Assembly: GCA_016185705.1 (NCBI GenBank)
Contig: JACPMZ010000005.1
Location: 128 to 64,127, forward strand
Length of the DNA stretch: 64,000 nucleotides
Origin: Candidatus Woesearchaeota archaeon
Lineage (GTDB): Archaea > Nanobdellota > Nanobdellia > Woesearchaeales > UBA10216
Direction: 5' to 3'
Every line of letters starts with the position of its first letter. Position 1 is the stretch's first letter. The notes beneath the pieces were generated by a model. It was not told the origin of the DNA. It did not search any database and saw only the letters and a program-made list of their open reading frames with translations. Below are positions 1 to 64,000 of this stretch, one piece after another. The translations under genes were made by a program, and so were the position numbers.

Positions 1-256
1 TTTTTGTGTTTCCTGCAAGAACGCTTCTTTTTTTACCTGTTTCAGTCAGCATTTCTACATGGGGACAATTTGTCCCTAGGTAACTTCCAAGCTCTTCATC
101 TCTTTTACGCAGTTTTTTTAAATAATCAGTAGGATTAGCACTATCTGTTAAAGCTTGGACTACATCAACTAAAGAATAATGCCATTCATCCTTAAACCAC
201 ATTCTTCGGATTTTCTTGCTTTGAAATACAACTAATGCTTTATCTGAATCTGTCAT
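1..256 (-). CDS. BRO-N/KilA-N-like DNA-binding protein, partial (C-terminus lies beyond the window edge)
   Basis: Not in the ORF track because it runs off the edge. The ATG at 254-256 gives MTDSDKALVVFQSKKIRRMWFKDEWHYSLVDVVQALTDSANPTDYLKKLRKRDEELGSY... I recall this pattern from BRO-N/antirepressor N-terminal domains. It forms an ATGA overlap with the upstream ORF. Confidence 0.5.
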   Translation of the reverse strand, partial: MTDSDKALVVFQSKKIRRMWFKDEWHYSLVDVVQALTDSANPTDYLKKLRKRDEELGSYLGTNCPHVEMLTETGKKRSVLAGNTK

Positions 257-585
257 TTTTCAGAAGCACCCCAACTAAGTTTTACTGAAGGATTTAACCC
301 AACATTCACCTCAAAACCAAAATTTCTTTTAAATTCTGGCTTATTCTCAACAATATTAATACCTAATGGGGTTATCTTCTTTAAAATAAATCTTGTAAGT
401 CCACCATACATACGATTGTCTGCGGTGAATATTGCTTCGATGGCAGCAATACCATCTGAGTATTTTATTGCCCTATCAATAAATCCATACAACTGCTTAT
501 CTTCAAATTTGCCTTCTTTCAGAATTTCAAACTCACTTTCAATCTTCTTATCTCCGAAGGTAACATAAATTGGCTTATTGTTCAT
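253..585 (-). CDS. hypothetical protein (110 aa), middle gene of a coupled 3-gene cassette
   Basis: ORF 253..651 trimmed to the ATG at 583-585 (MNNKPIYVTFGDKK...), which makes an ATGA overlap with the stop of 582..848. No family recognised. Confidence 0.45.
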   Translation of the reverse strand: MNNKPIYVTFGDKKIESEFEILKEGKFEDKQLYGFIDRAIKYSDGIAAIEAIFTADNRMYGGLTRFILKKITPLGINIVENKPEFKRNFGFEVNVGLNPSVKLSWGASEK

Positions 586-848
586 CTTAATTTGACTCCT
601 TGAGAAACCAGCTTTCTTATCATTTCTGGATTGTATGTCCAAATAATACAACCATCGTTATCAATAATTATTTTTCCAGAATTTTCCAAATAGTCCAATA
701 TTATTTGAAATGTTTGGTACATCATTTTTTTAGGCAATTTTTTCCAAAGCTGGTATTTCCCACATTCTTGGCTGTATTTTTGTATAGTTTTTTCTACCAT
801 AATAACTGATTCCAATGTTGGGCTATGCAAAATTGTTGTTTCTGCCAT
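582..848 (-). CDS. small hypothetical protein (88 aa), possibly a winged-helix DNA binder
   Basis: ORF track. It is the first gene of the coupled AT-rich cassette. The helix-turn-helix call is an impression from size and charge only. Confidence 0.4.
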   Translation of the reverse strand: MAETTILHSPTLESVIMVEKTIQKYSQECGKYQLWKKLPKKMMYQTFQIILDYLENSGKIIIDNDGCIIWTYNPEMIRKLVSQGVKLR

Positions 849-1233
849 GTTATATAACTATATATAAGAACTAATATATAAAACTTTCGACTTTTAACGG
901 AAAACTGCCCTTACAGACTGTTCTTGACGTATCGTTACGCTCTTTTTATAGAACACGAGGACTTCAAATTTACTTTTCGGTTGAAATTTCACTCCACGTT
1001 GTAGGGTGAAAGAGCATAACAAGAATTTTACGGAAAATTCTGTCGCTAAAGCTAAATCGCCAAGCGATTTCCAGAATTTTCCCAAATTGATTTTTCGAGG
1101 AAAAAATTTGCTTACGAGATCGGGCAAAACTTCGCTTAATTCCATAAGCTGTTTTGTGATTTATATGCCGTAGCAGCCAAAAATTTAAATACTCAGGAAT
1201 TACTCAGAAAGCTATACAAAGGATGCGGGAAAA

Positions 1234-2415
1234 ATGCGTTCAAAATATTTTGTTGCATCGTTATTCGTGTTGCTTCTGGTGGTTTCTATTGGCTTTGCGT
1301 CTGCAGCTAAGGATGGAGCGAATGCGCATGGCAAGGTCAGGGTGGTTGCTCACACGGATAAAGAAGTGTCGGATGCAGTGGCAGAAGGCTGCAAGGTGGT
1401 GAGGGATGCCAGGACATTGAGGGCATTGGTTTGCTCAGGAAGCGTTGCTTCTGAACTGGGGCTGCAGGAGGATGTTAGGGTTTTCGCTGTGGACTCCGGA
1501 GCAAATGCTCAAATAAGGGCAGACTTGGTGCAATCGTCTGGAAACAGCGGTGAGGGAAATAAGGTTGTTGTTTTGGATACTGGCTACAATTATAATCATC
1601 AGGAGTTAAACTCAAGCTATCTGGGAGGGAAGGATTTTGTTAATGACGACACAGACCCGTTGGATGACAATGGCCACGGCTCGCATGTTTCCGGAATCAT
1701 AACTGCGGACGGAGTTGATGCTAAAGCAAAGGGAGTCGCGCCATTAGCAGGAATAATTGCAGGGAAGGTTCTCGATTCTTCTGGTTCAGGATACTTTAGC
1801 GATGTTGTTGCTGCCATTTACTGGGCTGTGGATGGTGAGGATGGGGTTGCGGGCGATGTCTGCGTTACGGACAATTCAACGAATGAAACTGCCTGCACTA
1901 ATGATGATTTTAATGCGGATGCAATCAGCATAAGTCTTGGAACTTCTTCACCTTATACATACAAAGGATTTTGCGACAGTGTCCTGCCTGATTTGACAAA
2001 CGCAATTAAATACTCGCGGGATAGGAACGTAATTGTTGTTGTGGCAGCAGGCAATAGCGGAGGGTCAGGCGTTTCAATTCCGGGATGCATCAGCTACTCA
2101 ACAACAGTTGGCGCAGTGGACAGCAGCGATAAAATTGCAAGATGGTCTGGGAAGGGAAGCGCAGTTGATATCTCTGCTCCGGGTGTCAGCATATATTCGT
2201 CTTGGCTCGGAAGCGAGTACATGACAGCAAGCGGCACCAGCATGGCAACTCCGATGGTAAGCGGAACAGCAGCGCTGGTCAGATTTGCTCATCCCGAATA
2301 TTCAGTTTCTCAGGTTGAAAGCGCATTGTTTAATTCAGCAAAAGATTTGGGAAAGAGCGGCAAGGATACAAGCTACGGCTGGGGCAGGGTTGATGCCTAC
2401 GGCGCTGTAAATTAG
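1234..2415 (+). CDS. secreted subtilisin-like serine protease (peptidase S8)
   Basis: N-terminal signal peptide. Catalytic triad motifs VVVLDTGYN, HGSHVSG and GTSMATPMVSG. TTTAAATA at 1184-1191. Confidence 0.9.
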   Translation: MRSKYFVASLFVLLLVVSIGFASAAKDGANAHGKVRVVAHTDKEVSDAVAEGCKVVRDARTLRALVCSGSVASELGLQEDVRVFAVDSGANAQIRADLVQSSGNSGEGNKVVVLDTGYNYNHQELNSSYLGGKDFVNDDTDPLDDNGHGSHVSGIITADGVDAKAKGVAPLAGIIAGKVLDSSGSGYFSDVVAAIYWAVDGEDGVAGDVCVTDNSTNETACTNDDFNADAISISLGTSSPYTYKGFCDSVLPDLTNAIKYSRDRNVIVVVAAGNSGGSGVSIPGCISYSTTVGAVDSSDKIARWSGKGSAVDISAPGVSIYSSWLGSEYMTASGTSMATPMVSGTAALVRFAHPEYSVSQVESALFNSAKDLGKSGKDTSYGWGRVDAYGAVN

Positions 2416-2686
2416 CTGAAGTCCTTCTGAAAACCTCGGCTGCTGATTGGCAGCATCTTCGCAGGTAACTTGCCTGCTTGCAGCCACGCTTTCCGCCTCT
2501 GTCGTTATTGCGTTGCTTCCCTCAGCTAAAATTCTCCGCAGCAGCCAGAAAACAAGGCGGCTTTTTAGTCCTTCGGATTTTGCCCTGCTGCGCTCTCTCT
2601 TCACTGTGTTTCGCTCGGGTCGCACAACACGGATTAAGTGAAATCGTTGCGCTTATATCACTTGTGCTCTGGCTCGGAATTATGAA

Positions 2687-3367
2687 TTAACGTTTAGCAA
2701 ACTTAGGATATAATCTAAGCAGATCTCTCATTTTTCCCGAAACTTCTGTCGATTCATCAGGTGATAAACGACGTGAAGATGTTTCACTAAAAAGTCTTAA
2801 AATTTCATCAGCTGCATTATGGAGTCCTATAACTCCGAACTCTCTTCGACCCCTAAAGATTTCACCCTGAAAATAATATGATAAATATTGTGTGTCTGCT
2901 CTAATCCAACGAAGGGGATCTCGTTTGACGCCGTCCTTATTTTTAAAGCTATCTGGATTTAGGAAATCGGATAGGTCCATTACTGAGCGTGGAGGACCAC
3001 TTACAAAGTAGTCTGCAGCGTCTGCGTGTTTTTCTAGGGAAGAGATTCTTTCTTCTAAAGCAAAAGTTACCGGTCCTACCAATGATGTCGGACTTTCTGG
3101 GTCATACTCAACGAGTGGGCATCGTCCCATTGAAGACAATTCACGAGCTTCTACGACTGTTTCTCTTAATCTTTGATAAGAATCACGAATGGCAGCTAAC
3201 CCCTTTTGGGTTGGAATCCTAGTATGCCAAGTTATGCCATAGAACGGATCACCGTTTTCTGGATGATATTGTTCTAAATGCAAAACATTTGAATGGCCAC
3301 TATGGAAATCCCACATAGCAATCCCAGAATCTTTAAATTTATCCGAATAATAAACTTTGATAGGCAT
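2687..3367 (-). CDS. hypothetical protein (226 aa)
   Basis: Long ORF with an ATG start and no competing gene. AT-richer than its flanks. No family recognised. Confidence 0.55.
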   Translation of the reverse strand: MPIKVYYSDKFKDSGIAMWDFHSGHSNVLHLEQYHPENGDPFYGITWHTRIPTQKGLAAIRDSYQRLRETVVEARELSSMGRCPLVEYDPESPTSLVGPVTFALEERISSLEKHADAADYFVSGPPRSVMDLSDFLNPDSFKNKDGVKRDPLRWIRADTQYLSYYFQGEIFRGRREFGVIGLHNAADEILRLFSETSSRRLSPDESTEVSGKMRDLLRLYPKFAKR

Positions 3368-3578
3368 ACTAAATTCTGATTAGCTTATCTTTTTAAACTT
3401 TGTCCTCGTCAGAGCCTATTTTTAATTTTTGGCGCAGCGACTCTCCTCCCTTCGGTCGTCGCCCTACTGGGTCGCTTAACAACGATTATGCTCAATTTCT
3501 CTGCGGAGAACCTTTCTCGCTGATGCTCGAATCCCTATCGCGAGAATATAACAGGAATTTAACTGAAAAATTTTTCCT

Positions 3579-5927
3579 TCACCCGAAAAACGTTTCCAGT
3601 TTCTTCTGCTGCCGCTCTTCAAGCAGCTCTTCCGGATTGTATCCGATTACTTCCATCAGCTTTCCGACTGCCGGCAGCACCTGGTTTCTGACGTAGTATT
3701 CTGCGTCATACTCTCCGGCTGCGACTTCTTCAGGCAGCTTTGACCTGTCTCTTATTACGCCTTTTCCTTCCGCTACAACGTAGCTCACCATTGTTCCCGG
3801 CCCTACTTTTTTGCCCTGCTCCTGCATTCGCTTTGCTATGGCGACGTGCGGCGGAATGTTGGCGTAGCTTTTGATGTCTCTGGATATTTGTGTTTTTATT
3901 ACTACCATCCTGGTTTCAGTCTGTTTGCTTCGCAGCTGCTTTACAACGTCTTTTACGAATTCTGCCACTTCGTTGCTTGTTTTTCCCTGCAGTATCATTT
4001 CGAGAGCTTTCTGCTGGGTCTGCTTTGCAATCAGCGAGAGGTTTCGCCTTACTGTTTCAAAGCCGCGAACCTTCATTTTGCCTTCTTCATCCATCAAAGC
4101 ATACCGCTTTTTAGCGCCGGTTTCCCTGCCTTTCGTTGCAACGAATATTCCTGATTTGTACAGCCCCTCAAATTCCAGTTCCATAATCCCGGGCAATTTT
4201 TTGTTTATTCCCTCAACAAATTTTGATGCAGCGCTGATGTGCTTGCCTTCTAGCGCCAGCATGATGGAATCTGTGTCGCCGTATATTACATTAAAGCCCA
4301 CTGTTTTTGCTTTCTCGATTACATCCTGCATGTGATGCCTGCCGTATGCAGTTATGGCTTTGGCGCAGTCAAGGTTATACCACCGCGCTCCGAAAAATCC
4401 GTAATAGCCGTAGATGGAGTTTGCCACTGTTTTGAGCGCCTGCTGCCTTGCTTCCAGGCTTTTGTCTTCTTTGCCTTTTGCCATCTCTTTTATTCTGAGC
4501 CTGCGGTTGATGACATTGTCTATTACTGTTGAGATAAACCCTTTTTCTTTGCCAAAGCTTATGCCCTTCAAAACACCATCCTCACTGTCCTTTCCCAAAA
4601 TTATTCTGTCAGGGCTGATGTTGTGCGCTGATATTATCGTCGGATACAGGCTGCGGAAATCATAAACCACTATGTCCTTGTACAGCCCGGGGGTTGGCTC
4701 ATAGACGTAGCCGCCTGTGTAGCTTTCCACCCTTCTTTTCCTTTCTTCGCTGAAATCCGGCCTGTTGGGAACAAGCTCATTAAACTCATGCGCTTCCTTT
4801 ATCAGGTACCATTCCACCAGCTGTGAGAAGCTCATCCGGCTTGCTTCTGCTGGCGGCACTCCAATCATCTTCGTCAGCTCTGTTATGTTTGGCCACAGCT
4901 TAATGCACAGCTCATACGTCAGTTTGGCATCAGTCAAATTATACTCTGCAAACTTTTCCAGGCCTTTTTCTTCATTCCACGAAGCATAGAGTTCTTCGAG
5001 CTTCACCTGCGCTTTGCCTTGCCCAAGCAGTTCCTGCGCAACGTCATTCAGCTTGAAGCTTGTAAATGCAGTCCTGAACATTCTTTTGACAAACTTGAAT
5101 ATGTCAATGTGCGCAATGCCTGTTATTTCAGCTACCGGCACGTTGCCTTTCCTCAGCATTATCTCTGAGTTGTCCAGCCCAAGCTTCATATTTGTTCTGT
5201 ATTTGTCAGCCCTCGCTTTCAAATATGGCAGGTCGAAGCCGTCTGAGAAATACCCTGTAAGGATGTCGGGTTTGTACTCCTCAACAAGCTCCCGGAAGCG
5301 CTCCAGCATTTCCACTTCGCTGTCAACCACCTCAATGTAGCCGAGATTATTGTCAAAATGCTTCCACGTCAGCACTTTCCTAAAATTATTCCCGTGCAAT
5401 GCAATCATGATTATGGGGTCGTTTTCAGGAATAATCTCTTTTCCAAAGTCAGTGTGGGTTTCAATGTCAACTGCCAGCACCTTTTGTTCAGAAATTTCTT
5501 CGCTGACAATGCCGATTTTCTCAGCCCTGAACACTTCGCATTTGTAATCGCTTTCAACAAACGCGCCATCTGCTTCATAAGTTGCCAGCGGTGTAATCTT
5601 GCGGTCAATCAAAAAGCGCCGTGCAAAAGGTATGTCAGCTTCCAGGGAATCAGATTTTTCCCTGACAGCAGGAACGTCAGCAGGTATTTTCACAAACACT
5701 TTCTTGGCTTCCACTTCTTTGCCTAAAAAGCTTTTTTTGTGCTTCTCGATTTTTGTAATCTTCTCGTCGGTAATCTCGCTTTCTCCCAGCGCCCAGAAGT
5801 AAGGTTCAAACCCGTGGAACTGCACGCAGACTTGCTTTCCGCTGCTTTTGCCATACAGCTCAACAACCGGGCTGCCGTCTATGATTTTGTAGGTTGCTTC
5901 CACCGGATTGAATGCTATCTTGGCCAT
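3579..5927 (-). CDS. polB: family B DNA polymerase
   Basis: Exo I AVDIETH, motif A DFRSLYPTII, motif B KTVANSIYGYYGF, motif C YGDTDS. No intein-sized insertion. TATA TTATTTAAAG at 5949-5958, about 27 nt from the ATG. Confidence 0.95.
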   Translation of the reverse strand: MAKIAFNPVEATYKIIDGSPVVELYGKSSGKQVCVQFHGFEPYFWALGESEITDEKITKIEKHKKSFLGKEVEAKKVFVKIPADVPAVREKSDSLEADIPFARRFLIDRKITPLATYEADGAFVESDYKCEVFRAEKIGIVSEEISEQKVLAVDIETHTDFGKEIIPENDPIIMIALHGNNFRKVLTWKHFDNNLGYIEVVDSEVEMLERFRELVEEYKPDILTGYFSDGFDLPYLKARADKYRTNMKLGLDNSEIMLRKGNVPVAEITGIAHIDIFKFVKRMFRTAFTSFKLNDVAQELLGQGKAQVKLEELYASWNEEKGLEKFAEYNLTDAKLTYELCIKLWPNITELTKMIGVPPAEASRMSFSQLVEWYLIKEAHEFNELVPNRPDFSEERKRRVESYTGGYVYEPTPGLYKDIVVYDFRSLYPTIISAHNISPDRIILGKDSEDGVLKGISFGKEKGFISTVIDNVINRRLRIKEMAKGKEDKSLEARQQALKTVANSIYGYYGFFGARWYNLDCAKAITAYGRHHMQDVIEKAKTVGFNVIYGDTDSIMLALEGKHISAASKFVEGINKKLPGIMELEFEGLYKSGIFVATKGRETGAKKRYALMDEEGKMKVRGFETVRRNLSLIAKQTQQKALEMILQGKTSNEVAEFVKDVVKQLRSKQTETRMVVIKTQISRDIKSYANIPPHVAIAKRMQEQGKKVGPGTMVSYVVAEGKGVIRDRSKLPEEVAAGEYDAEYYVRNQVLPAVGKLMEVIGYNPEELLEERQQKKLETFFG

Positions 5928-6005
5928 GCATTTGCAGAATGCATGAAGTTATTTAAAGGTTTATGCCATTGAGCTTTACATCATTGCTATTATTCCGCCG
6001 CTTTA

Positions 6006-6038
6006 TTTTCCCCTCCCCTGAAGTTAATGGAGGGAAAA
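6006..6038. repeat. CCCTCC/GGAGGG-core hairpin (degenerate; loop shared with 63775-63792)
   Basis: TTTTCCCCTCC ... GGAGGGAAAA. The 18-nt CCCCTGAAGTTAATGGAG is identical at 6015-6032 and 63775-63792. Confidence 0.7.
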
Positions 6039-6107
6039 AAGCAGAGTTGCCCTGAAAGCGAACCATTTTTCCAAAACTTTATATACTTTAAACCGCAGTC
6101 GGCTGTT

Positions 6108-6644
6108 ATGACATCCCAGCATCCTGAGCAGCGCGTTGGAGTTTACGTTGACGTGCAGAATCTTTACTATTCTGCCAAAAGCCTGTACAGCGCTAAGGCA
6201 AATTTTGCCAGCATTTTGAAAGCGTGCGTTGGCCGCAGAAAGCTCGTAAGGGCAAATGCCTACGTTATCAAGGCAGATATTGAGGAGCAGGACAAATTCT
6301 TTAATGCGCTGAGGCAGATTGGCTTTGAAGTTCATGCCAAGGACCTGCAAACCTTTGTTGGCGGAGCCAAGAAGGGAGACTGGGATGTCGGCATCGCGAT
6401 GGACATGATTGAGCAGGGCCCGAAGCTTGATACCGTTATTTTAGTGTCTGGCGACGGAGATTTCGTTCCTGTGCTTCAGCATCTGCGCAGCGCGGTCGGC
6501 TGCCGCGTTGAGGTTGCTGCTTTTGGCAAGTCAACTTCAAAAAAGCTCGGAGAAGCTGCTGACAGCTTCCTTGATTTGGACAGCCGCAGATTCCTTATTT
6601 CTGAGGCAAGGAAGACTCCGCCCGTGGTTGCGGATAAGAAGTAG
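6108..6644 (+). CDS. NYN/LabA-like (DUF88) putative RNase
   Basis: VGVYVDVQNLYYS ... ILVSGDGDFVPVLQHLR ... VEVAAF. Start moved from 6027 to the ATG at 6108 for two reasons: a TATA (CTTTATATAC, 6077-6086) sits about 27 nt upstream, and 6006-6038 is a repeat hairpin. Confidence 0.8.
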   Translation: MTSQHPEQRVGVYVDVQNLYYSAKSLYSAKANFASILKACVGRRKLVRANAYVIKADIEEQDKFFNALRQIGFEVHAKDLQTFVGGAKKGDWDVGIAMDMIEQGPKLDTVILVSGDGDFVPVLQHLRSAVGCRVEVAAFGKSTSKKLGEAADSFLDLDSRRFLISEARKTPPVVADKK

Positions 6645-6699
6645 CGTGGTTGTCCGCATAGGCATAGTCAGGTTCAGCGGCATTTTTCTCGCCGCTTGT

Positions 6700-6748
6700 G
6701 CTCACCTTTTTCCCTCCCTTAAATTGCAATGGAGGGAAAAAGGTGAGC
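6700..6748. repeat. CCCTCC/GGAGGG-core hairpin, 18-bp perfect stem
   Basis: GCTCACCTTTTTCCCTCC (6700-6717) pairs with GGAGGGAAAAAGGTGAGC (6731-6748). Confidence 0.9.
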
Positions 6749-6775
6749 GGCAGAGCATGCATAAAATTGACTTAT

Positions 6776-6992
6776 AGGAAATAACCTTGATTTTCGTATG
6801 TTTTGAAATGTCAGAAACGCTGATGCGCAATCTACCCACTTCAGTGAGTAGTAAGCATACAGCGTTTCTGAGCATGCTCAAAAGCACGCCACGGGCTCAT
6901 CAAAAATGCTTCCATTTTTGACTGTGCTCAGAAACCTTTGGTTTCTGACATTAGCCCGTGGTGCTTTTGACATGATTGTAAGGTTATTTCCT
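6776..6992. repeat. about 217-nt nested-palindrome block (possible structured RNA or composite MITE)
   Basis: Outer arms AGGAAATAACCTT (6776-6788) and AAGGTTATTTCCT (6980-6992). Inner pairs ATGTCAGAAAC/GTTTCTGACAT, GAAACGCTG/CAGCGTTTC, GCACGCCACGGGCT/AGCCCGTGGTGC, TCAAAAATG/CATTTTTGA and CAGAAAC/GTTTCTG. Confidence 0.75.
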
Positions 6993-7076
6993 AATAAGCA
7001 AATCACTTATTCGTTAGGAACAAAATTCCGATTATTAAAGTGATTTGCTATAACTGTCCATACGCAATTTTTAATT

Positions 7077-7229
7077 TTATTTCTTAAACGTCTTCTCCAC
7101 GTCCTGCTCAAGAATTATGTCTCCGGCATACCCGCATTTTTTGCATTTGTATCTGTTGCCCGTTATTCCCAGTGTCCGGTCCATCCCGACGTCTGTTGAG
7201 CCGCATCTGGGGCAGGTTTTGATTTTCAT
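7077..7229 (-). CDS. small zinc-ribbon protein (50 aa)
   Basis: Hand translation: MKIKTCPRCGSTDVGMDRTLGITGNRYKCKKCGYAGDIILEQDVEKTFKK*. Two CxxC pairs. Below the ORF-track length cutoff. Confidence 0.4.
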   Translation of the reverse strand: MKIKTCPRCGSTDVGMDRTLGITGNRYKCKKCGYAGDIILEQDVEKTFKK

Positions 7230-7310
7230 TTGTTATGATACCCCGCTGCTTGCAGCGGTTGGGTTTTCTCCTTCTGTTTCTCGCATTTGATGGGGTATCA
7301 TAACTTTAAA

Positions 7311-7364
7311 ATGTCAGAAACTCTTTGCGTTTCTGAGCACGCTCAAAAATCTTTGATTTTTGAC
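7311..7364. repeat. TGTCAGAAAC-module copy (two adjacent hairpins)
   Basis: ATGTCAGAAAC-TCTTTGC-GTTTCTGAGCACGCTCAAAAA-TCTTTGA-TTTTTGAC. The same module order occurs at 6808-6925 and 24001-24060, and partly at 51893-51988. Confidence 0.75.
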
Positions 7365-7395
7365 GATACCCCGCCTCTTGCGGTGGTTGGGATTT

Positions 7396-7929
7396 TTATT
7401 TTACTTTCTTGTACCCCAGCCATACAAGTATTGCCAATGCTATTCCGAGCAGGATGAATCTGTAAACGTTTTGCAGGTGCTCCCAGTACCGCATTGACGC
7501 AATTATGAGCCCGAGTATTCCGCCCAGCAGGAATCCTGCGGATACTGCCTCTGCTTTCAGCCATATGCCTGCTGCCAGCGCAATTACTGCTATTATGAGC
7601 AATGCCGCAAATACGTTTCCGTCGCGCACTTTTCTGACTGCATCGTATTCAGCGCTGCAGGTCTCGCAGTAAGAATCTGTTGGGCAGCCCTGGCTGTCGT
7701 ACTTGTATGCTATGTAGCCTGACTGGTTCGCGCAGCTGCTCTGCAGTTCCTCGCTCGGCTGCAAAGCTTCGCAGTCTTCTGCTGCCTTAAGCGGGATGGG
7801 CCTGGGCATTTCTTTGCAGTAATCATTATATTCGGGCCCGGGATAAAACGTCTCAACGCCATAGTTTACGAATAAATTAAAGACTATGGCTATTGCAGCC
7901 GCCATGACCCATCTCTTTATGTCAATCAT
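7396..7929 (-). CDS. Cys-rich membrane protein (N-terminal TM, 3 C-terminal TM helices)
   Basis: Hydrophobic segments AAAIAIVFNLFV, FAALLIIAVIALAAGIW, FLLGGILGLIIA and FILLGIALAILVWL. Overlaps the upstream gene by 8 nt. Confidence 0.6.
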   Translation of the reverse strand: MIDIKRWVMAAAIAIVFNLFVNYGVETFYPGPEYNDYCKEMPRPIPLKAAEDCEALQPSEELQSSCANQSGYIAYKYDSQGCPTDSYCETCSAEYDAVRKVRDGNVFAALLIIAVIALAAGIWLKAEAVSAGFLLGGILGLIIASMRYWEHLQNVYRFILLGIALAILVWLGYKKVK

Positions 7930-8323
7930 ACAGGGTTATCTCCATTCGCTGCACGGCTTTGATCATGTCCAGGTAGCCCGCAGATGTTTTGTTGTGCTTT
8001 ATCTGCAGCGCTTTGCTTTGAAGTGTGCGGAAGAAGTCAACGAGCATCAGCTTGGTTTTTTGTTCGCTTTCAAGTATTACGTCCACGCCCGTTAGCGTTT
8101 CTCCGTCAAATTCGGCTCTGCTATTCTTTTCAGTGATAAGCAAATCGTCTACAAGCTGGTCTGCCAGCACGTTCGCTTCGCCCAGCTTGGTTGTTCTGGT
8201 AATCTGCTTGCTCCGGCCGCTGTTGTAGAATATCTCAAACACTGCCAGGTTTTCCATAGGCGTATAAGTCTTTACAACTACCTTCAGAAGACTGACCTGA
8301 ACCGTCCTAAGGCTTTGCTCCAT
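7922..8323 (-). CDS. hypothetical protein (133 aa)
   Basis: ORF with ATG. TATA GTTTATAAATT at about 8349-8360. Coupled to 7396..7929. Confidence 0.5.
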   Translation of the reverse strand: MEQSLRTVQVSLLKVVVKTYTPMENLAVFEIFYNSGRSKQITRTTKLGEANVLADQLVDDLLITEKNSRAEFDGETLTGVDVILESEQKTKLMLVDFFRTLQSKALQIKHNKTSAGYLDMIKAVQRMEITLYD

Positions 8324-8424
8324 ATACCCTGCTTATTCCGCTCTGTATGTTTATAAATTTTTCTTTGTGTGGGTAATGTCAAGTTGTGTGTCCTGCAATC
8401 CTGAGCTTGCCGATGCCTGCTTGG

Positions 8425-8473
8425 CTGATTTTTTTCTCCCCCCTTATTTTTTAAGGGGGAGGAAAAAAATCAG
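8425..8473. repeat. CCCTCC/GGAGGG-family hairpin (about 21-bp stem, 1 mismatch)
   Basis: CTGATTTTTTTCTCCCCCCTT ... AAGGGGGAGGAAAAAAATCAG. Confidence 0.85.
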
Positions 8474-8571
8474 AGCAGTGTGCGACGGTTTTGCCACTTA
8501 ACTTGACTTCACCCTTTGTGTGGGCCATATTGACAAGTTCACGCAGCCTCGCTCTGTTGCTGGCTTCCCTT

Positions 8572-8617
8572 CCTGCTTTTTCCCTCCCTTAAATATTTAA
8601 GGGAGGGAAAAAGCAGG
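8572..8617. repeat. 46-nt perfect palindrome with a CCCTCCC/GGGAGGG core
   Basis: CCTGCTTTTTCCCTCCCTTAAAT|ATTTAAGGGAGGGAAAAAGCAGG. Confidence 0.95.
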
Positions 8618-8667
8618 CAGAACAAGCGTTGGCATTGGCGGAAAATAGTTTCAGAACTGGTGCAGAG

Positions 8668-9186
8668 CTATTTCTCCTTAACAACCTTTATCGTAAATCC
8701 GCAGGGCATTTTTTTGGCAGCCCGCTTTAATGCTTTTCTTGCGACATCCAGCCTGTTGGGGTTGACAGTTACTGTGAACAGTTTTTCACCCTCGCGGACT
8801 TGCAGTGCTATGCCTATTGGCTTTCCGAAGCTTTTCTGCATTCCTGTGCTTACCCTATCAGCGCCTGCTCCTGCTGCCAGCGGGTTTTCCCTTAGAATGT
8901 GGTAGGGATATTTTCTTATTTTGAAGAAAAAGCTGCCCGCCGCTTCCTTCTCAAGCAGCTTGAGGCTTGTCATTCTCGCTGATTCTATGGCTTCCTGCCT
9001 TATCTGTATGGATGCTTTCGGAATCAGGTCAAGCGTGTACTCGCGCTTCGTTTCAGTCCCCATGTTGAAGCGCGTTATTTTCCTGGTCGGAGTTATTCTT
9101 ATGAACGACTTTTTCTTGAACTTGGATATCCTTGTGTATGGCCTTTCAATCCTGCGGTAAGCCCGCCATCTTCTTAGCTTTGGCAT
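8668..9186 (-). CDS. rpl10e: 50S ribosomal protein L10e (uL16)
   Basis: MPKLRRWRAYRRIERPYTRISKFKKKSFI... is a typical L10e N-terminus. TATA TTTAAATA at 9210-9217. Confidence 0.93.
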   Translation of the reverse strand: MPKLRRWRAYRRIERPYTRISKFKKKSFIRITPTRKITRFNMGTETKREYTLDLIPKASIQIRQEAIESARMTSLKLLEKEAAGSFFFKIRKYPYHILRENPLAAGAGADRVSTGMQKSFGKPIGIALQVREGEKLFTVTVNPNRLDVARKALKRAAKKMPCGFTIKVVKEK

Positions 9187-9261
9187 GTGTAAAAAGTGTC
9201 TTGCGTGGGTTTAAATAGTTTACTGATAAGTTTTTAATACACGCGCAACTACTTTTCACCT

Positions 9262-9666
9262 ATGACCAAAGTCATGTGCTTCGGAACATTTGATATCCTG
9301 CATAAAGGCCACGAATACTATTTGCAGGAAGCTAAGCAGCTGGGGGATGAACTTGTAGTTGTCATTGCTCTGGACGCCACTGTTGCCGAAGTCAAAAAAA
9401 AGCTTCCCCGGAATAATCAGGAAGCCAGAATTGGTAATTTGCGGCAGTTGAAGATAGCAGATAAGGTTGTTCTCGGCAATCAGGGCGATAAGTTAAAAAT
9501 TATTGAGGATGAAAAGCCGGATATTGTCTGTTTCGGCTACGACCAGACGGCTTTTACTGAAAATGTTCAGGCAAAGCTGGAGCAGCGCGGCTTAAAAGTC
9601 AAAGTTGTGCGCCTGAAAGCTTACCATCCCGGCAAGTATAAGAGTTCGTTGATGGGGCAATCATAA
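9262..9666 (+). CDS. ribL: cytidylyltransferase-fold FAD synthetase (RibL-like)
   Basis: GTFDILHKGHEYYL...GDELVVVIALD...KPDIVCFGYDQ. Size and layout match archaeal RibL as I recall it. TATA TTTTTAATA at 9232-9240. Confidence 0.75.
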   Translation: MTKVMCFGTFDILHKGHEYYLQEAKQLGDELVVVIALDATVAEVKKKLPRNNQEARIGNLRQLKIADKVVLGNQGDKLKIIEDEKPDIVCFGYDQTAFTENVQAKLEQRGLKVKVVRLKAYHPGKYKSSLMGQS

Positions 9667-10089
9667 TTTTTTCTGCCCCAAATATTTTTTAAGAAACTTG
9701 TCTGCTTTTCTAAGCACTGCCCTGCTGCTTGGATACGTTACTTTCTTAACTGCTTTCGCAAACTCAAGCCATTTGTACTCTTTGTGCTCGAAACTTAGCT
9801 TGATGTTTTGGGTCTGCGTTTCAGCAAGGTAGAATACGACTTCTTTTGCTATTTTTTTGCCGTTCTTGCTGTATTCGTAGCTTATTATTTCCTTGAATCC
9901 CGGTATCAGCCTCAGGTCAATAAGTCCTGCTTCCTCCTCTGCTTCCCTTACCACTGTCTCCTCTTCTTCCTCATCCGTATCCACGTGCCCTTTTACATAG
10001 TCCCAGTGCCCTGCGCCGTAGAGCAGCAGCAGGTACTTTGGCTTCTTGTCCTGGCGATATATCACCGCTCCGGCTGATTTCTCCCTCAT
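9661..10089 (-). CDS. NUDIX hydrolase
   Basis: Nudix box GHWDYVKGHVDTDEEEEETVVREAEEEAGL. Confidence 0.85.
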   Translation of the reverse strand: MREKSAGAVIYRQDKKPKYLLLLYGAGHWDYVKGHVDTDEEEEETVVREAEEEAGLIDLRLIPGFKEIISYEYSKNGKKIAKEVVFYLAETQTQNIKLSFEHKEYKWLEFAKAVKKVTYPSSRAVLRKADKFLKKYLGQKKL

Positions 10090-10176
10090 GTATTAAATAC
10101 GGCTTTTTGGCGCTTAAAAAGTTATTGATATTGAGGTCTGGCAGAAACAGGGGGTACGGCTTTTCAATGACGCCTG

Positions 10177-10527
10177 CTATTGCCTTCTGCTTTCAATGAT
10201 GCTGTAACTGGCTTTATCGGCAACCGGGTTGCGGTAATATTTGGTGCCAATCTGCATGAGAAGCCCATCCTTGCAGAAGCGTTCAACCCATTCGCGCATA
10301 GTATCTCCTATGATTTTTTTCGTGGCTTCTTCGCTCTGTGGTTTTCCGGTGCTTACACGAAGTCCGATATCAAGCTTACAAATTTCACCAATTCCTGCTC
10401 CGTCTTCCGGTACGGCTGCCAACAGCCTTGCCGGGTACAAGCCAATTACATGGCAATTTCCATTGTATGAAATAGTGACTGTGCCTGACACAATGCGCTC
10501 AAGTTCTTCGCGAGGAGGGTTCTGCAT
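10177..10527 (-). CDS. hypothetical protein (116 aa)
   Basis: ORF with ATG, upstream of 9661..10089 on the same strand. No family recognised. Confidence 0.45.
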   Translation of the reverse strand: MQNPPREELERIVSGTVTISYNGNCHVIGLYPARLLAAVPEDGAGIGEICKLDIGLRVSTGKPQSEEATKKIIGDTMREWVERFCKDGLLMQIGTKYYRNPVADKASYSIIESRRQ

Positions 10528-10536
10528 TGAGCTTGG

Positions 10537-11421
10537 TTAATTCCAGCTATTTATCAATTTATCTTTTAGGCTCTTGTAAGTGTGCTCCGCAATCTTCCTT
10601 AAATTCACAACATCCTCTTCATTGTAATCCACGAGCAGCTGCAGATAGTGCTCGTTTCCGCTTCCCCGCCACATTCTGTGCAGCAATGCAGCGTCTCCGC
10701 CGTACATTTGCCGGACTATTTCGTTTGCCCGCCATATGCCAAGCTTGTTCTCAATTTGCTTCAGCCCGCCGCTTAAGCCGATTCTTTGGCAGCAGAACCT
10801 CAGGTCAAAGTGCGGTATGTCTGGCAGTATGTTTCCGTATCTTTTCCTGATGAACGGAACATCAAATACGCTGCCGTTAAACGTTACTGTTATTTTATAC
10901 TTCAACAGCTCATTCCTCAACGCTGCGTAGTCAAGATTAATGCCGCGAACCATGGTTTTTGTATCCAGCCCGTCAAACAAGCCAACTACTGTTATGTCGT
11001 CTGTTTCGTTCAGCCCGTCTGTTTCTATGTCCAGATAAACAGCATCCTCCCTGAAGAATTCATACAGGCGCCATTGTTCAGAAAGAGGCATGGCGCTTGC
11101 AAAGTAGCTGCTGTTGCTGCTGAAAAGCTGCTTCCTTGCTTCCATCAGCTTTCGGTCATAGTATGCTTTTGACTTTGGCGATATGCCTTTGACGCGTTTG
11201 GTAGTAAGGAAAGCTTCCCAGCTGTATATGCCCTGGCTCCATATCTGCCGTTCTTTCTCCTTCCCAATTCGGTCCAGGAATATGAAGCTGTTCTGTATCA
11301 TTCCAAAGCAGAATGCTTGCTGGTTTATATCTTCTATCCGTGCATGTCCAGTGTCCATTGGGCGCTGGGTCCGAAAATTTTTAATTTCTCGTATCCGGTG
11401 GCGGGTGGTGGTTTGAATCAT
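10537..11421 (-). CDS. RNase H-fold predicted exonuclease (COG3359/YprB-like)
   Basis: VYLDIETDGL ... VTFNGSVFDVPFIRKRY ... DxxxL acidic motifs in DEDD-like order. Confidence 0.7.
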   Translation of the reverse strand: MIQTTTRHRIREIKNFRTQRPMDTGHARIEDINQQAFCFGMIQNSFIFLDRIGKEKERQIWSQGIYSWEAFLTTKRVKGISPKSKAYYDRKLMEARKQLFSSNSSYFASAMPLSEQWRLYEFFREDAVYLDIETDGLNETDDITVVGLFDGLDTKTMVRGINLDYAALRNELLKYKITVTFNGSVFDVPFIRKRYGNILPDIPHFDLRFCCQRIGLSGGLKQIENKLGIWRANEIVRQMYGGDAALLHRMWRGSGNEHYLQLLVDYNEEDVVNLRKIAEHTYKSLKDKLINSWN

Positions 11422-11503
11422 AATTATGGTTTAATTTGAACCAAAAATTTGCAGACAAGTGCGGACACATACCTTTAAATATTGCATATTCTGGTCTTTG
11501 CTT

Positions 11504-12346
11504 ATGGGCGAAATTACCCTCGGCGGACAGGCAGTTATTGAAGGAGTTTTGATGCGCACCAAGACGCATTATGCCGTTGCCGTCAGGAACGATAAGGGCA
11601 GCATTGTTGTTAAGAAGGAGCAGATTTCGTCTTTTTTGGGCGGCGTCAGGATTTTCCGGCTGCCTTTTCTCCGCGGCATTGCTGCGCTTTTTGAGACTTT
11701 GTCAATCGGCTTCAGGGCGCTGCTGTATTCTGCCCATGTTTCCTCTGGTGAGCAGGACCGCCTGTCAAGGAAGGAGATGGGCATTGCAATTGCTCTTTCA
11801 AGCCTGATGGCTGTTGCTATTTTCATTGCCTTGCCTTTTATTTTTGCTTCCCTTCTTGCCAGGGAAAATCTTTTGTTTAACCTGCTGGACGGAGTGCTGC
11901 GCTTAACTGCTCTTTTTGCTTACCTTATTTTCATTTCTTTCTTTAAGGACGTGCGCAGGATTTTTGAGTATCACGGCGCTGAGCACATGGCTATTCATGC
12001 TTATGAGAATAAGAAAAAGCTTACCCCCGCAAACATCATGAAATACGAGACCATGCATCCCCGCTGCGGAACCAGCTTTTTGCTGATTGTGGTGGTGATT
12101 AGCGTTATTGTATTCTCAGTGATTACTGTTGACCATTTTGTTCTTAAGTTTTTTTCGCGAATAATGCTTCTTCCAGTTGTGGCAGGCATCTCCTATGAGT
12201 TCCTTAAGTTTACTGCGAAGCATCAGGACAATTATTTCATACGCCCATTAACTAAGCCCGGCATCTGGCTGCAGTTAATTACAACCAAGCGGCCTGACAG
12301 GAAACAGGTTGAGGTTGCTGTGGCTGCGCTGAAAGCTATAAGCTAG
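11504..12346 (+). CDS. DUF1385 (YqhQ-like) membrane protein
   Basis: Hallmark GGQAVIEGVLMR near the N-terminus. The track start at 11459 is a GTG. The ATG at 11504 lies 26 nt from TTTAAATA (11474-11481). Confidence 0.8.
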   Translation: MGEITLGGQAVIEGVLMRTKTHYAVAVRNDKGSIVVKKEQISSFLGGVRIFRLPFLRGIAALFETLSIGFRALLYSAHVSSGEQDRLSRKEMGIAIALSSLMAVAIFIALPFIFASLLARENLLFNLLDGVLRLTALFAYLIFISFFKDVRRIFEYHGAEHMAIHAYENKKKLTPANIMKYETMHPRCGTSFLLIVVVISVIVFSVITVDHFVLKFFSRIMLLPVVAGISYEFLKFTAKHQDNYFIRPLTKPGIWLQLITTKRPDRKQVEVAVAALKAIS

Positions 12347-12521
12347 CCCTCTCTTCCCGCTGCTCCATGTCTGAGTCAACTTCCTCCAAATAATCCTGAG
12401 CGCTCTTCACCTTTTCCAGAGTATCAGGCTTGTTGCAGTACGGGCAGCTCTTCGGCATTTTTTCAGCAGACTTCGGAGTGAACTTATACATGCAGTTGCC
12501 GCACTGGTAGCTTTGTTCCAT
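12336..12521 (-). CDS. small zinc-ribbon protein (61 aa)
   Basis: CGNC...CPYC pairs. TATA TGCTATAAAAAT at about 12541-12552. Confidence 0.5.
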   Translation of the reverse strand: MEQSYQCGNCMYKFTPKSAEKMPKSCPYCNKPDTLEKVKSAQDYLEEVDSDMEQREERASL

Positions 12522-12578
12522 ATTCTTTGGTGCCTTAATTTGCTATAAAAATTTTTTGCACAATATGGCTATTAAGAA

Positions 12579-13166
12579 TCAGTACCCCAAATCCCTTCTC
12601 TGCCTTCTGTATTTTCTGTTGGTGCTTGCTGTCCTGCTTGGCCTCATTTTCTCTGCGCCTTTGCCTCTGTGCCTTAAGCCGCGGCTTTTCCTCGCTGCTG
12701 AGGTTAAGCCGCGATTTGCTCTTCCTTTTTTGCTTAATATCCAGTTCAGGTTGCTGTCAGCTGCCAGTTCAGGGCTCATGCGGTCTGCAAGTATTATTTC
12801 GTGCCAGTAATGCGTTCCGTCCTTGCCTACAAAGTAGGAGTTCATGACTTCCATGTTCGGATATTTTTGGGATGCGCGCTGCTCAGCAACTGCCCTGTAA
12901 TTCATGTCAAGTATTTTGATTTGCCTTGCGTGCTTGCTTCTTCTTCCGCCTTTTATGTCAGGCCTTTTTCTTCCACCCCTGTCCACACGCTGCCTTACTA
13001 CAATTATTCCTGACTTTGCCTTGTATCCCAATGTTCTGGCTCTGCTGAGTTTGGTAGGCCTGGTTAGTCTCACAGTTGCCGGTTCCTGCCTCCATCCAAT
13101 CATTCTTTCCGTCATGCTGCGGCCTTTCCACAGATTTGCCAGGTGCTTGTGCATTCCCATACGCAT
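12579..13166 (-). CDS. rpl15e: 50S ribosomal protein L15e
   Basis: ...HKHLANLWKG...VRLTRPTKLSRARTLGYKAKSGIIVVRQRVDRGGRKRP... Start is either 13166 or, better spaced from the TATA at 13182-13190, the ATG at 13160 (MGMHK). Confidence 0.92.
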   Translation of the reverse strand: MRMGMHKHLANLWKGRSMTERMIGWRQEPATVRLTRPTKLSRARTLGYKAKSGIIVVRQRVDRGGRKRPDIKGGRRSKHARQIKILDMNYRAVAEQRASQKYPNMEVMNSYFVGKDGTHYWHEIILADRMSPELAADSNLNWILSKKGRANRGLTSAARKSRGLRHRGKGAEKMRPSRTASTNRKYRRQRRDLGY

Positions 13167-13266
13167 CTGAGATTTGCAGGGTATTTATAAGTGTTGCTGT
13201 TTTGTCGTGTTGAAGCGATGAGAATTCAGCACAATATTTTTATATCCTGCCCCTCCCCTGCTTTGT

Positions 13267-14253
13267 ATGCCTGCAGATTCTTATTTGGAGGTTGTGAAAG
13301 GTTTGGCAGGGCAGATTGAGGCAGCGTCTTCCATTGAGGCCAGCAAGCTTCCGGTTGGCCATTACGATAAGATTGTCGTCAGCGGAATGGGCGGCTCGTC
13401 TATTGCTGGCGCTTTGCTGCAGACTTATATGACTGATTCCAAGGTTCCGGTTTTCCTGAGCCGCACCTACGAGATTCCTGACTTTGTAGACCGCAGCACG
13501 CTTGTATTCATTATTTCTTATTCCGGCAACACTGAGGAAACCATTAGTTCGTTGCGGTTTGCCATCCGCAAGGGCGCAGCTGTTGTCGCAATTTCCTCTG
13601 GCGGAAAGCTGCTGAATAAGTTTCAGGAGCAGCAGCTTCCTTACATTAAATTGCCTGCTAATCTGCAGCCCAGGGCTTCCATTGCTTACCAGCTTATTCC
13701 AATGCTTCGCCTTCTTTACAAGCTGAAAATCATTTCCAATCCGGCGGGTGATATTGCCAGTACCGTTGCTTCACTGAAAAAATTTTCTTACGAAGACCGG
13801 GCCAAAAACCTTGCCGGCAAGCTTATTGGCAAGGTGCCTTTGATTTACGCTTCCGAAAAATTTTATTCAGTTGCTTACCGCTGGAAAACGCAGTTCAATG
13901 AGAACGCGAAGGTGCATGCCTTCTCTTCAGCGTTCTCAGAGCTTAACCATAACGAGCTGGTCGGCTACACCAACCTTAACGCCAGCTATTACGTCATAAT
14001 CCTGGAGGATGAGAACGACCACCCGCGAATTAAGGCAAGGATGAAGCTGACCCGGGAAGTAATTTCAAAGAAGGAAGTGCCTTCAACTTTGTTGGTAATC
14101 AAGGGCGATAACCTGCTGACAAGGATATTCTCAGCCATACACATAGGGGACTTGGCAAGCGTTTACCTGGCATTTCTCACAAACACAGACCCTGAGCCGG
14201 TTTATCTGATTGAGGAGCTTAAGAGAAAGCTGGAGAAGGTGCCGTTTATATAA
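13267..14253 (+). CDS. bifunctional phosphoglucose/phosphomannose isomerase (SIS domain)
   Basis: VVSGMGGSSIAG, ISYSGNTEET, and a C-terminal PGI/PMI-type region. TATA ATATTTTTATAT at 13234-13245. Confidence 0.85.
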   Translation: MPADSYLEVVKGLAGQIEAASSIEASKLPVGHYDKIVVSGMGGSSIAGALLQTYMTDSKVPVFLSRTYEIPDFVDRSTLVFIISYSGNTEETISSLRFAIRKGAAVVAISSGGKLLNKFQEQQLPYIKLPANLQPRASIAYQLIPMLRLLYKLKIISNPAGDIASTVASLKKFSYEDRAKNLAGKLIGKVPLIYASEKFYSVAYRWKTQFNENAKVHAFSSAFSELNHNELVGYTNLNASYYVIILEDENDHPRIKARMKLTREVISKKEVPSTLLVIKGDNLLTRIFSAIHIGDLASVYLAFLTNTDPEPVYLIEELKRKLEKVPFI

Positions 14254-14381
14254 TAGTAAAAAATCCGCCGCACCTTTCGCCACAATCTTGACAATAATTC
14301 TGCTGTACCTTCCATAAATGACACTTGCCCTTGCCTGCCAAACCAAAAAAATCAAATACATGGTTAAAATACGCAAATGCA

Positions 14382-14765
14382 ATGGCTATAAGAAGATGCT
14401 TCAGCTGCAAATCCATGGCAGAGCTGAAAGACATGCGATATGACAGGAACGGCAAGGACCTCATATGCAGCAGCTGCCTGGCAAAGGAGAATAGGGCTGG
14501 AAAATTAACTGTTTCTGAAATGATAGCTGAAGAAAGCAGGGAAAATAAGATGAAACATACAGGCAATGCCCAAAGAAATGCAGGCAGCGAAGAAAGCAGG
14601 CTCATAAGCTACCAGTGCGGAAGCTGCAATCTCGGCTTCTCCATCCTAAAAGGGGCGATAGCGAGCCACTGCCCCTACTGCGGAAACAACAGCGTAAGAA
14701 TGGCATTTAAGGAATCTGCGCAAAGCCTCATAGAAGAATCTGCAAGGATGAAGTTTGAGGATTAG
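14382..14765 (+). CDS. double zinc-ribbon protein
   Basis: CFSC...CSSC and CGSC...CPYC. The track start at 14325 is a TTG, and the first in-frame ATG is at 14382. Confidence 0.5.
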   Translation: MAIRRCFSCKSMAELKDMRYDRNGKDLICSSCLAKENRAGKLTVSEMIAEESRENKMKHTGNAQRNAGSEESRLISYQCGSCNLGFSILKGAIASHCPYCGNNSVRMAFKESAQSLIEESARMKFED

Positions 14766-14901
14766 CCGGCAAAACAAAATCTGTTCGCAACCGGTTAAAT
14801 TCAGGCAGCCATCGCTCCATCGAAATTCTTAAAAGAATAATTCACTATTATTTTATTATCACAGCGATAAATTTAAATAGCAGCGGCAGCAACCGGATTG
14901 C

Positions 14902-15453
14902 ATGCTCGCAGACATAAATGAAGTCAAAATACTGAGGAAAAGACACAGCTTAACACAAAATCAGCTTGCAAAATTAGCAGGAGTTTCCCAAAGCTTGATT
15001 GCAAAGCTTGAAGCAGGGCTGATTGACCCGAGCTACAGCAACTTCCGCAGAATTTATGATGTTCTGCAGGGGTTAGGTGAGAAAAAGGAAGCCAAAGCAG
15101 CGGAAGTGGCGAGCAGGCGCATAATCAGCGTTGCCGGGAACTCTGCGCTTGCAGAAGCCGTGAAAAAAATGAAGCAGCATGAAATCTCGCAGCTGCCGGT
15201 GATTGAAAAAGGCAGTGTTGTTGGCTTAGTATCAGAAGCAGACGTCATTGAAAGCATCCATCAGGGCAGGGAAGTGAAAGGGCTGAAGGTTGCAGACGTC
15301 ATGCAGGATGCGCCGCCAACAGTGCCGCAGGCAACGCCGCTAAGCGCAGTAACAGAGCTGCTGAGAGTCAGCCAGATAATCATAGTAACGGACAAAGGCA
15401 AGGCAGCAGGAGTAATAACAAAAGCAGACGTATTGGACAGGTTAACTAAGTGA
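14902..15453 (+). CDS. XRE-type HTH transcriptional regulator with tandem CBS domains
   Basis: LTQNQLAKLAGVSQSLIAKLE HTH, then two CBS-like repeats (ISQLPVIEKGSVVGLVSEADV; IIIVTDKGKAAGVITKADVL). TTTAAATA at 14872-14879, 26 nt from the ATG. Confidence 0.85.
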   Translation: MLADINEVKILRKRHSLTQNQLAKLAGVSQSLIAKLEAGLIDPSYSNFRRIYDVLQGLGEKKEAKAAEVASRRIISVAGNSALAEAVKKMKQHEISQLPVIEKGSVVGLVSEADVIESIHQGREVKGLKVADVMQDAPPTVPQATPLSAVTELLRVSQIIIVTDKGKAAGVITKADVLDRLTK

Positions 15454-16161
15454 TTCTCCCAGAATTTTTATTTTCGCTCTGGCAGTTGCGTAGTTTGCTT
15501 TTATTCCAAGAAACTTTGCTGCAGCTTTATCGGCAGCCATTGCATCAGCGCTTGCAACTGCAAAAGCCTCCTTCTTTGAAGTTACCGTGTCAAAGCCGTC
15601 CAAAACTGCAAGATTTGGACGCAGCAGCTTATACAGCTCCAAAACATTTTTGCTAAAATGCCTGGATTTCAGCAAAGCAGACTTTTCCTGCACAGCGCCG
15701 AGCACCATGTTGGAAACGCAGCCCAGAAAGGATGATGAGTAAGTTCTGGGCAGGCCAACTGAAATCCTGAAGTCAGCGCGAAGCAAAGACTTGGAAACGC
15801 TGTAAGCCCTTGAGCCAAGCTTTACAGGAACCGAATCGTCCTTATTGAGGTCAACAAACCTGACAGAATAATCGTTCAGCAAATCATGGAAGCCGTGGTT
15901 GTGGAAAACATCCTCGTCAGTAAAGCTGCCTTCTGCAATCGCAATCTTCTTGTTCGTGAACTCGTCAATAAAGTCCAGCACTGCCTTGACAGAATCAACA
16001 TTCGCCGAAGGACTGCAGCCGCGGACGTGCAGCAAATCCGGCTTGATGACGATGCTGCTGCTTTTACTTATTTTATCCGCCACGCTGCCCTGAATCAGCT
16101 CAAGCGCACGAAACACATTATCATAGCGCACAACGCCTTTGACGAGGGAAACTTCAGCCAT
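15442..16161 (-). CDS. DUF362 domain protein
   Basis: VVRYDNVFRALELI...IVIKPDLL...ANVDSVKAVLDFI...IAIAEGS layout recalled from DUF362. TTTAAATA at 16184-16191. Confidence 0.65.
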   Translation of the reverse strand: MAEVSLVKGVVRYDNVFRALELIQGSVADKISKSSSIVIKPDLLHVRGCSPSANVDSVKAVLDFIDEFTNKKIAIAEGSFTDEDVFHNHGFHDLLNDYSVRFVDLNKDDSVPVKLGSRAYSVSKSLLRADFRISVGLPRTYSSSFLGCVSNMVLGAVQEKSALLKSRHFSKNVLELYKLLRPNLAVLDGFDTVTSKKEAFAVASADAMAADKAAAKFLGIKANYATARAKIKILGESLS

Positions 16162-16184
16162 AGACTGAAACTAAGGAAATCCGT

Positions 16185-16940
16185 TTAAATAGTTTGCTGT
16201 GGCTGCTTCAAACCCTTAACCTTCCCAAAATAAAAGTTATCGCCCTCAGCCACAAAAACCTCAAAATCGTCAATGCTGCCTTTCAGAAAAGGGCTTATAA
16301 ATTTCTCTTTCAGCACATCTGTGCCAACAGTTATTGGATTGAAGGAAGGCATGACAATCATTTGCCTGCCCCTGAACGAGCCCTTAAGAAAGCACTTGAA
16401 GGTTTCTGTGCGGGCATTGTCCTTTAGAGAAACAGCAGGGTGCTCGTTGCCTATAACCAGTATTTTCGCTTCCCTGAACTGCTTTGTTGCAGGTATTTGG
16501 TGGCCGTGGCAAACAAAAATGCCTCCTGCGCTGTAATCTTCAACCACAGCAATATTCCTTTTTTTGGCAACAGGGCCCAAAAAAATGTCATGGTTGCCCT
16601 TAATTAGGATTATTTTCTCACAGTGCTTTGACAAAATGTCCAGAAACTTCAGTATCTCCCGCCATTCCTGGCCTGAAATGCTGCCGAACTCGTGCTTTAA
16701 GTCGCCGTTGATTATTATGTTTTTCAGTTTGCCTTTGTGCGATTTTAGCAGTGGCTGAAGTAATTTAAAAGTCTTGTCCAAATCAGCTGCCACATCCCTG
16801 AAATGAAACCTCGGAATCAGGACACCGCGCCGGTTAAGCGCCTCCTCATAGCCGATGTGAACGTCTCCAATAACAAGCGAGTTAATCTTTTTGATGTAGA
16901 GGGCTAAGTTTACAATCTCCATGCCCTTTAGCAGTTCCAT
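16185..16940 (-). CDS. binuclear metallophosphoesterase (PdeM/MPE-like, Lhr-associated)
   Basis: LVIGDVHIGYEE, INGDLKHE, IKGNHD and VCHGH motifs. Confidence 0.8.
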   Translation of the reverse strand: MELLKGMEIVNLALYIKKINSLVIGDVHIGYEEALNRRGVLIPRFHFRDVAADLDKTFKLLQPLLKSHKGKLKNIIINGDLKHEFGSISGQEWREILKFLDILSKHCEKIILIKGNHDIFLGPVAKKRNIAVVEDYSAGGIFVCHGHQIPATKQFREAKILVIGNEHPAVSLKDNARTETFKCFLKGSFRGRQMIVMPSFNPITVGTDVLKEKFISPFLKGSIDDFEVFVAEGDNFYFGKVKGLKQPQQTI

Positions 16941-16976
16941 GGAGATAAAGAAAGGAATGGCAGTAAATAAAGTTAA

Positions 16977-17360
16977 TCACTCCGGAAACTCAATTTCTCC
17001 AACAGAACAGCGCTGGCAAATCATGCCTTCGGTGCTTAAGCCGTGAAGCTTTACAATATTAAAGCTTCTGCCGCAGTTTTCGCACTTTACAGTTACCTGC
17101 TCCAGGGGGTCAAACATCATGGTGGAGCGCTTAATTTTTTGCCTGGACAAGCGCCTTACCCGCCGCTTCACAGCTCTCTGAGATTTCCCCGCCCTTCTGG
17201 AAACTTTTTTTGTGGCAGCTTTTCGAAAAGAAGACCTCGCCGCAGCCCTGAGCTTCCCGGATACAGCTCGCTTCCGCATCCTCCCTGAAGCAGCGCGCTT
17301 CCCGGCAGACCTGCCCTTAGCCCTTCCAGAAGCCCCCCTCCTAACCCCCCTTCCCTTCAT
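16977..17360 (-). CDS. protein with a highly basic N-terminal tail and a C4 zinc ribbon (127 aa)
   Basis: About 80 aa of R/K/A/S-rich sequence, then CENC...CQRC. The long form is supported by a TATA (AGTATTTATTTG, 17381-17392) 26 nt upstream of the ATG at 17360. Confidence 0.5.
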   Translation of the reverse strand: MKGRGVRRGASGRAKGRSAGKRAASGRMRKRAVSGKLRAAARSSFRKAATKKVSRRAGKSQRAVKRRVRRLSRQKIKRSTMMFDPLEQVTVKCENCGRSFNIVKLHGLSTEGMICQRCSVGEIEFPE

Positions 17361-17474
17361 CCCGACGGCTAATTGATTGCAGAGTATTTATTTGTTTTGG
17401 TTTTTGCGGGGGTGCAATTCCCTGCACGCACATCTTGGTCTGCAGCTGCTTTTCCTGCCGGCAATCCTGCAACC

Positions 17475-17524
17475 CGCTCCTTTTCTTCCCTACCCTAAAA
17501 TTAAGGGATGGAAGAAAAGGAGCG
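17475..17524. repeat. hairpin of the same family (15-bp perfect outer stem)
   Basis: CGCTCCTTTTCTTCC.. ..GGAAGAAAAGGAGCG with CCCTAAAATTAAGGG in the centre. Confidence 0.8.
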
Positions 17525-17590
17525 GAAATGGGAAGCTGTATTGAGGAGAAAAGGAAAGCTGTGCAAAGCACATTAAAAGCGGCGTCAATG

Positions 17591-20191
17591 CTATGCAGCT
17601 GCCTCCCCAATCTTTTCCATTATGCGCGAGTGCATTCGCTTGAGGAACTCCGCCTTATCCTCTATTTTCAGAACATCTGTGTGCGACTCCAGAACAATTT
17701 TGAACGCAAACGGAGAAGGCATGTCTGTCCGGATGCTTTTGATTTTGATTTTTTTTTCCTCAATTGCTTTCAGCAGGTTTTTGGTTGTTGGCATGTCCAT
17801 CAAGTCCTCCAGAACTTCGCGCCTTGCCTCTTTCAGAATGCAGAAATCAGGGGAAATGCGCCTGACAGCGTTAATCAGGATCATTGATGAAACCTGCTGC
17901 CTTCCAACCCTTTTTTGCCTGCCGAGGTAATTTCTCAGAATCATCAGCGAGCGGGCAGCGCAGTGCCTGAACCTTCGCTTCAAAATCTCGCTCTTGTCAA
18001 TAGCGTTGCTTAGAACAATTTCAAGCTTGTCTGATTTCAGCAGTTTCAGGGCAGCAGGAACATTGACATTCTTCTCGTAAGCAATGTAAAATCCGTTGTC
18101 TGTAATGCCTATTTCCACATCCCTGTGCTGGCTTCTGGCAATTGCAAAAGCAACTGCCCTGCTCAGTGCATCATTAACCCGCCTGCCGTAAAGGGAATGA
18201 ACGACAACGTACTTTCTTCCGGCATCAGAGTAGCTCTCAACAACTATTTTATTGTCAGCCGGGATCTCTGCAAAAAGATACTGCTGGCGCATGTAATTGT
18301 AAATGGAATTGGCAGTATTTTTGTCAACGTACAGGTATTCATCAATGAAATCAAGAATTTCAGCCTTGGAGCGGTTGCGGTTGAACTTCTCCTCCATTAG
18401 CCTGCGGAACTTGCCTATCTCCAGGGCCAGGTCAAAGCTGAGCGGAAGCATCTCGGAAAACCACGAAGGAATAGTGGGCGGCCTGTAAACAGTCGCGTTA
18501 ACGTAAGCAACCATTCCCTTGGCATACAGGAACTCGTATTTGTCGCCGCCAAGCATGAAAACATCATTCCTTTTCAGGCGCTCAAGGAACGCCTCGTCAA
18601 TCTTTCCCACTGCGTGGTCTGAGCCGGCTATCTTTACCGTAACAAAGGTCTCGTCAGGGATAGTGCCTATGTTGGTCATGTAAATAACCCGGCTCATCCT
18701 TCCCCGGCGGCCAATCATGCCGGTTTCCTCATCCACCCATATCTTTGCGTAAATATGCCGGTCTTCCAGGGAGATGTGCTTTCCGGAAAGGTAATCCAGT
18801 ACTTCGTTGTAATCCTTCAAGGAAAGCCCGGCATAGCAGTAGCTGCGCTTGAGCAGGCTGTACAAATCGTTCTTGTGAATTTTTGAAGCAATTGCAATGC
18901 CGAAAATCTGCTGGGCAAGAACATCCAGGGCATTTGTGGGAATGTGTATGCGGTCAATCTTTTTTTCAACAGCAGATTTAAGCAAAACAGAGCATTCAAC
19001 CATGTCATCCCTGTCCAGCACGATAATCCTGCCCTTTGATGCAGCATGCAGCTTGTGGCCAGACCTGCCGATGCGCTGCAGCGCCCTTGCAACCGATTTA
19101 GGGCTGCCCAGAAGAATAACAAGGTCAATGTAGCCAATGTCGATTCCCAGCTCAAGACTTGTTGAGCTTACAACAACCTTAAGCTTGCCCTCCCTTAAGC
19201 GCTGCTCAATTGAGTGGCGATGAGTTTTGGAAAGCGAGCCGTGATGGGCGCCAATAGTTGGATCCTCTGCCGCGTACCTCTTGGGAAACTTTTCCTTCAG
19301 GTGATGAATGACTCGCTCAGTGGCAGAGCGGGTGTTTGTGAAAATCAGGGTGGTGCGGTGGGCTTGAATAAGTTCATCTATCAGGGTGTAAAGCGCGTCA
19401 TGCATTTTGCCATGCTCAACGTCAATCAGGTCAGGAACCGGGCTTAAAACCTTCAAATCCATTTTTTTAAGAAACTGGGCATCGCAAATCTTGCAGCTTC
19501 TTGGACTGCCGTTCTCATTCCCCGCCAGGAAGTGCGCCACTTTGTCCAGGGGGGCAATGGTGGCAGACAATCCCACCCTTGCCATCTGCGGAGATAAAGA
19601 CTGCAAACGCTCCAAGCTGATTGACAGATGAACCCCCCTTTTGTTCTCAGCCAGGGCATGCACCTCATCCACAATGCACCACTCCACTGCCTTAAGCAGC
19701 TCAACGAACCTGTAGCTGCTCAGGACTATCCCGAGCGATTCAGGAGTGGTTATCAGGATATGCGGCGGCTTTTTCAGCATCTTTGCTTTCTCAGCAGCAG
19801 AAGTGTCGCCTGTCCTCACAGCTACCCGTATTCCCAGCTTTTTTTCTGATATTTTTTCCATTTCTTTGAGCGGCTCCACCAGGTTTACCCTGATATCCTC
19901 ATTGAGCGCCTTGAGAGGGGAAATATAGACAGCGTAAACCTTATCCTCAAGGCTGCCGGAGCCGGAAGAATTAACAAGCTCATTGAGAATTGAGAGAAAG
20001 CCCGTAAGCGTCTTAGTGGCGCCAGTGGGCGCGGAGACCAGCACATTGTTCCGGCTGTGTATCTCCATAACTCCCAGCAGCTGCGGCAGGCTGAACTCCT
20101 TAAACCTTGAAAAAAACCACTTCTTAACAACAGGGTTGAGTATGCTGTTCAGCTCCTCCGGCTGATTAGGCGCAGTTTTGAACTCAATCAT
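17591..20191 (-). CDS. lhr: Lhr-type DEAH-box ATP-dependent helicase
   Basis: SAPTGATKT (Walker A), DEVH, SAT, a RIGRSGH-type motif VI, and a long Lhr-core C-terminal region. Confidence 0.92.
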   Translation of the reverse strand: MIEFKTAPNQPEELNSILNPVVKKWFFSRFKEFSLPQLLGVMEIHSRNNVLVSAPTGATKTLTGFLSILNELVNSSGSGSLEDKVYAVYISPLKALNEDIRVNLVEPLKEMEKISEKKLGIRVAVRTGDTSAAEKAKMLKKPPHILITTPESLGIVLSSYRFVELLKAVEWCIVDEVHALAENKRGVHLSISLERLQSLSPQMARVGLSATIAPLDKVAHFLAGNENGSPRSCKICDAQFLKKMDLKVLSPVPDLIDVEHGKMHDALYTLIDELIQAHRTTLIFTNTRSATERVIHHLKEKFPKRYAAEDPTIGAHHGSLSKTHRHSIEQRLREGKLKVVVSSTSLELGIDIGYIDLVILLGSPKSVARALQRIGRSGHKLHAASKGRIIVLDRDDMVECSVLLKSAVEKKIDRIHIPTNALDVLAQQIFGIAIASKIHKNDLYSLLKRSYCYAGLSLKDYNEVLDYLSGKHISLEDRHIYAKIWVDEETGMIGRRGRMSRVIYMTNIGTIPDETFVTVKIAGSDHAVGKIDEAFLERLKRNDVFMLGGDKYEFLYAKGMVAYVNATVYRPPTIPSWFSEMLPLSFDLALEIGKFRRLMEEKFNRNRSKAEILDFIDEYLYVDKNTANSIYNYMRQQYLFAEIPADNKIVVESYSDAGRKYVVVHSLYGRRVNDALSRAVAFAIARSQHRDVEIGITDNGFYIAYEKNVNVPAALKLLKSDKLEIVLSNAIDKSEILKRRFRHCAARSLMILRNYLGRQKRVGRQQVSSMILINAVRRISPDFCILKEARREVLEDLMDMPTTKNLLKAIEEKKIKIKSIRTDMPSPFAFKIVLESHTDVLKIEDKAEFLKRMHSRIMEKIGEAAA

Positions 20192-20229
20192 GAGGGGGTG
20201 GAAGCAGAAGGCGTTATTTAAAAATAGTC

Positions 20230-21717
20230 CTATTTCAACGGCTTGTCTTTGTCAATGCTTTCCATAAAACGCTTAACCGATTCCTCATCCCTGGACAGTT
20301 CCGGCTTTGCGGCTTCCCTTTGGGACTCGTCATGCCGCTCATGGATGTAGCTGCGCAGGGCAGCGATTTCCTTATCATAGCCAGCAGAATTCCCTGATGC
20401 AGTCTTACCGCGATTTCTCGAAAAGAAGAAAATAATGATTAACAGCGCAGCAACTATGATTATGGGTGAAAGAATAAACTGGATTGCAGGCGTTCCGGTG
20501 CCAACCGCAGCGCCGGTTATGCCGACAAAATCAGCCGTTTTCCTGAAAGGAGAGCGCCTGTCAGGAATGTAAGCGTCAATTGCCTTCCCGGCTGTTGGAA
20601 CGCTTATGGTATAAGTGTCTTCAGGCACTTCCTTGGAAAGGTCTATTACCGCTGCCTGGCCTGGCTCCAAGCTAAGATGCCTTGACAGCTGGTAATCAGC
20701 AGCTGTGCCGCTGAGATTTATGACAAATTCATTATTGTAGGGAACATTGCCTGTGTTGGCAATTGTCAATTCGCTGCCTGCCAAGCTCACTGAAACCCTT
20801 TCAGTTGGTTCAACAACCGCTATGGACGTCTTGACAAGCCCCTCGCCTGATGCCTTCAGGGAGTATACGCCCGGAGCCAAGCCATCAGGCACATCAAAAG
20901 CAAACGAGGCAGGCGTTGTGGCTGAGCGCTCAACAATGGCGTAGCCGCTTGAGTTGATCAGCTCAACATACACCTGCCTCTGCATGGAAGCATGCGCCTG
21001 GTCAAGCATAGAAACATTCACTGCCAATGACTCTCCGGGCCTGACTGCGCCTGCCGAGCTGATTTCCAGAAAAGAAGCCACTGGCTCTACAACAAGCTGC
21101 TCAGTCAGCGAGCCGTGGTTTCCAAAGGAATCATTAACCTCAAAAGCAAGTTCGTGGCTGCCTGTAGCGATGTCGTGAGGCAAAATAATTGTGTAGGCAA
21201 ACGTGTTGTTTATGACAGGAGCTGAATAAGTGTCTCCAAGAAAAGTCAAACTGACTGTGGAGCGGGAATTGTGGGATTTGTGCGTAGTTCCCGAAACCAG
21301 AACCTGCGAGCCGGGCATGTAAGACTCATCCAAACCCGCAGCCACAGGAATATTGCGCGTAATGTTGAATTTAGGCGTTGAGCCATGAATTCTAAGGGAA
21401 TTGTCAAAAGAATACACTTCTGCATCAACAAAGCAGCTCCCTGCCATTTCCAGGGAGGCGCTTAGCCCGGGCACGGCAACATTCACTGACTGGCCTGCCA
21501 TCAGGCTTGTCGGCAAGGCATAAAATTTCAGCTCCTTACTGCTGCACCTCAGAGTAAGCTCTGTCAGCCCTGCAATGTCAGCATCAGTGCTTATCCCGTA
21601 AGAAACAAAAATCAAATCGCCAAGATTGTACACGGGCTTGTCCACCGACAGCGTAACAGCCGCAGAAGCAGGCAGGGCGAATGCCAAAAAAAGCAGCAGC
21701 GCAGCAACAAATTTCAT
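20230..21717 (-). CDS. type-I membrane-anchored surface protein (Ig-like repeats)
   Basis: Signal peptide MKFVAALLLFLAFALPASA and a C-terminal TM helix plus charged tail. The track start at 21723 is a TTG. The ATG at 21717 is about 28 nt from the TATA at 21741-21752. Confidence 0.65.
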   Translation of the reverse strand: MKFVAALLLFLAFALPASAAVTLSVDKPVYNLGDLIFVSYGISTDADIAGLTELTLRCSSKELKFYALPTSLMAGQSVNVAVPGLSASLEMAGSCFVDAEVYSFDNSLRIHGSTPKFNITRNIPVAAGLDESYMPGSQVLVSGTTHKSHNSRSTVSLTFLGDTYSAPVINNTFAYTIILPHDIATGSHELAFEVNDSFGNHGSLTEQLVVEPVASFLEISSAGAVRPGESLAVNVSMLDQAHASMQRQVYVELINSSGYAIVERSATTPASFAFDVPDGLAPGVYSLKASGEGLVKTSIAVVEPTERVSVSLAGSELTIANTGNVPYNNEFVINLSGTAADYQLSRHLSLEPGQAAVIDLSKEVPEDTYTISVPTAGKAIDAYIPDRRSPFRKTADFVGITGAAVGTGTPAIQFILSPIIIVAALLIIIFFFSRNRGKTASGNSAGYDKEIAALRSYIHERHDESQREAAKPELSRDEESVKRFMESIDKDKPLK

Positions 21718-21827
21718 GCACAAACATGAGATATCAGTGCTTAAATAATTTGCTAAATTACCGTTCCCTGCATCCCGGTGCCCGGATGCGACGGTTTTGC
21801 CACTTAACTTGAAATTACCCAGTCATA

Positions 21828-22729
21828 AGTGCTGTAGAAAATCTTAAGTAGCTGTCTTCCCAAAAGGGCTGTTGCCCTGATTGGGAAGAGCAGGGCGGAG
21901 TAGTGGCTCCGCCATGAAAAAGAAAGAAAGATTGTATAGAAAAATAATGCGGTTATGGAAACAGGCAGGCTTGCCTGCTTACCTACACAGGTTTGGTCCG
22001 AAAAAGTACAAAAGCGTTTTTCTGGCTTTCTGCTGGTTTGTGAACCAGCAGTGGGCGCATAGTTTGCGCCGTACTCAAGAACTCTTATTTGAGTTGGGTT
22101 TTCCAGTTCCGCATTGGACTACGATTCAGAAAGCTTCTGCCCGTATGAGCAGAATTCTTAGCTTGTTTCACAAGCTGACTGTCAGCTCTGAGAAGAGCTA
22201 CATTTGTGCTGTTGACAGCACAGGATTCTCACTCACTAACCCAAGCAGGTATTACACTAACATCTTTCAGGTGAAGGTTAGCTGTCCTGCTAAGCTTAGC
22301 GTTCTGGTTGATACCAGAACGAGCAAGGCTTTAGCCTTGTGCTTTCGTGCGCGACCAGCGCACGATGCGCGAGACGTGCCTTATCTGCTGAAGAATGCAG
22401 CAGTTTTGCCTGAGAAAATCGTAGGCGATTCGGCCTATGACGCTGAAGACAACGTCTTCAAGCCATGCTTCAACAAGCATATCGCTGCAATCGTTCAAGC
22501 CGAGAAAAGGCTGGGAACGTGGTTTTTATCGTCATAAAATGCGTAAGCATTATGACTTACGAACCTACCACCGAAGACCGGTGGTAGAAGGTTTCTTTTC
22601 AAGGCTTAAGCAACGTTTTGGAGGCAGCTTACGCTGCCATTCTGCACGCACACAGCGCGCAGAAATTTACGCGAGAGTTATACTACAGAACTTAAGTTCT
22701 GTAATTCACAGACTTTTTCTACAGCACTC
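21828..22729 (+). mobile_element. IS element (DDE transposase, IS4/IS5-like), 902 bp, with 8-bp target-site duplication
   Basis: Terminal inverted repeats AGTGCTGTAGAAAA (21828-) and TTTTTCTACAGCACT (-22728). They are flanked by the direct repeat CAGTCATA at 21820-21827 and 22730-22737. Confidence 0.8.
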
Positions 22730-22784
22730 CAGTCATAGAAACCTATATAAACACGTTTCGGGATTAAGGAGACATGGTTCTTGA
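21914..22784 (+). pseudogene. DDE transposase split by a +1 frameshift
   Basis: AVDSTGFS and GDSAYDAE in the first frame. PRKGWERGFYRHK...YHRRPVVEGFFSRLKQRFG in the +1 frame. The frames switch near 22490-22500, and I see no slippery heptamer there. Confidence 0.7.
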
Positions 22785-23628
22785 GCTGCTTATCAACCCC
22801 GCCAAGGTTGAGCGAAAGCCGTGGGAAGTATTCTTCATAGGGCTTGTTTACAGCTCCATAGCAATAGTATTCAGCATGTACGTGTTCAAAGACTACATCG
22901 GAATAGTCATGGTGTTCCTGACAACGCTGGCGTGCATATACTTTGTGCACAAAATGCTGCGGGCAGAAGAGCGCCAGGACCAGCCGGTCAGAAGCGAGCT
23001 GCACATACTGAAGGAGCACGGCAAAGCATTGAGCGTGCTCATGTTCCTGTTTCTCGGATTTGTAGTAGCGTTCTCGCTATGGCACATACTGCTTCCGGCA
23101 GACACGTCGCAGCAGGTTTTCGGGATACAGGAGCGCACCATACAGTGCATCAACCACGCAGGGGTGGAAGGGTGCGCGTCAGGAACACAGGCTGCATTCG
23201 GAAGAATCTTTGCCAACAACGTAAAAGTCCTGCTTTTCACCCTGACATTCGCATTTTTCTACGGCGCAGGATCAATATTCATACTGGCATGGAACGCCGC
23301 AGTTGTAGGAACGGCCGTAGGCCTTTTCGTAAGGAACAGCATAAGCGCAATAGCAGGCACGCTTGGACTTCCTTCAATCGCGCAATATTTCGGCGTGTAC
23401 TCGGCAGGAATCATGCGCTACATGACGCACGGCTCCTTTGAAATACTCGCATACTTCATGGCAGCACTGGCAGGAGGCATAATATCAATAGCGGTTGCCA
23501 GCCACGACTTCAGAAGCGCCCAGTTCAGAAAAGTGCTGTATGACTCTGTGGACCTGATAGCGCTTTCTGTAGGCGTATTATTCTTGGCAGCAATCATAGA
23601 AGTTTACATAACGCCGCTACTTTTCTAG
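22774..23628 (+). CDS. SpoIIM/DUF95-family integral membrane protein
   Basis: Multi-TM protein with ...FANNVKVLLFTLTFAFFYGAGSIFILAWNAAVVG... TATA CCTATATAAAC at 22743-22753 and AAGGAG just before the ATG. Confidence 0.7.
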   Translation: MVLELLINPAKVERKPWEVFFIGLVYSSIAIVFSMYVFKDYIGIVMVFLTTLACIYFVHKMLRAEERQDQPVRSELHILKEHGKALSVLMFLFLGFVVAFSLWHILLPADTSQQVFGIQERTIQCINHAGVEGCASGTQAAFGRIFANNVKVLLFTLTFAFFYGAGSIFILAWNAAVVGTAVGLFVRNSISAIAGTLGLPSIAQYFGVYSAGIMRYMTHGSFEILAYFMAALAGGIISIAVASHDFRSAQFRKVLYDSVDLIALSVGVLFLAAIIEVYITPLLF

Positions 23629-23745
23629 CATGCATGCGGCAAAATGCAGGATGATGACTTAAAAGCTGCTTGCATAAGTTAATGGAATTATTGCACTGTA
23701 AAAAAATGCGCTGCAATATGAAACCAGCTTTTCAGCCCCAAAAAG

Positions 23746-23856
23746 CCCGGAAACCCTGCGGAAGGCCCGGAAATCTTCCGGGAAGCTTAAAAGCCGTCCG
23801 GAAACTTTCCGGAAAAGCTGCAGGAACTTCCGGATTCTCCGGAAAGTTTCCGGAAA
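23746..23856. promoter_or_regulatory. array of eight helically phased (T)TCCGGAA(A) boxes
   Basis: CCGG cores at 23747, 23767, 23778, 23798, 23809, 23830, 23839 and 23850 (spacings 20, 11, 20, 11, 21, 9, 11). Most are arranged as TCCGGAAANTTTCCGGA dyads. Confidence 0.45.
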
Positions 23857-24313
23857 AAACAGGGCAAGACATATTAATTTGAAAAATAATAAAGAAAGCT
23901 ACGCCAGCGTTGGCTAATCAGGTTGGCCGCTTAGCTACGAACTAAGTGTCGTAAGACATCGGGGTTCAAAAGCTTTTCGGTTTTGCCGTTAGGTTGGAAT
24001 TGTCAGAAATCAAAGATTTCTGAACATGATCAGGGATCTTCGATTCCTGACATCCCCGCGCCGGCGCGTTTAAAAATGAAAAAAGCAGCGGGCAGGCATG
24101 GTGTAGTGAGCGCATATAAAGACAGGCTGGCGGGATAACAGTATCTCCGAAACTGCCTTAGTTCCATCCACTGCGCAGCACGCAGTGCCACAGCTGCAAT
24201 CGGAGATACTGGGATAAGCCAAAACATTATAACCCAATATAAAGCATATAAAAAAGCTTTTTAAATAGAGCGCAGTTAGCATATGTTTCGGCTCAAAGTA
24301 TGGGGGGATTGAA

Positions 24314-25306
24314 ATGAGAATAAACAACAGGGTCAATAAATTCTTTGCCGCTGCTACTGCGACGGTTGTTGCGATGGCAATTGCCGTGCTGCTTCTTGCT
24401 ACTGCTGCCTACGCGCAGGCACAGGGAGGATTGGCTGGCAGTTGCGGCAATGGTGTTTGTGAGAATTTTGGATGCCTGTCTTTAGACTGCGCAGCGCCGG
24501 AAACGTGGGAAAACTGCGCCCAGGACTGCCCGCCGAGTTGCAATGATGGGTTCAGGAACCAGGACGAAACAGGTGTTGATTGTGGCGGAAGCTGTTTTAA
24601 GAAGCATGTGCTCGAGGTGTGCGATGGAAAGGACAATGACAAAGACTGCCTGGTAGATGAGGACTGCAAAACCAATACGGGGAAGGTTGTTTCGGGGGGA
24701 GCTGTGCTGCCTCCCAGGAATGTTCCCGCAAAATCTGAAAAGTCCATCGTTGTAACTTCTGTTCCTTATCAGATTACAATTGGCCCTTCAGGGGAGATTA
24801 CAGTGACAGGCAATTCTTCACCAGTCAATCTTTCTGAAATCTGGCGCTTGGTTAATTCTTCCGGCACGCGTTCTGTACAGGACGCGAGTACAACTAAAGA
24901 ACAGGTTGGTTCAACTGAAACAGTAACTTCAGATGCACCTTTTTCCAGTTCAGCAACTGCCGAGCCTAGTGAGCCTCTGCCTACGCCAACTGTAATGAAT
25001 GTGGTTGCAGTTTCTGAACAAGATGAAAGCTTGATTAAGCCTGCACCTCCAGAAGAACCAAAGGAACTGATTGTTGAAGTGCAGGAAGAGGTTTACGAGT
25101 CTCCTCCTCCCTCGAATGGCCTCAGTAGGCTTCTGAGATTTTTAAACCGTGATTCGTGGGGAAAGCAGCCAGTCGAGGATGCGCCAAAGCCTGAAGATGC
25201 CAAAGAAACAGATGCCAAAGAAACAAGTGACGCTTACCAGAAGAATAAGGTAGTAAAGGAAGAAAGCCAATCACTTTTTACAAAAATGGCATCATGGTTT
25301 AGATGA
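24314..25306 (+). CDS. secreted/anchored Cys-rich protein with a low-complexity S/T/E/P/K tail
   Basis: N-terminal hydrophobic anchor, then CGNGVCE...CNDGFRNQDETGVDCGGSC...CDGKDNDKDC. GGGGGG-type SD before the ATG. ATGA overlap with the next gene. Confidence 0.65.
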   Translation: MRINNRVNKFFAAATATVVAMAIAVLLLATAAYAQAQGGLAGSCGNGVCENFGCLSLDCAAPETWENCAQDCPPSCNDGFRNQDETGVDCGGSCFKKHVLEVCDGKDNDKDCLVDEDCKTNTGKVVSGGAVLPPRNVPAKSEKSIVVTSVPYQITIGPSGEITVTGNSSPVNLSEIWRLVNSSGTRSVQDASTTKEQVGSTETVTSDAPFSSSATAEPSEPLPTPTVMNVVAVSEQDESLIKPAPPEEPKELIVEVQEEVYESPPPSNGLSRLLRFLNRDSWGKQPVEDAPKPEDAKETDAKETSDAYQKNKVVKEESQSLFTKMASWFR

Positions 25307-28300
25307 AACAACTGCTGCCTTCAGTTTTTGTAGTCTGGCTGCTTGTGTTTGCGCAGGTAAGCTATGGCCAGTCGCTTTCTGCAGCCAGCAGCATAACAGA
25401 GGTTGAGCCAGGAGTAAATTCCGGGGACGAGATATCTGTCCAGGACGATTCCTGTTCTTCCGCGGTTGAATTGGCACTCGGGAACTGGGACAGCTTTAAC
25501 AATATCAACCCTTCAGGTGATGTTGACTGGTATAAGTGGAACCTTGTTTCTGGCGGAAAATTTACTGTTGACGTTGATGTTCCCTCTAACAAGGACTATG
25601 ACGTTAAGGTATATAAGACCTGCGGGGGCAGCGTAATCTGTAGTTCAGCAAAGGGGCGCGGCTTGGACGAAAAGTGTAGTGCTGACGTTTCAAGCGGCTG
25701 GGTTTATGCCATGGTATACGGATACCAGGGAGACTCTGGTTTTTTGGAATTGTACTCAATTCGGGGCACTTTTTCACCGAATGCAGATCTGGTTCCTGCA
25801 CCCATAACAACTTCCCCTTCAAACCCAATCGAAACAGATTCCGTGACAATCCGATACGGGTCTACCAACATAGGCGCATCAGACATAATCACTGCATATA
25901 CAAGCAAGTTCTACATTGATAACAATCTCGTCCAGACCTGCACAAGTAGTAATGGAAAGCCGGCTGGAGCATCCGGGTTTTGTACATACACCTCAAAGCT
26001 TTCAGACGGCACTCGTGCGCTAAAAGTAATTGTTGACGCCGATAGACAAGTTCCTGAGTCCAACGAAGGCAACAATGAAAAGACTTCAAGTCTTAAGATT
26101 TTGCCCGACATTGACCTCAGGGTTGTTGACATATACACAGAACCTTCATCTCCTGACGACAGGAACAGCTTTAATTTAAGGGTCGTTGTAAGGAATGACG
26201 GGAAAATTTTTTTTAGCAATTTCAACACCAGGGTTTATCTTAATGGCCAATACTTCGGCGATTGTACTCACATTCTTCCAATGTTTGGCAATAGCGAAGA
26301 GACCTGCAAATGGGATAATCTCAGGTGGTCGGCAAACACTTACACGGTAAGGGCTGTCGCTGATTCAAACAGTGAAATTGAGGAAAAGAACGAAAACAAC
26401 AACGAGCGTGAGGAAACGGTAACTGTAACTCATGAGAACCAGTACGACCTAATTGTAACTGAAATCCTGACTGAACCCTCAAGCGTTAACGATCAGACAA
26501 CGTTCTCTATAAAGCACCTAATCAAGAACAACGGCCCAGACAGGATTTCCTCTCACACTGTAAGCAAGCTTTATAGGAACAATGAGCTTATTCATATTTG
26601 TAGTCACAGTGCAGGCTTTGATTCCGGCGAAACCAGGATTTGCACACTCCAGAACCAACGCTGGTCTTCGGGCACTTATGAGGTTAAGGCAGTGGCGGAT
26701 GCTGACAGTGAGATTTCAGAGACTGATGAAGGCAACAATCAGAGGAAAGAAGAATTCCGTGTTGATGAATCCTGTGTTGATAATGACGGTGACGGCTATG
26801 GCACTGGCTGCAGCAAAGGCAGTGACTGCAATGATAACGATAGAAACATCAATCCGGGCCAAGGTGAAATCTGCGGAGATGGACTTGACAATAACTGCAA
26901 TGGACAACAAAATGAAAACTGCTGCTCTCCAGAAAAACCTTACTACTGCACTAGAACAGATGGCTGCTGGCTCAACAAAGAAAGATGCGACACCGCAATT
27001 ATGTGTGGTGGCAGATGGTGGGCATGCAACGAGCCAAGCAAGTACAACATAAAATGCGTTAATGACGAGCCGGGCTGCTGCCTGCCACAGCACCCTTACT
27101 ACTGCCCCGAAAACAACTTCTGCTTCGGCGCTGACGGCTACTGTGACGGCAGGCCAGTGTACAACTGCAACGGTAAATATCAGGTCTGCAGCGAAAAGAA
27201 TTACTATGGTACGTGCTTTGGAGACGTGTTAAGGTGCTGCCCATCCGGAGAAAGCTGGTGGGAGAGCGATAAGCAGTGCCATAAGAGCTCAGAACCGCCG
27301 AAGTGCGCAGTGCCTGACGGCAGCTCTGCCAACTGCGACTGCGACACCGACTCGGAATGCAAAGCAGCTGACGCTTCCAGGCCTTACTGCGGAGAGGGAG
27401 GCAGTCTGTACGACGTCAGGACACCACAGGGCTTCCACGCCTGCCTCGCCACGAAGCCGAAGTATTGCGGCGATGGCATATGCGAAGGCAGCGAAACTTT
27501 CAGCAGCTGCAACAAGGACTGCGCGCAGAATGCGCCCAAAGGAAAGATAACTGTATCAGTAACACACTCGCAAGCAAAGCTGCCAATAAAATATGCAGGA
27601 ATATACGTTGATGGAAGCTTATCAGGGGGGACTGACCAGTTCGGCAAAGCTGTTGTTGAAGTTCCTTATGGAGTTAGGCATGTAAGGGTAAACTGTTTTT
27701 CCGGGAGCTTTTGTGGAGAACAAACAAGGGATGTGAAGAAAGAGCAGGAATTCATGAGTTTCTCCTGCGAATGCAGCGATGGAGATCTGGACAGCGATGG
27801 ATTCTCAGACCAAGATGAAATTTTAATAGGCAGCGACCCGCACGATGCCAAAAGCTATCCAGAAGGATTGACTTACAATCCTGTCAAATGCATTGCAGAT
27901 ACGATAAACATACTTGTGGTATGGCTTCGCGGTGGCGACCTCATACAAGCACATACAGCTGTTGTTCAAACTCTTAGTTCACCGGAAGTAAGCAGTGTTG
28001 CCGCGAGCGAACAGTCAGCAGTGATACTTCAAGCGCTTCAGCAAAATTATCCCGATGCCAGATTAGATGTCCAAAGCGGAATTACAATTCAAAATGCAGT
28101 AGAAAGGGCAGAATACATAGATGCAGTCCTCACACGGGATGGACTCCTGTACGTAATCAGTGATAACGAAACGCAAACAACTGCCATTGTGCAGATGCAA
28201 GCATCGTGTGTCGGGACCATAGTGGGCGCTGCTTATGGCGTAGGCCGCGGCATAGAGGATGATATCAGCATTCTAGAACTTCCTGTAATAGCAGTGAAGG

Positions 28301-29571
28301 GGCTCCTATTTGTTGTGGCAAATGCTGACGAGCTTAGCAAAGTTTACGACGGCTTTCTGGAAATGGTAGACGGGTTTATGGAAGTGATAAAAAATTTTGA
28401 TTTTGCCGAAACACGCTACCACCTTATAAAGTTCATATTTGAAGAAGGGAGAAAAACAAACCCTTACCGCGAAGATAAACAAAACGACAGGCACGCATAT
28501 TATCACTACCAACTTGGCTTCTTCTCAGGCTATGTAACAGGATACATTATTGAACAGGTTGTCTTCTTGAAGGTTGCCTTTGCGGCAGTAAAAACTGCCT
28601 TCAAAGCGAGCGGAAAATTGCTGTCGCGATTATCGGGTGGCGAGAACGTGCTTGAACTGCTGGCGGCTATTACAAAACACCCGGCGCTTGGTATAGAAAT
28701 AGCAAAAAAAGTCAGCAACCTCCCTTACGTCAAAGGCGCTGTACAACTGTGGGCCAACGACGAACTTATCCTGCTTGGAAAGCTTACAAAATATAATGAA
28801 AATTTTGTGAAAACTCTTACGAAAGCAGAAGCGCAAAACGTCCTTAAACTTACAAAAAACATCCCCGATGCAAGTCTTGAGAAGCTCGTTACAAGCAAGC
28901 TCGGTCAGCACACGCTGAAAGCCGCAGACGCCACCGACGGCCTCATAGCAAAGCAGGCGAAGCTTGTGGAAAGGTGGGGGGTTAAGAATGCTGATGATGT
29001 GGTCACAAAATGCACTCTGTTCATTTTCTGCAATACTGACAGGATAAAAGATTTGAACAAGCTACTAAAGGCCGCACCCGATGAGTTTGCCAACAAATTG
29101 AAAGTAGAAAATGCGCATGGATTGCTCAGCTATAAACACCTTGATGAGCTGACGGAAGCATTAACTGAACTGAAAAGCGTAAAAGGATTTGACGATGTGG
29201 CAGGCCCACTAGCCAACCAGAATACATGGACAGGCCCAGCGTTCCAGTTAAGAAAAGGACTTCAGCTTAGGAAAGCAGGGAATACGGTTGTGGAGTTTGA
29301 AAGAGGTACTGGTAGCACATTCATAGATATAGTATACAAAAAGCCAAATTCCGCAGTTGAAATTTATATGGAAACAAAAAACACGGTTTCAATAGACCCC
29401 AACTTTCTAGTTTCTTTGAAAAATCAATTAACGAAGTATTACGCAGAAACAGGCGATTGGGATAGAGTTAGATTATCTTCTGGGAATGGAATTCCGCCAG
29501 AAGTAAGAAAAGAGTTGGTAAATGAATTTGGAGAAAGCGCCGTTGAAAAAATATTAAAAGGTGATATCTGA
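25303..29571 (+). CDS. giant secreted surface protein: PPC-like domain, 3 CARDB-like repeats, Cys-rich region, TSP3-like repeat, AT-rich C-terminal region ending in a PD-(D/E)xK-like motif
   Basis: Signal peptide. GDVDWYKWNL...YAMVYGY. Three repeats ending NEGNNE, NENNNE and DEGNNQ. DNDGDGYG..DCNDNDRNINPG..CGDGLDNNCNG. DSDGFSDQDEILIGSDPHD. C-terminal FIDIVYKK...VEIYMETKN. Confidence 0.85.
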   Translation: MKQLLPSVFVVWLLVFAQVSYGQSLSAASSITEVEPGVNSGDEISVQDDSCSSAVELALGNWDSFNNINPSGDVDWYKWNLVSGGKFTVDVDVPSNKDYDVKVYKTCGGSVICSSAKGRGLDEKCSADVSSGWVYAMVYGYQGDSGFLELYSIRGTFSPNADLVPAPITTSPSNPIETDSVTIRYGSTNIGASDIITAYTSKFYIDNNLVQTCTSSNGKPAGASGFCTYTSKLSDGTRALKVIVDADRQVPESNEGNNEKTSSLKILPDIDLRVVDIYTEPSSPDDRNSFNLRVVVRNDGKIFFSNFNTRVYLNGQYFGDCTHILPMFGNSEETCKWDNLRWSANTYTVRAVADSNSEIEEKNENNNEREETVTVTHENQYDLIVTEILTEPSSVNDQTTFSIKHLIKNNGPDRISSHTVSKLYRNNELIHICSHSAGFDSGETRICTLQNQRWSSGTYEVKAVADADSEISETDEGNNQRKEEFRVDESCVDNDGDGYGTGCSKGSDCNDNDRNINPGQGEICGDGLDNNCNGQQNENCCSPEKPYYCTRTDGCWLNKERCDTAIMCGGRWWACNEPSKYNIKCVNDEPGCCLPQHPYYCPENNFCFGADGYCDGRPVYNCNGKYQVCSEKNYYGTCFGDVLRCCPSGESWWESDKQCHKSSEPPKCAVPDGSSANCDCDTDSECKAADASRPYCGEGGSLYDVRTPQGFHACLATKPKYCGDGICEGSETFSSCNKDCAQNAPKGKITVSVTHSQAKLPIKYAGIYVDGSLSGGTDQFGKAVVEVPYGVRHVRVNCFSGSFCGEQTRDVKKEQEFMSFSCECSDGDLDSDGFSDQDEILIGSDPHDAKSYPEGLTYNPVKCIADTINILVVWLRGGDLIQAHTAVVQTLSSPEVSSVAASEQSAVILQALQQNYPDARLDVQSGITIQNAVERAEYIDAVLTRDGLLYVISDNETQTTAIVQMQASCVGTIVGAAYGVGRGIEDDISILELPVIAVKGLLFVVANADELSKVYDGFLEMVDGFMEVIKNFDFAETRYHLIKFIFEEGRKTNPYREDKQNDRHAYYHYQLGFFSGYVTGYIIEQVVFLKVAFAAVKTAFKASGKLLSRLSGGENVLELLAAITKHPALGIEIAKKVSNLPYVKGAVQLWANDELILLGKLTKYNENFVKTLTKAEAQNVLKLTKNIPDASLEKLVTSKLGQHTLKAADATDGLIAKQAKLVERWGVKNADDVVTKCTLFIFCNTDRIKDLNKLLKAAPDEFANKLKVENAHGLLSYKHLDELTEALTELKSVKGFDDVAGPLANQNTWTGPAFQLRKGLQLRKAGNTVVEFERGTGSTFIDIVYKKPNSAVEIYMETKNTVSIDPNFLVSLKNQLTKYYAETGDWDRVRLSSGNGIPPEVRKELVNEFGESAVEKILKGDI
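29281..29568 (+). other. candidate restriction-endonuclease-fold (PD-(D/E)xK) toxin tip
   Basis: D codon at 29326-29328 and E-T-K at 29371-29379, both on hydrophobic strand-like segments, followed by LKNQLTKYY. This is a motif-level call only. Confidence 0.4.
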
Positions 29572-30212
29572 TGGACTATGCAAGGATACAATATGCACCA
29601 ATACGAAGGGCATTTAACAGGGATTTTGCGTTTGGCTTAGTCAGGCAAGTTGCAGATGGTTGCAAAAGCGTAAATAAAAGTGCTGAAAAAGAGATGCTGC
29701 TAAGAGATGTAAGCGATGCAGAACTGGGTGAAATTTTGTACAACAACGGCGAAGGGGAGTCGTTGTTTTTCCAAGTAAATGATTTGTACAATTTTGCAAT
29801 CCATGCAGGACCCAAAAAAAGTAATGTGCATATTGTAATAAGTGTGCCCTTGCCTTTCCTAAGAAAAGCGAATAGCAAAAGAGTGATAGAAGATATTATA
29901 AGCAGGAGCAAGGCGGTATATGATTATCTGCGCCCCGAGTATGCAATTGGAGACGAAGAAGGGCTGTTTATTGATAAAAAGGTAGAATATAAGGATGGCG
30001 TGTTCTGGCTGAATTTTTACAGCCCGCAAGTAGTGGAAAGAATTGGCATAGAAAAACTGAAAAGCGTGCCGTATGGAACAATAGACGAACTGGCAGACGG
30101 CGGTGTGCTCCTAATCAGGGGGCGAACGCCTGATGAGAATAGTGAACACCGAACGGAAATTAAGCGCTACCTGTTCGGAAGAGGATTTGTCAACAAATTA
30201 TTTGGAAGATGA
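29571..30212 (+). CDS. cytoplasmic 213-aa protein in the immunity-gene position
   Basis: The ATG shares a nucleotide with the stop of 25303..29571 (TGATG). ATGA overlap with the next gene. No signal peptide. AT-rich like the preceding toxin tip. Confidence 0.6.
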   Translation: MDYARIQYAPIRRAFNRDFAFGLVRQVADGCKSVNKSAEKEMLLRDVSDAELGEILYNNGEGESLFFQVNDLYNFAIHAGPKKSNVHIVISVPLPFLRKANSKRVIEDIISRSKAVYDYLRPEYAIGDEEGLFIDKKVEYKDGVFWLNFYSPQVVERIGIEKLKSVPYGTIDELADGGVLLIRGRTPDENSEHRTEIKRYLFGRGFVNKLFGR

Positions 30213-33200
30213 ACAAGATTAAAATAACGGAACGCGCAGCTTACGCATTACTCATAGCACTGCTGCTCCTGCTCGCAGCATCCTTCCTCCCTCTCGGCAA
30301 TGGCGGCAGCGGCAGTGAAAAAGCTGTATTGCTCTTGCAGCAGATTGAAGCAGTTGACAACCTTCCTCCTGCTGTTGATGAGAAGATTGAGCCTGCGGTG
30401 AAGGAGCAGGTTAAGGAAGCGATTTATTTGGCGGCTGCTGGGGGCTCGAAGGAAGCTGCTGAAAAAAGGAAGGTTGAGGTGCTTGTGAAGGCATCTTCTG
30501 AGGATGCTAAGAAAGTGATAAAGAAGGCTGGCGGGGAAATATTGAACGTTGTTGACTCTGTTGACAAAACAGCAAAGTATTTCGCAGTGAAGGCAGATGC
30601 CGACAAAGTGGCAGCCATAGCAGCGGGTAATGATGTTTCCAGCATATCGCAAAGAAGCAAGGTTTACCCAACACTTGACTCAAGCGTGCCTGTCATTAAG
30701 GCGGACTCGTTCTGGAATGCCGGCTTTAAGGGCAGCGGAGTAAGGGTAGCTGTGCTGGACACAGGCATAGACAAAAACCACCCAATGCTCAAGGACAAGG
30801 TAGATGCTGAGAGGGATTTCACCGGCAGCGGCACAGCTGCTGACGACTGCGGTCACGGAACCCATGTTGCAGGCATAGTTGCAGGCTCAAAGGCTAACGG
30901 CGGATATGATGGCGTTGCGCCTGACGCGAAGCTGCTGAATGCCAAGGTCCTCACACTTAACTCAAATGGCGAATGCGAGGGAAACGTGGATTACATAATA
31001 GCAGCCATAGGATGGGCTCTTGACCCTGACGGCAGCTCTGCAACCGATGACGGTGCTAAAGTAATAAGCATGAGCCTTGGAGGGAAGGGTGAAACCAGCA
31101 TGAGCCTTGAGAATGAGTTGCAGTCTGCTGTGGCTAAAGGCGCTGTAGTTGTTGTATCAAGCGGCAATTGCGGAAAAGGATGCCCAAGCCCTAACTGCGG
31201 GCAATTCCAGGGAGTAACATGGCCGGGCAACTCGCCAAGCGTCATAACTGTGGGAGCTGTTGACGACTCAAAAAACGTTGCGTGCTTCTCAAGCGGCGAA
31301 AACGTCAAGAACGTGGGCATCAAGCCCGACTTCGCAGCGCCTGGCGTTGACGTGATGTCCTCTGTTCCCGGCGGCTATGAATCAAAGAGAGGCACGAGCA
31401 TGGCAGCCCCTCACGTTTCAGGCGCTGCTGCGCTTATGCTTGGCAAAGACCCAAGCCTGAAGCAGGATGACGTAAAGAGAATTCTTGAAAACACTGCTTT
31501 GGACCTTGGCGAAATAGGGAAAGACACGAGCTACGGCTTCGGCCTTATTGACATGGCAAAGGCGCTTGTTTACAAGGAAGGGCTTGAGTTCAGCATAGGG
31601 CTTGAAAAGCAAATCATAAGCGGCAGCAGTCAGAAGATTACAGTTACGGTTTACGACGACGTTCAGGTTAACAGCGTCAAGGCAACAGTGACGAAGCCTA
31701 ACGGCGCAAAAAGCGCAGAGTTTACCTTTGCTGGCAGCGGCAGCAACGTTTACACTTACGACTACACCGATACTGTTTTGATGGGAAATTACGCTGTTGA
31801 GGTTGCTGTCAATTACGGAGGCACAAGCGGGAGTTCAGGAGCCGGCAGCGAAGGCGGCGGCGAAGCAGGCAGCGGCTCAGATGGCTCATCCAGCATAGAG
31901 GTAACCCAGACAGCCGGCTTCAAAGTTACTTCGCTCACAGGCGACTTCGGAAGCGTTGAGGAGATAAACATTTCGCAGCAGCAGTTCCTGAGCCAGAACC
32001 TTGCAGCCAACGTAACTTTCGCAAACACTGCCGATGTTGAGCTTGTCTTCTCTGCGCTGATGCACTTGCTGAAGATAGATGACGGCTCAATAGGTGCGGC
32101 TCCATCGCAGGAAATAAGATTGCCTGCTGTAACAGTTGCGGCAAATTCGAAGGCAACAGAAGCTGTTAGCAACGCGCTTGAAGTAGGTCCTGGCAACTAC
32201 ACGCTGAGGATAGTGACTGACTACGGCGCAGGGAGTGCGGTGAACGAGATGAACATAACCGTTGTTGATGACTTGGCGCCTGTTATTGCAGGGTATGAGT
32301 ATGACAGCGGCGCATATCAGCGGAGCCCGAGAGTTGCAAAGTTCACGATTTACGAGCATTCTGACATAACAGTTAACATTACGGCAAAAGGAACAGTTAC
32401 GTGCACTGATTCCTGCACAGATGCCTTAACCACTGAACCGATTGACATTAATTACTCTGCTGTTGTAGTGCAGCAGGGCAACGAAAAAGAATTGGCGGTT
32501 ACGCTGTATGAAAACACTGACGAAGCAACTTTGCATTCCGCAGAAATCGGGATATGCGACGAAAGCGGCAACTGCGCAGTAAGCGATGTGCTGGACTTCA
32601 GGGCTGATGCGTGCGAAGGCAGGCACATCCTAATCGCAAAGAGCTATGAAGAGGGCTCTGCATTTGAGCGTGCAGCAGCAGGCCTGTGCATGTTTGCATT
32701 AAACAAAAGCGTAAGCAGGAACCCTCCAGGCAGCTACCTGAAGCAGTTTGACGCTGTAATCTGGAGCACAGGAACAGACCTGGCAAACATTGACGACGCT
32801 GATGCAGCTTCATTGACTGATTATTATGATGAAAAGGGCCGAATAATTGTTGAAGGAAGCGATGTAGCATTCAACCATGTTGATGATGAATTAATGACTG
32901 AAGTGCTGCATTCTGAGCTGGCATATGACCTGGGCATATCGGTTTCTTCAGCTGAAGACCTGAATAATTTAAGCATAAACCACACGCAGAAGCATCCGCT
33001 GCTAAGCGGCATTGAAACTCCGACATTCTTTAACGCAAGCATTGACCCGTTCCCTGACTCAATAAAACCGGTCAATGGCAGCGGGGAGATTGCAGTATGG
33101 GACGGGCTTGAGGAAGGCGGCTCAGCAATTGTTGTTTATGAGAGCCAGCAGAAGCGTTCGCTGTTCCTGCCTTTCAGCATCAATGCACTGAATGAGGCTG

Positions 33201-36200
33201 ACAGGGATTTGCTGGCAGCCAATGCAGTTGACTGGCTGCTGGCAGACACTGCCATAGACATAGTTCCTGCCTCGCTTGACCACGGAATGCTGTTTGAAGG
33301 CCCGGTGGAGTTCACTGCAGTTGTTGAAAGCAGTGGAGGAGCAACAGCAGTGCCTGAAATAAAAATATTTGTTGATGGCAATGAGCAGGACGCTGCTGCC
33401 GGCTTCGGAAATAACGGCGTGTTTGAATACCCTGTAACCGCTGAGCTAAACGCAGGGCTGCATAAAGTAAAAGTAATAGCAAACAGCGACCTGGCGATTG
33501 AAGAAAACAACTACATCAACAACATTGCCGAATATGAGCTTGCGGTTTATCCCCAAAAAGCCGACCTGATTGTGGAAGGGCTGAAATACAGCTATGATGA
33601 CAGCGAGCAGGCAGTTGTTCTGGAAGTGAATGTGTCAAACATGGGCGGAACAGAAGCGAATTCGCTGCTGAGAATCTTCGCTGATAATTCGGAAGTCAGC
33701 TCGCAGCACATACATTTAGCATCTGCTGAAAAAAAGACTGTTATGTTCACGATTCTGTCGGACAAGGGCAATTATGCATACAAGGCAGTTATTGACCCTG
33801 ACAACACAGTAGCAGAGTACAACGAATCAAACAATGAATTGCAGGAAACGCTTTACCTTTGCAGCAAAAGCAGGATTTTAGTGGTGGATGACAACGACGC
33901 AGAATTTTATTCCACTGAGCAGCCGAGCAGCGCACCGCTGATTCTTGATGCGCTGAAGCTGAAGGGCTACTGCACCAGCTACGTCAGCCAGCAAGAAGAA
34001 ATGATAACAATTGAAGCAGCCAATGAATATCCTGTGCTGATATGGAGCGCAGGCGACTACTTTGACGGCGTGCTTAATGAGCAGGATGCTGAGTTCCTGC
34101 AAAACTATGATGGCGCTTTGCTGCTGGAAGGGGCAGACGTTGCTCTTGAGCATGCTGGCAGCAGCTTATTTGAGGAACTGACAGGAAGCGTGCACCTGAG
34201 GGATATGCTGCTGGAGGGTGAAGAAATTCTGCTGAACATAAGTGAACATGCGATAACAGCAGGCATTGAAGAAATCAAGCTGCTCAAAAACGATTCACCT
34301 TATCCGGACAGCGTTCAGCCAGTGAATAGCATCGCGGTAGCAGGATGGGATGACGGCGCAGCAATCACAGCGCTTGAGCAGGACGGCAGGAAAGCTGTAT
34401 TTTACGGATTTTCTGCGGATGCTGTGGAAAACATGGATGCACTGCTTCTGAACACAGTAGAATGGCTGCTCATAGCGCCGAACAACGCTCCTGTAATCCA
34501 CAACGTTACAAATATAACAGCAGATGAAGGGGAAATAGTTTTTGTTGAAGTCAACGCAACAGATGCGGATGGAGACGAATTAACGTACAGCATCAGCGAT
34601 GAACGGTTTGTGCAGAACGGAAACAGATTTGTGTGGCAGACGAACCACACAGATGCCGGAGAGTATGAATTCGGGATTAGCGTAAGCGACGGAGCTGAAA
34701 CCGCAGCTGCACTCATTAATGTAACAGTGCTGGACGTAAACCTGCCGCCAGAGCTGCTTGTAAGCGTTGATTCAGCGCTTGTTCCTCAGGACGTTCCTGT
34801 AAGATACGCTGACGAAGGCGTAGAAGTAAAGTTCAGCGTCCTCGCAACAGACCCTGACAATGATGAGCTGATGTATGAGTGGCTGATAAACGGAACAGCC
34901 GCATCAACAACTGCAAACTTCACCCGCACATTTGCTTACAACGAAAGCGGAACGTACAATGTAACAATAAGGGTAAGCGACGGCCAGGATACAGTATCAT
35001 ATGAATTCACGCTGATAGTAAAAGATACCATGCAGTGCGAACCTGCCAGTGTGCAGCTCTGCGCAGTGCAGGAAGGCGTATGCAGCGAAAGCACGGATAC
35101 GTGCAGCGAAGAAGGCCAGTGGCCTGGCTGCGCCGCAGATACGTATGCAGAACACAGCGAAATGTATGAAGCAGCTGAAACCATGTGCGACCAGCTTGAC
35201 AACGACTGCGACGCACTGACCGACGAGGGCAGGGTGTGCAACACAGCGCCTAAGCTGAACATTGCAAACCAAACTGTATCAGAGAATGAGAAACTGCAGT
35301 TTATCGTAACAGCAGCAGACAGCGAAAATGACGTGCTGCATTATAATGCAGCAGGGCTTCCTGAAGGCGCAGCATTTGATAATGAAACCGCTGAATTTGA
35401 GTGGACGCCTACGTACGAGCAGGCCGGGCTGTACTCGGCAGGGTTTAATGTGACTGATTTGCTGCTGTGGGATTATGCTGAGATTAACATTACAGTGCTT
35501 GAGACAAACAGGCCGCCAGAGTTTGCAAGCATAGAAATGAATGATGCAGTGGATGAGACGGCAGACGCAGTAATAACAGTGAATGCTGTTGACCCTGACG
35601 GGCACGAAATTTTGTACAGCATCAATGATTCCAGGTTTGCGCAGGACGGCAACAGATTTACGTGGACAACAACTTATGAAGATGCTGGCATTCACAGCTT
35701 CCTGCTGACCATATCTGACGGCGACCTCAGCAAGTCAGCAGTGGTTGAAGTTACTGTAACGAATGTGAACAGGCCGCCAATGCTTAATACGGTTGGCAAC
35801 AAAACAGTGCACGAGGATGAAAAGCTGAGCTTTGCGCTGGACGCAGAGGATGCTGATGGCGATTTGCTGAAATATGAGATGGTGACCGACGCTATTGGAG
35901 CATCGCTGGACAGCGAAACAGGGCTGTTTGAGTGGACGCCTGACTATGACGACGAAGGGAAGTATAAAGCAGTGCTTGTTGTTTCAGATTATCTGCTGAC
36001 AGACTATGAAGAAATAAACATAACCGTGCTTAACACCAACCGCAAGCCAAAACTTACAGGGCTGTTCGGAAACTATGCGGTTCTGGAAACTGAGCTGGCT
36101 GTTGTGGGCGTTAATGCAGAGGATCCTGATGGCGATGAGTTGCGTTACAGCATCAACGATTCGAGGTTTGTGCAGGACAGGAATGCATTCAGCTGGCAGA

Positions 36201-37432
36201 CAGGGTATGATGATGCCGGGCTGTATCCAGTCATAGTCACAGTTTCTGACGGTCAGGACAATATTTCAGTGTCCTTTGAGGTGCGGGTGTTCAACCTGAA
36301 CAGGCCGCCGCTGCTGCATGAGATTGGCAACAGGACAGTTAAGGAGAACGAGACGCTGAGCTTCACTTTGGAAGCGGATGACCCTGACAATGAGCCGCTC
36401 AGATTCGCTTTGGAAATGCCAGCAGAACTGGCAGGCGTAATGTTTGATGAGGAAAGCGGAGAGTTTGAGTGGACGCCTTCGTTCAGCCAGGCAGGCATTT
36501 ACAGATTTGCGTTCAGCGTTACAGACTTCCTGCTGCTTGACCTGGAGGAAATAAACATCACTGTTCAGAACGTGAACAGGCCGCCGGTGATACACATGAT
36601 ACTGGTTGAGCCGCCGGGCACGGAAATGCATCCTGGCGAGCAGAAAAGCTTTACTGTGCTGGGCAGCAACGGAAACGTGCATTACGAGTGGCTGCTTGAC
36701 GGCGTAAAAGTGCATGAGTCCAGCTCGACCTACACTTATAAGCCAGGCGCTGACTCTGTTGGAGCGCATGTGTTGAAAGTGAACTTAACTGATGGAGAGT
36801 TCAGCACGTCCCGCGAAATACCTGTAACAGTAACGCAGAAAGCGATTGATTTCCTCGTAAGCGGAGAAGCGGAAGCTGATGAAGGCGAATTAGTGCGGCT
36901 GAGGGTTGAGGTATTCAACGCAGCTGATGCAGCGATAAAAATAAACGACAGCAGGTTCAAAAAATCTGACGGAACCATTCACGGCGCTGGCGAGTGCGGC
37001 GGAGCAGCCGGGGAATGCAAAGATCCCGCGTATGAATGCGTTGCTGAGTGCCCTGACTGCTTTGGAATATGCCACCTTGAAGCTGATTCATTAGTTAAGC
37101 TGTTTGACTGGCAGACGGGCTATAACGATGCGGGAGGGTATGAAATTCTTGTAACAGTTTCTGACGGATTTGCCAGCGCATCCAAAGCAGTAAGCGTTGT
37201 TGTGAGAAATGCGAATGCTCCGCCGTGCGGAAGCTACGGCGACTTTAACGGCGACAAGTCAGTGACTGAGAAAGACGTGCAGATGCTGCTTGACCACATC
37301 AGCGGAAGAAGCAAATTGCTGGATGGCAGATATGCTGATGTCAATGGCGATGGAAAAGTAAATCTCTTTGACTCAATCTACATGCAGCATTTCATAGGAG
37401 GCCATATTAATACGTTCCCGGTCTGCAACTAG
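30209..37432 (+). CDS. giant secreted S8 subtilisin-like protease with CARDB-like and about 8 cadherin/He_PIG-like repeats and a C-terminal dockerin
   Basis: VAVLDTGID, HGTHVAG and GTSMAAPHVSG. Repeats of NRPP...DADGD(E/L)L.YS....F......F.W.P...(D/Q)AG.Y......SDG (about 34490-36600). Dockerin at the end. Confidence 0.9.
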   Translation: MNKIKITERAAYALLIALLLLLAASFLPLGNGGSGSEKAVLLLQQIEAVDNLPPAVDEKIEPAVKEQVKEAIYLAAAGGSKEAAEKRKVEVLVKASSEDAKKVIKKAGGEILNVVDSVDKTAKYFAVKADADKVAAIAAGNDVSSISQRSKVYPTLDSSVPVIKADSFWNAGFKGSGVRVAVLDTGIDKNHPMLKDKVDAERDFTGSGTAADDCGHGTHVAGIVAGSKANGGYDGVAPDAKLLNAKVLTLNSNGECEGNVDYIIAAIGWALDPDGSSATDDGAKVISMSLGGKGETSMSLENELQSAVAKGAVVVVSSGNCGKGCPSPNCGQFQGVTWPGNSPSVITVGAVDDSKNVACFSSGENVKNVGIKPDFAAPGVDVMSSVPGGYESKRGTSMAAPHVSGAAALMLGKDPSLKQDDVKRILENTALDLGEIGKDTSYGFGLIDMAKALVYKEGLEFSIGLEKQIISGSSQKITVTVYDDVQVNSVKATVTKPNGAKSAEFTFAGSGSNVYTYDYTDTVLMGNYAVEVAVNYGGTSGSSGAGSEGGGEAGSGSDGSSSIEVTQTAGFKVTSLTGDFGSVEEINISQQQFLSQNLAANVTFANTADVELVFSALMHLLKIDDGSIGAAPSQEIRLPAVTVAANSKATEAVSNALEVGPGNYTLRIVTDYGAGSAVNEMNITVVDDLAPVIAGYEYDSGAYQRSPRVAKFTIYEHSDITVNITAKGTVTCTDSCTDALTTEPIDINYSAVVVQQGNEKELAVTLYENTDEATLHSAEIGICDESGNCAVSDVLDFRADACEGRHILIAKSYEEGSAFERAAAGLCMFALNKSVSRNPPGSYLKQFDAVIWSTGTDLANIDDADAASLTDYYDEKGRIIVEGSDVAFNHVDDELMTEVLHSELAYDLGISVSSAEDLNNLSINHTQKHPLLSGIETPTFFNASIDPFPDSIKPVNGSGEIAVWDGLEEGGSAIVVYESQQKRSLFLPFSINALNEADRDLLAANAVDWLLADTAIDIVPASLDHGMLFEGPVEFTAVVESSGGATAVPEIKIFVDGNEQDAAAGFGNNGVFEYPVTAELNAGLHKVKVIANSDLAIEENNYINNIAEYELAVYPQKADLIVEGLKYSYDDSEQAVVLEVNVSNMGGTEANSLLRIFADNSEVSSQHIHLASAEKKTVMFTILSDKGNYAYKAVIDPDNTVAEYNESNNELQETLYLCSKSRILVVDDNDAEFYSTEQPSSAPLILDALKLKGYCTSYVSQQEEMITIEAANEYPVLIWSAGDYFDGVLNEQDAEFLQNYDGALLLEGADVALEHAGSSLFEELTGSVHLRDMLLEGEEILLNISEHAITAGIEEIKLLKNDSPYPDSVQPVNSIAVAGWDDGAAITALEQDGRKAVFYGFSADAVENMDALLLNTVEWLLIAPNNAPVIHNVTNITADEGEIVFVEVNATDADGDELTYSISDERFVQNGNRFVWQTNHTDAGEYEFGISVSDGAETAAALINVTVLDVNLPPELLVSVDSALVPQDVPVRYADEGVEVKFSVLATDPDNDELMYEWLINGTAASTTANFTRTFAYNESGTYNVTIRVSDGQDTVSYEFTLIVKDTMQCEPASVQLCAVQEGVCSESTDTCSEEGQWPGCAADTYAEHSEMYEAAETMCDQLDNDCDALTDEGRVCNTAPKLNIANQTVSENEKLQFIVTAADSENDVLHYNAAGLPEGAAFDNETAEFEWTPTYEQAGLYSAGFNVTDLLLWDYAEINITVLETNRPPEFASIEMNDAVDETADAVITVNAVDPDGHEILYSINDSRFAQDGNRFTWTTTYEDAGIHSFLLTISDGDLSKSAVVEVTVTNVNRPPMLNTVGNKTVHEDEKLSFALDAEDADGDLLKYEMVTDAIGASLDSETGLFEWTPDYDDEGKYKAVLVVSDYLLTDYEEINITVLNTNRKPKLTGLFGNYAVLETELAVVGVNAEDPDGDELRYSINDSRFVQDRNAFSWQTGYDDAGLYPVIVTVSDGQDNISVSFEVRVFNLNRPPLLHEIGNRTVKENETLSFTLEADDPDNEPLRFALEMPAELAGVMFDEESGEFEWTPSFSQAGIYRFAFSVTDFLLLDLEEINITVQNVNRPPVIHMILVEPPGTEMHPGEQKSFTVLGSNGNVHYEWLLDGVKVHESSSTYTYKPGADSVGAHVLKVNLTDGEFSTSREIPVTVTQKAIDFLVSGEAEADEGELVRLRVEVFNAADAAIKINDSRFKKSDGTIHGAGECGGAAGECKDPAYECVAECPDCFGICHLEADSLVKLFDWQTGYNDAGGYEILVTVSDGFASASKAVSVVVRNANAPPCGSYGDFNGDKSVTEKDVQMLLDHISGRSKLLDGRYADVNGDGKVNLFDSIYMQHFIGGHINTFPVCN
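37226..37429 (+). other. type-I-like dockerin module
   Basis: GDFNGDKSVTEKDVQMLLDHISG ... ADVNGDGKVNLFDSIYMQHFIGG: two EF-hand-like D.NGDG.V...D segments. Confidence 0.7.
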
Positions 37433-37440
37433 CAGTTAAT

Positions 37441-37481
37441 AGTAAAGCGCATTAATTTACAAACATTTTGTGCGCTTTACT
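37441..37481. terminator. hairpin between convergent genes (possible bidirectional terminator)
   Basis: AGTAAAGCGCA ... TGCGCTTTACT, an 11-bp stem followed by a T-rich run (ATTTATTTTT). Confidence 0.45.
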
Positions 37482-37485
37482 AAAT

Positions 37486-38049
37486 TTATTTTTGCAATTT
37501 GCTGTAATTCAACCGGCTCGTGTTTTGTAGCTCGCCTTTTTCAGCAGCTATTTTGTTATTCAGCTCTTCCGCAAGCTTCCTGTCAGGAATGTGCTTTGCT
37601 ATATTCGGCACTTCATGCATGAAATCCGGCGGTTTATCCTTCCAGTTCTTCTCAATTTCCCTGAACATCTGGTTTTTGATGGGTGCGGCAACGCTGTTCT
37701 GGTTTTCAATAAGGCAAAGCTTTTCGTAAAACCAAAAGTACCATTTCCTGTCTGGCGTGCTCTGCAGCATAGCCTCTTCGTATATGGCGTCGTAATTGAG
37801 GGGCTCTTGCATCAGCCTGTCGCAGTCGTCAATGTCGCCCACCCTTGGAGTCATTGCCTTTAAAAGAAAGATGTCTTCGTTTGCGGCAAGAAACACCTGA
37901 AGATTTCCTGCTTTCCTGTAAGGGTTTGCGCGTTTCTCCATGCTTTCGGTAAAACGCAGCATTTTGCCAACTTCTTTCAGGAAAATGTCAATTCTTGATT
38001 CTTCTCTTTCATACACCGCCAAAGCGGTAAGATAGAGCTCATCCTTCAT
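37486..38049 (-). CDS. hypothetical protein (187 aa), weak resemblance to the C-terminal part of AbiEii/DUF6036-type nucleotidyltransferases
   Basis: ...FLLKAMTPRVGDIDDCDRLM... resembles the K..A..R..D..D motif. There is no N-terminal NTase motif, so the call is weak. Confidence 0.4.
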   Translation of the reverse strand: MKDELYLTALAVYEREESRIDIFLKEVGKMLRFTESMEKRANPYRKAGNLQVFLAANEDIFLLKAMTPRVGDIDDCDRLMQEPLNYDAIYEEAMLQSTPDRKWYFWFYEKLCLIENQNSVAAPIKNQMFREIEKNWKDKPPDFMHEVPNIAKHIPDRKLAEELNNKIAAEKGELQNTSRLNYSKLQK

Positions 38050-38130
38050 GTCTGTGCCTCTTTTGGACCCTGAGCGCTTGGCAAGGGAAGAAAGCCCAGT
38101 TACTTAACCACCTTCCCGACTATGCAGGTT

Positions 38131-39390
38131 TTAGATGCTTTTTCTGAGCAGGAATTTAAAGGCAGGCACCACGTATATGTTTTTGCCTGTTATTCTGTGC
38201 CTTTTTTCCTTATCAGGCGACACTATGTAGCCGTCGTTAACCTTGAATTTGTTCATGAAGGCAAGCAGCCCGCTAAAGCTTGTTTTGCCGTGCTTAATCT
38301 CAATTGGCGTCAATTTTTTGTCTGCAACCACTATGTCAACCTCATTTTTATAAGGGTCTCTCCAGAAGAATTCCGCTTTTAGCTGGTTGACAATCAGCCA
38401 TTTGAACACTTTTGATTTTGAAAAGTCGTCATCCCTGAATAGAAGGTCTGCTGAAATCAGGGCGGGGTAATACTTTTTTAGTTTTCTTTCCACTTTTCTC
38501 CTGCTTCTTGAAAAGTTATACAGCTTTCTTATTAGGAAGGAGTCCTCCAGGTATGCCAGGTAATTTGAGATGGTTTGCCTTGAAACTTTCAGCTCTTTTG
38601 CCAGATCTGACAGCTCTATGAGCTGTCCGGGCTCTTCTGTTATGAGCGCAAGCAGGGATTCCAGTACGGATGCGTCCTTAATCCTGAACAGCCCGGGCAT
38701 GTCCCTGTAAATGACTTTTTCCAGTATGCTTTCTTTCACGTATTTTTTTATTATGTCTTTTTCCATCACGCCTACAAGTTCCGGGAAGCCGAGCGTGAAA
38801 ACGAACTCGTTAAACAATCTTGACAGTTCCCTTTCATAAATTCCTTCAGGCTTAAGAACTGCCCCTTTGAACAGCAGAAATTCTCTGAACGTCAGAGGCT
38901 CCAGCGTGAATTCAAAAAGCCTTCCGGCAAGCGTTTCTTTTGATTTCCTTTTTATGAACAGGGATTCTGAGCCTGAAACCACTATCTTAACCTTTTTCCC
39001 GAGCGCGTCGTAAATTCCCTTTAACTGGCTTTCCCAGCCTTCCAGCTTTTGCACTTCGTCAAGCAGGAGAAGGTGCCTGCCTTTTCCAAAATCAGTTTCC
39101 ATCAGGCGTTCATACTCTCTTATCACCTGCCTTATTTCAGCTTCTTTGAACTCATCAAATGAGAAATAGATTACGTCCCTTGGGTTCATGCCTTTCCTGA
39201 TTGAGTCTTCCGCGACTTTCAGCATCAGGGTAGTCTTTCCCACGCGCCTCATCCCCGTAACTGCTATTATTTGCGGCAGCGGCATGAATTTCAGGATTTG
39301 GCTGTACAGCTCCCTCTCCTTGAACGCAACACTGAACTCCCCTTTCCACCAGGAGTTCAGCTCAACCAAAACCTCTTTAATAGTTGCCAT
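38131..39390 (-). CDS. AAA-family ATPase with a DUF4143-type C-terminus (COG1373)
   Basis: Walker A GMRRVGKTTLM, Walker B LLLLDEVQ, and a C-terminal ...NEVDIVV...PIEIKHGK nuclease-like tail typical of this family. Confidence 0.85.
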   Translation of the reverse strand: MATIKEVLVELNSWWKGEFSVAFKERELYSQILKFMPLPQIIAVTGMRRVGKTTLMLKVAEDSIRKGMNPRDVIYFSFDEFKEAEIRQVIREYERLMETDFGKGRHLLLLDEVQKLEGWESQLKGIYDALGKKVKIVVSGSESLFIKRKSKETLAGRLFEFTLEPLTFREFLLFKGAVLKPEGIYERELSRLFNEFVFTLGFPELVGVMEKDIIKKYVKESILEKVIYRDMPGLFRIKDASVLESLLALITEEPGQLIELSDLAKELKVSRQTISNYLAYLEDSFLIRKLYNFSRSRRKVERKLKKYYPALISADLLFRDDDFSKSKVFKWLIVNQLKAEFFWRDPYKNEVDIVVADKKLTPIEIKHGKTSFSGLLAFMNKFKVNDGYIVSPDKEKRHRITGKNIYVVPAFKFLLRKSI

Positions 39391-39493
39391 TTTTACTTAA
39401 CCTAAAATCGATTTTATGTTAGTCGTAATTAACTTGAAGTATATAAACCTTTCGCAAACCTGCCCTGCCGACAGCAGCGCGCATGCCGGGAAT

Positions 39494-39523
39494 GGGTAGA
39501 TTGCGCATCAGAGTTTCTGACAT
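39494..39523. repeat. inverted 30-nt copy (29/30) of 6808-6837
   Basis: GGGTAGATTGCGCATCAGAGTTTCTGACAT is the reverse complement of ATGTCAGAAACGCTGATGCGCAATCTACCC, with one mismatch. Confidence 0.9.
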
Positions 39524-39644
39524 ATCAACAATATGCCCATTTAAAAAACAGCCCATAACCTATATAAACTATATAATTTTTAACAACGCCATAGTAACAA
39601 CAAAACCCAAACATTTATAAATTCTGAAAACATATAAATTCACT

Positions 39645-41870
39645 ATGGTAATTAGTGGAATCCGGGGATTGCTAAATAGCACAGTCCAAGGACTGGAAAA
39701 AGCGCGGCTGTATACAGGACTGGCAGCAGCTGCAGCAATAACAGCCATAGCAGCATGCACGCCAGCAGGCGCTGCACAAATAACCACTCCGCCAGAAAAC
39801 ATTCCCAACGTTCCCATAATACAGCAGCCAACCACATCAACAACAAGAACAATAGACGAAATATTCGGCCAGCCAACAAATACCCCAACAACAACACCAA
39901 CCCCCTACAACCCACAAGAAGTTGAACCGACACCTGCATACACCCCAGAACCTACAAATACGCCATCACCTACACCAGTTCCGCCAACTCCTACATGGAC
40001 ACCTACACGCACACCTACAAATACTCCTTCGCCAACAGCAACAGCCACTCCTGCCAACACTCCTGCGTACACAGGCACGCCTGCAACCACACTTTTACTA
40101 ACTCCGACGATAGAACCGCCAACAGCAACACCCTACAAAAGCCCAACACCAACCGCAACAGCTAATACAACAACTACGATTTTAATAAATCCAACGATAG
40201 AAGCACCAACAACGATACCGCCAACAGCAACCGCTACGGCAACAAGCACGCCTGAGCCGACGCTGGAGGCGAAAATAAACGAACTGTTCGGGCCTGCCAT
40301 GAGGGATGTAGATTTTAAAAACTATCTAAGCCAGCTTTCAGATTACAAGCAGCTAAGAACACATGTGCCCGGCGAAGTGCCAGACACACTTACAGAGCTT
40401 GCAAAACGGGCAGAAGCAGACCTTGATCTTTCCAGAAAAGCGGTGGTGGCCAGTGCTGTACTTGGATACGACTCCAAGGTTGCAATTGACTTATTTGACA
40501 TGATTCAGGAATACAGAAAAGACAACGATGGAAAAGACGGGCCGGTAGGGGAAGTGCCTGTGCAGGCGCTGATTCACATGGCCAAGTATATTACAACTCC
40601 GGGACAAATTGAATTGCGAGACGGCACGCTTGTTGATAGGGTGGAGCATATTAAATCAAGCAAAAATGCTCGCATAACGCTGAACGCAGGCGCGCATATA
40701 AAAGCATGGTATCTGACTCCTGAGGAACTTTTGTATGCATGGGTACTTAATGTAGCTCCGGATCCACAATATAGCCTAAAACCTTTTGTCTTAGACGATA
40801 AAGTAACTTTCGCAAGCACGGAAGCTGGACTTGGCAGTGCTCAACATAAGGATCTTAATGATGAACGATTAAAATACTTGTATGAAGTTGCGGTAATACC
40901 TAACAAAAACAATACTTTATCGAAAGCTGAAAAACTTGCTGAGGGCAAGTTATCCGATTTAAAATACTACACATACACGGTAAAACCCGGCTCAATAAAT
41001 TGGTTAGCTGTTGCGAGGGAAGAAATAGATCGGTTAATGTTAAAAGAAGATATTATAAAAGAACTAGATAATGAGTCAAGAGCGTATGTTGAAAATACTG
41101 GGGATTTGCATTTAGCGGTTATAAGGGAAATTTCAAGAAAAGATTCTTTATATGAATCGTCGAAGTCAATGGATAGCGGAGCTCTGCGTGGATTGGGTCG
41201 CACGGATGCGAGATACAACCAGCTAATATTCCCGTTGGTAGAGGACGAAGATATGGTGTTTGTAATGACTATGGATAGGTTAGGGATAGATCTGTATTCA
41301 GACAAATCACGATATAATGGAGATTTTAGTTTAAAATTAGAATCTGCACTATTAATTCATGTGCGGCCCGAGGCGGCACATCCCCAGGGCAATGTTTACG
41401 GTGTATACACATATAAAACAGCGGATGCTGGCAAAACGCAAGGGCACGGTGAGCCATATCTCGATATCCCGTATCCCGTCCCCTGGCATGAATTATCTGT
41501 TATAGAAAACCCGAATCGTCAAATTTTGGAAGTTGAAAATGCCCAAAAAGATCCTAGATATCTAGCATCTACTCCGAGACAAACATTCGCAATATTCTAT
41601 GCATTTGATGCTACCAGATTCGGAATAGGTCAAAACCCTCACATAAAAATATTTGATAACAGAATCTACATACCCGATCAACTTTTGGAACAGTATGGCA
41701 TTGATCCTGCAGAAGTAAAAGCAAAGCTTGGTTCGCGCATATTAGAAAACAAAATTGAAAAACCAGCGTTCACATTCTCCCAAACAGCCCAAACCAAACT
41801 GGACGCAGCGAGAGCAAGAGTAGCAAGCTTTGACCCTGCATATCAACGAGAAAAAAGATATTCTGCCTAG
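39645..41870 (+). CDS. secreted (lipobox-like AIAAC) protein with a long Pro/Thr linker and an AT-rich C-terminal domain
   Basis: Hydrophobic N-terminus, about 150 aa of TP/PT repeats, then globular regions. TATA CATTTATAAATT at 39612-39623. Confidence 0.7.
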   Translation: MVISGIRGLLNSTVQGLEKARLYTGLAAAAAITAIAACTPAGAAQITTPPENIPNVPIIQQPTTSTTRTIDEIFGQPTNTPTTTPTPYNPQEVEPTPAYTPEPTNTPSPTPVPPTPTWTPTRTPTNTPSPTATATPANTPAYTGTPATTLLLTPTIEPPTATPYKSPTPTATANTTTTILINPTIEAPTTIPPTATATATSTPEPTLEAKINELFGPAMRDVDFKNYLSQLSDYKQLRTHVPGEVPDTLTELAKRAEADLDLSRKAVVASAVLGYDSKVAIDLFDMIQEYRKDNDGKDGPVGEVPVQALIHMAKYITTPGQIELRDGTLVDRVEHIKSSKNARITLNAGAHIKAWYLTPEELLYAWVLNVAPDPQYSLKPFVLDDKVTFASTEAGLGSAQHKDLNDERLKYLYEVAVIPNKNNTLSKAEKLAEGKLSDLKYYTYTVKPGSINWLAVAREEIDRLMLKEDIIKELDNESRAYVENTGDLHLAVIREISRKDSLYESSKSMDSGALRGLGRTDARYNQLIFPLVEDEDMVFVMTMDRLGIDLYSDKSRYNGDFSLKLESALLIHVRPEAAHPQGNVYGVYTYKTADAGKTQGHGEPYLDIPYPVPWHELSVIENPNRQILEVENAQKDPRYLASTPRQTFAIFYAFDATRFGIGQNPHIKIFDNRIYIPDQLLEQYGIDPAEVKAKLGSRILENKIEKPAFTFSQTAQTKLDAARARVASFDPAYQREKRYSA

Positions 41871-41920
41871 CAACGCTCAACAAGATAATATTTATATACT
41901 ATTACTGCCAAAAATCGTGC

Positions 41921-44704
41921 ATGCAGCATGTATCAGCCCTTTCCAAGCTTCTATTCATTAAGAGCTACAGGTCATCTACTGCAATAATTGTGCTGCTCCT
42001 TAGCATGCTGCTGTTTTTTATCTTAAGCTCCGGCACAGCTGATGCGTGTCATGAGAATTGTGATGAGCAAGATGCTGATTATCTTGTGTGCATTAACTGC
42101 GGATGCGCAGAAGGATGCACAGGCGACGATGCTGGCGGCACGTGGAGAAACCACGACTGCACCACTAAGACAGTTGATTATGCTGTGTGTCCGCCAGCAG
42201 TAGCTGCTCCGTGCCAGGACGTAACGTGGACTCCTTCCCCATCAAACGTTTGCGAAGGGACAGCATACCAACAAACAAGCAACTGCGGAAACACACAAAG
42301 CGCTACCGGAACAAAAACAACAGATGAGTGCTTTATCCCTTCTGGTGACACCTACCCGGCTGGATGCCTGAAGACACAGGCGGGATTGTTCACTGGAGTG
42401 TACCAAAACAGCGATGGCAGCACATTTACGGACTTGGATACATGCAGTTGTAAGAATGATAACCCGGACGGCACATCCTCACAGTGCTCAGCAGTGGACC
42501 CAGGCAAACCCTTCTGCAAATCCACTGTAGGGCCATGCGTTGAGTGCAGAAGCACTGAGGACTGCGATTTGTGCAAGTGCGAGTCAGGAGCTGAGAACGG
42601 GGCATCATGCTGGCCTTTAGTTCAATGCAATTCACAGAACCAATGCATCAGAACTGGCACGAAAGTAACAGGCCAGTGCAGCGCAGACGCTGCCACTTGC
42701 AATCATGCGTGCAATACTTATCCCAGTGTTCTGACTATACAAAAACCTGAATGCAGGTATCCTCCAAGCGTTTCTCAAACAGATTATGGCGAAAGAACCA
42801 TGTATTGCCAGTTCCGGTCAGAGTACAGTCCGAAGTGCGGTTATTATCAGCGGGGAATTTTTACACAAACGGAAGTGTGTTCGGATTCGCTGACGTGTGA
42901 TGCTGCTAGTGGTTGCCGTCCAAATTGCGAAATAGGAACAACAGTTGGGTGTCTCTATGGCAATTATTGCGTTGATGGTGAGACCTGCACCCAATGCTCC
43001 ACATCAGAAAGCTCTTACTGTGATGGCAATCTGAAAGTGACTGAACGCACTTACGTTTCTCCATGCTCTGGCTCTTATGAAGCATCAAGAGTAAACTGCC
43101 CCTACGGCTGCTCTGGTGGAAACTGCAATCCTCCGCCTTGTGCTGGGGCTGGGGCATCGTGCCCTGGTGGAACAAGCGACTGCTGTGCTGGTGCTTATTG
43201 TGATGCTGATTATACACGTTGCGTAATTTGCGGCTCCAACAACATTCAGACGCAGCCTACGTCCGATTATGGCGGCGGGAAGTGCGAGGCAGACGGCGGC
43301 TCAGGGACTGCGTGCTTTGCGAATGCGTTGTGCGATGAGCAGAGCCCTTCCAGTGCGCTTGCTCAGGGCTTTTGCGATGCGCAGTGCAAGTACATTGATT
43401 ATGATATTAGTGAGCCCGCTTGCGAGGCAGGCAGCTATAACTGGTTTAAAGGCGGAGAGTCTGCAGGGTTTGGCAGCTACACCCCTTTTGGGAGCGAGGA
43501 TTCGTGCTGCGGGGATGATGCAGGGGAGTATGCTAAGGAATTTGTTTCAGAAGAAGCAACTCTTTATACTGCCTGCTGCAATGCTGCAACTGACTGCGGT
43601 GATACTGACGGCAGCTGCGTGGCAGACAGCGTTGCCAGCGCTGATAAGGAACGTGTTTGCTTTGATGGAGCATGGTTTAGCATTCACGGCTCTGATGCTG
43701 CCTGCGCTGTGGTTGGAGGTGTAAGAGGGTTGGTTGGCGAGCCGTCTGGCTCTTCTATCAGTCAGCTTAAGAATGACGGCAGCGTAGGCAAGCTGGTGAA
43801 GGATACGTTGCGGTGCGCTAACAGGCCGGGAGAGACTGAGTTCTTTTTGAGAACGAGGCAGTGTGCGGCAGCATCAGGATGCACTTCTGACCTGACTGAC
43901 AAAGCTGTGTGCGATAAGCCGGATGACTGCGTTTACAGCAGAGTTTGCTATTCTGATTTGGATGCGGTTGTGAATAATGATTTTGTTGGTTTGTTTACAA
44001 GGGCTGCGGTGTGGGTGGGCTCTACTGCTGTGTCCGGGCAGCCTGCTGAGGACTGGATGACTGAAGTTTCGCACGACGTTACAGGAGACGGCATACCCAA
44101 CTACTGCGACCCTGGCGAGTGGCAGGGAAACGCGGTGGGAACCCTGACAGGCAATGTCGGGAATGCAACAGGCAGCAGCGTTGAGGGCGCTGTTGTCAGG
44201 CTGCTTGGAACTTCTTACGCTGCTACTGCTGACACCAGCGGCAACTACATTATTACAAACATCGCGGAGGGCACTTATGATATTGTAGCCAACAAGCCAG
44301 GGCAGCCTTATGAGGATTCATCAGAAATCGGATTTGCCATTGACGGTTTCGGAACCTACGAGCAGGACTTCACCTTAGTGCATCCTTTGCTTGACTGCTT
44401 TGATGACTGCACGAAAGCAGACGGGCTGTGCAGGGCAGAGTGCCACGGCAAGGGGCTTTGCGCGTTCAGCAGCGCAACTACAGCTGCTGCCTGCGACTAC
44501 GCAACTCCAGGACTGGTTGATTATGACAACGCAGGCATACCAAGCCAAATACTCTGCTGCACAGGCAACGTATTTGCCCCTGTTAAAGCAAGCGTGGACG
44601 TGTGCGGAGAAAACGTGATAAGCTTACGCCGACCAGTACTGTTCAAAGGCAAGCTGGTAACGATGGTGGTTACGGTGTTTGATGCGGGGAAGTGCCAGAA
44701 TTAA
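41921..44704 (+). CDS. very Cys-rich secreted protein with a carboxypeptidase-regulatory-like domain
   Basis: TM/signal region, dozens of Cys residues, and GAVVRLLGTSYAATADTSGNYIITNIAEGTYDIVANKPG. TATA at 41887-41898. Confidence 0.75.
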   Translation: MQHVSALSKLLFIKSYRSSTAIIVLLLSMLLFFILSSGTADACHENCDEQDADYLVCINCGCAEGCTGDDAGGTWRNHDCTTKTVDYAVCPPAVAAPCQDVTWTPSPSNVCEGTAYQQTSNCGNTQSATGTKTTDECFIPSGDTYPAGCLKTQAGLFTGVYQNSDGSTFTDLDTCSCKNDNPDGTSSQCSAVDPGKPFCKSTVGPCVECRSTEDCDLCKCESGAENGASCWPLVQCNSQNQCIRTGTKVTGQCSADAATCNHACNTYPSVLTIQKPECRYPPSVSQTDYGERTMYCQFRSEYSPKCGYYQRGIFTQTEVCSDSLTCDAASGCRPNCEIGTTVGCLYGNYCVDGETCTQCSTSESSYCDGNLKVTERTYVSPCSGSYEASRVNCPYGCSGGNCNPPPCAGAGASCPGGTSDCCAGAYCDADYTRCVICGSNNIQTQPTSDYGGGKCEADGGSGTACFANALCDEQSPSSALAQGFCDAQCKYIDYDISEPACEAGSYNWFKGGESAGFGSYTPFGSEDSCCGDDAGEYAKEFVSEEATLYTACCNAATDCGDTDGSCVADSVASADKERVCFDGAWFSIHGSDAACAVVGGVRGLVGEPSGSSISQLKNDGSVGKLVKDTLRCANRPGETEFFLRTRQCAAASGCTSDLTDKAVCDKPDDCVYSRVCYSDLDAVVNNDFVGLFTRAAVWVGSTAVSGQPAEDWMTEVSHDVTGDGIPNYCDPGEWQGNAVGTLTGNVGNATGSSVEGAVVRLLGTSYAATADTSGNYIITNIAEGTYDIVANKPGQPYEDSSEIGFAIDGFGTYEQDFTLVHPLLDCFDDCTKADGLCRAECHGKGLCAFSSATTAAACDYATPGLVDYDNAGIPSQILCCTGNVFAPVKASVDVCGENVISLRRPVLFKGKLVTMVVTVFDAGKCQN

Positions 44705-44705
44705 G

Positions 44706-44746
44706 CCTGTTTCTTTTTTTTCTCTTCTAAACTTTAAAGAAACAGT
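44706..44746 (+). terminator. T8 run with a short hairpin after the Cys-rich protein gene
   Basis: CTGTTTCT / AGAAACAG stem. TTTTTTTT at 44714-44721, immediately after the stop codon. Confidence 0.5.
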
Positions 44747-44955
44747 CAGGATAATTTTTTTGTATCCAGAATGGACGTTAAGTTCCAAAATCATAACAGC
44801 AAAAAGTATTTAAACATGGAATTCGGCCGTTTAATAAGGTAGTTGGGGGAGGAATTCGATGTGTAAATCCACTGCTTTAAAGAAAACGGATTTTAAAAAA
44901 TTCCCACGCATTGTTGATTGATGCGATAAAAATATGAATCTAAGTTACGATAATT

Positions 44956-45942
44956 ATGGCAACCAGCGGCGAGCTTGAAATTTTATATCGTTTTCGTAGG
45001 GGTTGGGAACCTGGAGATATAAAGAAAGCTGGCGGTCGGACCAACAAAAACTTTATTGTTTCCGGTCAGGAAATGGTATTTGTTCGGATCCCTCGGGACA
45101 ATGACATCGTAAATCGCCATATAGAAGGCATGAATATTTTGGCTCTTTCTAAAAATTATAAAGTATCTCATATCATACCGAGCTACCAAACTTACGTGCT
45201 GGGCGGAAGGAATATTCTGGATCCAGATAGTCCTGAATTTGATCTTCCTGATGGTGCAATGATAACCTCATATATTGAGGGGAGAGAACTTGATGGAGAT
45301 GTCTTGAGAGACAAAGGTGTACAAGATGCTTTGATTGAATCTTTGCATGCTTTCCACACCAGTGGTGTTAGGTTTGTAAATGAGTATGACGTTTTTCGCG
45401 ATGAAGTGGGCTATTATCGTAGCAAAGCAGAGAAACATGACCTCAAACAACTTTTTATGAAAGAAGAAGCTGAGCAGGCAAAAACAGCTGAAAGACGAGC
45501 TATGGCAAGGCTGCATGCCGGCGGAGAAATCCCGACCCACAATGATCTTATTGTGGAAAATCTGATACTTGGCAATGACGGGAAAGTGCGTATAATTGAT
45601 TTTGAATATGCTGGACGAAACATCAGATCAGGTTTGCCGTACGATATTGGCATTCTTCTTGGCGGCAACATGGCTAATGACAAACCAGTCACATTTGATA
45701 CCTTTGAAGGAATTTTGGATTCCGCAGGACGTGTCTATCGGGAACCCTTAGACCGTGAACAGGTTTTCTACGGAGCGCTTACAAATATGGTTGTAATGTT
45801 TTGGTGGGGGACAGTCCACTACTTTGGCGCAGATAGTCCTGACGAAAAGGCAGATTTCCGAAAATATGTGCTGGATAGAGCAAGGGGTATTGAGACACTG
45901 GATGCATATTTAAGACGCGGGAATTTGTTGTCTGAAAGATGA
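44956..45942 (+). CDS. APH/choline-ethanolamine kinase family phosphotransferase
   Basis: Brenner-type HNDLIVENLIL and IIDFEYAG motifs. TATA at 44925-44935. Confidence 0.75.
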   Translation: MATSGELEILYRFRRGWEPGDIKKAGGRTNKNFIVSGQEMVFVRIPRDNDIVNRHIEGMNILALSKNYKVSHIIPSYQTYVLGGRNILDPDSPEFDLPDGAMITSYIEGRELDGDVLRDKGVQDALIESLHAFHTSGVRFVNEYDVFRDEVGYYRSKAEKHDLKQLFMKEEAEQAKTAERRAMARLHAGGEIPTHNDLIVENLILGNDGKVRIIDFEYAGRNIRSGLPYDIGILLGGNMANDKPVTFDTFEGILDSAGRVYREPLDREQVFYGALTNMVVMFWWGTVHYFGADSPDEKADFRKYVLDRARGIETLDAYLRRGNLLSER

Positions 45943-45985
45943 AATAATGCCAACCCTTTTTTTAATACATTCGAAAACAAATTTC

Positions 45986-46639
45986 TCAAACATTTGAAAC
46001 ATCATCGCTGTATTTCGCTTTAATAGGCAAACCATACCTCTCCTTCACCATCTCCAAGGCCGGCTCAAAATTGTAGATGTATTTTTTCATGAAATCAACT
46101 GTTGACTGCAGGCTTTCAACCGGAATGCCCTCGCAGCGTTCAAACGCAAATTCAGGCAAATAAGCTGCTTTATAGAAAACTCCGCTTTTGCCATTAATCT
46201 TCAAACCCAACTTTCTGCAATATTCTTCAAACAAGATTCTGTCGCTGCTTTTTACCTTAATGAAAATCGGATAAAACTTTTTGTTACGGCCAATATTATA
46301 GCCGCCTTTTGTCCAGACGTAAACAGCATCAGTAGCTGTAAAGCAGTACGCAATCCCAAACAACGGCAACGCAGAATAATGAAAGCTGACATCGTTCCTG
46401 AAGGACTCCCTTATGTACTCCAAAGTATTTGCGTAAAATGCATTGCGCTCGTTCAAGAAGGCATGCATGCGCGTCAACCTGAACACGCCTGATTTGGACA
46501 ATTCGTGAACCCACTTGTAAGTCCAGCCGTAACTCAAACTGATTCGCTTAGAGATTGAGCTGATCGAGTCCTTCTTCCTGGCGCTTATCATAATTTTCAA
46601 GACATGCGGGTTAATTGTCTGCAAGTTCATAGTTATCAT
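45986..46639 (-). CDS. hypothetical protein with an N-terminal wHTH-like region (217 aa)
   Basis: ISSISKRISLSYGWTYKWVHELSKSGV looks like a helix-turn-helix. No family recognised. Confidence 0.5.
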   Translation of the reverse strand: MITMNLQTINPHVLKIMISARKKDSISSISKRISLSYGWTYKWVHELSKSGVFRLTRMHAFLNERNAFYANTLEYIRESFRNDVSFHYSALPLFGIAYCFTATDAVYVWTKGGYNIGRNKKFYPIFIKVKSSDRILFEEYCRKLGLKINGKSGVFYKAAYLPEFAFERCEGIPVESLQSTVDFMKKYIYNFEPALEMVKERYGLPIKAKYSDDVSNV

Positions 46640-46707
46640 TATAGTGATAAGTTATATATAAATGTTGCAGTTTTTACAGGATTTTGGGAATGCCAGAACT
46701 GAGCTTA

Positions 46708-46799
46708 ATTATGCTCCTTATTTCCTTAAAACTGCCCGAAATGTCCCAAGTATCAGTCCCAAACCTTTCTTGATTATGCTCCTTATTTCCTTAAAACTG
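46708..46799. repeat. two perfect 27-bp direct repeats (46708-46734, 46773-46799)
   Basis: ATTATGCTCCTTATTTCCTTAAAACTG occurs twice, 65 bp apart, upstream of the wHTH gene. Confidence 0.9.
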
Positions 46800-47000
46800 G
46801 TAGCTGTAAAATTCGGATTTTCTTCTGCGCAGGAAGGCAGTTCATTGCAGAATTTTCCGTTTCTTAACCATACGGTCTTGTGTCTCGGAAGAGACGTCGG
46901 GGTTCAAATACTTTTCGATAATGTTAAGCAAACCTTTTAACTGAACACTCCGCCAAAACGCGTTGCTTCTGTTCCCTTTTCGCATCTCTTGTTATTTTGA

Positions 47001-47046
47001 GCTGCTTTTTCCCTCCCATTAAAATTTAAGGGAGGGAAAAAGCAGC
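47001..47046. repeat. CCCTCCC/GGGAGGG-core hairpin, 17-bp perfect stem, downstream of rps12
   Basis: GCTGCTTTTTCCCTCCC (47001-47017) pairs with GGGAGGGAAAAAGCAGC (47030-47046). Confidence 0.9.
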
Positions 47047-47143
47047 GGACACTCAGCGAAAAGGAGAATAGGGTGCGGTATTCACTTGGAAACTGGACTT
47101 AACATATTCTGAAATGCAGGGAAATAGCAGGATTAAATGCGCA

Positions 47144-47581
47144 TCATTTCCTTGCCTTCTCAAGCTTGCCTCGGCGCAGGGCATCCAGCGACTGGTCGTT
47201 GACCTGAATGACCTTCCACCTGACACCTGGAATATCGCCCTTGCTTCTGCCCATCCTGCCGCCAATGCACTCAATAAGAACCTCATCGTGCTCATCAATC
47301 AGCTTGGAAGCGCCATCGCCGGGGCAGAAAGCAGTAACCTGCCTGCCGTTCTTGACCAGCTGCACCTTAACGCAGCGCCTCATGGCAGAATTCGGCTGCT
47401 TCGCCTCAAACTGCGTTTTCTCCAAAACAATGCCGCGCGCCTGCCACCCGCCTTCCAGAGGATCAGATTTCTGCTTCAAATGCAGGGTCCGCGCAATATA
47501 AGTGCGCTGGCTCCAGCGATACTTCCTGTGCTTCTTAAGCAGGCTGTTCCCGGCATTTATGCCGTGAGCTTTCCTTGACAT
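47144..47581 (-). CDS. rps12: 30S ribosomal protein S12 (uS12)
   Basis: ...[30 protein letters not shown]...[18 protein letters not shown]... TATA TTAATAAAT at 47607-47615. Confidence 0.95.
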
Positions 47582-47793
47582 AGTACGAAAAAGGTCCTAA
47601 GGGTTGTTAATAAATGTTGCTGTTTTGTTATGTAAAGTTTCCAAGGGGCTTGAATATTAAATCGGGGATTGCTTAATAGCAGTAACTGAAGCATTTGGCA
47701 TTAGCAGATTCTCAGCAGTAGCAGTTGTTGCTGCAGCGAGAAAACCAAGATACTTACGGAGATACTGTTAATCGTGCTGCATTGTTGTGCGCA

Positions 47794-48204
47794 TTAAACA
47801 ACCTTTATCTCCTTCACATCAAAATACCTTCTGGCAGCAGCTTCATAATTTCTTAAGTTTGAGCCAGCCCTGCCAATGATGTAGCCGCGGCTTTCGGGCT
47901 CAGGAGTTATTGTTACAATGCCCTCCCTGAATTCAATGCCTTTCGCTTTGAGCGGCATGAGAAGGTTGCGCACAAATTCTTCAACGCTGCCAGCGAATGC
48001 CACTATCCTGATTTTTCTGTTCAGAGCCCTTTCCATGCTTCTGGCATTGGCGCCGTTCCTGCCAATCGCTTTTGAAATATCCGAGCTGACAACAAAAGTC
48101 AGCACCTTATTGTTGTCCAGAAAACAATCCTTTAGCCGTGCATGCGTGCGGGACTCAAAAAAGTACATCAGCTTCATCAATTGATTGTCGTATTTGATCC
48201 TCAT
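47794..48204 (-). CDS. nusA: archaeal NusA-like KH-domain transcription factor
   Basis: Two KH-like GxxG segments (AIGRNGANARS; IIGRAGSNLRN). Conserved position between rpl30e and rps12. ATGA overlap with rpl30e. Confidence 0.85.
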   Translation of the reverse strand: MRIKYDNQLMKLMYFFESRTHARLKDCFLDNNKVLTFVVSSDISKAIGRNGANARSMERALNRKIRIVAFAGSVEEFVRNLLMPLKAKGIEFREGIVTITPEPESRGYIIGRAGSNLRNYEAAARRYFDVKEIKVV

Positions 48205-48464
48205 TGTTTCAGAAGTCCAACAGCGGAAACCGAAAATGGCTTTTTGCAGACAACGCCGAGCTCGTCATTCGGCATCTCCAGGCTCTCAACAGAACATCCC
48301 CCAAGGCCGCAGTAATATGCCACGTCCTTCTTCACAGAATCCGGACAATTGTTTGAGAGAAACACCTTGGAAACATTGCCGAGCTTCATCTGTTTCAAAA
48401 TAATCTTTGCGCCGAGCACCAGACGCTTATTCTTCAGGTTTGCCTTGATTTCATCAACGCCCAT
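48201..48464 (-). CDS. rpl30e: 50S ribosomal protein L30e
   Basis: LVLGAKIILKQMKLGNVSKVFLSNNCP...ELGVVCKKPFSVSAVGLL. TTTAAATA at 48488-48495. Confidence 0.88.
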   Translation of the reverse strand: MGVDEIKANLKNKRLVLGAKIILKQMKLGNVSKVFLSNNCPDSVKKDVAYYCGLGGCSVESLEMPNDELGVVCKKPFSVSAVGLLKQ

Positions 48465-48610
48465 AGCAGTTACGAATCAGCAACGTGTTTAAATAGTTTG
48501 CGGAGTTGCCGACTTTGTCCGATTAGTTGTTCCTGACCGAATAGTAGCCAAACTGTCCGAAAAGTGAATAACAAACATATTTATAAATAAAAAGAATATT
48601 GTCTTTCGTA

Positions 48611-49711
48611 ATGAGGGCACACATAATTAATTGTTCAGAAGAAATACTTAATAGCTTCTTAAATGAAGGTTTTATTGCAGTTGGTGTAGCAACACCAAAA
48701 GAGAATACATCTGGCTCTAAACGTGCGGCTCTTTTCGCCAATTACAGCATGATAGCAGATATGAAAGCGGTTAAAAGAGGGGACATTATTTTCATACACG
48801 TAGGACAAAAGATACACGGCATTTTTGAAGCAGCCACTGAGTTTTTAGAAAACCCCGATTGCAGTAGATTCTATAAGAGCGAGAATCTTAAATACGCACT
48901 ATGGGAGAATAATAGGACATTTCCAGCAGAACATTTTGTAAGGCAAATAGCTATAAAACCACATAAAGATTTATGCTTTGAAAAAGGGTTTGATTCTGAA
49001 GAAGTGTTTAAGCTTAAAAGTGCTGGAAAGGTATGGACGGTTCCAGATAGGTGGAAATATACAGATGCCAGCAGAACAGTAAGACCACTCACTCCGATAG
49101 AAGCCAACGAACTGAAAACTATTTTGCTTAGAGAAAATGTGGAAGGTAATTTAAGAACATTTTCCCCTAAAGATTTATCAGGATTTAATAAACTCAGTTT
49201 AATGCTTGAACCACAAGATTCAGGAAAATTAGCAAACGAAAAAATACTAGAATCGTGGATATTAGATAATCTAACCCTGAACGGGGATAACCAATCAGAA
49301 TATGAGAACATTACGAGAACAATTGGTCGCTGCGACTATTTCGGGAATAACATACCAGCTTTTTACTTAAACTTTATTGATATTTTTGGTTACGTGGAAA
49401 AAGATGAAGAAATATTAAAATACAAGGTAATTGAATTAAAAAGAGATGGGCTTACAGATTCTAATTGGAATAGCGATAAAAACGAATTAAAACAGCTTAT
49501 CAATTACCTTGATTGGGTTGTAAAAATAAAGGCGAAAGGAGATAGTAAAAAAGTAGAAGGCGTTCTTGTAGCTAAAAGATTTTCTGACAAGTATAAGCAT
49601 TACGTAAAAGAAAGAAGCAAGGTTGAAAGCGGCAATAGAATACGTTTGGTGGCATATGATGTAGAGGAAAACAGAGGACAATTTAACGTAAAATTAAATT
49701 TGATTGATTAA
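48611..49711 (+). CDS. candidate restriction endonuclease: PUA/EVE-like N-domain fused to a NucS/DUF91-like PD-(D/E)xK nuclease domain
   Basis: N-terminal ...MKAVKRGDIIFIHVGQKIHGIFEAA. C-terminal ...EKILESWILDNL...FIDIFGYV...YKVIELKRD...LKQLINYLDW. The track start at 48599 is a TTG. The ATG at 48611 is about 27 nt from TATTTATAAATA (48578-48589). Confidence 0.6.
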   Translation: MRAHIINCSEEILNSFLNEGFIAVGVATPKENTSGSKRAALFANYSMIADMKAVKRGDIIFIHVGQKIHGIFEAATEFLENPDCSRFYKSENLKYALWENNRTFPAEHFVRQIAIKPHKDLCFEKGFDSEEVFKLKSAGKVWTVPDRWKYTDASRTVRPLTPIEANELKTILLRENVEGNLRTFSPKDLSGFNKLSLMLEPQDSGKLANEKILESWILDNLTLNGDNQSEYENITRTIGRCDYFGNNIPAFYLNFIDIFGYVEKDEEILKYKVIELKRDGLTDSNWNSDKNELKQLINYLDWVVKIKAKGDSKKVEGVLVAKRFSDKYKHYVKERSKVESGNRIRLVAYDVEENRGQFNVKLNLID

Positions 49712-49713
49712 AT

Positions 49714-50670
49714 TCATTCAAAGAAAAGGTATTTACCACTATACCCTTCAATTCCAACATTCTCTTTAATTATTTTTTTAAATGTTTTATCAATTTCATA
49801 ACCAATAGAGTTCCGTTGTAATTCTTCAGCAACCATAGAAGTTGTTCCAGTCCCTAAAAAGGGGTCAAGCACAATGTCTTTCTTTATTGAAAACATCTTA
49901 ATTAATCTACAGGGTATTTCGGAAGGAAAAGCAGCAGTTCTCCTTTTGGTTAAGTGGTTTTCTTGCTTTATGCCACGTATATCATCCCATATCTGACTAA
50001 ACCAAACATCACGTTCATCTTTTGTAATGGCGCTTTCATACCTTAAAGAATCATTAACGTCAAATTTTCTTAAATTTCCTTTCCTAAAAATTAAAACGTA
50101 TTCCGAATCTAAAGTAACATACGCATTCGGAGGTAAAAATCCAGAGCCAAGAAAGGCATTTGGTTTATTTGTCGGCTTTTTCCAAATAACATAAGGTAGT
50201 GAGGTAAATCCTGTTTTTTCACAAAGTTCAATCGTTCTTGCATGATTAGGAAATAATCTAAATAACCCGTTCATTTTTCTAGTTGCATCACCAACGTTAA
50301 TACAAAGCATTCCACCATCTACCAACACGCGATAGGATTCTTTCCATACATCGTTCAGAACATTATGCATTTCGTTGTAAATCTTATCTAGAACCTTTTC
50401 CTTTTCTTTATCCGCTTCAGTAGAGTGAAAATCAATAAATAAATTCGCTATTTTGGCACTTTGCTTTTTAAAGGGTTCATCCCACATTTCAATCATGGGG
50501 TAGGGTGGTGAAGTAACAATAAGATGGACGGAATCGGATTTTATCTCGCTCATGTTTCTGCTGTCTTTAAAGAATATTTTATGAATCGTGGTATCATTAG
50601 CTTGTTTTCCTTTTCTTTTTATTTCAATCAATTCGCCCTCTGACATTTCCTTATTCTTTTTTTTTGTCAT
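49714..50670 (-). CDS. N4/N6 DNA methyltransferase (beta class, PF01555-like)
   Basis: LIVTSPPYPM (motif IV) precedes DPFLGTGTT (motif I). Start trimmed to the ATG at 50670 (MTKKKNK), directly after the stop of the upstream zinc-ribbon ORF. Confidence 0.88.
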   Translation of the reverse strand: MTKKKNKEMSEGELIEIKRKGKQANDTTIHKIFFKDSRNMSEIKSDSVHLIVTSPPYPMIEMWDEPFKKQSAKIANLFIDFHSTEADKEKEKVLDKIYNEMHNVLNDVWKESYRVLVDGGMLCINVGDATRKMNGLFRLFPNHARTIELCEKTGFTSLPYVIWKKPTNKPNAFLGSGFLPPNAYVTLDSEYVLIFRKGNLRKFDVNDSLRYESAITKDERDVWFSQIWDDIRGIKQENHLTKRRTAAFPSEIPCRLIKMFSIKKDIVLDPFLGTGTTSMVAEELQRNSIGYEIDKTFKKIIKENVGIEGYSGKYLFFE

Positions 50671-50672
50671 TT

Positions 50673-50897
50673 TTATTCTTTTTGGTTTTCTCGTCGTAAA
50701 TTTTTCGGTTTTCCCGTAAATTTTTCGGTTTTCCGAGGAGTTTTCCAGTAAGGACTCTTGCAATGTGGGCACACTATAGGAAGCTCTTTTAGGTTGTATG
50801 GTCGCCATTCGTGCCCGCATCTATAGCATTTGTGACCTTCAATCAGAATGTTAGCTCCCGCAGCACCTCTCTGCATATTCTTCTCATTTTGTGCCAT
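50673..50897 (-). CDS. small zinc-ribbon protein preceding the methyltransferase
   Basis: CYRC...CPHC. TATA CTATATAAAC at 50921-50930, about 28 nt from the ATG. Confidence 0.5.
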   Translation of the reverse strand: MAQNEKNMQRGAAGANILIEGHKCYRCGHEWRPYNLKELPIVCPHCKSPYWKTPRKTEKFTGKPKNLRRENQKE

Positions 50898-51068
50898 AAG
50901 TATTTAATGTTTGCCTTCGCCTATATAAACATTTGTATTATGTAATCTACATTATGGTATCTACTATATATTATTGATGGGATTATACCGATTATCTTCT
51001 CCAGAAGCTAAATGTTTATATAGTAGATAGTATATACCTATCAACAATATAACGAAAGGTGAGTAAAA

Positions 51069-51712
51069 ATGGAGCAAGAACAGGTTGAAGTAAGGAAGGA
51101 GAGAGGGCGTGAAATCGCCAAGAACAGCAGGATAACCCAGAAGGGCAACAAGTGGATAGTGCCAAGCCAAACAGGAACGGGAGCTTATACGGTTGTCAGT
51201 AACGGCTTTGAGGCAACCTGCACATGCCCCGACTACGAAACCCGAAGGTGTAAGTGTAAGCACGTCTGGGCTGTTGAACTGACGGTTACGAAAGAGGTAG
51301 ATGCTCAGGGTAACGTAACCATCACAAAGACGGTTCGCAAGACGTATTCGCAGGATTGGCATAATTACAACGTGGCACAGGAGCAAACGCCTTCATTCCT
51401 TTCAAGACGAACAGCCAGCCGAATGGTAATGGTATGCTGTGGAAGAAAATGTATTACTACTTCCAACTGCACAACGAAGAGTTCTTGCAGCACTACCACA
51501 AGCGAAGCAATGTGGAAAGCACCGTATTTATGATAAAATCAAAGTTCGGGGACGCTGTAAGAAGCAAAACTTGGACGGCACAAGTAAACGAAGTATTGTG
51601 CAAGATAATCTGCCACAATCTTTACTGCGTAATAATGGAAATGCACACGCTCGGCATAAGTGCTGATTTTGACCGAAAAGTGCGGGAGGTATCCGAAAAG
51701 TCAGCGTTTTAA
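51069..51712 (+). pseudogene. decayed transposase: SWIM-zinc-finger N-terminus and DDE C-terminal end, catalytic core missing
   Basis: CTCPDYETRRCKCKHVWAV (SWIM). After a frame change, YHKRSNVESTVFMIKSKFGDAVRSKTWTAQVNEVLCKIICHNL parallels the C-terminus of the IS at 21828. The region between them is too short for a DDE core. Confidence 0.6.
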
Positions 51713-51779
51713 GACACTAACCGGACAAAGCCGGAGTTGCCAATATCTCCGCAGGTAATTTGCTTTGCTCGCCTGCAAC

Positions 51780-51832
51780 CACGTCCTGTTTCCTCCCCCT
51801 TAAATTTCGAAGGGAGGAGGAAACAGGACGTG
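51780..51832. repeat. hairpin of the same family between convergent genes, nested in a longer inverted repeat
   Basis: CACGTCCTGTTTCCTCC.. ..GGAGGAAACAGGACGTG. Outer arms ATATCTCCGCA (about 51743) and TGCGGAGATA (about 51853). Confidence 0.85.
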
Positions 51833-52108
51833 GAAGGAAAAATAGTCCAGTTGCGGAGATACTGTATTGCTAAGTTATCAGGTGTTGCTAAAATGTCAGA
51901 ATTTTCCATCAGTCGTTTGGACTGTGTCCAAACAACAGAATTCCAAACGTGGAATTCTGAGTGCCAGAAACCCGTGTTTCTGAGCACCTACGAACGATAG
52001 TGAGTATGTTTGACTGGTGGTTCTTTAGATTTAAGCAGCGGATATTCCGCAGCAGTAACGCAGTGGGAACATTTACCGGTATTAGCAGAAGCCGCAGCAG
52101 TAAGGCGA

Positions 52109-53233
52109 TTACTTTTTCTGCTCTTCCTTCATCGCAAGCTTTACCATGCCAGTGCCTACGGGCACGGGCTGGTTTATCATGACGTTTTCAACTACAGAAT
52201 TCAGGTAATCTGTCTCGCCGTGAAGGCTGGCGTCAATAAGGTGCTTGATGGGCGTCTCAAATGATGCGCGCGCAAGCACGCTGACTTTTTCCTTGACAGT
52301 GCCGTACCTTGTGATGCCGCGGATAACGCCTGAGTTGCACATTGTGTCAGCCACGAGCATCATGTGGCGGATATCGACATTCAAACCCTGGTTCTCTATG
52401 ACCTTGTAAACCTCGTTTATAATGGCCTGCCTTGCTGCTTCTATGCCCAGCACAGCTTCTATTTCAAAAATATCGTTTGAAACAGTCCTTGTGACATCCA
52501 CCATGGGCATCTGCAAAATTTTCTTAAGATTGGTGCCGGCAGTGATTATAATGAACTCATTGCCCCGCTTGACAGGCAGCACCTGCGAAATTCCCTTAAC
52601 GCCTTTAATAACAAGGGTCTTTATTTTCTCCTTCATCTTGAAAATTGCGTTCACGCCTTCTTCTTTCTTCTTAAGCCTGAACGATATGAACTCCTTTCTC
52701 AGGTCAACGCTGACGCCCTTTATCTGCCCTTTGAGAGCTGAGACCACGCCCGGCTTTGTCATGCCTATCTCTGCAAGCTTGGCATCGTCGGGAATCACCT
52801 CAATTCTTGAATCTGCCAGGTTGATGGTAATCTCGGAAGCAACATCCCTGAGCAAAGTTTCCTTTATAGACAGGGCAATTTTCTTTATGTCCTGGCCCTG
52901 CGAATACGGTTTCTCAAGATAAATGTCCATCATCGGGGTTGTAATGTTTTTCCTGCCGTCCAGAACTTCAATAATCCTCGGCAGCCCCATCGTAATGTTC
53001 ATCTCGGCAACGCCTGCAAAATGGAATGTGTTGAGCGTCATCTGCGTGCTGGGCTCGCCTATGGACTCTGCTGCCACCAGGCCGACTGACTCGCCGGGGC
53101 TGACCTGCATATTGTTAAATTCCTCTGAAACCTTTCCCAGCACTGCCTTTAGCTTGGAAGCCGGAGCTTCGCCTTTAACCCTGCTTAAAACGCCCTGCGG
53201 CAGGTATTCAAACTCTTTGGGTATGTCAGCCAT
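52109..53233 (-). CDS. rpoA2: DNA-directed RNA polymerase subunit A''
   Basis: Conserved ...[17 protein letters not shown]... trigger-loop region. Directly follows A'. Confidence 0.95.
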
Positions 53234-55780
53234 TTATTTCACCTTGCTTATGATTCTTGAAACATTGATTGTGCCGCCTTCAGACTTGGAAACATCAACG
53301 CCATCCTCGCCATAGGCAAACTGAATTATGCGGCCTGAAGCGTCCCTGACAGTGCCGTCATACTCAACGCGCAAATCCTGCATAGCGTTTGACAGCCGCC
53401 TGTACAAATATCCTGATTTGGGCGTCCGCAGTGCTGTGTCCATCAGCGAATCGCGCCCGACCATTGCCTGGAAGAAGAACTCTGCCGGCTTAAGGCCGCT
53501 TTTAAAACAGCTTCGTATAAAGCCATGTGCCTCGCTGCCCAGATCATTTGGCTTGAAATAGGAAAGCGTGCGGTTCTTGAAGCCCTTCTCAATGCGCTTG
53601 CCGCGCAAAGCCTGCTGGCCAACGCTGCCTGCAATCTGGGCAAGGTTCAGCAAATTTCCGCGAGCCCCGGAATTAGCCATAATCAGGGTGTGGGAGTCGC
53701 GGTTGGCGAATTTGGCAACAACATGGCCTGTATCATTCCTCGCCCTGGTCAATAATTCCAGAATCTTAAGCTCAAGAGTTTCCCTGGCAGTCCTGCCTGG
53801 GAATGTGTCAAGGCTGTTGGCGTTAAACTGGGAGACCAGCTCCTGCACCTCAACCTCGGCATCTGCGAAAATTTTGCTTATGCTGTCATGCGCTTCATCA
53901 GGCAAATCAGTGTCAGCTATGGTCGTAGTGAATCCTCGTCTTATCAAAACGCTTACGCCAAGTCGGAACAGCTTTCCAAGGAAATCAACAGCAAATGCCT
54001 CGCCATACTTTTTGTGAATATTCCTGAGCATCAGACCGCTGCCTTCGCCAAGATTGTTCTTGTCCATAACCCCGGAGACCAGCTTTCCGCCCTTGATAAC
54101 CACCTCGGGCTCAGCAGACGAGCGCGACTTTCCAACAAAGTCAAAATCAGCCGGAAGCAGCGCGCTGAAAATCTCCTTGCCGCTGACACTCTCCCTCTTG
54201 GGAAGCCTGCTGAGTTCGCTGACGCCAATGGAGGAAAGCATGTCAACAGCAGCGTGGCGCGGCATCGAAAAATCTTCCCTTGTCAAAAGATAGTTGCCGG
54301 AGATTGCATCCTGCACGCAGCCAATCACTGACAAGCCATATCTGGGGCTGATAAGCTGCGTCTGAACAAGCATAAGGTGCTCTGCCTCAGCGCGGGACTC
54401 CTCAGTCTGGGGAATGTGCAGGTTCATCTCATCGCCGTCAAAATCCGCATTATAAGGGAAGCACACAGCCGGATTCAGGCGGAGCGTCTTATACGGAAGA
54501 ACCCTGATGTTGTGGCACATCATGCTCATCCTGTGCAGGGATGGCTGGCGGTTAAAGATTGCCTTGTCGCCATCCATCAAATGGCGCTCAACAACATAGC
54601 CGGGCTGCATCTCCTCCAGAGTGGCCTCAATAATGTCCTCAGTGAGCTTCTTCTTCTTTCCATCAGGGCGGATGACATAATTGGCGCCAGGATACTTCTT
54701 TGGCCCGTTCTTCACAAAATTTTTCAGGTACTCCATATTCCATTCGGTAACGCGTTCAGGCACAGTCAGCTTCAGGGCCATAATCTCAGGAACGCCAACC
54801 TCGTTAAGCTCAAGCATGGGATCAGGGCTGATAACTGTGCGCGCAGAGAAATTAGTGCGCTTTCCAACAAGGTTGTGGCGTATTCTGCCTTCCTTGCTGC
54901 GGATGCGCTCGCTGATGGTCTTAAGCGGCTGGCCTGAGCGGTGCCGCGCAGGAGGCAGCTGGGCAACATCGTTGTCAAAAAACGTAGTTATGTGGTACTG
55001 GAGCAGGTCCCAAAGGTCTTCCACAATAATCTCAGGAGCGCCGGCATTGATGTTCTCAAACAGGCGCTGGTTAATCCTGACAATATCGCCGAGCTTGTGC
55101 GTCAAATCATCCTCTGAGCGCTCGCCTGTTTCCAGCGTAATGGAAGGCCTCATCGTGACAGGCGGAATGGGAAAAACAGTCAGAACCATCCATTCAGGCC
55201 GGACAGCACCAACATTCAGGCCGAAGGCCTCTGCATCCGCATCAGGAATCTTCTCCAGTCTGGAACGTATCTCGATAGGAGAAATCCTGCGCTCATTCTC
55301 AAAAAAAGTTGTGGGCTTTTCAACAGTAATCTTGTACTGGCGAGCTTTGCAGTGAGGGCACTTATTGCCTGTTTTCGAGCTTGCTATGGAATCCTTAATC
55401 CTGCTCCTTTTCACGCCTTTTCCGCCAAGCTGCTGAATCTTGGAGTCAGGCAGCAAAATCCTGGAGCAGTCCCGGCAGGTGGTGCGCAGCAAAGACAGCA
55501 CAACATTGACATAGCTGAGATGAATGACCGGCCTTGCCAGCGATATGTATCCGAAATGCCCTATGCACTCTTTCAGGCGGGAGCCGCAGGTCTTGCACCG
55601 CAGCCCGGGATCAATAACGCCGAGGCGGACGTCCATGAGGCCGCCGTCTACAGGATAGCCCTCCTTGTCATACAGCTCAGGGGTAACAACCTTGGCTGCC
55701 GCCATTTTCTTAATCAGCTTGGGGCTGAGCACTGCAAACGACACGCTTCCAACCCTTTTGTACACATAGCTGTCTTCCAT
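53234..55780 (-). CDS. rpoA1: DNA-directed RNA polymerase subunit A'
   Basis: Zn motif CKTCGSRLKECIGHFGY, the catalytic NADFDGDEMN, and RQPSLHRMS. Confidence 0.97.
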   Translation of the reverse strand: MEDSYVYKRVGSVSFAVLSPKLIKKMAAAKVVTPELYDKEGYPVDGGLMDVRLGVIDPGLRCKTCGSRLKECIGHFGYISLARPVIHLSYVNVVLSLLRTTCRDCSRILLPDSKIQQLGGKGVKRSRIKDSIASSKTGNKCPHCKARQYKITVEKPTTFFENERRISPIEIRSRLEKIPDADAEAFGLNVGAVRPEWMVLTVFPIPPVTMRPSITLETGERSEDDLTHKLGDIVRINQRLFENINAGAPEIIVEDLWDLLQYHITTFFDNDVAQLPPARHRSGQPLKTISERIRSKEGRIRHNLVGKRTNFSARTVISPDPMLELNEVGVPEIMALKLTVPERVTEWNMEYLKNFVKNGPKKYPGANYVIRPDGKKKKLTEDIIEATLEEMQPGYVVERHLMDGDKAIFNRQPSLHRMSMMCHNIRVLPYKTLRLNPAVCFPYNADFDGDEMNLHIPQTEESRAEAEHLMLVQTQLISPRYGLSVIGCVQDAISGNYLLTREDFSMPRHAAVDMLSSIGVSELSRLPKRESVSGKEIFSALLPADFDFVGKSRSSAEPEVVIKGGKLVSGVMDKNNLGEGSGLMLRNIHKKYGEAFAVDFLGKLFRLGVSVLIRRGFTTTIADTDLPDEAHDSISKIFADAEVEVQELVSQFNANSLDTFPGRTARETLELKILELLTRARNDTGHVVAKFANRDSHTLIMANSGARGNLLNLAQIAGSVGQQALRGKRIEKGFKNRTLSYFKPNDLGSEAHGFIRSCFKSGLKPAEFFFQAMVGRDSLMDTALRTPKSGYLYRRLSNAMQDLRVEYDGTVRDASGRIIQFAYGEDGVDVSKSEGGTINVSRIISKVK

Positions 55781-55781
55781 T

Positions 55782-57581
55782 TTAGTACTTGTTCACCAAT
55801 TTCAGCTTAGGATAGATGCACAGGTTCTTAAGCTCATCCAAAATCAGCTTAAACGAGTAAGAGAGCTCAACAAAGCTTGTCTCTGACTCTGAGCAGACCA
55901 TGCAATAAGCGCGCTTCTTGTACTCATCATAGACTGCAATCAGGCCGCAGTTATCGCAAACAGGAACAGTTGTTTTGTCAGAATCAAACCTCTCCTTTAA
56001 CAGCATTGAGCTGCCGTGAGCAACAAAGGTGTCCTTCTCCATCTCGCCCAAACGCAGGCCGCCCTCTTTGGCGCGGCCCTCGGTAGGCTGCCGCGTAAGC
56101 AGCTGAATAGGACCTCGAGCCCGTGAGTGAATCTTGTTTGCAACCATATGCTTCAGGCGCAGATAATAAATGCTGCCCACATAAATCCTGACGCTGAACG
56201 CCTCACCGGTTTCGCCGTTATACATGGTCTCAAGCCCGTTATCGCTGAAACCAAGCCGGAGAAGCTCCTTCCTGATATCTGCCTCAGACTCGGAATCAAA
56301 CACGCTGCCGTCAACATAACGGCCTGAAAGCGCTCCGGTCTTCCCGGCAACAAGCTCAATAAGATGCGCCATAGTCATCCTCGTAGGAATGCCGTGGGGG
56401 CTGAACAGAATATCAGGAACAATGCCGGAAGCGCTGAAAGGCATATCAGCATGGGGCACAATCAGCCCAATAACGCCCTTCTGCCCGTGGCGCGAAGTAA
56501 ACTTATCGCCGACTTCAGGAGTGCGGTCGTCGCGCAGCTTAACCTGGATAAGCCTGTTGCCTTCTGCGTTCTCAGTAAGAATAACCGTGTCCACCACGCC
56601 TGCCTCTCCGTGCTGCATTGCAGATGAGCTTTCACGCCTGGTCTCAGCAGACAAGCTGTATTCCTCCATGCCCGACAAAAATCTTGGAGGCGATGTCTTG
56701 CCAATCACCACATCGCCTTCTGCAACCTGCGCCTCAGGATAAACAATCCCGTCATCCTCCAAAAACCTGTAGTCGTGCTCGCTCCTGTAACCCTTAATAT
56801 CCTTCTCAGGAACAGAAATCTCATCAACAAGGCCGCCGGAGTAACGCAGCTCCTCAGCAACCATAGGCCTGTAATAGCTGCCCCTGCCCAACCCGCACTC
56901 AATAGAGCCGCGATTAATGACAACAGCATCCTCCATGTTATAGCCCTTGTAGCTCATAACAGCCACCACAAGATTCTGCCCGGCAGGATGCTTGGCATAA
57001 TCAACAATGTCATGCATGATTGTCTTCACCAAAGGAATCTGGGGATAATGCAGAAGGTTGACGTCCATGTCCATCCTGACCGGAAAATTGGCAGCATAAA
57101 ACCCGATTGCCTGCTTCTGATTCTTAGAGCCAGTATTAACCTTCTGCGCCGAATTGTAATTGGTAAAAGGAACCAGGCTCGTAGTCAGGCCAAACATTGC
57201 AAGAGGCGCAATATCCAGATGGGTGTGCTGACGCGTAAGCTCCCGCTTAAAAAAGGCAACATACGCATTTTCCTCCTCGGCAGCGTCAAGATATTCAACA
57301 ACGCCCTGCTTAATCAGATCAGACCAGCTCATTTCATTGCGCTGGAGCCTTTTAATGTGGTCTGCTGTCAGCAGCGGCTGTCCGTCTTTAACGACAATCA
57401 GCGGCCTTCGCAGCCTGCCCTTGAGAGACTCAACATTAACAGCGTCAATCTCCCGGTCATAATAAACATTGACATTAGCTGACAGCTGGCCAGCCCTTCT
57501 GCTCTGAATGAGCGCATCAGCAAACTTCTGGGGCTCATCAACAGTGCCCAAATACTTGCCGCTTAAATAAACGTCTGTCAC
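55782..57581 (-). CDS. rpoB1: DNA-directed RNA polymerase subunit B' (C-terminal half of split RpoB)
   Basis: ...SRHGQKGV..., GEMEKD-like motif LRLGEMEKD, and a C-terminal Zn ribbon CDNCG...CMVC. GTG start in a GTGA overlap with B''. Confidence 0.97.
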   Translation of the reverse strand: MTDVYLSGKYLGTVDEPQKFADALIQSRRAGQLSANVNVYYDREIDAVNVESLKGRLRRPLIVVKDGQPLLTADHIKRLQRNEMSWSDLIKQGVVEYLDAAEEENAYVAFFKRELTRQHTHLDIAPLAMFGLTTSLVPFTNYNSAQKVNTGSKNQKQAIGFYAANFPVRMDMDVNLLHYPQIPLVKTIMHDIVDYAKHPAGQNLVVAVMSYKGYNMEDAVVINRGSIECGLGRGSYYRPMVAEELRYSGGLVDEISVPEKDIKGYRSEHDYRFLEDDGIVYPEAQVAEGDVVIGKTSPPRFLSGMEEYSLSAETRRESSSAMQHGEAGVVDTVILTENAEGNRLIQVKLRDDRTPEVGDKFTSRHGQKGVIGLIVPHADMPFSASGIVPDILFSPHGIPTRMTMAHLIELVAGKTGALSGRYVDGSVFDSESEADIRKELLRLGFSDNGLETMYNGETGEAFSVRIYVGSIYYLRLKHMVANKIHSRARGPIQLLTRQPTEGRAKEGGLRLGEMEKDTFVAHGSSMLLKERFDSDKTTVPVCDNCGLIAVYDEYKKRAYCMVCSESETSFVELSYSFKLILDELKNLCIYPKLKLVNKY

Positions 57582-59056
57582 GATTTCAACCCCGCATTCT
57601 TCATAACCTTAATAACATCCTCATCCGGAACGCTAAGCGAAACAGTGGAGAGCAGGGCAAGATTTTTCTTCAAGCCGATATTTGTGCCTTCAGGCGTCTC
57701 AATCGGGCAAAGCCTGCCAAGATGGGTGCAGTGCAGCTCACGAGCCTCAAAATTTTCCTGAGTGGCAGACAGCGGGCTGATGACGCGCTGAAGGTGCGAA
57801 AGCGTTTCAAGAAAATTAAGCCGCTGAATTCTCTGCGATACGCCCTTCCTCCCGCCCACCCAGGAGCCTGTAGCCATAGAGCTGTACAATCTGGAAGTAA
57901 GCAGCTTCTCCCGGATAATAACCTTAAGCGTCGGAAACTTTCCGCGCTTTACGATTCGCTGAAAATTGTACAGCAAATCGCCGATCAAAACCTTCAGATT
58001 AACCCTCACAAGGTCGGCAAGCAAATCCCCCGAAAGCTTCAGCCGCTTGTTAAGATAATGGTCCTTGTCATCCAGAGGAAGCTCCCCCCGGGCAACCAAA
58101 AGATGCTTTTTTATCATCTTGCACAGGTTATGCGCTTTCGCAATCCGGTCTTTGGCAGCAACGCCAAGGTGAGGCAGCAAATAACTGTCAAGAATGTCCT
58201 TGGTGCGCTCCAAACGAATCTCCTTTGCCTGAGTAATGCCTGCGTGCTTGGCGATGTAATCAACAGCATCTTCCTCGGTCTTTATTTCCGCGGCATCCAT
58301 CAGGTTAACTGCAAGCTCATCAAACTGGCTGTCAGACGACAAAGCATTGGCAATCACCTCATCCTTCAGCATGCCAAGGGCCTTAATAACAATAATTACA
58401 GGAATCCTGCGCACCCTCGTAAAAGTAAGGTAAAGAATGCCGTCCTTCATGTACTCCATAGTATGAGGAATCTTATAAGAGCCGTATTCTGAAAATATCT
58501 TGCCAACAAAACGCGAAGGGCCGACGTTATCGCGCTCAACAACAAACCTGTTGGAGGCAAGGTCCTCAATCTTAACCAATGCCTTCTCTGTCCCGTTAAT
58601 AATAAAGTAACCCCCGGGATCATCAGGGTCCTCGCCGCGCTTAATAAGATCCTCCCGGCTCAGATTGTAAAGGTGGCACTGCTTTGAACGAAGCATAATC
58701 GGAATATTGCCAATCTGAGTCTCGAAGCTCTCACGCTGGGCTCCATTGATGTGCGCGCTTACTGTAATGAACAAAGGCGCAGCATATGTCAGTTTCCGCA
58801 GGCGGGCTTCATTTGGGAAAAGCAGCCGCTTAGAGCCATCGGCCTCAATAATTTCCGGCTTTACAATCCTTACCTTGTCAAACTTGATTTTAAACTCATC
58901 AACATTGGGCGGGATGATAGTAGGCTCAATATCCTTATTCTCCTCAATTATCCTCTGGAGCTCAACATCAATAAAATTATCAAAAGACTCTATGTCTGAC
59001 TTTACAAAGGATTCGTCAGCAAAAAATTTTCCAATAAGCACCTGGCTGTCACTCAT
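57578..59056 (-). CDS. rpoB2: DNA-directed RNA polymerase subunit B'' (N-terminal half of split RpoB)
   Basis: MSDSQVLIGKFFADESFVKSDIESFDNFI... Start trimmed from 59158, which lies inside rpoH, to the ATG at 59054-59056. Confidence 0.95.
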   Translation of the reverse strand: MSDSQVLIGKFFADESFVKSDIESFDNFIDVELQRIIEENKDIEPTIIPPNVDEFKIKFDKVRIVKPEIIEADGSKRLLFPNEARLRKLTYAAPLFITVSAHINGAQRESFETQIGNIPIMLRSKQCHLYNLSREDLIKRGEDPDDPGGYFIINGTEKALVKIEDLASNRFVVERDNVGPSRFVGKIFSEYGSYKIPHTMEYMKDGILYLTFTRVRRIPVIIVIKALGMLKDEVIANALSSDSQFDELAVNLMDAAEIKTEEDAVDYIAKHAGITQAKEIRLERTKDILDSYLLPHLGVAAKDRIAKAHNLCKMIKKHLLVARGELPLDDKDHYLNKRLKLSGDLLADLVRVNLKVLIGDLLYNFQRIVKRGKFPTLKVIIREKLLTSRLYSSMATGSWVGGRKGVSQRIQRLNFLETLSHLQRVISPLSATQENFEARELHCTHLGRLCPIETPEGTNIGLKKNLALLSTVSLSVPDEDVIKVMKNAGLKS

Positions 59057-59288
59057 CAACAACCACCCTGTAAAAAAATGCCTTGCCTGCAGTCGGGCTG
59101 TCCCGCACAATCTCGATAACATCTCCCGGCCTGGCGGATAAGTGAGAAATTCCTGCATCGCTTACCAAAATCTTAGGCAGCCCCTTAAGGGAAACATTAT
59201 AACGCTTAAGCATCTCCTCCTTATCCTTGTCGCCAAGCTTGGAATGCTTTGGAATGAGAACATGCGTGGTAAGGTCGATTTTTTTCAT
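59049..59288 (-). CDS. rpoH: DNA-directed RNA polymerase subunit H (Rpb5-like)
   Basis: 79 aa. HVLIPKHSKL...LPKILVSD...ARPGDVIEIVR.SPTAG. First gene of the rpo operon. Confidence 0.9.
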   Translation of the reverse strand: MKKIDLTTHVLIPKHSKLGDKDKEEMLKRYNVSLKGLPKILVSDAGISHLSARPGDVIEIVRDSPTAGKAFFYRVVVDE

Positions 59289-59307
59289 TTTATCACTCTA
59301 AATCTAA

Positions 59308-59412
59308 TGGGCCGGACGGGACTTTCGACGATTATTCGAACCCGCGACTGCCAGATTAAAAGTCTGGTGCGCTAATTGCCCACATTGCTGTTCCAGGCTG
59401 CGCCACCGGCCC
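59308..59412 (-). tRNA. tRNA-Lys (UUU) with two putative introns (D-loop and after the T-loop)
   Basis: Hand fold: GGGCCGG-TG-GCGC-[AGCCTGG+~16 nt+ATTA]-GCGC-A-CCAGA-CTTTTAA-TCTGG-CAGTC-GCGGG-TTCGAAT-[AATCGTCGAAAGT]-CCCGT-CCGGCCC-A. 105 nt in total, 76 nt after removing the inserts. Confidence 0.7.
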
Positions 59413-59471
59413 AAAGCAAAACGCCCTGGCCGGGACAGACTCACTCTGTTCGTAGCCCCAGCCAAGGCTAA

Positions 59472-59576
59472 CGCCCTGGCCGGGACTTTCCATGCTTAGC
59501 ATATTTGAACCCGGGTCGAAGCCGGTCTGCCTGCGTCGACAGGGCTTCATGATAGGCCAGGCTACACTACCAGGGC
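59472..59576 (-). tRNA. tRNA-Asp (GUC) with two putative introns (canonical 37/38 and after the T-loop)
   Basis: GCCCTGG-TA-GTGTAGCCTGGCCTATCAT-G-AAGCC-CTGTCG[ACGCAGGCAGAC]C-GGCTT-CGAC-CCGGG-TTCAAAT-[ATGCTAAGCATGGAAAGT]-CCCGG-CCAGGGC-G. Confidence 0.7.
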
Positions 59577-59934
59577 AATGCCGAATCCCTCTCCTGACAT
59601 ACTGCTATCTGCCACCAGTTCAGTCAAAGAAGGATTTTGCCAGCATCTGCAAGGAAGAGTAAACAGCTCCTTTATAAAGTTTTCGGAGAATACAGCACTA
59701 TCTAACAGGTGCCATCTTTACTAAGCCAATAAATGCCTTTAATATATTTAAAGGTTGCGTATATGTTTTTTAGAAAATTGTTATTTGGTCATATTGAAAG
59801 TTCATGCGCTCCTGTTTTTTGCAGCTTTCCTGATTTTCCTGTAGCTATAGCAGTATCTCCGCGGCAGCCAAGCTCCCCCCTCGCCTTTCAGCAAAATAGA
59901 AAAGTTTAAATATTACGTTTGTATACAATCGTAA

Positions 59935-60423
59935 ATGTTTGTGTCAAATACGTTGACGCTCGTATTATTAGCCAAGATAAATTGCCTTGAGAAGTTTATT
60001 CAAGTTTCGCCATTAATAGCGATACCAGGCGAAGTAAAAGCAGAGGCAATGTTCGAGAAGGATTCATACTATGCCCGATACATTATGAGATTGATAAACA
60101 GCAAAAAAATAGTTGTGCAAAAGGCCTCTGAACAAAAGGTAAAACAGATAATGGCAGAATTCAGGCTTAACACCGGAGAAGCTGCAGCTTATGCACTGTT
60201 CGACAGAAAAAAACACAAAGCCATCCTAACGGATGACGGAGAACTGATTAAACTATGCAAGTTGGAAGGAGTTCCCTTTATCAGCTCAATGGCAGTCATA
60301 ATTAGCTTACATGAAAAAGGCAAACTGGCGCGGGAAGCGGCGCTGGAAAAGCTTAAAGAACTCAACACGATAGGGAGATATTCAAGTGACCTATATGAAT
60401 ATTTTAAAGCGGAGGTAAAATGA
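59935..60423 (+). CDS. DUF3368-type PIN-like protein (putative toxin)
   Basis: ...TLVLLAKINCLEKF...TGEAAAYAL...ILTDDGELIKLCKLEGVPFISS... TTTAAATA at 59905-59912, 26 nt from the ATG. Confidence 0.65.
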   Translation: MFVSNTLTLVLLAKINCLEKFIQVSPLIAIPGEVKAEAMFEKDSYYARYIMRLINSKKIVVQKASEQKVKQIMAEFRLNTGEAAAYALFDRKKHKAILTDDGELIKLCKLEGVPFISSMAVIISLHEKGKLAREAALEKLKELNTIGRYSSDLYEYFKAEVK

Positions 60424-60426
60424 AAA

Positions 60427-60711
60427 ATGGAAATCGCATCAGCAAGATTAGACACTGAGATGATAGATGCATTCGGCAAGGTCTTGAACCAAAAACGCTC
60501 AGAAGTCATCAGAAACCTTATAGAAACAGGCAAAAAGGAAAAAGCTATCCAGCTATACAGAGAAAAGAAAGTGAGTTTAGGCCTTGCTGCAGAATTAGCA
60601 GGCACGTCTTTAAGCGAATTCATTGACTTGCTTAAAGACCACGACCTCTGCTTAAACCTGGAAAAAGAAGATGTCATAAAAGCGCTGGAAACAGCACGAA
60701 AAGTAATGTAA
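60427..60711 (+). CDS. UPF0175-family putative antitoxin
   Basis: ...YREKKVSLGLAAELAGTSLSEFIDLLKDHDL... Starts 3 nt after the PIN-like gene. Confidence 0.65.
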   Translation: MEIASARLDTEMIDAFGKVLNQKRSEVIRNLIETGKKEKAIQLYREKKVSLGLAAELAGTSLSEFIDLLKDHDLCLNLEKEDVIKALETARKVM

Positions 60712-60733
60712 ATCCCCGCACCCAGACTTTCAG
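60623..60733. repeat. 111-bp perfect direct repeat, copy 1 (3' end of the UPF0175 gene plus 22 nt)
   Basis: Identical character-for-character to 61621-61731 (offset 998 bp). Confidence 0.95.
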
Positions 60734-60743
60734 CAAACTTTTG

Positions 60744-61055
60744 TTATTTTACGACTCTCAACGCTCTACCTAAGCCGCCCTGCAAATCCTCTTTAGTGAA
60801 TTTTGGCCGCAAACCCCTCTTAACCAATTCGTCCATCATCTCGCCCACGCTTAAGCCAGCTATTTCAGCAGCTTCGCTTGTTGATGCTTTTTCTTCGCTG
60901 AACTTATCCAGAGCAGTCTGCAATCTAACCTCAGCAAACCCCTTTTCCAGCGCTTCCCTTATAATTACGGATTTATCAACTAATTCCAGCTTAGCCAATT
61001 TATCAGCTTCCTTAATAAAATCATCCTTCAGCCTTATTGAAATATTCTTCATCAT
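60744..61055 (-). CDS. UPF0175-family putative antitoxin (second copy, divergent sequence)
   Basis: ...FSEEKASTSEAAEIAGLSVGEMMDELVKRGL... 4-nt overlap with 61052..61543. Confidence 0.65.
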   Translation of the reverse strand: MMKNISIRLKDDFIKEADKLAKLELVDKSVIIREALEKGFAEVRLQTALDKFSEEKASTSEAAEIAGLSVGEMMDELVKRGLRPKFTKEDLQGGLGRALRVVK

Positions 61056-61543
61056 TTTAATCCCTCCCTGTAAGTTTTTATTACATCCTTAGCATACCAG
61101 CCATATTCCTCCAAACTATCAAAACATTCAAATGCCTTTTCCTTAGTAATCGCCTTTTTAGCGAAAAGGGATGCAATGACATCCGGCGAAGTAATGTAGC
61201 CAATTCCCAGCGCCTTTGCCGAGTTAAAACATTTTTTGTCATCAGTCAACACCGTGTTCTCAGTTTTATGTACAAGCGAAATAACCTCTAACTCGCCTGC
61301 TTTCAAATTAAATATGTGCTGAATAAAATCTTTAGCCGAATTCTTTGGGGTTGCAAGGCCCAGTTTTTTCTGCTTCACTAACATTTCCACTAACAGGGCA
61401 TCTGCCCTGCCTTTTTCTTTGCCTTTCTCCACTTCATCATAAACACCGTTTGGCACAGTAACCGCATTTCTATCTGCAAACATCTCCAACACGCTCACCT
61501 TAGCTAAAAGGATAAGCGCAGTTGCATCGGCAACAATTGTCAT
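61052..61543 (-). CDS. DUF3368-type PIN-like protein (second copy)
   Basis: MTIVADATALILLAKVSVLEMF...GELEVISL...VLTDDKKCFNSAKALGIGYITS... TATA AATATATAAACC at 61566-61577. Confidence 0.65.
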   Translation of the reverse strand: MTIVADATALILLAKVSVLEMFADRNAVTVPNGVYDEVEKGKEKGRADALLVEMLVKQKKLGLATPKNSAKDFIQHIFNLKAGELEVISLVHKTENTVLTDDKKCFNSAKALGIGYITSPDVIASLFAKKAITKEKAFECFDSLEEYGWYAKDVIKTYREGLK

Positions 61544-61620
61544 GCAGTATCAAATAATGTAATACAAATATATAAACCTTTGCTTTTTGGTTGCTTTGAA
61601 GCGATGAGAATTCTTTATGC

Positions 61621-61731
61621 TTGACTTGCTTAAAGACCACGACCTCTGCTTAAACCTGGAAAAAGAAGATGTCATAAAAGCGCTGGAAACAGCACGAAAA
61701 GTAATGTAAATCCCCGCACCCAGACTTTCAG
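61621..61731. repeat. 111-bp perfect direct repeat, copy 2 (orphan gene fragment)
   Basis: Identical to 60623-60733. Similarity continues imperfectly upstream (GAAGCGATGAGAATTC.. versus TAAGCGAATTC..). Confidence 0.95.
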
Positions 61732-61961
61732 AGCTGCTTTTGAACTGGGAACCATTCGGGCTCAGCTGACTGCATTTCATCCATTCTCAAAAGAGACAGT
61801 CGTGCAGCATCTACAGCCGAACACTCTGCCGTTGAGCTATGCGGGGATGGATATGAAAGTGCATGGTGGTTTATAAAGATTATTGACAAAACTTATTGTT
61901 CAATCTGGGCGTGGTGACTTTTTGGCTGCGCCGCAGAAAAAACAAGCTTTTGTTCCAAGCC

Positions 61962-63398
61962 CTAAGCGCTAACCTCAACCGCTCTTGACCTGGTAACGAG
62001 CTTAGCCCCCCTGGCGCTGAAAAACCTTACGGACACAGGAGCAAGCTTGACAGTGCCGAGAATTACAAGCCGCGTATTCATGTTGTAGCTAAGCATAAGT
62101 TCCTCCCCTTTCTCAAGCGTTTTTATCTCCCATTTGACAATGGTTCGCCTGCCGTCGTTGTATACAGAAGATGGCTTGACTGTGCCGAGGCCATGGTCAA
62201 CCGTAACATCTGCAATAGTGGGTGTTCTGTCGGTAACAGTAATCCTTTCATAAGTGTGCGGGGAGCGATTCCTCAAATGAACAATTATTTTCAGCTCGGA
62301 AATTCCGCCCCCCTTGAGATTGACGACATTGGCCTTCTTGACAGCCACAACAGGGCTCCTGAACAGGTAATAGGCAGCAGCAGCGCCTGCCGACAGAAGG
62401 GCAATAAACAGGATAATGCGGTAGCTGACAGTCCTCGTAACAGCAATGGACTCCTGGGGGCCCAGCGACAGCTGCCACGCAACATACTTTTTGCCATCCT
62501 TGGTTATAGTAAATGAATCAGGCTCAGTGCTGGTAAAAAGCTTTTTCAGGCCTGAAGATTCCAGTTCAACAATTTTGTCGCCGCGAACATTGCCTGTATT
62601 GGCGTAAACGCGTTTTTCCACAGTCCTGAGAAACTGCTTATCAACATCAGCTGACTGAATCTCTATTTCGCCAAACGAGCCAATTTCAAAACGCTCAGTT
62701 ATAACAGGCTCAAGCACATTTCCGTCAGCTATAAGCTGAACAGTCAAAACATCACCCTGAGGCGGGGTTCGCGCATCAAGAACAAATTTCTCTTCAAGCA
62801 CTTTGGACTGCAGCGGCTCCAGGGAAGTAACGACCTCGCGGTTAATCAGATTGCTGGAAAGCAGCACCTTCAGCTCAGGCAGATTCTTCGGGTTGCGGTT
62901 GATAAGGTTGACCTTAACAGTAATGTTCTGCCCGGGATGGATAACCGGGGGAATCTCAACTATGCGGGTTACTGCCGCAAGATATTCCCTTATCAGCGGC
63001 TTCTCAGGACGCACGGTAATGTAAACAGGCACAGTGGCTGAATTTTTGCCCTTCTGCGACTTGACAGCAACATCCACCCTGTACTGGCCATACTCAAGAT
63101 CCTCCAAAGTATTCAGAAGCAGCCTTACAGTCTTTGAATCGCCTGCGCGGATTTCAACGCCTGAGAAGTAATCGTACAGAGGGTCGCTTAGCAAATCCCA
63201 GTAAAGGTCATTGGAGGACATGCGGAAAACATCCTCAGAATCCTGATTGTTGGTAATGCGGATGTCAAATGCTGCCTGCTCTCCCGGAATCACAGACTCA
63301 TGAACAGGAAGGGACTCAACCCCTATCTGGGCAGCAAAAACAGAAGGAACAACAGCCAAAAGCAGCAAAACAGCAAACAACCTCAACCCGCTCACCAT
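61962..63398 (-). CDS. surface protein with a signal peptide, CARDB/NEW3-like beta-sandwich repeats and a TM segment
   Basis: MVSGLRLFAVLLLLAVVPSVFA; IPGEQAAFDIRITNN...; TM IILFIALLSAGAAAAYYLF. TATA at about 63414-63427. Confidence 0.65.
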   Translation of the reverse strand: MVSGLRLFAVLLLLAVVPSVFAAQIGVESLPVHESVIPGEQAAFDIRITNNQDSEDVFRMSSNDLYWDLLSDPLYDYFSGVEIRAGDSKTVRLLLNTLEDLEYGQYRVDVAVKSQKGKNSATVPVYITVRPEKPLIREYLAAVTRIVEIPPVIHPGQNITVKVNLINRNPKNLPELKVLLSSNLINREVVTSLEPLQSKVLEEKFVLDARTPPQGDVLTVQLIADGNVLEPVITERFEIGSFGEIEIQSADVDKQFLRTVEKRVYANTGNVRGDKIVELESSGLKKLFTSTEPDSFTITKDGKKYVAWQLSLGPQESIAVTRTVSYRIILFIALLSAGAAAAYYLFRSPVVAVKKANVVNLKGGGISELKIIVHLRNRSPHTYERITVTDRTPTIADVTVDHGLGTVKPSSVYNDGRRTIVKWEIKTLEKGEELMLSYNMNTRLVILGTVKLAPVSVRFFSARGAKLVTRSRAVEVSA

Positions 63399-63488
63399 GT
63401 AAACTGCGGGATGATAAATATATATAGTTTGCGGTGGAGCGTCGTTTAGTCCGGTAACTCTAAAAGATCCTCCAGAGTTAAGCCAGCA

Positions 63489-63560
63489 TGGGGCTGCCGT
63501 GATTCGAACACGGGTTCTAGCAACCCCAATGCTAGGTGATGCCAGCTACACTACAGCCCC
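63489..63560 (-). tRNA. tRNA-Pro (GGG), intron-less
   Basis: GGGGCTG-TA-GTGT-AGCTGGC-ATCAC-C-TAGCA-TTGGGGT-TGCTA-GAAC-CCGTG-TTCGAAT-CACGG-CAGCCCC-A. Confidence 0.85.
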
Positions 63561-63658
63561 GATAAAATGTAGCGTTGGAAGCGAAGTTAAAAATGTTTTG
63601 TGCTTGAGGCGTCGTTGACAAGTTGCCTTCACCACTGCTTTTATTCTGCCCGTGCTGA

Positions 63659-63693
63659 TTTTCCCCTCCCTTGCTATTTAAGGGAGGGGAAAA
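63659..63693. repeat. CCCCTCCC/GGGAGGGG-core hairpin, 14-bp perfect stem
   Basis: TTTTCCCCTCCCTT / AAGGGAGGGGAAAA. A degenerate second copy lies at about 63757-63803. Confidence 0.85.
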
Positions 63694-63840
63694 CAACCTG
63701 CGCGCATGAACTTTTCAATATCGCCGTGCTTGAATGCAGCTAAACGCATTTTTCTTCTCCGCGCTTTTTTCCTTCCCCTGAAGTTAATGGAGAAAATGGA
63801 GCGTAGCAGAAGCAAAGCAAAAATACATCCCGGAAGATGC

Positions 63841-64000
63841 TCAAACAATCCTCGAAACATGCTGCTGCTTGACAACCCTGATTAAGTGCTCAACAAAGCT
63901 CTCAATCTTTGATTCGTGGCTCACCACAATTATCTGCGGAAGCTGCAGCTGGTCAAGCACATCCCTGACCTTTTCCAGCTGCTCTGAGCTGAAGCCGTCA
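63841..64000 (-). CDS. C-terminal end of a Rad50/SMC-type ABC ATPase (partial)
   Basis: Hand translation: ..DGFSSEQLEKVRDVLDQLQLPQIIVVSHESKIESFVEHLIRVVKQQHVSRIV*. This is the post-D-loop/H-loop region (VVSHE) typical of Rad50/SbcC-like proteins. Confidence 0.55.
   Translation of the reverse strand, partial: DGFSSEQLEKVRDVLDQLQLPQIIVVSHESKIESFVEHLIRVVKQQHVSRIV

Follow-up and report, generated by a model that had tools for sequence, protein, structure and literature searches.

In a DPANN (Woesearchaeota-type) archaeon, a four-gene cluster on the + strand of the window (the whole 64,000-nucleotide stretch of DNA analysed) very probably encodes a Sec-dependent polymorphic toxin system. It would be an archaeal counterpart of bacterial polymorphic toxin weapons, built around a giant protein with a swappable nuclease "warhead".

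The cluster is composed of ORF1 (24314–25306, 330 aa), ORF2 (25303–29571, 1422 aa), ORF3 (29571–30212, 213 aa), and ORF4 (30209–37432, 2407 aa), which overlap at all three junctions (ATGA at 25303–25306, TGATG at 29569–29573, and ATGA at 30209–30212). A candidate archaeal promoter and a G-rich ribosome-binding stretch are located 5' of ORF1 (24257–24313, + strand). In particular, within 24200–37520 of the + strand, the TATA-like patterns TTTAWATA and WTTTAAAWA have TTTAAATA at 24260 as their sole match, and GGGGGG is positioned 6–12 nt ahead of the ORF1 ATG. A weaker TATATAA is found at 25610, inside the cluster. ORF1, ORF2, and ORF4 begin with hydrophobic, signal-like segments, and ORF3 does not. 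In all these respects we agree with the sequence-only reading, which had described four overlapping genes with exactly these coordinates and junction strings, a single TATA, a G-rich SD before 24314, and three products with signal- or anchor-type N-termini next to a cytoplasmic ORF3.

Downstream of ORF4, the hairpin AAAGCGCA...TGCGCTTT and the T5 run behind it (37445–37493, + strand) read as a candidate transcription stop, and the next genes lie on the opposite strand. Runs of T5–T8 also occur inside the cluster, e.g., at 26207–26214. Neither sigma-70-like matches (13, vs 15.2 in shuffled sequence) nor intrinsic-terminator-like matches (12, vs 16.6) exceed the numbers in shuffles. The overlaps and the absence of internal TTTAWATA/WTTTAAAWA matches are consistent with a single operon transcribed across the four genes. 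Independent metagenome assemblies from groundwater carry the locus in one piece. Its sequence is present in groundwater DNA runs and in no RNA run.

Scaffold, junction, and tip of ORF2

The scaffold of ORF2 (residues 1–1203; 25303–28911, + strand) was delineated by Pfam, hydrophobicity, and family alignment. It starts with MKQLLPSVFVVWLLVFAQVSYG|Q, whose hydrophobic segment at residues 4–22 scores 1.81 and reads as an export signal. The signal peptide is followed by a PPC-like DVDWYKW region, three CARDB domains (Pfam 1.8e-33), a MopE/Cys-rich region (MopE 1e-9), a beta-sandwich, a TSP3 motif that stays below the Pfam threshold, and a stalk (residues ~850–1200). The family alignment contains invariant C, G, Y, E, and Q columns, and the conserved stalk includes Gly-rich hydrophobic segments at residues 988–1006 and 1078–1096.

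The scaffold leads into the junction motif ADATDGLIAKQAKLVERWG (residues 1208–1226) and a helical pre-toxin linker (residues ~1227–1298), together at 28912–29196 (+ strand). Both were located by the identity profile against P0004, a Woesearchaeota protein 61% identical to the scaffold. The identity is 80–93% over residues 1129–1233, ~45% over residues 1234–1278, and at most 23% beyond residue ~1280, the fall to background coming just past the motif ADATDxLIAKQxKLVxxWG. Judged by this profile, the motif and linker separate the conserved scaffold from the variable tip. The same motif precedes four distinct tip types. The ORF2 family has the conserved body, motif, and hypervariable C-terminus that define polymorphic toxins.

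The tip (residues ~1299–1422; 29197–29571, + strand) was assigned to the PD-(D/E)xK (restriction-endonuclease) fold by AF2, Foldseek, and alignment, and comprises essentially the last ~120 residues of ORF2, from a helix at residue ~1310 to the stop. The AF2 model, built on an 8-sequence alignment, has a pLDDT of 87.4 (>90 in the core) and a pTM of 0.84. Its core is alpha-beta-beta-beta-alpha-beta (H107–121, E125–132, E137–143, E150–156, H163–180, and E186–190 in model numbering), and the putative catalytic D...(D/E)xK residues fall on the second and third core strands. The candidate active-site residues are E1331/E1333, D1342 (in FIDIVY), E1357, and K1359 (both in YMETK). The DIxY...ExK columns are conserved: among the 8 aligned tips, E is invariant, D is present in seven (Glu in one), and K is present in six (Ser in two).

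The top Foldseek matches of the tip are NucS/EndoMS, Cdn1/Can2, Hjc, XisH, CdiA-CT (4g6v), and restriction enzymes. The E-values are all weak (at least 0.03) despite high probabilities; for NucS/EndoMS the probability is 1.0 but E is 0.03–0.06. By sequence, the window's tip has no Pfam match even at E ≤ 10, no match to VRR_NUC, and no match in the PDB, and one divergent relative weakly matches Mrr_cat (E 0.019). Lacking a curated-family match, the tip represents a new sequence family of the PD-(D/E)xK fold. Tip homologues occur solely at protein C-termini, and the GC content drops to 37–39% over the tip and ORF3, from 29250. As part of the toxin/immunity arrangement described below, the assignment of the tip as a predicted PD-(D/E)xK nuclease is strongly supported.

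Tip types and their partner genes in related loci

The tip changes together with the gene downstream of it. The window's tip, type A, is adjoined downstream by an ORF3 homologue in 13 of 13 loci, 14 pairs in total (the window, L002, L003 with two pairs, L004, L005, L006, L007, L012, L014, L015, L016, L018, and L020), and loci with another tip (L001, L009, L010, and L013) lack the ORF3 family. Type B tips are partnered by a family of 141–159 aa (4 pairs), and the type C tip by a 229-aa protein. The type D tip is a Pfam Ribonuclease of the barnase family (46.9 bits) partnered by Barstar (73.3 bits), both above the Pfam threshold. One scaffold thus carries four tip types, each with its own downstream family, and we found no exceptions. 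Barnase and Barstar are a classic secreted toxin and inhibitor pair. The earlier claim that a toxin/immunity pair is embedded in the cluster is borne out by this co-variation and by the barnase/Barstar pair at the same place in a relative; the identification of the 213-aa, signal-peptide-free ORF3 as the putative cognate immunity protein of the nuclease tip is likewise strongly supported.

Orphan cassettes are found in L003, L013, and L016, and none within the window. Each has its own signal peptide and pre-tip linker. Those in L003 (P0005) and L013 (L013_6497) also begin with the junction motif, and the L016 orphans retain only their own clade's more divergent linker. Where the contig continues (L003 and L016_4026), an immunity gene comes after the orphan tip; L013_6497 and L016_5339 break off at contig ends. 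The signal-peptide-led orphans indicate an exported tip and an exchange of cassettes.

These observations bear on whether the tip leaves the cell. ORF2 could instead be a membrane-anchored adhesin or receptor with a cytoplasmic nuclease domain and with ORF3 as a regulatory or binding partner, the whole acting as a signalling or abortive-defence device. The two stalk segments are conserved, and the Lys-rich sequence behind them agrees with the positive-inside rule; if they do span the producer membrane, the tip would be cytoplasmic, which counts against an exported toxin. ORF3 carries no export signal, and some defence effectors are PD-(D/E)xK domains as well, e.g., Cdn1 and Can2 among the fold matches of the tip. 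However, the segments contain E, Q, and K and have Kyte–Doolittle values of only 1.3–2.2. Moreover, the orphans place a Sec-type signal peptide directly ahead of the pre-tip linker and tip (with the junction motif next in L003 and L013), barnase/Barstar occupies the same position in a relative, and swapping of tip/partner cassettes is the pattern of polymorphic toxins. We therefore consider a membrane-anchored device very improbable.

An exported tip could also have as its target, instead of competing kin, the host or partner cell of a presumed episymbiont, whose nucleic acids it would degrade for nucleotide scavenging, with ORF3 giving self-protection during synthesis only. The loci come from DPANN-type MAGs, and such organisms are generally small-genome, host-dependent symbionts (PMC11329633); attachment to a host would be well served by a large adhesin-like scaffold and a giant surface protease. 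Against this, the wide diversification of tip/immunity pairs and the orphan cassettes are a hallmark of kin competition rather than of a fixed host-directed enzyme, so that host targeting appears unlikely.

Five of 11 members of the ORF3 family match Pfam TsiV/DUF3396 (PF11876) at 14–18 bits, below the cut-off of 25 bits, all on one profile region (positions ~136–239). ORF3 itself has no TsiV match, and the gathering cut-off (25 bits) is reached by no member of the family. The A3 profile gave no match below E 0.027 among PDB sequences, and none named TsiV. A relationship between the ORF3 family and TsiV is possible on these partial profile matches.

Gene order and the partners ORF1 and ORF4

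The order of ORF1-like gene, giant, immunity gene, and S8 giant is kept in DPANN MAGs, with spacings of −29 to +55 nt. The sequence-only reading had named, as its own refutation, a gene order conserved in no relative; the order is conserved in other archaeal MAGs, so this test does not refute it. Co-regulation of the genes and an episymbiotic or predatory use, both put forward in that reading, are inferences. The recurrence of the same order and tight spacing in those MAGs argues that the arrangement is more than chance.

ORF1 is composed of a signal peptide, Cys-rich/MopE-like repeats, an acidic Pro-rich linker, and a C-terminal SLFTKMASWFR, and has no match in Pfam or NCBIfam. ORF1-like genes lie 5' of the giant in eight loci (L001 and L010, with two each, and L004, L006, L007, L009, L012, and L013). 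All the homologues end in a SFFxKVxxFFKRLF-type motif, and their Cys count ranges from 0 to 25; the conserved feature is this C-terminal amphipathic basic motif. The earlier identification of ORF1 as an anchor is not supported: its hydrophobic N-terminus ends in AYA|QAQ, resembling a cleavable signal peptide, and three homologues lack the Cys-rich modules. ORF1 is a conserved upstream partner and probably a small secreted accessory part of the module.

ORF4 is a signal-led S8 subtilase. Behind the protease domain come CARDB, Big_9/cadherin-like, He_PIG, and PKD repeats, and the C-terminus carries a predicted type-I dockerin. The match to Pfam Peptidase_S8 (PF00082; 1.2e-56, 192.6 bits) covers the full profile (1–288 of 288), and the triad is D184 (VLDTGID), H216 (HGTHVAG), and S397 (GTSMAAPH). 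Besides the window, an S8 giant is found downstream in 9 of 9 related loci with enough downstream sequence. Orthologues 34–51% identical over ~1,500–2,000 aa (up to 73% in the S8 domain) lie 3' of the immunity gene in L001, L004, L005, L006, L009 (partial gene), and L012; L014 and L015 have more distant relatives (S8 domain 45–47%), and L018 is assigned by Pfam only. The description of ORF4 as a dockerin-bearing protease fits the window's copy, where Dockerin_1 (residues 2343–2389; 1e-9, 38.9 bits) is above the cut-off of 22.9 bits. Seven S8 homologues lack the dockerin, which is thus not part of the conserved design. Pfam finds no cohesin in the four products.

The toxin and immunity genes could be a real pair while ORF1 and the S8 protease are mere neighbouring surface or nutrient-acquisition genes, adjacent by shared ancestry and not parts of a four-part machine. 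The loci with an S8 gene are all confined to a narrow group of DPANN MAGs, and L020, a shorter relative, has the scaffold, tip, and immunity gene but no S8 gene. The C-terminal modules of the S8 giants, dockerin included, vary freely, and genes for a lipoprotein or an RDD protein sometimes separate the immunity and S8 genes. However, the adjacency persists at a stalk identity of 23–29%, in MAGs labelled Woesearchaeota and Diapherotrites whose genes surrounding the cluster differ completely, with the spacings still as tight as given above. Subtilisin-type proteases are, moreover, known as processing enzymes in or beside bacterial polymorphic toxins (PMC3482391). We regard mere neighbourhood as doubtful, though far from negligible.

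Proposed mechanism and comparison with known systems

In the polymorphic toxin system that we favour, ORF2 would be exported and shown on the surface as a long protein through its CARDB, Cys-rich, and stalk regions, and its PD-(D/E)xK tip would be toxic once in the cytoplasm of a target cell. The conserved junction motif before the tip may allow recombinational exchange of tip-plus-immunity cassettes. ORF3, the cytoplasmic product of the overlapping next gene, would bind and block the nuclease, protecting the producer and its kin. ORF4 would most likely process or release the toxin, or help breach the target surface; the processing role is suggested by its conserved adjacency, in L020 the S8 gene being absent. 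ORF4 and ORF1 would then be conserved accessory parts of the module.

The layout had been called unlike described systems. This stands for the scaffold and layout, which we did not find described, and not for the principle: bacterial polymorphic toxins with in-built or nearby subtilisin-type proteases are published (PMC3482391, Tables 1 and 2), and archaeal polymorphic toxin systems were predicted by Makarova et al. 2019, as cited in PMC8416519. For the scaffold, the tip family, the immunity family, and the linked S8 protease, no current Pfam family or published description was found in a comparison that did not extend to the Makarova et al. 2019 predictions.

Among the Sec/T2SS-type polymorphic toxin systems (Zhang et al. 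2012, PMC3482391) are Tox-REase families and their cognate Imm proteins. As in those systems, ORF2 is a signal-peptide-led multidomain protein with a conserved body, its hypervariable C-terminal putative toxin follows a conserved pre-toxin motif, a co-varying putative immunity gene lies directly downstream, orphan cassettes exist, the tip has a modelled REase fold with a D...ExK active site, and barnase/Barstar is an alternative cassette. The cluster differs from those systems in its DPANN host and in its scaffold (PPC-like, CARDB x3, Cys-rich, TSP3, and a novel Gly-rich stalk), which lacks an RHS, filamentous-haemagglutinin, or otherwise described repeat body. It differs further in that the tip and ORF3 are above threshold in no Pfam family, and in its conserved partners, a giant S8 protease that is a protein of its own and a small secreted protein of the ORF1 type.

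CdiA/CdiI contact-dependent inhibition, e.g., by the Burkholderia pseudomallei CdiA-CT/CdiI complex (PDB 4g6v), likewise involves a long surface filament, a C-terminal PD-(D/E)xK-fold toxin after a conserved motif, a downstream immunity gene, and orphan CT/immunity modules. The fold match of the tip to 4g6v_A is weak (Foldseek E 0.3, TM 0.29/0.43), and the demarcating motif is VENN in CdiA vs ADATDxLIAKQ in the ORF2 family. The cluster has no TpsA secretion domain, CdiB transporter, or FHA repeats. To our knowledge, archaea have no outer membrane.

TsiV (DUF3396) has been experimentally shown to confer immunity to PD-(D/E)xK VRR-Nuc effectors in TseV/TsiV T6SS pairs (PMC9635880). The resemblance lies in a PD-(D/E)xK toxin paired with a cytoplasmic immunity protein of ~200–270 aa, in the five ORF3-family members that match one TsiV profile region, and in tandem immunity duplicates, as in L020. 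However, those TsiV matches are below the Pfam threshold, the tip does not match VRR_NUC, and TseV is delivered by a T6SS with PAAR, whereas the signal peptide of ORF2 points to Sec export; among the cluster's four genes and the scanned neighbours, none belonging to a T6SS was seen.

The VARTIG modules of Thermococcales, experimentally uncharacterised and proposed to act in conflict or self/non-self recognition, consist of a large exported Ig-domain protein with a hypervariable C-terminus and variable downstream genes (PMC8416519). The present cluster is similar in being archaeal and in having a large exported protein, a hypervariable C-terminus, and variable genes downstream. In VARTIG, the part that varies is an Ig domain and not an enzyme with a recognisable immunity partner, whereas the variable parts here include bona fide toxin/immunity pairs (barnase/Barstar).

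The four-gene cluster and the tip of ORF2

The cluster is composed of four overlapping genes on the + strand (24314–37432): ORF1 (24314–25306, 330 aa), ORF2 (25303–29571, 1422 aa; a giant scaffold with a C-terminal tip), ORF3 (29571–30212, 213 aa; a predicted cytoplasmic immunity protein), and ORF4 (30209–37432, 2407 aa; an exported giant S8 subtilase). On re-reading, the four frames match exactly the positions assigned by the sequence-only reading, and the overlapping junctions ATGA, TGATG, and ATGA are found where it had placed them. It had also noted a single TATA box and a G-rich SD: TTTAAATA at 24260 is the sole match to TTTAWATA or WTTTAAAWA on the + strand of 24200–37520 (the same scan gives a weaker TATATAA at 25610), and a run of six G directly precedes the first ATG. 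Matches to bacterial-type promoters and terminators are not above shuffled-sequence frequency. The last stop codon is followed by a hairpin and then T5, and the genes beyond are on the opposite strand. Hydrophobic signal-like N-termini are present in ORF1, ORF2, and ORF4, and none is present in ORF3.

Within the 685-bp gene-free stretch 5′ of ORF1, boxes resembling TTCCGGAA are densely arrayed at 23740–23860 (variants ccggaaaccc, cccggaaatcttccgggaagc, gtccggaaactttccggaaaa, and alike) and may bind a regulator of the ORF1–ORF4 genes. A tRNA near 23900–24070 was ruled out, as ARAGORN and Rfam give only tRNA-Pro at 63489–63560. About 1.8 kb upstream of the cluster, an ORF at 21881–22537 encodes a DDE_Tnp_1 transposase domain (E 1.4e-5) and is followed by a gene for a SpoIIM-family membrane protein (22774–23628).

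ORF2 contains three CARDB domains and one MopE motif, as well as a TSP3 repeat below the Pfam threshold. The stalk (residues ~850–1200), the tip (~1299–1422), ORF1, and ORF3 have no match in Pfam or NCBIfam. The conserved stalk contains a Gly-rich CVGxxxGxxYGxGxG pattern as well as a segment, GFxxGYxxEQ, that is hydrophobic. ORF2 has its nearest homologue in P0004 (1343 aa, from a groundwater Woesearchaeota MAG), which is 61% identical to ORF2 from residue 518 to about 1300. In 30-residue windows, the identity is 80–93% at residues 1129–1233, about 45% at 1234–1278, and at most 23% beyond, and the break comes directly after the conserved junction motif ADATDGLIAKQAKLVERWG (residues 1208–1226; consensus ADATDxLIAKQxKLVxxWG). 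The G+C content falls from about 45–47% to 37–39% at 29250–30000, an interval that spans the tip plus the initial two thirds of ORF3 and is surrounded by values of 45–55%, consistent with a laterally exchanged cassette. No strain-level tip replacement is seen in contigs assembled from four runs. Inside ORF4, all contigs from four independent groundwater runs have T and G at 34486 and 34489 in place of the window's C and T, a discrepancy that probably stems from consensus calling or assembly.

A word-indexed protein search with the ORF2 C-terminus returned one homologue only. When 1.8 billion representative proteins were searched exhaustively with HMMER, residues 1230–1422 gave six relatives. 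The match is at the extreme C-terminus in all six, and five are the same CARDB/TSP3 scaffold type or its fragments. The sixth, P0005, is short (254 aa) and is made up of a signal peptide, then the junction motif, then the tip. The presence of the tip on unrelated scaffolds was ruled out, every match being either the same protein family or a short orphan cassette.

AlphaFold2 run on the tip sequence by itself reached a pLDDT of just 52.6, and that model was set aside. The model from an eight-sequence alignment (pLDDT 87.4, pTM 0.84) is composed of a helical linker and an alpha-beta-beta-beta-alpha-beta core. In a Foldseek search against the PDB, NucS/EndoMS ranks first (probability 1.0), followed by Cdn1/Can2, VC1899, Hjc, XisH, SfsA, the AddAB nuclease, restriction enzymes, and the CdiA-CT toxin 4g6v. 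Although the E-values are weak (≥0.03), the set of matches is coherent. The tip alignment retains E-x-E, D-I-x-Y, and E-x-K, corresponding to E1331/E1333, D1342, E1357, and K1359, with Lys replaced by Ser in two tips and Asp by Glu in one. No significant match came from searching PDB sequences with the tip, ORF3, or the two profiles; matches to Bd3460 (E 1.3) and FKBP proteins (E 0.03) were dismissed as noise. On the basis of the model, the tip is a PD-(D/E)xK nuclease domain with predicted nuclease activity. Because no Pfam family or PDB sequence matches it, its sequence family is new although the fold is known.

Co-variation of the tip and the downstream gene

Among 5.8 billion proteins, the sole close relative of ORF3 is encoded on a contig of 977 bp, where it starts five bases downstream of a same-type tip. 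We compared the loci of all tip-bearing proteins together with those from a stalk-profile scan of GTDB genomes; a scan of metagenome contigs gave only a near-duplicate of one of them, L009. Wherever a tip of the window's class (type A, PD-(D/E)xK) occurs, the next gene is an ORF3 homologue. This holds for the window and 12 further loci (L002, L003, where it occurs twice, L004, L005, L006, L007, L012, L014, L015, L016, L018, and L020), with the divergent tips of L015 and L016 joined to the class by hhalign (88% probability, E 2.8e-6). Type B tips (L001, L009, the start of L015, and an L016 orphan) are followed by a 141–159-aa family, and the type C tip of L010 by a 229-aa protein. The type D tip of L013 matches the Pfam Ribonuclease (barnase) family at 46.9 bits and is followed by a Barstar gene at 73.3 bits, both above threshold. 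That a textbook toxin/inhibitor pair, barnase/Barstar, stands at the homologous position is the best single reason to regard this position as a site of toxin/immunity cassettes.

Tandem orphan cassettes are present in L003 (3–2295), L013 (6138–6832), and L016 (3291–5614), each with its own Sec signal peptide and pre-tip linker, an arrangement that speaks against the rival reading that the C-terminus of ORF2 is cytoplasmic. In L003 and L016_4026, the orphan tip is followed by an immunity gene; L013_6497 and L016_5339 are cut by contig ends. The junction motif (ADATDxLIAKQ) is kept in the L003 and L013 orphans, and the L016 orphans have only the divergent linker of their own clade. Such orphan arrays are known from CDI and Rhs loci.

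Five of the 11 members of the ORF3 family match the same part of the Pfam family TsiV/DUF3396 at 14–18 bits, below the cut-off of 25. TsiV is an experimentally shown immunity protein against VRR-Nuc PD-(D/E)xK effectors (PMC9635880). We take the apparent relation of the two families as a lead rather than as membership.

At L020 (6634–10477), the scaffold is shorter (786 aa) and has a D...ExK tip. Two tandem ORF3-like genes follow it, and no S8 gene is present beside them. The contig is 214 kb long, carries PAS/GAF histidine kinases, and is probably from a larger-genome organism. Downstream of the window's cluster, the + strand at 39645–44704 encodes a 741-aa ORF with no Pfam match and a 927-aa ORF with a CarboxypepD_reg domain. 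The former could be another variable-tip protein; it has no junction motif or tip in common with ORF2.

The conserved module and its S8 protease

Conservation of gene order had been named as a test of the cluster, and the order ORF1-like gene, giant, immunity gene, and S8 giant is found in L001, L004, L005, L006, L009, and L012. In the more distant L014, L015, and L018, the order is kept with a different upstream gene; the MAG that holds L018 is labelled Diapherotrites. Spacings between module genes are −29 to +55 nt, and the surrounding genes differ among loci. The relatives with the full gene order are all MAG contigs, and almost all related loci with a named lineage are from MAGs of the DPANN groups Woesearchaeota or Diapherotrites; by similarity, the window's organism is taken to belong with them. 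Some loci have an optional gene separating the immunity gene from the S8 gene, either for a Cys-rich lipoprotein (L001, L005, and L009) or for an RDD membrane protein (L014 and L018). The lipoprotein-like insert (L001 14516–15139, L005 4481–5146, and L009 7465–8118) encodes 207–221 aa with a lipobox-like ...GC and is absent from the window.

The S8 subtilase domain of ORF4 is complete (192 bits; D184, H216, and S397) and is accompanied by CARDB, Big_9, He_PIG, and PKD repeats and by Dockerin_1. The protease had been described as dockerin-bearing, which holds for ORF4 itself; the seven homologues compared lack the dockerin. The S8 giant may process or release the toxin, or help to breach the target envelope. 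Among bacterial polymorphic toxins, subtilisin-type proteases are catalogued as processing enzymes that are either in-built or encoded nearby (PMC3482391). We hold this role tentatively, at slightly less than even confidence, because conserved adjacency is its sole basis; the rival reading is that the protease is an unrelated neighbour.

ORF1 had been proposed as an anchor, which is not established. Its homologues range from 0 to 25 cysteines, so the Cys-rich repeats are dispensable, and the constant parts are the signal peptide and, at the C-terminus, the invariant amphipathic motif SFFxKVxxFFKRLF. Family-conserved basic amphipathic F/L-rich ends are present in both ORF1 (…SLFTKMASWFR, 25270–25303) and ORF3 (…RYLFGRGFVNKLFGR, 30170–30209) and could serve both proteins as a common signal for docking or membrane binding; the likeness could also be coincidental.

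In L001 (19837–24032), the closest Woesearchaeota relative, RHS-repeat genes (536 and 249 aa) come after the S8 gene, together with a gene for a SpvB/TcdB_toxin_midN/RHS protein of 1519 aa. They make up a second toxin locus, of Tc/Rhs type, adjoining the first. The corresponding place in the window is occupied by an AAA_14/DUF4143 ATPase gene on the opposite strand.

Proposed mechanism and place among known systems

The core of the locus is very probably a Sec-dependent polymorphic toxin system of toxin and immunity protein. ORF2 would be displayed at the cell surface, the nuclease tip would be toxic inside a recipient cell, and ORF3 would neutralise the tip in the producer and its kin; a rival reading has the nuclease directed at the host. 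The junction motif would serve as the recombination boundary for cassette exchange, and the glycine-rich pattern and GFxxGYxxEQ segment of the stalk may insert into a membrane. An undescribed, DPANN-specific apparatus for contact-dependent delivery, in which a Sec-exported CARDB/Cys-rich stalk with a glycine-zipper-like segment for membrane insertion carries exchangeable nuclease/RNase warheads, the dedicated S8 protease releases them at the junction, and the C-terminal FFKRLF helix of an ORF1-type protein tethers or primes the complex, is in our estimate rather unlikely. If true, it would allow episymbionts with reduced genomes to fight kin, or to attack hosts, with no need for a bacterial-type secretion machine.

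DPANN cell–cell interactions are central to the biology of these archaea and mechanistically obscure. The locus could reveal how protein toxins are delivered by cells that lack both an outer membrane and any known injection machine.

Bacterial polymorphic toxin systems are well studied. All of their defining features that are testable at the sequence level are present in this locus and its relatives. Such systems were catalogued in 2012 in bacteria and a few archaea (PMC3482391), and the archaeal ones are described, in a passage citing Makarova et al. 2019, as predicted in many archaea and experimentally uncharacterised (PMC8416519). Only passing mentions linking Woesearchaeota to polymorphic toxins were found in the papers searched. 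The scaffold, tip, ORF3, and ORF1 families and the obligatory giant S8 partner have no current Pfam or NCBIfam counterpart. The locus offers a clean archaeal example, open to testing, with a defined junction motif and four or more toxin/immunity cassettes that can be exchanged, among them a textbook barnase/Barstar pair. The new nuclease tip family comes with its own immunity family, and the two conserved accessory genes, one encoding a giant S8 protease, have no counterpart of this form in any bacterial model.

Follow-up and report, generated by a model that had tools for sequence, protein, structure and literature searches.

Gene organization of the locus

The locus comprises four genes on the + strand of the window, by which we mean the whole 64,000-nucleotide stretch of archaeal DNA that was analysed; all features described below are on this strand. 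Two open reading frames form the core of the locus and were verified: 25303-29571, encoding a protein of 1422 aa, and 29571-30212, encoding a protein of 213 aa. The stop codon of the larger gene overlaps the start codon of the smaller one in the TGATG at 29569-29573. Both reading frames and their overlap had been proposed in the initial annotation and were borne out by the ORF list and the sequence. ATGA overlaps join the 1422-aa gene to an upstream gene for a 330-aa protein (at 25303) and the 213-aa gene to a downstream gene for a 2407-aa protein (at 30209). Because overlaps occur at all three gene boundaries, the four genes look translationally coupled.

The first gene of this apparent operon (24314..25306), whose stop overlaps the start codon of the putative toxin gene, encodes a predicted secreted, Cys-rich protein of 330 aa with an N-terminal hydrophobic segment that scores 2.48 in the hydropathy analysis. 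Its homologues precede the toxin in two related loci (L010 and L015), and a Pfam scan assigned it to no family. The last gene (30209..37432) encodes an exported S8 subtilase of 2407 aa, in which Pfam recognized Ig-like, PKD and CARDB repeats and a C-terminal dockerin. On its downstream side the cassette is bordered by this conserved subtilase gene, which follows the immunity gene in L011, L012, L013, L015 and L028. By hydropathy, signal-like N-termini are present on the 1422-aa protein and on both flanking gene products, and not on the 213-aa protein; its hydropathy maximum of 0.69 agrees with the earlier claim that it has no signal peptide.

All eight public contigs that encode an identical 213-aa protein have the same arrangement, no polymorphism within the population being observed, and the three that hold the complete upstream gene each encode a toxin of equal length, 1422 aa. 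The 64-kb window contains no spare toxin or immunity cassettes. PADLOC returned a single weak match, to PDC-M20B (E = 0.0014).

The 1422-aa protein begins with a stalk that is predicted to be exported (25303..27783). Its signal peptide (aa 1-~24) includes the signal-like segment MKQLLPSVFVVWLLVFAQVSYG, for which the 19-residue Kyte-Doolittle window reaches 1.65 at aa 1. Pfam placed a weak PPC-like domain at aa 73-140, three CARDB domains (E 1.8e-33) and, in the MopE-like Cys-rich region, a Cu-binding_MopE match at aa 508-536. The domain make-up of the stalk differs between relatives. It is followed by a TSP3-type calcium-binding repeat (27784..27849; aa 828-849), where the family-wide conserved region starts. 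The TSP3_bac model (PF18884) scored 19.5 bits in the window toxin, under the cut-off of 25, and 27-32 bits in relatives; the D/G/E columns of the repeat are invariant (alignment A2). These results uphold the initial description of this part of the protein as a signal peptide, a PPC-like domain, three CARDB-like repeats, a Cys-rich region and a TSP3-like repeat, with the PPC match weak and TSP3_bac sub-threshold.

A conserved trunk with different C-terminal tips

The TSP3 repeat leads into a family-specific "pre-toxin" module (27850..28920; aa 850-1206) common to 44 relatives. The module bears two motifs, C-x-G-x3-G-x3-G-x3-G-x2-DD and FQxGFxxGxxxGYxxEQ, as well as a pair of helices of moderate hydrophobicity (aa 986-1004 and 1078-1096). 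Comparison with Pfam, NCBIfam and PDB sequences, including a PDB profile search for the trunk, gave no significant match to it. The junction motif AADATDGLIAKQAKLVERWG (28921..28980; aa 1207-1226) follows directly; it is here that identity between the relatives P0008 and P0012 collapses and DNA homology ends. Judged from these alignments, the motif is likely to be a recombination point, and it is possibly a processing site. Short stand-alone toxins in the family start at this motif, directly behind their own signal peptides. A helical linker (28981..29169; aa 1227-1289), weakly alignable across cassette types, separates the motif from the tip. Within the linker, P0008 and P0012 are identical at 10 of 40 positions, and BLAST alignments to differently tipped relatives stop at aa 1285-1303.

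The relatives come from an exhaustive phmmer search, in which the query aa 853-1422 retrieved 44 sequences, 34 of them at E <= 1e-10. Each has the TSP3 repeat and a module of about 430 aa. The tip of the window protein is retained in about half of them; elsewhere similarity is gradually lost at aa ~1230-1290 and gives way to an unrelated tail. Past the end of the alignment, these differently tipped proteins carry 160-310 further unrelated residues. Identity beyond the junction is lost in at least nine trunk homologues. For P0008 and P0012, 40-aa blocks of the trunk match at 75-90% identity as far as the junction motif; beyond it the two proteins are unrelated, and the downstream genes differ as well as the tips. 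At the DNA level, positions 7621-9189 of L013 and 4229-5806 of L028 are 78% identical, and homology resumes only inside the S8 gene. A locus search with a five-sequence alignment, which followed the TSP3-repeat pattern, returned mostly unrelated bacterial TSP3 proteins; only L014, L015 and L024 were real family loci.

Clustering of the last 130 aa grouped the tips into types. The tip of P0010 (locus L010) is a barnase (PF00545; 42.8 bits against a cut-off of 24), and the gene that follows, overlapping the P0010 stop codon, encodes a barstar (PF01337; 73.3 bits). This barnase with barstar downstream calibrates the genes found at the same position in other loci. The P0012 tip gave a weak match to PBECR1, and tips of its type, BECR RNase-like with the motif WGWEH...GS(I/V)..A(Y/F)P, occur in 11 representatives; HExxH motif tips occur in four. 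In L014, L028 and L031 the BECR-like tip is paired with a family of 146-173 aa, and in L030 and L032 a third tip type is paired with a family of 217-230 aa. Extra pairs of a short toxin and an immunity gene stand behind the main pair in L010, L027, L031 and L032; L010 and L027 come from one assembly, and no sequence overlap between them was found.

The initial annotation had let the exchangeable unit begin directly behind the TSP3-like repeat, at 27860. Because 1.1-1.3 kb beyond the repeat are conserved throughout the family, the unit must instead start at or after aa 1207-1290, near nt 28921-29170. The expected collapse of identity among trunk orthologues was thus seen in some relatives, but not immediately past the repeat. 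Base composition gave a similar correction. GC content is unusually high (56-59%) in the Cys-rich stretch at 27100-27550, and from ~27550 to ~29200 the GC content of 300-nt windows is 41-48% (45.0% over 27859-29169; mean of the whole window, 46.4%). It is below average, 37-42% in 300-nt windows, at 29200-30100 and reaches 50% again by 30100-30400. A drop immediately after the repeat had been reported; the actual break is a modest one and falls at about 29200 rather than 27860. The dip does span the tip (39.1%; GC3 32%) and the 213-aa gene (42.1%), as had been noted, but it does not start at the repeat. At 40.9% GC, the cassette ranks at the 8.8th percentile among windows of its size in the 64-kb sequence, which is mild rather than extreme, and lower values are found elsewhere (33-35% at 49-51 kb). 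The extent of the dip matches that of the tip and immunity gene, and this coincidence was counted for the cassette reading, the mildness of the dip against it.

Predicted nuclease tip and its candidate immunity protein

The C-terminal tip (29170..29571; aa 1290-1422) is predicted to be a PD-(D/E)xK nuclease toxin domain on the basis of an AF2 model, Foldseek comparisons and residue conservation. The model (pLDDT 94.1, pTM 0.88) has an α-β-β-β-α-β core, with the nuclease fold at aa ~1310-1422 and the elements H31-45, E49-57, E60-67, E74-80, H87-104 and E110-114. Its Foldseek matches include NucS/EndoMS, YraN, Card1, Hjc and CdiA-CT. PD-(D/E)xK proteins, viral RecB, Mrr and VRR-NUC among them, make up nearly all of its top matches in PDB and BFVD, at modest E-values (best 2.5e-3, none <= 1e-3). 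The best structural matches, nucleases of the NucS/EndoMS, Hjc, YraN and Card1/Can2 type, share the core topology of the tip model at 14-19% identity and TM-scores of 0.33-0.51; their roles lie in repairing DNA, resolving Holliday junctions or defence associated with CRISPR, and they are not tips of exported toxins. Structure prediction and Foldseek had been named as a check of the annotated fold, and they returned a PD-(D/E)xK nuclease fold.

The candidate catalytic residues are Asp1342 (29326-28), Glu1357 (29371-73) and Lys1359 (29377-79). Asp1342 and Glu1357 are invariant in a 13-sequence alignment, and Lys1359 is at least 90% conserved, so the D and E-x-K recognized earlier at 29326-28 and 29371-79 are real and conserved. 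In the AF2 model, Asp1342 is located on the second strand and Glu1357-x-Lys1359 on the third. The predicted core fold, the acidic residue on strand 2 and the (D/E)xK motif on strand 3 together place the modelled tip in the PD-(D/E)xK superfamily. Many members have a glutamate in the first core helix, optional in the superfamily, as part of an F-E-A motif. The window protein (Gln1315) and its closest relatives have Gln in its place, which might lower the activity of the tip. In one sub-clade, E-x-K is replaced by E-T-S.

Sequence searches assign the tip to no curated nuclease family: the window tip had no Pfam match at E <= 10, and its relatives gave single weak matches to Mrr_cat, NERD and NA-iREase1 (E 0.026-0.1). 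None of the Pfam Tox-REase profiles was matched by the toxin or the tip relatives. A PDB profile search with the tip yielded weak matches only (Cdn1, 0.52; YraN, 1.4), and single-sequence PDB searches with the tip region and with the immunity protein found nothing significant.

The 213-aa protein (29571..30212), predicted to be cytoplasmic, is the candidate cognate immunity protein, a homologue being found after every window-type tip. Tip and homologue occur together in eight of eight loci (the window, L009, L011, L012, L013, L015 and, twice, L027), and no homologue is present in the six loci whose tips are unrelated; five of these are independent (L010, L014, which has the same sequence as L024, L028, L029 and L030). 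The small downstream gene therefore co-varies with the tip, a check that the initial annotation had proposed. Pairwise identities of tips and immunity proteins correlate with r = 0.85 and rho = 0.77 over 28 non-independent pairs. The window's 213-aa protein matched no Pfam family and not TsiV; two of eight family members gave a weak match to TsiV (PF11876; best E = 0.02, 14.7 bits against a cut-off of 25). Its structural model is moderately confident (pLDDT 68.9), and a Foldseek search with it revealed no credible solved fold (TM <= 0.33, rmsd mostly > 10 Å).

Interpretation as a probable polymorphic toxin–immunity module

Using the polymorphic-toxin definition of Zhang et al. 2012 (PMC3482391), we find an N-terminal export signal (by hydropathy) followed by extracellular-type CARDB, PPC and TSP3 domains, homologous trunks with unrelated C-termini, recognized toxin families at those C-termini and a co-varying immunity gene. 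We conclude that the locus is very probably a polymorphic toxin–immunity module with a swappable nuclease tip and its own antidote gene. This interpretation, put forward in the initial annotation, is supported by the architecture of the locus, the exchange of tips with collapse of identity, the co-variation of the downstream gene, the barnase–barstar member and the predicted nuclease fold with its conserved D...ExK.

In the mechanism that we propose, a Sec-type signal peptide would export the 1422-aa protein, which would display a variable adhesin-like stalk (PPC, CARDB, Cys-rich) followed by the TSP3 repeat and the ~430-aa family-specific module. The last ~130 aa would be a PD-(D/E)xK nuclease, with DNA or tRNA as its presumed substrate, that becomes toxic after entering a cell, and the translationally coupled 213-aa cytoplasmic protein would bind and neutralize it in the producer. 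Homologous recombination would swap linker, tip and immunity gene as one unit. The 5' exchange point would be the conserved junction, AADAT...KQxKLVxKWG; on the 3' side, crossing over would take place in the flanking S8-protease region, which is likewise conserved. Such swapping would explain why related genomes bear the same trunk with different toxins and matching antidotes. The route into the target cytoplasm, cleavage at the junction and the identity of the target are matters on which we offer proposals only.

The protein might alternatively be a nutrient-scavenging surface nuclease that digests environmental DNA or RNA, possibly for a small-genome symbiont importing nucleotides, in which case the 213-aa protein would guard the cytoplasm before export as barstar does. 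Predicted Sec export, the adhesin-like stalk, the modelled nuclease fold and the lack of a recognizable translocation domain would all suit such an enzyme, and barnase and barstar are classically a secreted enzyme and its inhibitor. Scavenging is nevertheless improbable, as it leaves unexplained the unrelated tips (HExxH peptidase-like, BECR-type RNase-like) on near-identical trunks, the tandem arrays of extra toxin–immunity pairs and the tight co-diversification of tip and inhibitor. We give even less weight to a catalytically inactive PD-(D/E)xK-like tip whose role, together with its 213-aa partner, would be not killing but self/non-self recognition or adhesion. Q1315 at the position of the helix glutamate and the loss of the lysine in one sub-clade point in that direction, and hypervariable surface modules are known in Thermococcales archaea (PMC8416519). 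Against it, the window protein retains D1342, E1357 and K1359, all of them strongly conserved, sister cassettes code for bona fide toxins and inhibitors, and a cytoplasmic 213-aa partner cannot be a surface co-receptor. That there is no cassette at all, and that an ordinary C-terminal domain and a conserved neighbour gene diverge uniformly with the protein, is hardly credible: same-tip relatives do show tip identities of 30-53%, near the trunk identity of about 34%, with conserved next-gene synteny, but the loss of identity after the junction in at least nine homologues, and in P0008 and P0012 despite highly similar trunks and conserved flanks, already contradicts it.

As a toxin–immunity module, the locus resembles the CdiA-CT/CdiI systems, which likewise combine a large exported stalk, a variable C-terminal toxin past a conserved motif at the junction (VENN in CdiA), an immunity gene directly downstream and extra downstream cassettes, here seen in relatives. 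The CdiA-CT of Burkholderia pseudomallei (PDB 4g6v) has a PD-(D/E)xK fold like that of the tip and ranks 13th among its Foldseek matches. In contrast to CDI, the window organism is an archaeon without an outer membrane, and the extra cassettes in relatives have their own signal peptides, unlike typical CDI orphans. A TPS domain, filamentous-haemagglutinin repeats, a VENN motif and CdiB were all missing from the Pfam results for the toxin and the scanned neighbours. WapA and WapI of Bacillus subtilis follow the same logic of a stalk, a C-terminal nuclease tip and a downstream immunity gene. Sec-exported Gram-positive polymorphic toxins and Rhs/YD-repeat toxins share signal-peptide export, a surface stalk, a nuclease tip and a downstream immunity gene with the window toxin. 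Unlike WapA and Rhs toxins, it has no YD/RHS repeats or releasing peptidase recognizable by Pfam, and its pre-toxin module lacks a Pfam or PDB match. Rhs/YD-repeat toxins have been noted in Methanosarcina, within the general logic of polymorphic toxins (PMC3482391). T6SS VRR-Nuc effectors with TsiV likewise pair a toxin of the PD-(D/E)xK superfamily with a dedicated immunity protein, and VRR-NUC is among the viral fold matches; however, T6SS components are absent and the tip matches no VRR_NUC model. Barnase, with barstar downstream, occurs as a tip in the same trunk family (P0010, L010), and the window tip and immunity protein are unrelated to both.

Searches of the toxin against Pfam, NCBIfam and PDB profiles recognized no delivery, translocation or releasing-peptidase domain (T5SS, T6SS, T7SS, PVC, MuF etc.), and the adjacent, separately encoded S8 protease would be the only candidate releasing peptidase. 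A speculative extension, less likely than not, is that the ~430-aa module and the AADAT junction form an undescribed archaeal toxin-delivery device, with the invariably adjacent giant S8 protease perhaps cleaving at the junction and a ~215-aa fragment of linker and tip entering other archaeal or host cells unaided. If so, this fragment would have the same form as the short signal-peptide-bearing toxins of relatives, and the entry route would be unlike that of any toxin tied to bacterial secretion systems.

Polymorphic toxins are a major currency of competition among bacteria. To our knowledge, those of archaea are known from computational prediction only. They have been described as rare (Zhang et al. 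2012, PMC3482391), and the predicted archaeal systems were without experimental characterization as of 2021 (PMC8416519). The present locus offers a clean, internally calibrated archaeal example, in which one trunk bears barnase with barstar in one genome and a predicted PD-(D/E)xK nuclease with a new immunity family in others. The new toxin and immunity families may already appear in the survey of archaeal polymorphic toxins by Makarova et al. 2019 (mBio). Labelled relatives of the lineage are Candidatus Woesearchaeota. These DPANN archaea are thought to live attached to other cells. A little-known archaeal group thus appears, from its gene sequences, to carry a bacterial-style polymorphic toxin. 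Under the delivery-device proposal, symbiotic DPANN-type archaea would turn a set of swappable toxins on their hosts or competitors. The conserved pre-toxin module and junction motif make archaeal toxin delivery approachable by experiment.

Gene layout and domain make-up of the candidate toxin locus

The candidate toxin, a 1422-aa surface protein (window 25303-29571, +), is followed directly by a 213-aa candidate immunity protein (29571-30212, +), both open reading frames being as the initial annotation had drawn them. At their junction (...ATCTGATGGAC...), the TGA stop codon and the ATG start codon share one base, the A. Two further overlaps, both ATGA, occur at 25303, between the gene of a 330-aa upstream protein and the toxin gene, and at 30209, between the 213-aa gene and its downstream neighbour. 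Because stop/start overlaps link all neighbouring gene pairs, the arrangement suggests a translationally coupled four-gene unit. Its last gene (30209-37432, +) encodes an exported S8 subtilase of 2407 aa, with Big_9, He_PIG, PKD and CARDB repeats and a dockerin at the C-terminus. Signal-like N-terminal segments are present on the toxin and on both flanking gene products. The 213-aa protein contains no hydrophobic segment, in line with its earlier description as lacking a signal peptide, and is on this basis predicted to be cytoplasmic.

Pfam scans recovered the previously proposed CARDB repeats as three CARDB domains (E 1.8e-33) and the Cys-rich region as a MopE-type motif (aa 508-536). The proposed pre-peptidase-C-terminal-like domain does have a Pfam PPC match, but a weak one, and the TSP3-like repeat corresponds to TSP3_bac at aa 828-849, sub-threshold in the window protein but above threshold in relatives. 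No family match was found in Pfam and NCBIfam scans for the last 570 aa of the toxin or for the 213-aa protein.

Elsewhere in the window lie genes for subunit A' and a split B subunit of RNA polymerase, for a family-B DNA polymerase and for an Lhr helicase. Judged by gene content, the archaeal RNA polymerase operon (53234-59158, -; split B subunit of 526 + 599 aa, A' of 848 aa) confirms that the window is archaeal chromosomal DNA. Two overlapping ORFs of 218 and 115 aa (21881-22784, +), each covering half of the DDE_Tnp_1 transposase profile, resemble an IS element that is frameshifted or uses programmed frameshifting, some 1.5 kb 5' of the toxin operon. On the opposite strand, just beyond the 3' end of the S8 gene, lies an AAA_14/DUF4143 ATPase with an HTH domain (38131-39390, -); two more large ORFs at 39645-44704 (+), of 741 aa (no Pfam match) and 927 aa (carboxypeptidase-regulatory-like domain), probably encode further surface proteins. 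A low-GC island (48599-50820; 33-35% versus a mean of 46%), in which an N6/N4 DNA methylase (49714-50820, -) adjoins a 370-aa ORF without a Pfam match, could be a restriction-modification unit gained by horizontal transfer. The first 1000 nt (1-1000) show a strong AT bias (32.7% GC) and a negative GC skew.

Exchangeable tips and their downstream genes

With aa 853-1422 as query, an exhaustive HMMER search matched 44 other representatives; the listed proteins, including the query's own, number 34 at E <= 1e-10 and 15 at E <= 1e-30. Both family loci from named genomes come from Candidatus Woesearchaeota MAGs, which, together with the archaeal genes of the window, suggests the window's own lineage. 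The N-terminal stalks vary, carrying CARDB, MopE, carboxypeptidase-regulatory-like and Fn3_arc domains in differing numbers. Every relative has the TSP3 repeat and, in addition, a region of ~430 aa in which certain Gly, Asp, Tyr and Gln columns are invariant. The motifs of this region include C-x-G-x3-G-x3-G-x3-G-x2-DD and FQxGFxxGxxxGYxxEQ, and neither a Pfam match nor a PDB sequence match was found for it. The alignment to the window protein reaches the final residues in P0004, P0005, P0008, P0009, P0014 and other relatives; in numerous others it ends at aa 1285-1303 and is followed by 160-310 unrelated residues. When the last 130 aa of the family representatives were clustered, the window's tip type comprised 10 representatives, a tip with the pattern WGWEH...GS(I/V)..A(Y/F)P 11 (with one weak match to PBECR1, a Barnase-EndoU-ColicinE5/D-RelE nuclease family), a second D...ExK type 5, and two further groups 3 each. 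Several tips were singletons, including a barnase (P0010; PF00545, 42.8 bits) and four HExxH-motif tails; a few singletons are proteins truncated inside the trunk, the part preceding the tip.

Alignment of trunks pointed to a likely exchange point. Compared in 40-aa blocks, the relatives P0008 and P0012 keep 75-90% identity as far as the motif TAAD(A/T)TDDL(I/L)VKQSKLVQKWG, after which, as had been anticipated for a trunk with a replaceable end, identity falls to 25% and then to nothing; P0008 ends in a window-type tip and P0012 in a BECR-like one. At the DNA level, two related loci (L013 7621-9189 and L028 4229-5806) share 78% identity, show no match across the tip and downstream small genes, and regain homology at L013 10608 / L028 8045, within the giant S8 protease gene. 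The equivalent junction motif of the window protein, AADATDGLIAKQAKLVERWG, occupies aa 1207-1226 (nt 28921-28980). This puts the start of the exchangeable unit about 1.1-1.3 kb 3' of the boundary placed by the initial annotation, which had it begin right after the TSP3-like repeat.

The proposed drop in GC content is only partly borne out. Following the GC-rich Cys-rich region (27100-27550, 56-59%), GC is 41-48% in 300-nt windows from ~27550 to ~29200 (45.0% over 27859-29169), the window mean being 46.4%; the below-average stretch is 29200-30100. By segment, GC is 39.1% in the tip (GC3 32%), 42.1% in the 213-aa gene and 50.0% in the following gene, so the dip coincides with the tip and the small gene but not with everything 3' of the repeat. 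It is mild, the cassette lying at the 8.8th percentile among equal-sized windows.

The small downstream gene matches the tip type. Each of the eight window-type tips (window, L009, L011, L012, L013, L015 and, twice, L027) is followed by a gene of the 213-aa protein's family (20-40% identity); such homologues are absent from the unrelated-tip loci examined (L010, L014/L024, L028, L029, L030), which bears out the suggested co-variation. BECR-like tips (L014, identical in sequence to L024; L028; L031) have a 146-173-aa family in common, and the third tip type (L030, L032) a 217-230-aa family. The barnase tip of L010 is paired with a barstar (73.3 bits) whose gene overlaps the toxin's stop codon, and the HExxH tip of L029 with a 225-aa gene unrelated to the other downstream genes. 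In L032, a short toxin, P0021, was assigned to the window type by iterated profile only, and the 234-aa gene after it matches the 213-aa family distantly. Across 28 non-independent pairs, identity between tips correlates with identity between their downstream proteins (r = 0.85, Spearman 0.77). The 213-aa family is small: eight proteins at E <= 1e-3, none named, in a collection of 5.8 billion sequences. The AlphaFold2 model of the 213-aa protein is of moderate quality (pLDDT 68.9, pTM 0.71) and matched no solved fold. The family's likeness to TsiV, the immunity protein of T6SS VRR-Nuc (PD-(D/E)xK) effectors, consists of weak, sub-threshold Pfam matches in two of the eight members (best E = 0.02), a lead rather than a finding.

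Predicted nuclease fold of the tip

An AlphaFold2 model of aa 1280-1422, built from a 13-sequence alignment, scored a pLDDT of 94.1 and a pTM of 0.88 and comprises two linker helices, a helix, three strands, a helix, a strand and two helices. Top Foldseek matches in the PDB were NucS/EndoMS (2vld, 5gke; E 2.5e-3, probability 1.0), the YraN-family protein 3fov, Card1, Cdn1, SfsA, Hjc, the CdiA-CT toxin 4g6v, AgeI, DdmD, Bax1, MunI and BamHI. Most named BFVD matches were RecB-family, Mrr, restriction-endonuclease, Vsr-like and VRR-NUC proteins. TM-scores ranged from 0.33 to 0.51, and none of the matches reached E <= 1e-3. Asp1342 and Glu1357 are invariant and Lys1359 is at least 90% conserved; the three residues occupy the canonical positions, in strands two and three. 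The restriction-endonuclease fold assigned earlier from the motif is backed by the predicted fold, the structural matches and the placement of these residues. Two points temper this: Gln1315 stands where many members have a first-helix glutamate, and in one sub-clade E-T-S replaces E-x-K. The window tip has no Pfam match, and relatives' tips gave single weak Pfam matches to Mrr_cat, NERD and NA-iREase1. As modelled, the tip is a divergent member of the PD-(D/E)xK superfamily, outside curated families. The CdiA-CT toxin 4g6v is a tRNase, and the fold is therefore compatible with either DNA or RNA as substrate.

Among viral proteins, the tip is structurally closest to the end of A0A8S5LH46 (Siphoviridae sp. 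ct5tj9, 918 aa; BFVD; E 4.6e-3, 20% identity over 112 columns). This phage protein carries the annotation M12 metallopeptidase fragment and could be a further case of a nuclease tip on a multidomain protein.

Conserved flanks, spare cassettes and archaeal polymorphic toxins

The flanks are kept whatever the tip type. The 330-aa upstream secreted protein has a homologue in L010 and L015. In related loci extending far enough, an S8 protease gene lies downstream of the immunity gene (L011, L012, L013, L015, L028), with probable homologues of the protease N-terminus in L014 and L029. A conserved lipoprotein-like gene of ~190-230 aa intervenes between immunity gene and protease irrespective of tip type (L012 4481-5146; L014 7465-8118; L028 7232-7810); the window lacks it.

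Some relatives also carry spare cassettes, which are complete small genes and not promoterless fragments. After the barstar of L010, a short ORF (6497-6832) has a hydrophobic leader and then DDLLVKQSKLVQKWG...; L027 has two tip/immunity pairs in tandem (spare cassette at 1043-1807); L032 runs from main toxin through immunity gene and P0021 to the 234-aa gene (spare cassette at 3168-4268); and L031 contains, in this order, an immunity homologue, the short toxin P0041 and a BECR-type immunity homologue (spare cassette at 583-1413). The short toxins P0009, P0021, P0039, P0041 and P0046 each have their own signal peptide. In P0009 (...SFAKA|ADATDD) and P0041 (...LPLEA|ADASPE), the signal-peptide-like end abuts the ADAT motif found at the junction of the full-length proteins. 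Because these ends coincide with the junction motif, full-length toxins may be processed there. The 64-kb window holds no extra cassette.

Polymorphic toxins were described as generally absent from archaea except some methanogens and haloarchaea, as were most immunity superfamilies from archaea (Zhang et al. 2012, PMC3482391). Further archaeal systems, PD-DExK tips among them, were predicted later (PMC6393860), and, according to a 2021 paper (PMC8416519), no archaeal system had yet been characterised by experiment. Our full-text literature search found no paper joining Woesearchaeota, toxin and immunity protein, and an earlier listing in the survey of Makarova et al. 2019 is possible. The tip and immunity families match no curated family, nor do the ~430-aa pre-toxin module of the trunk, the junction motif or the signal-peptide-bearing spare toxins. 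The locus follows the same logic as bacterial polymorphic toxins, and its interpretation as a polymorphic-toxin module is supported, with corrected boundaries.
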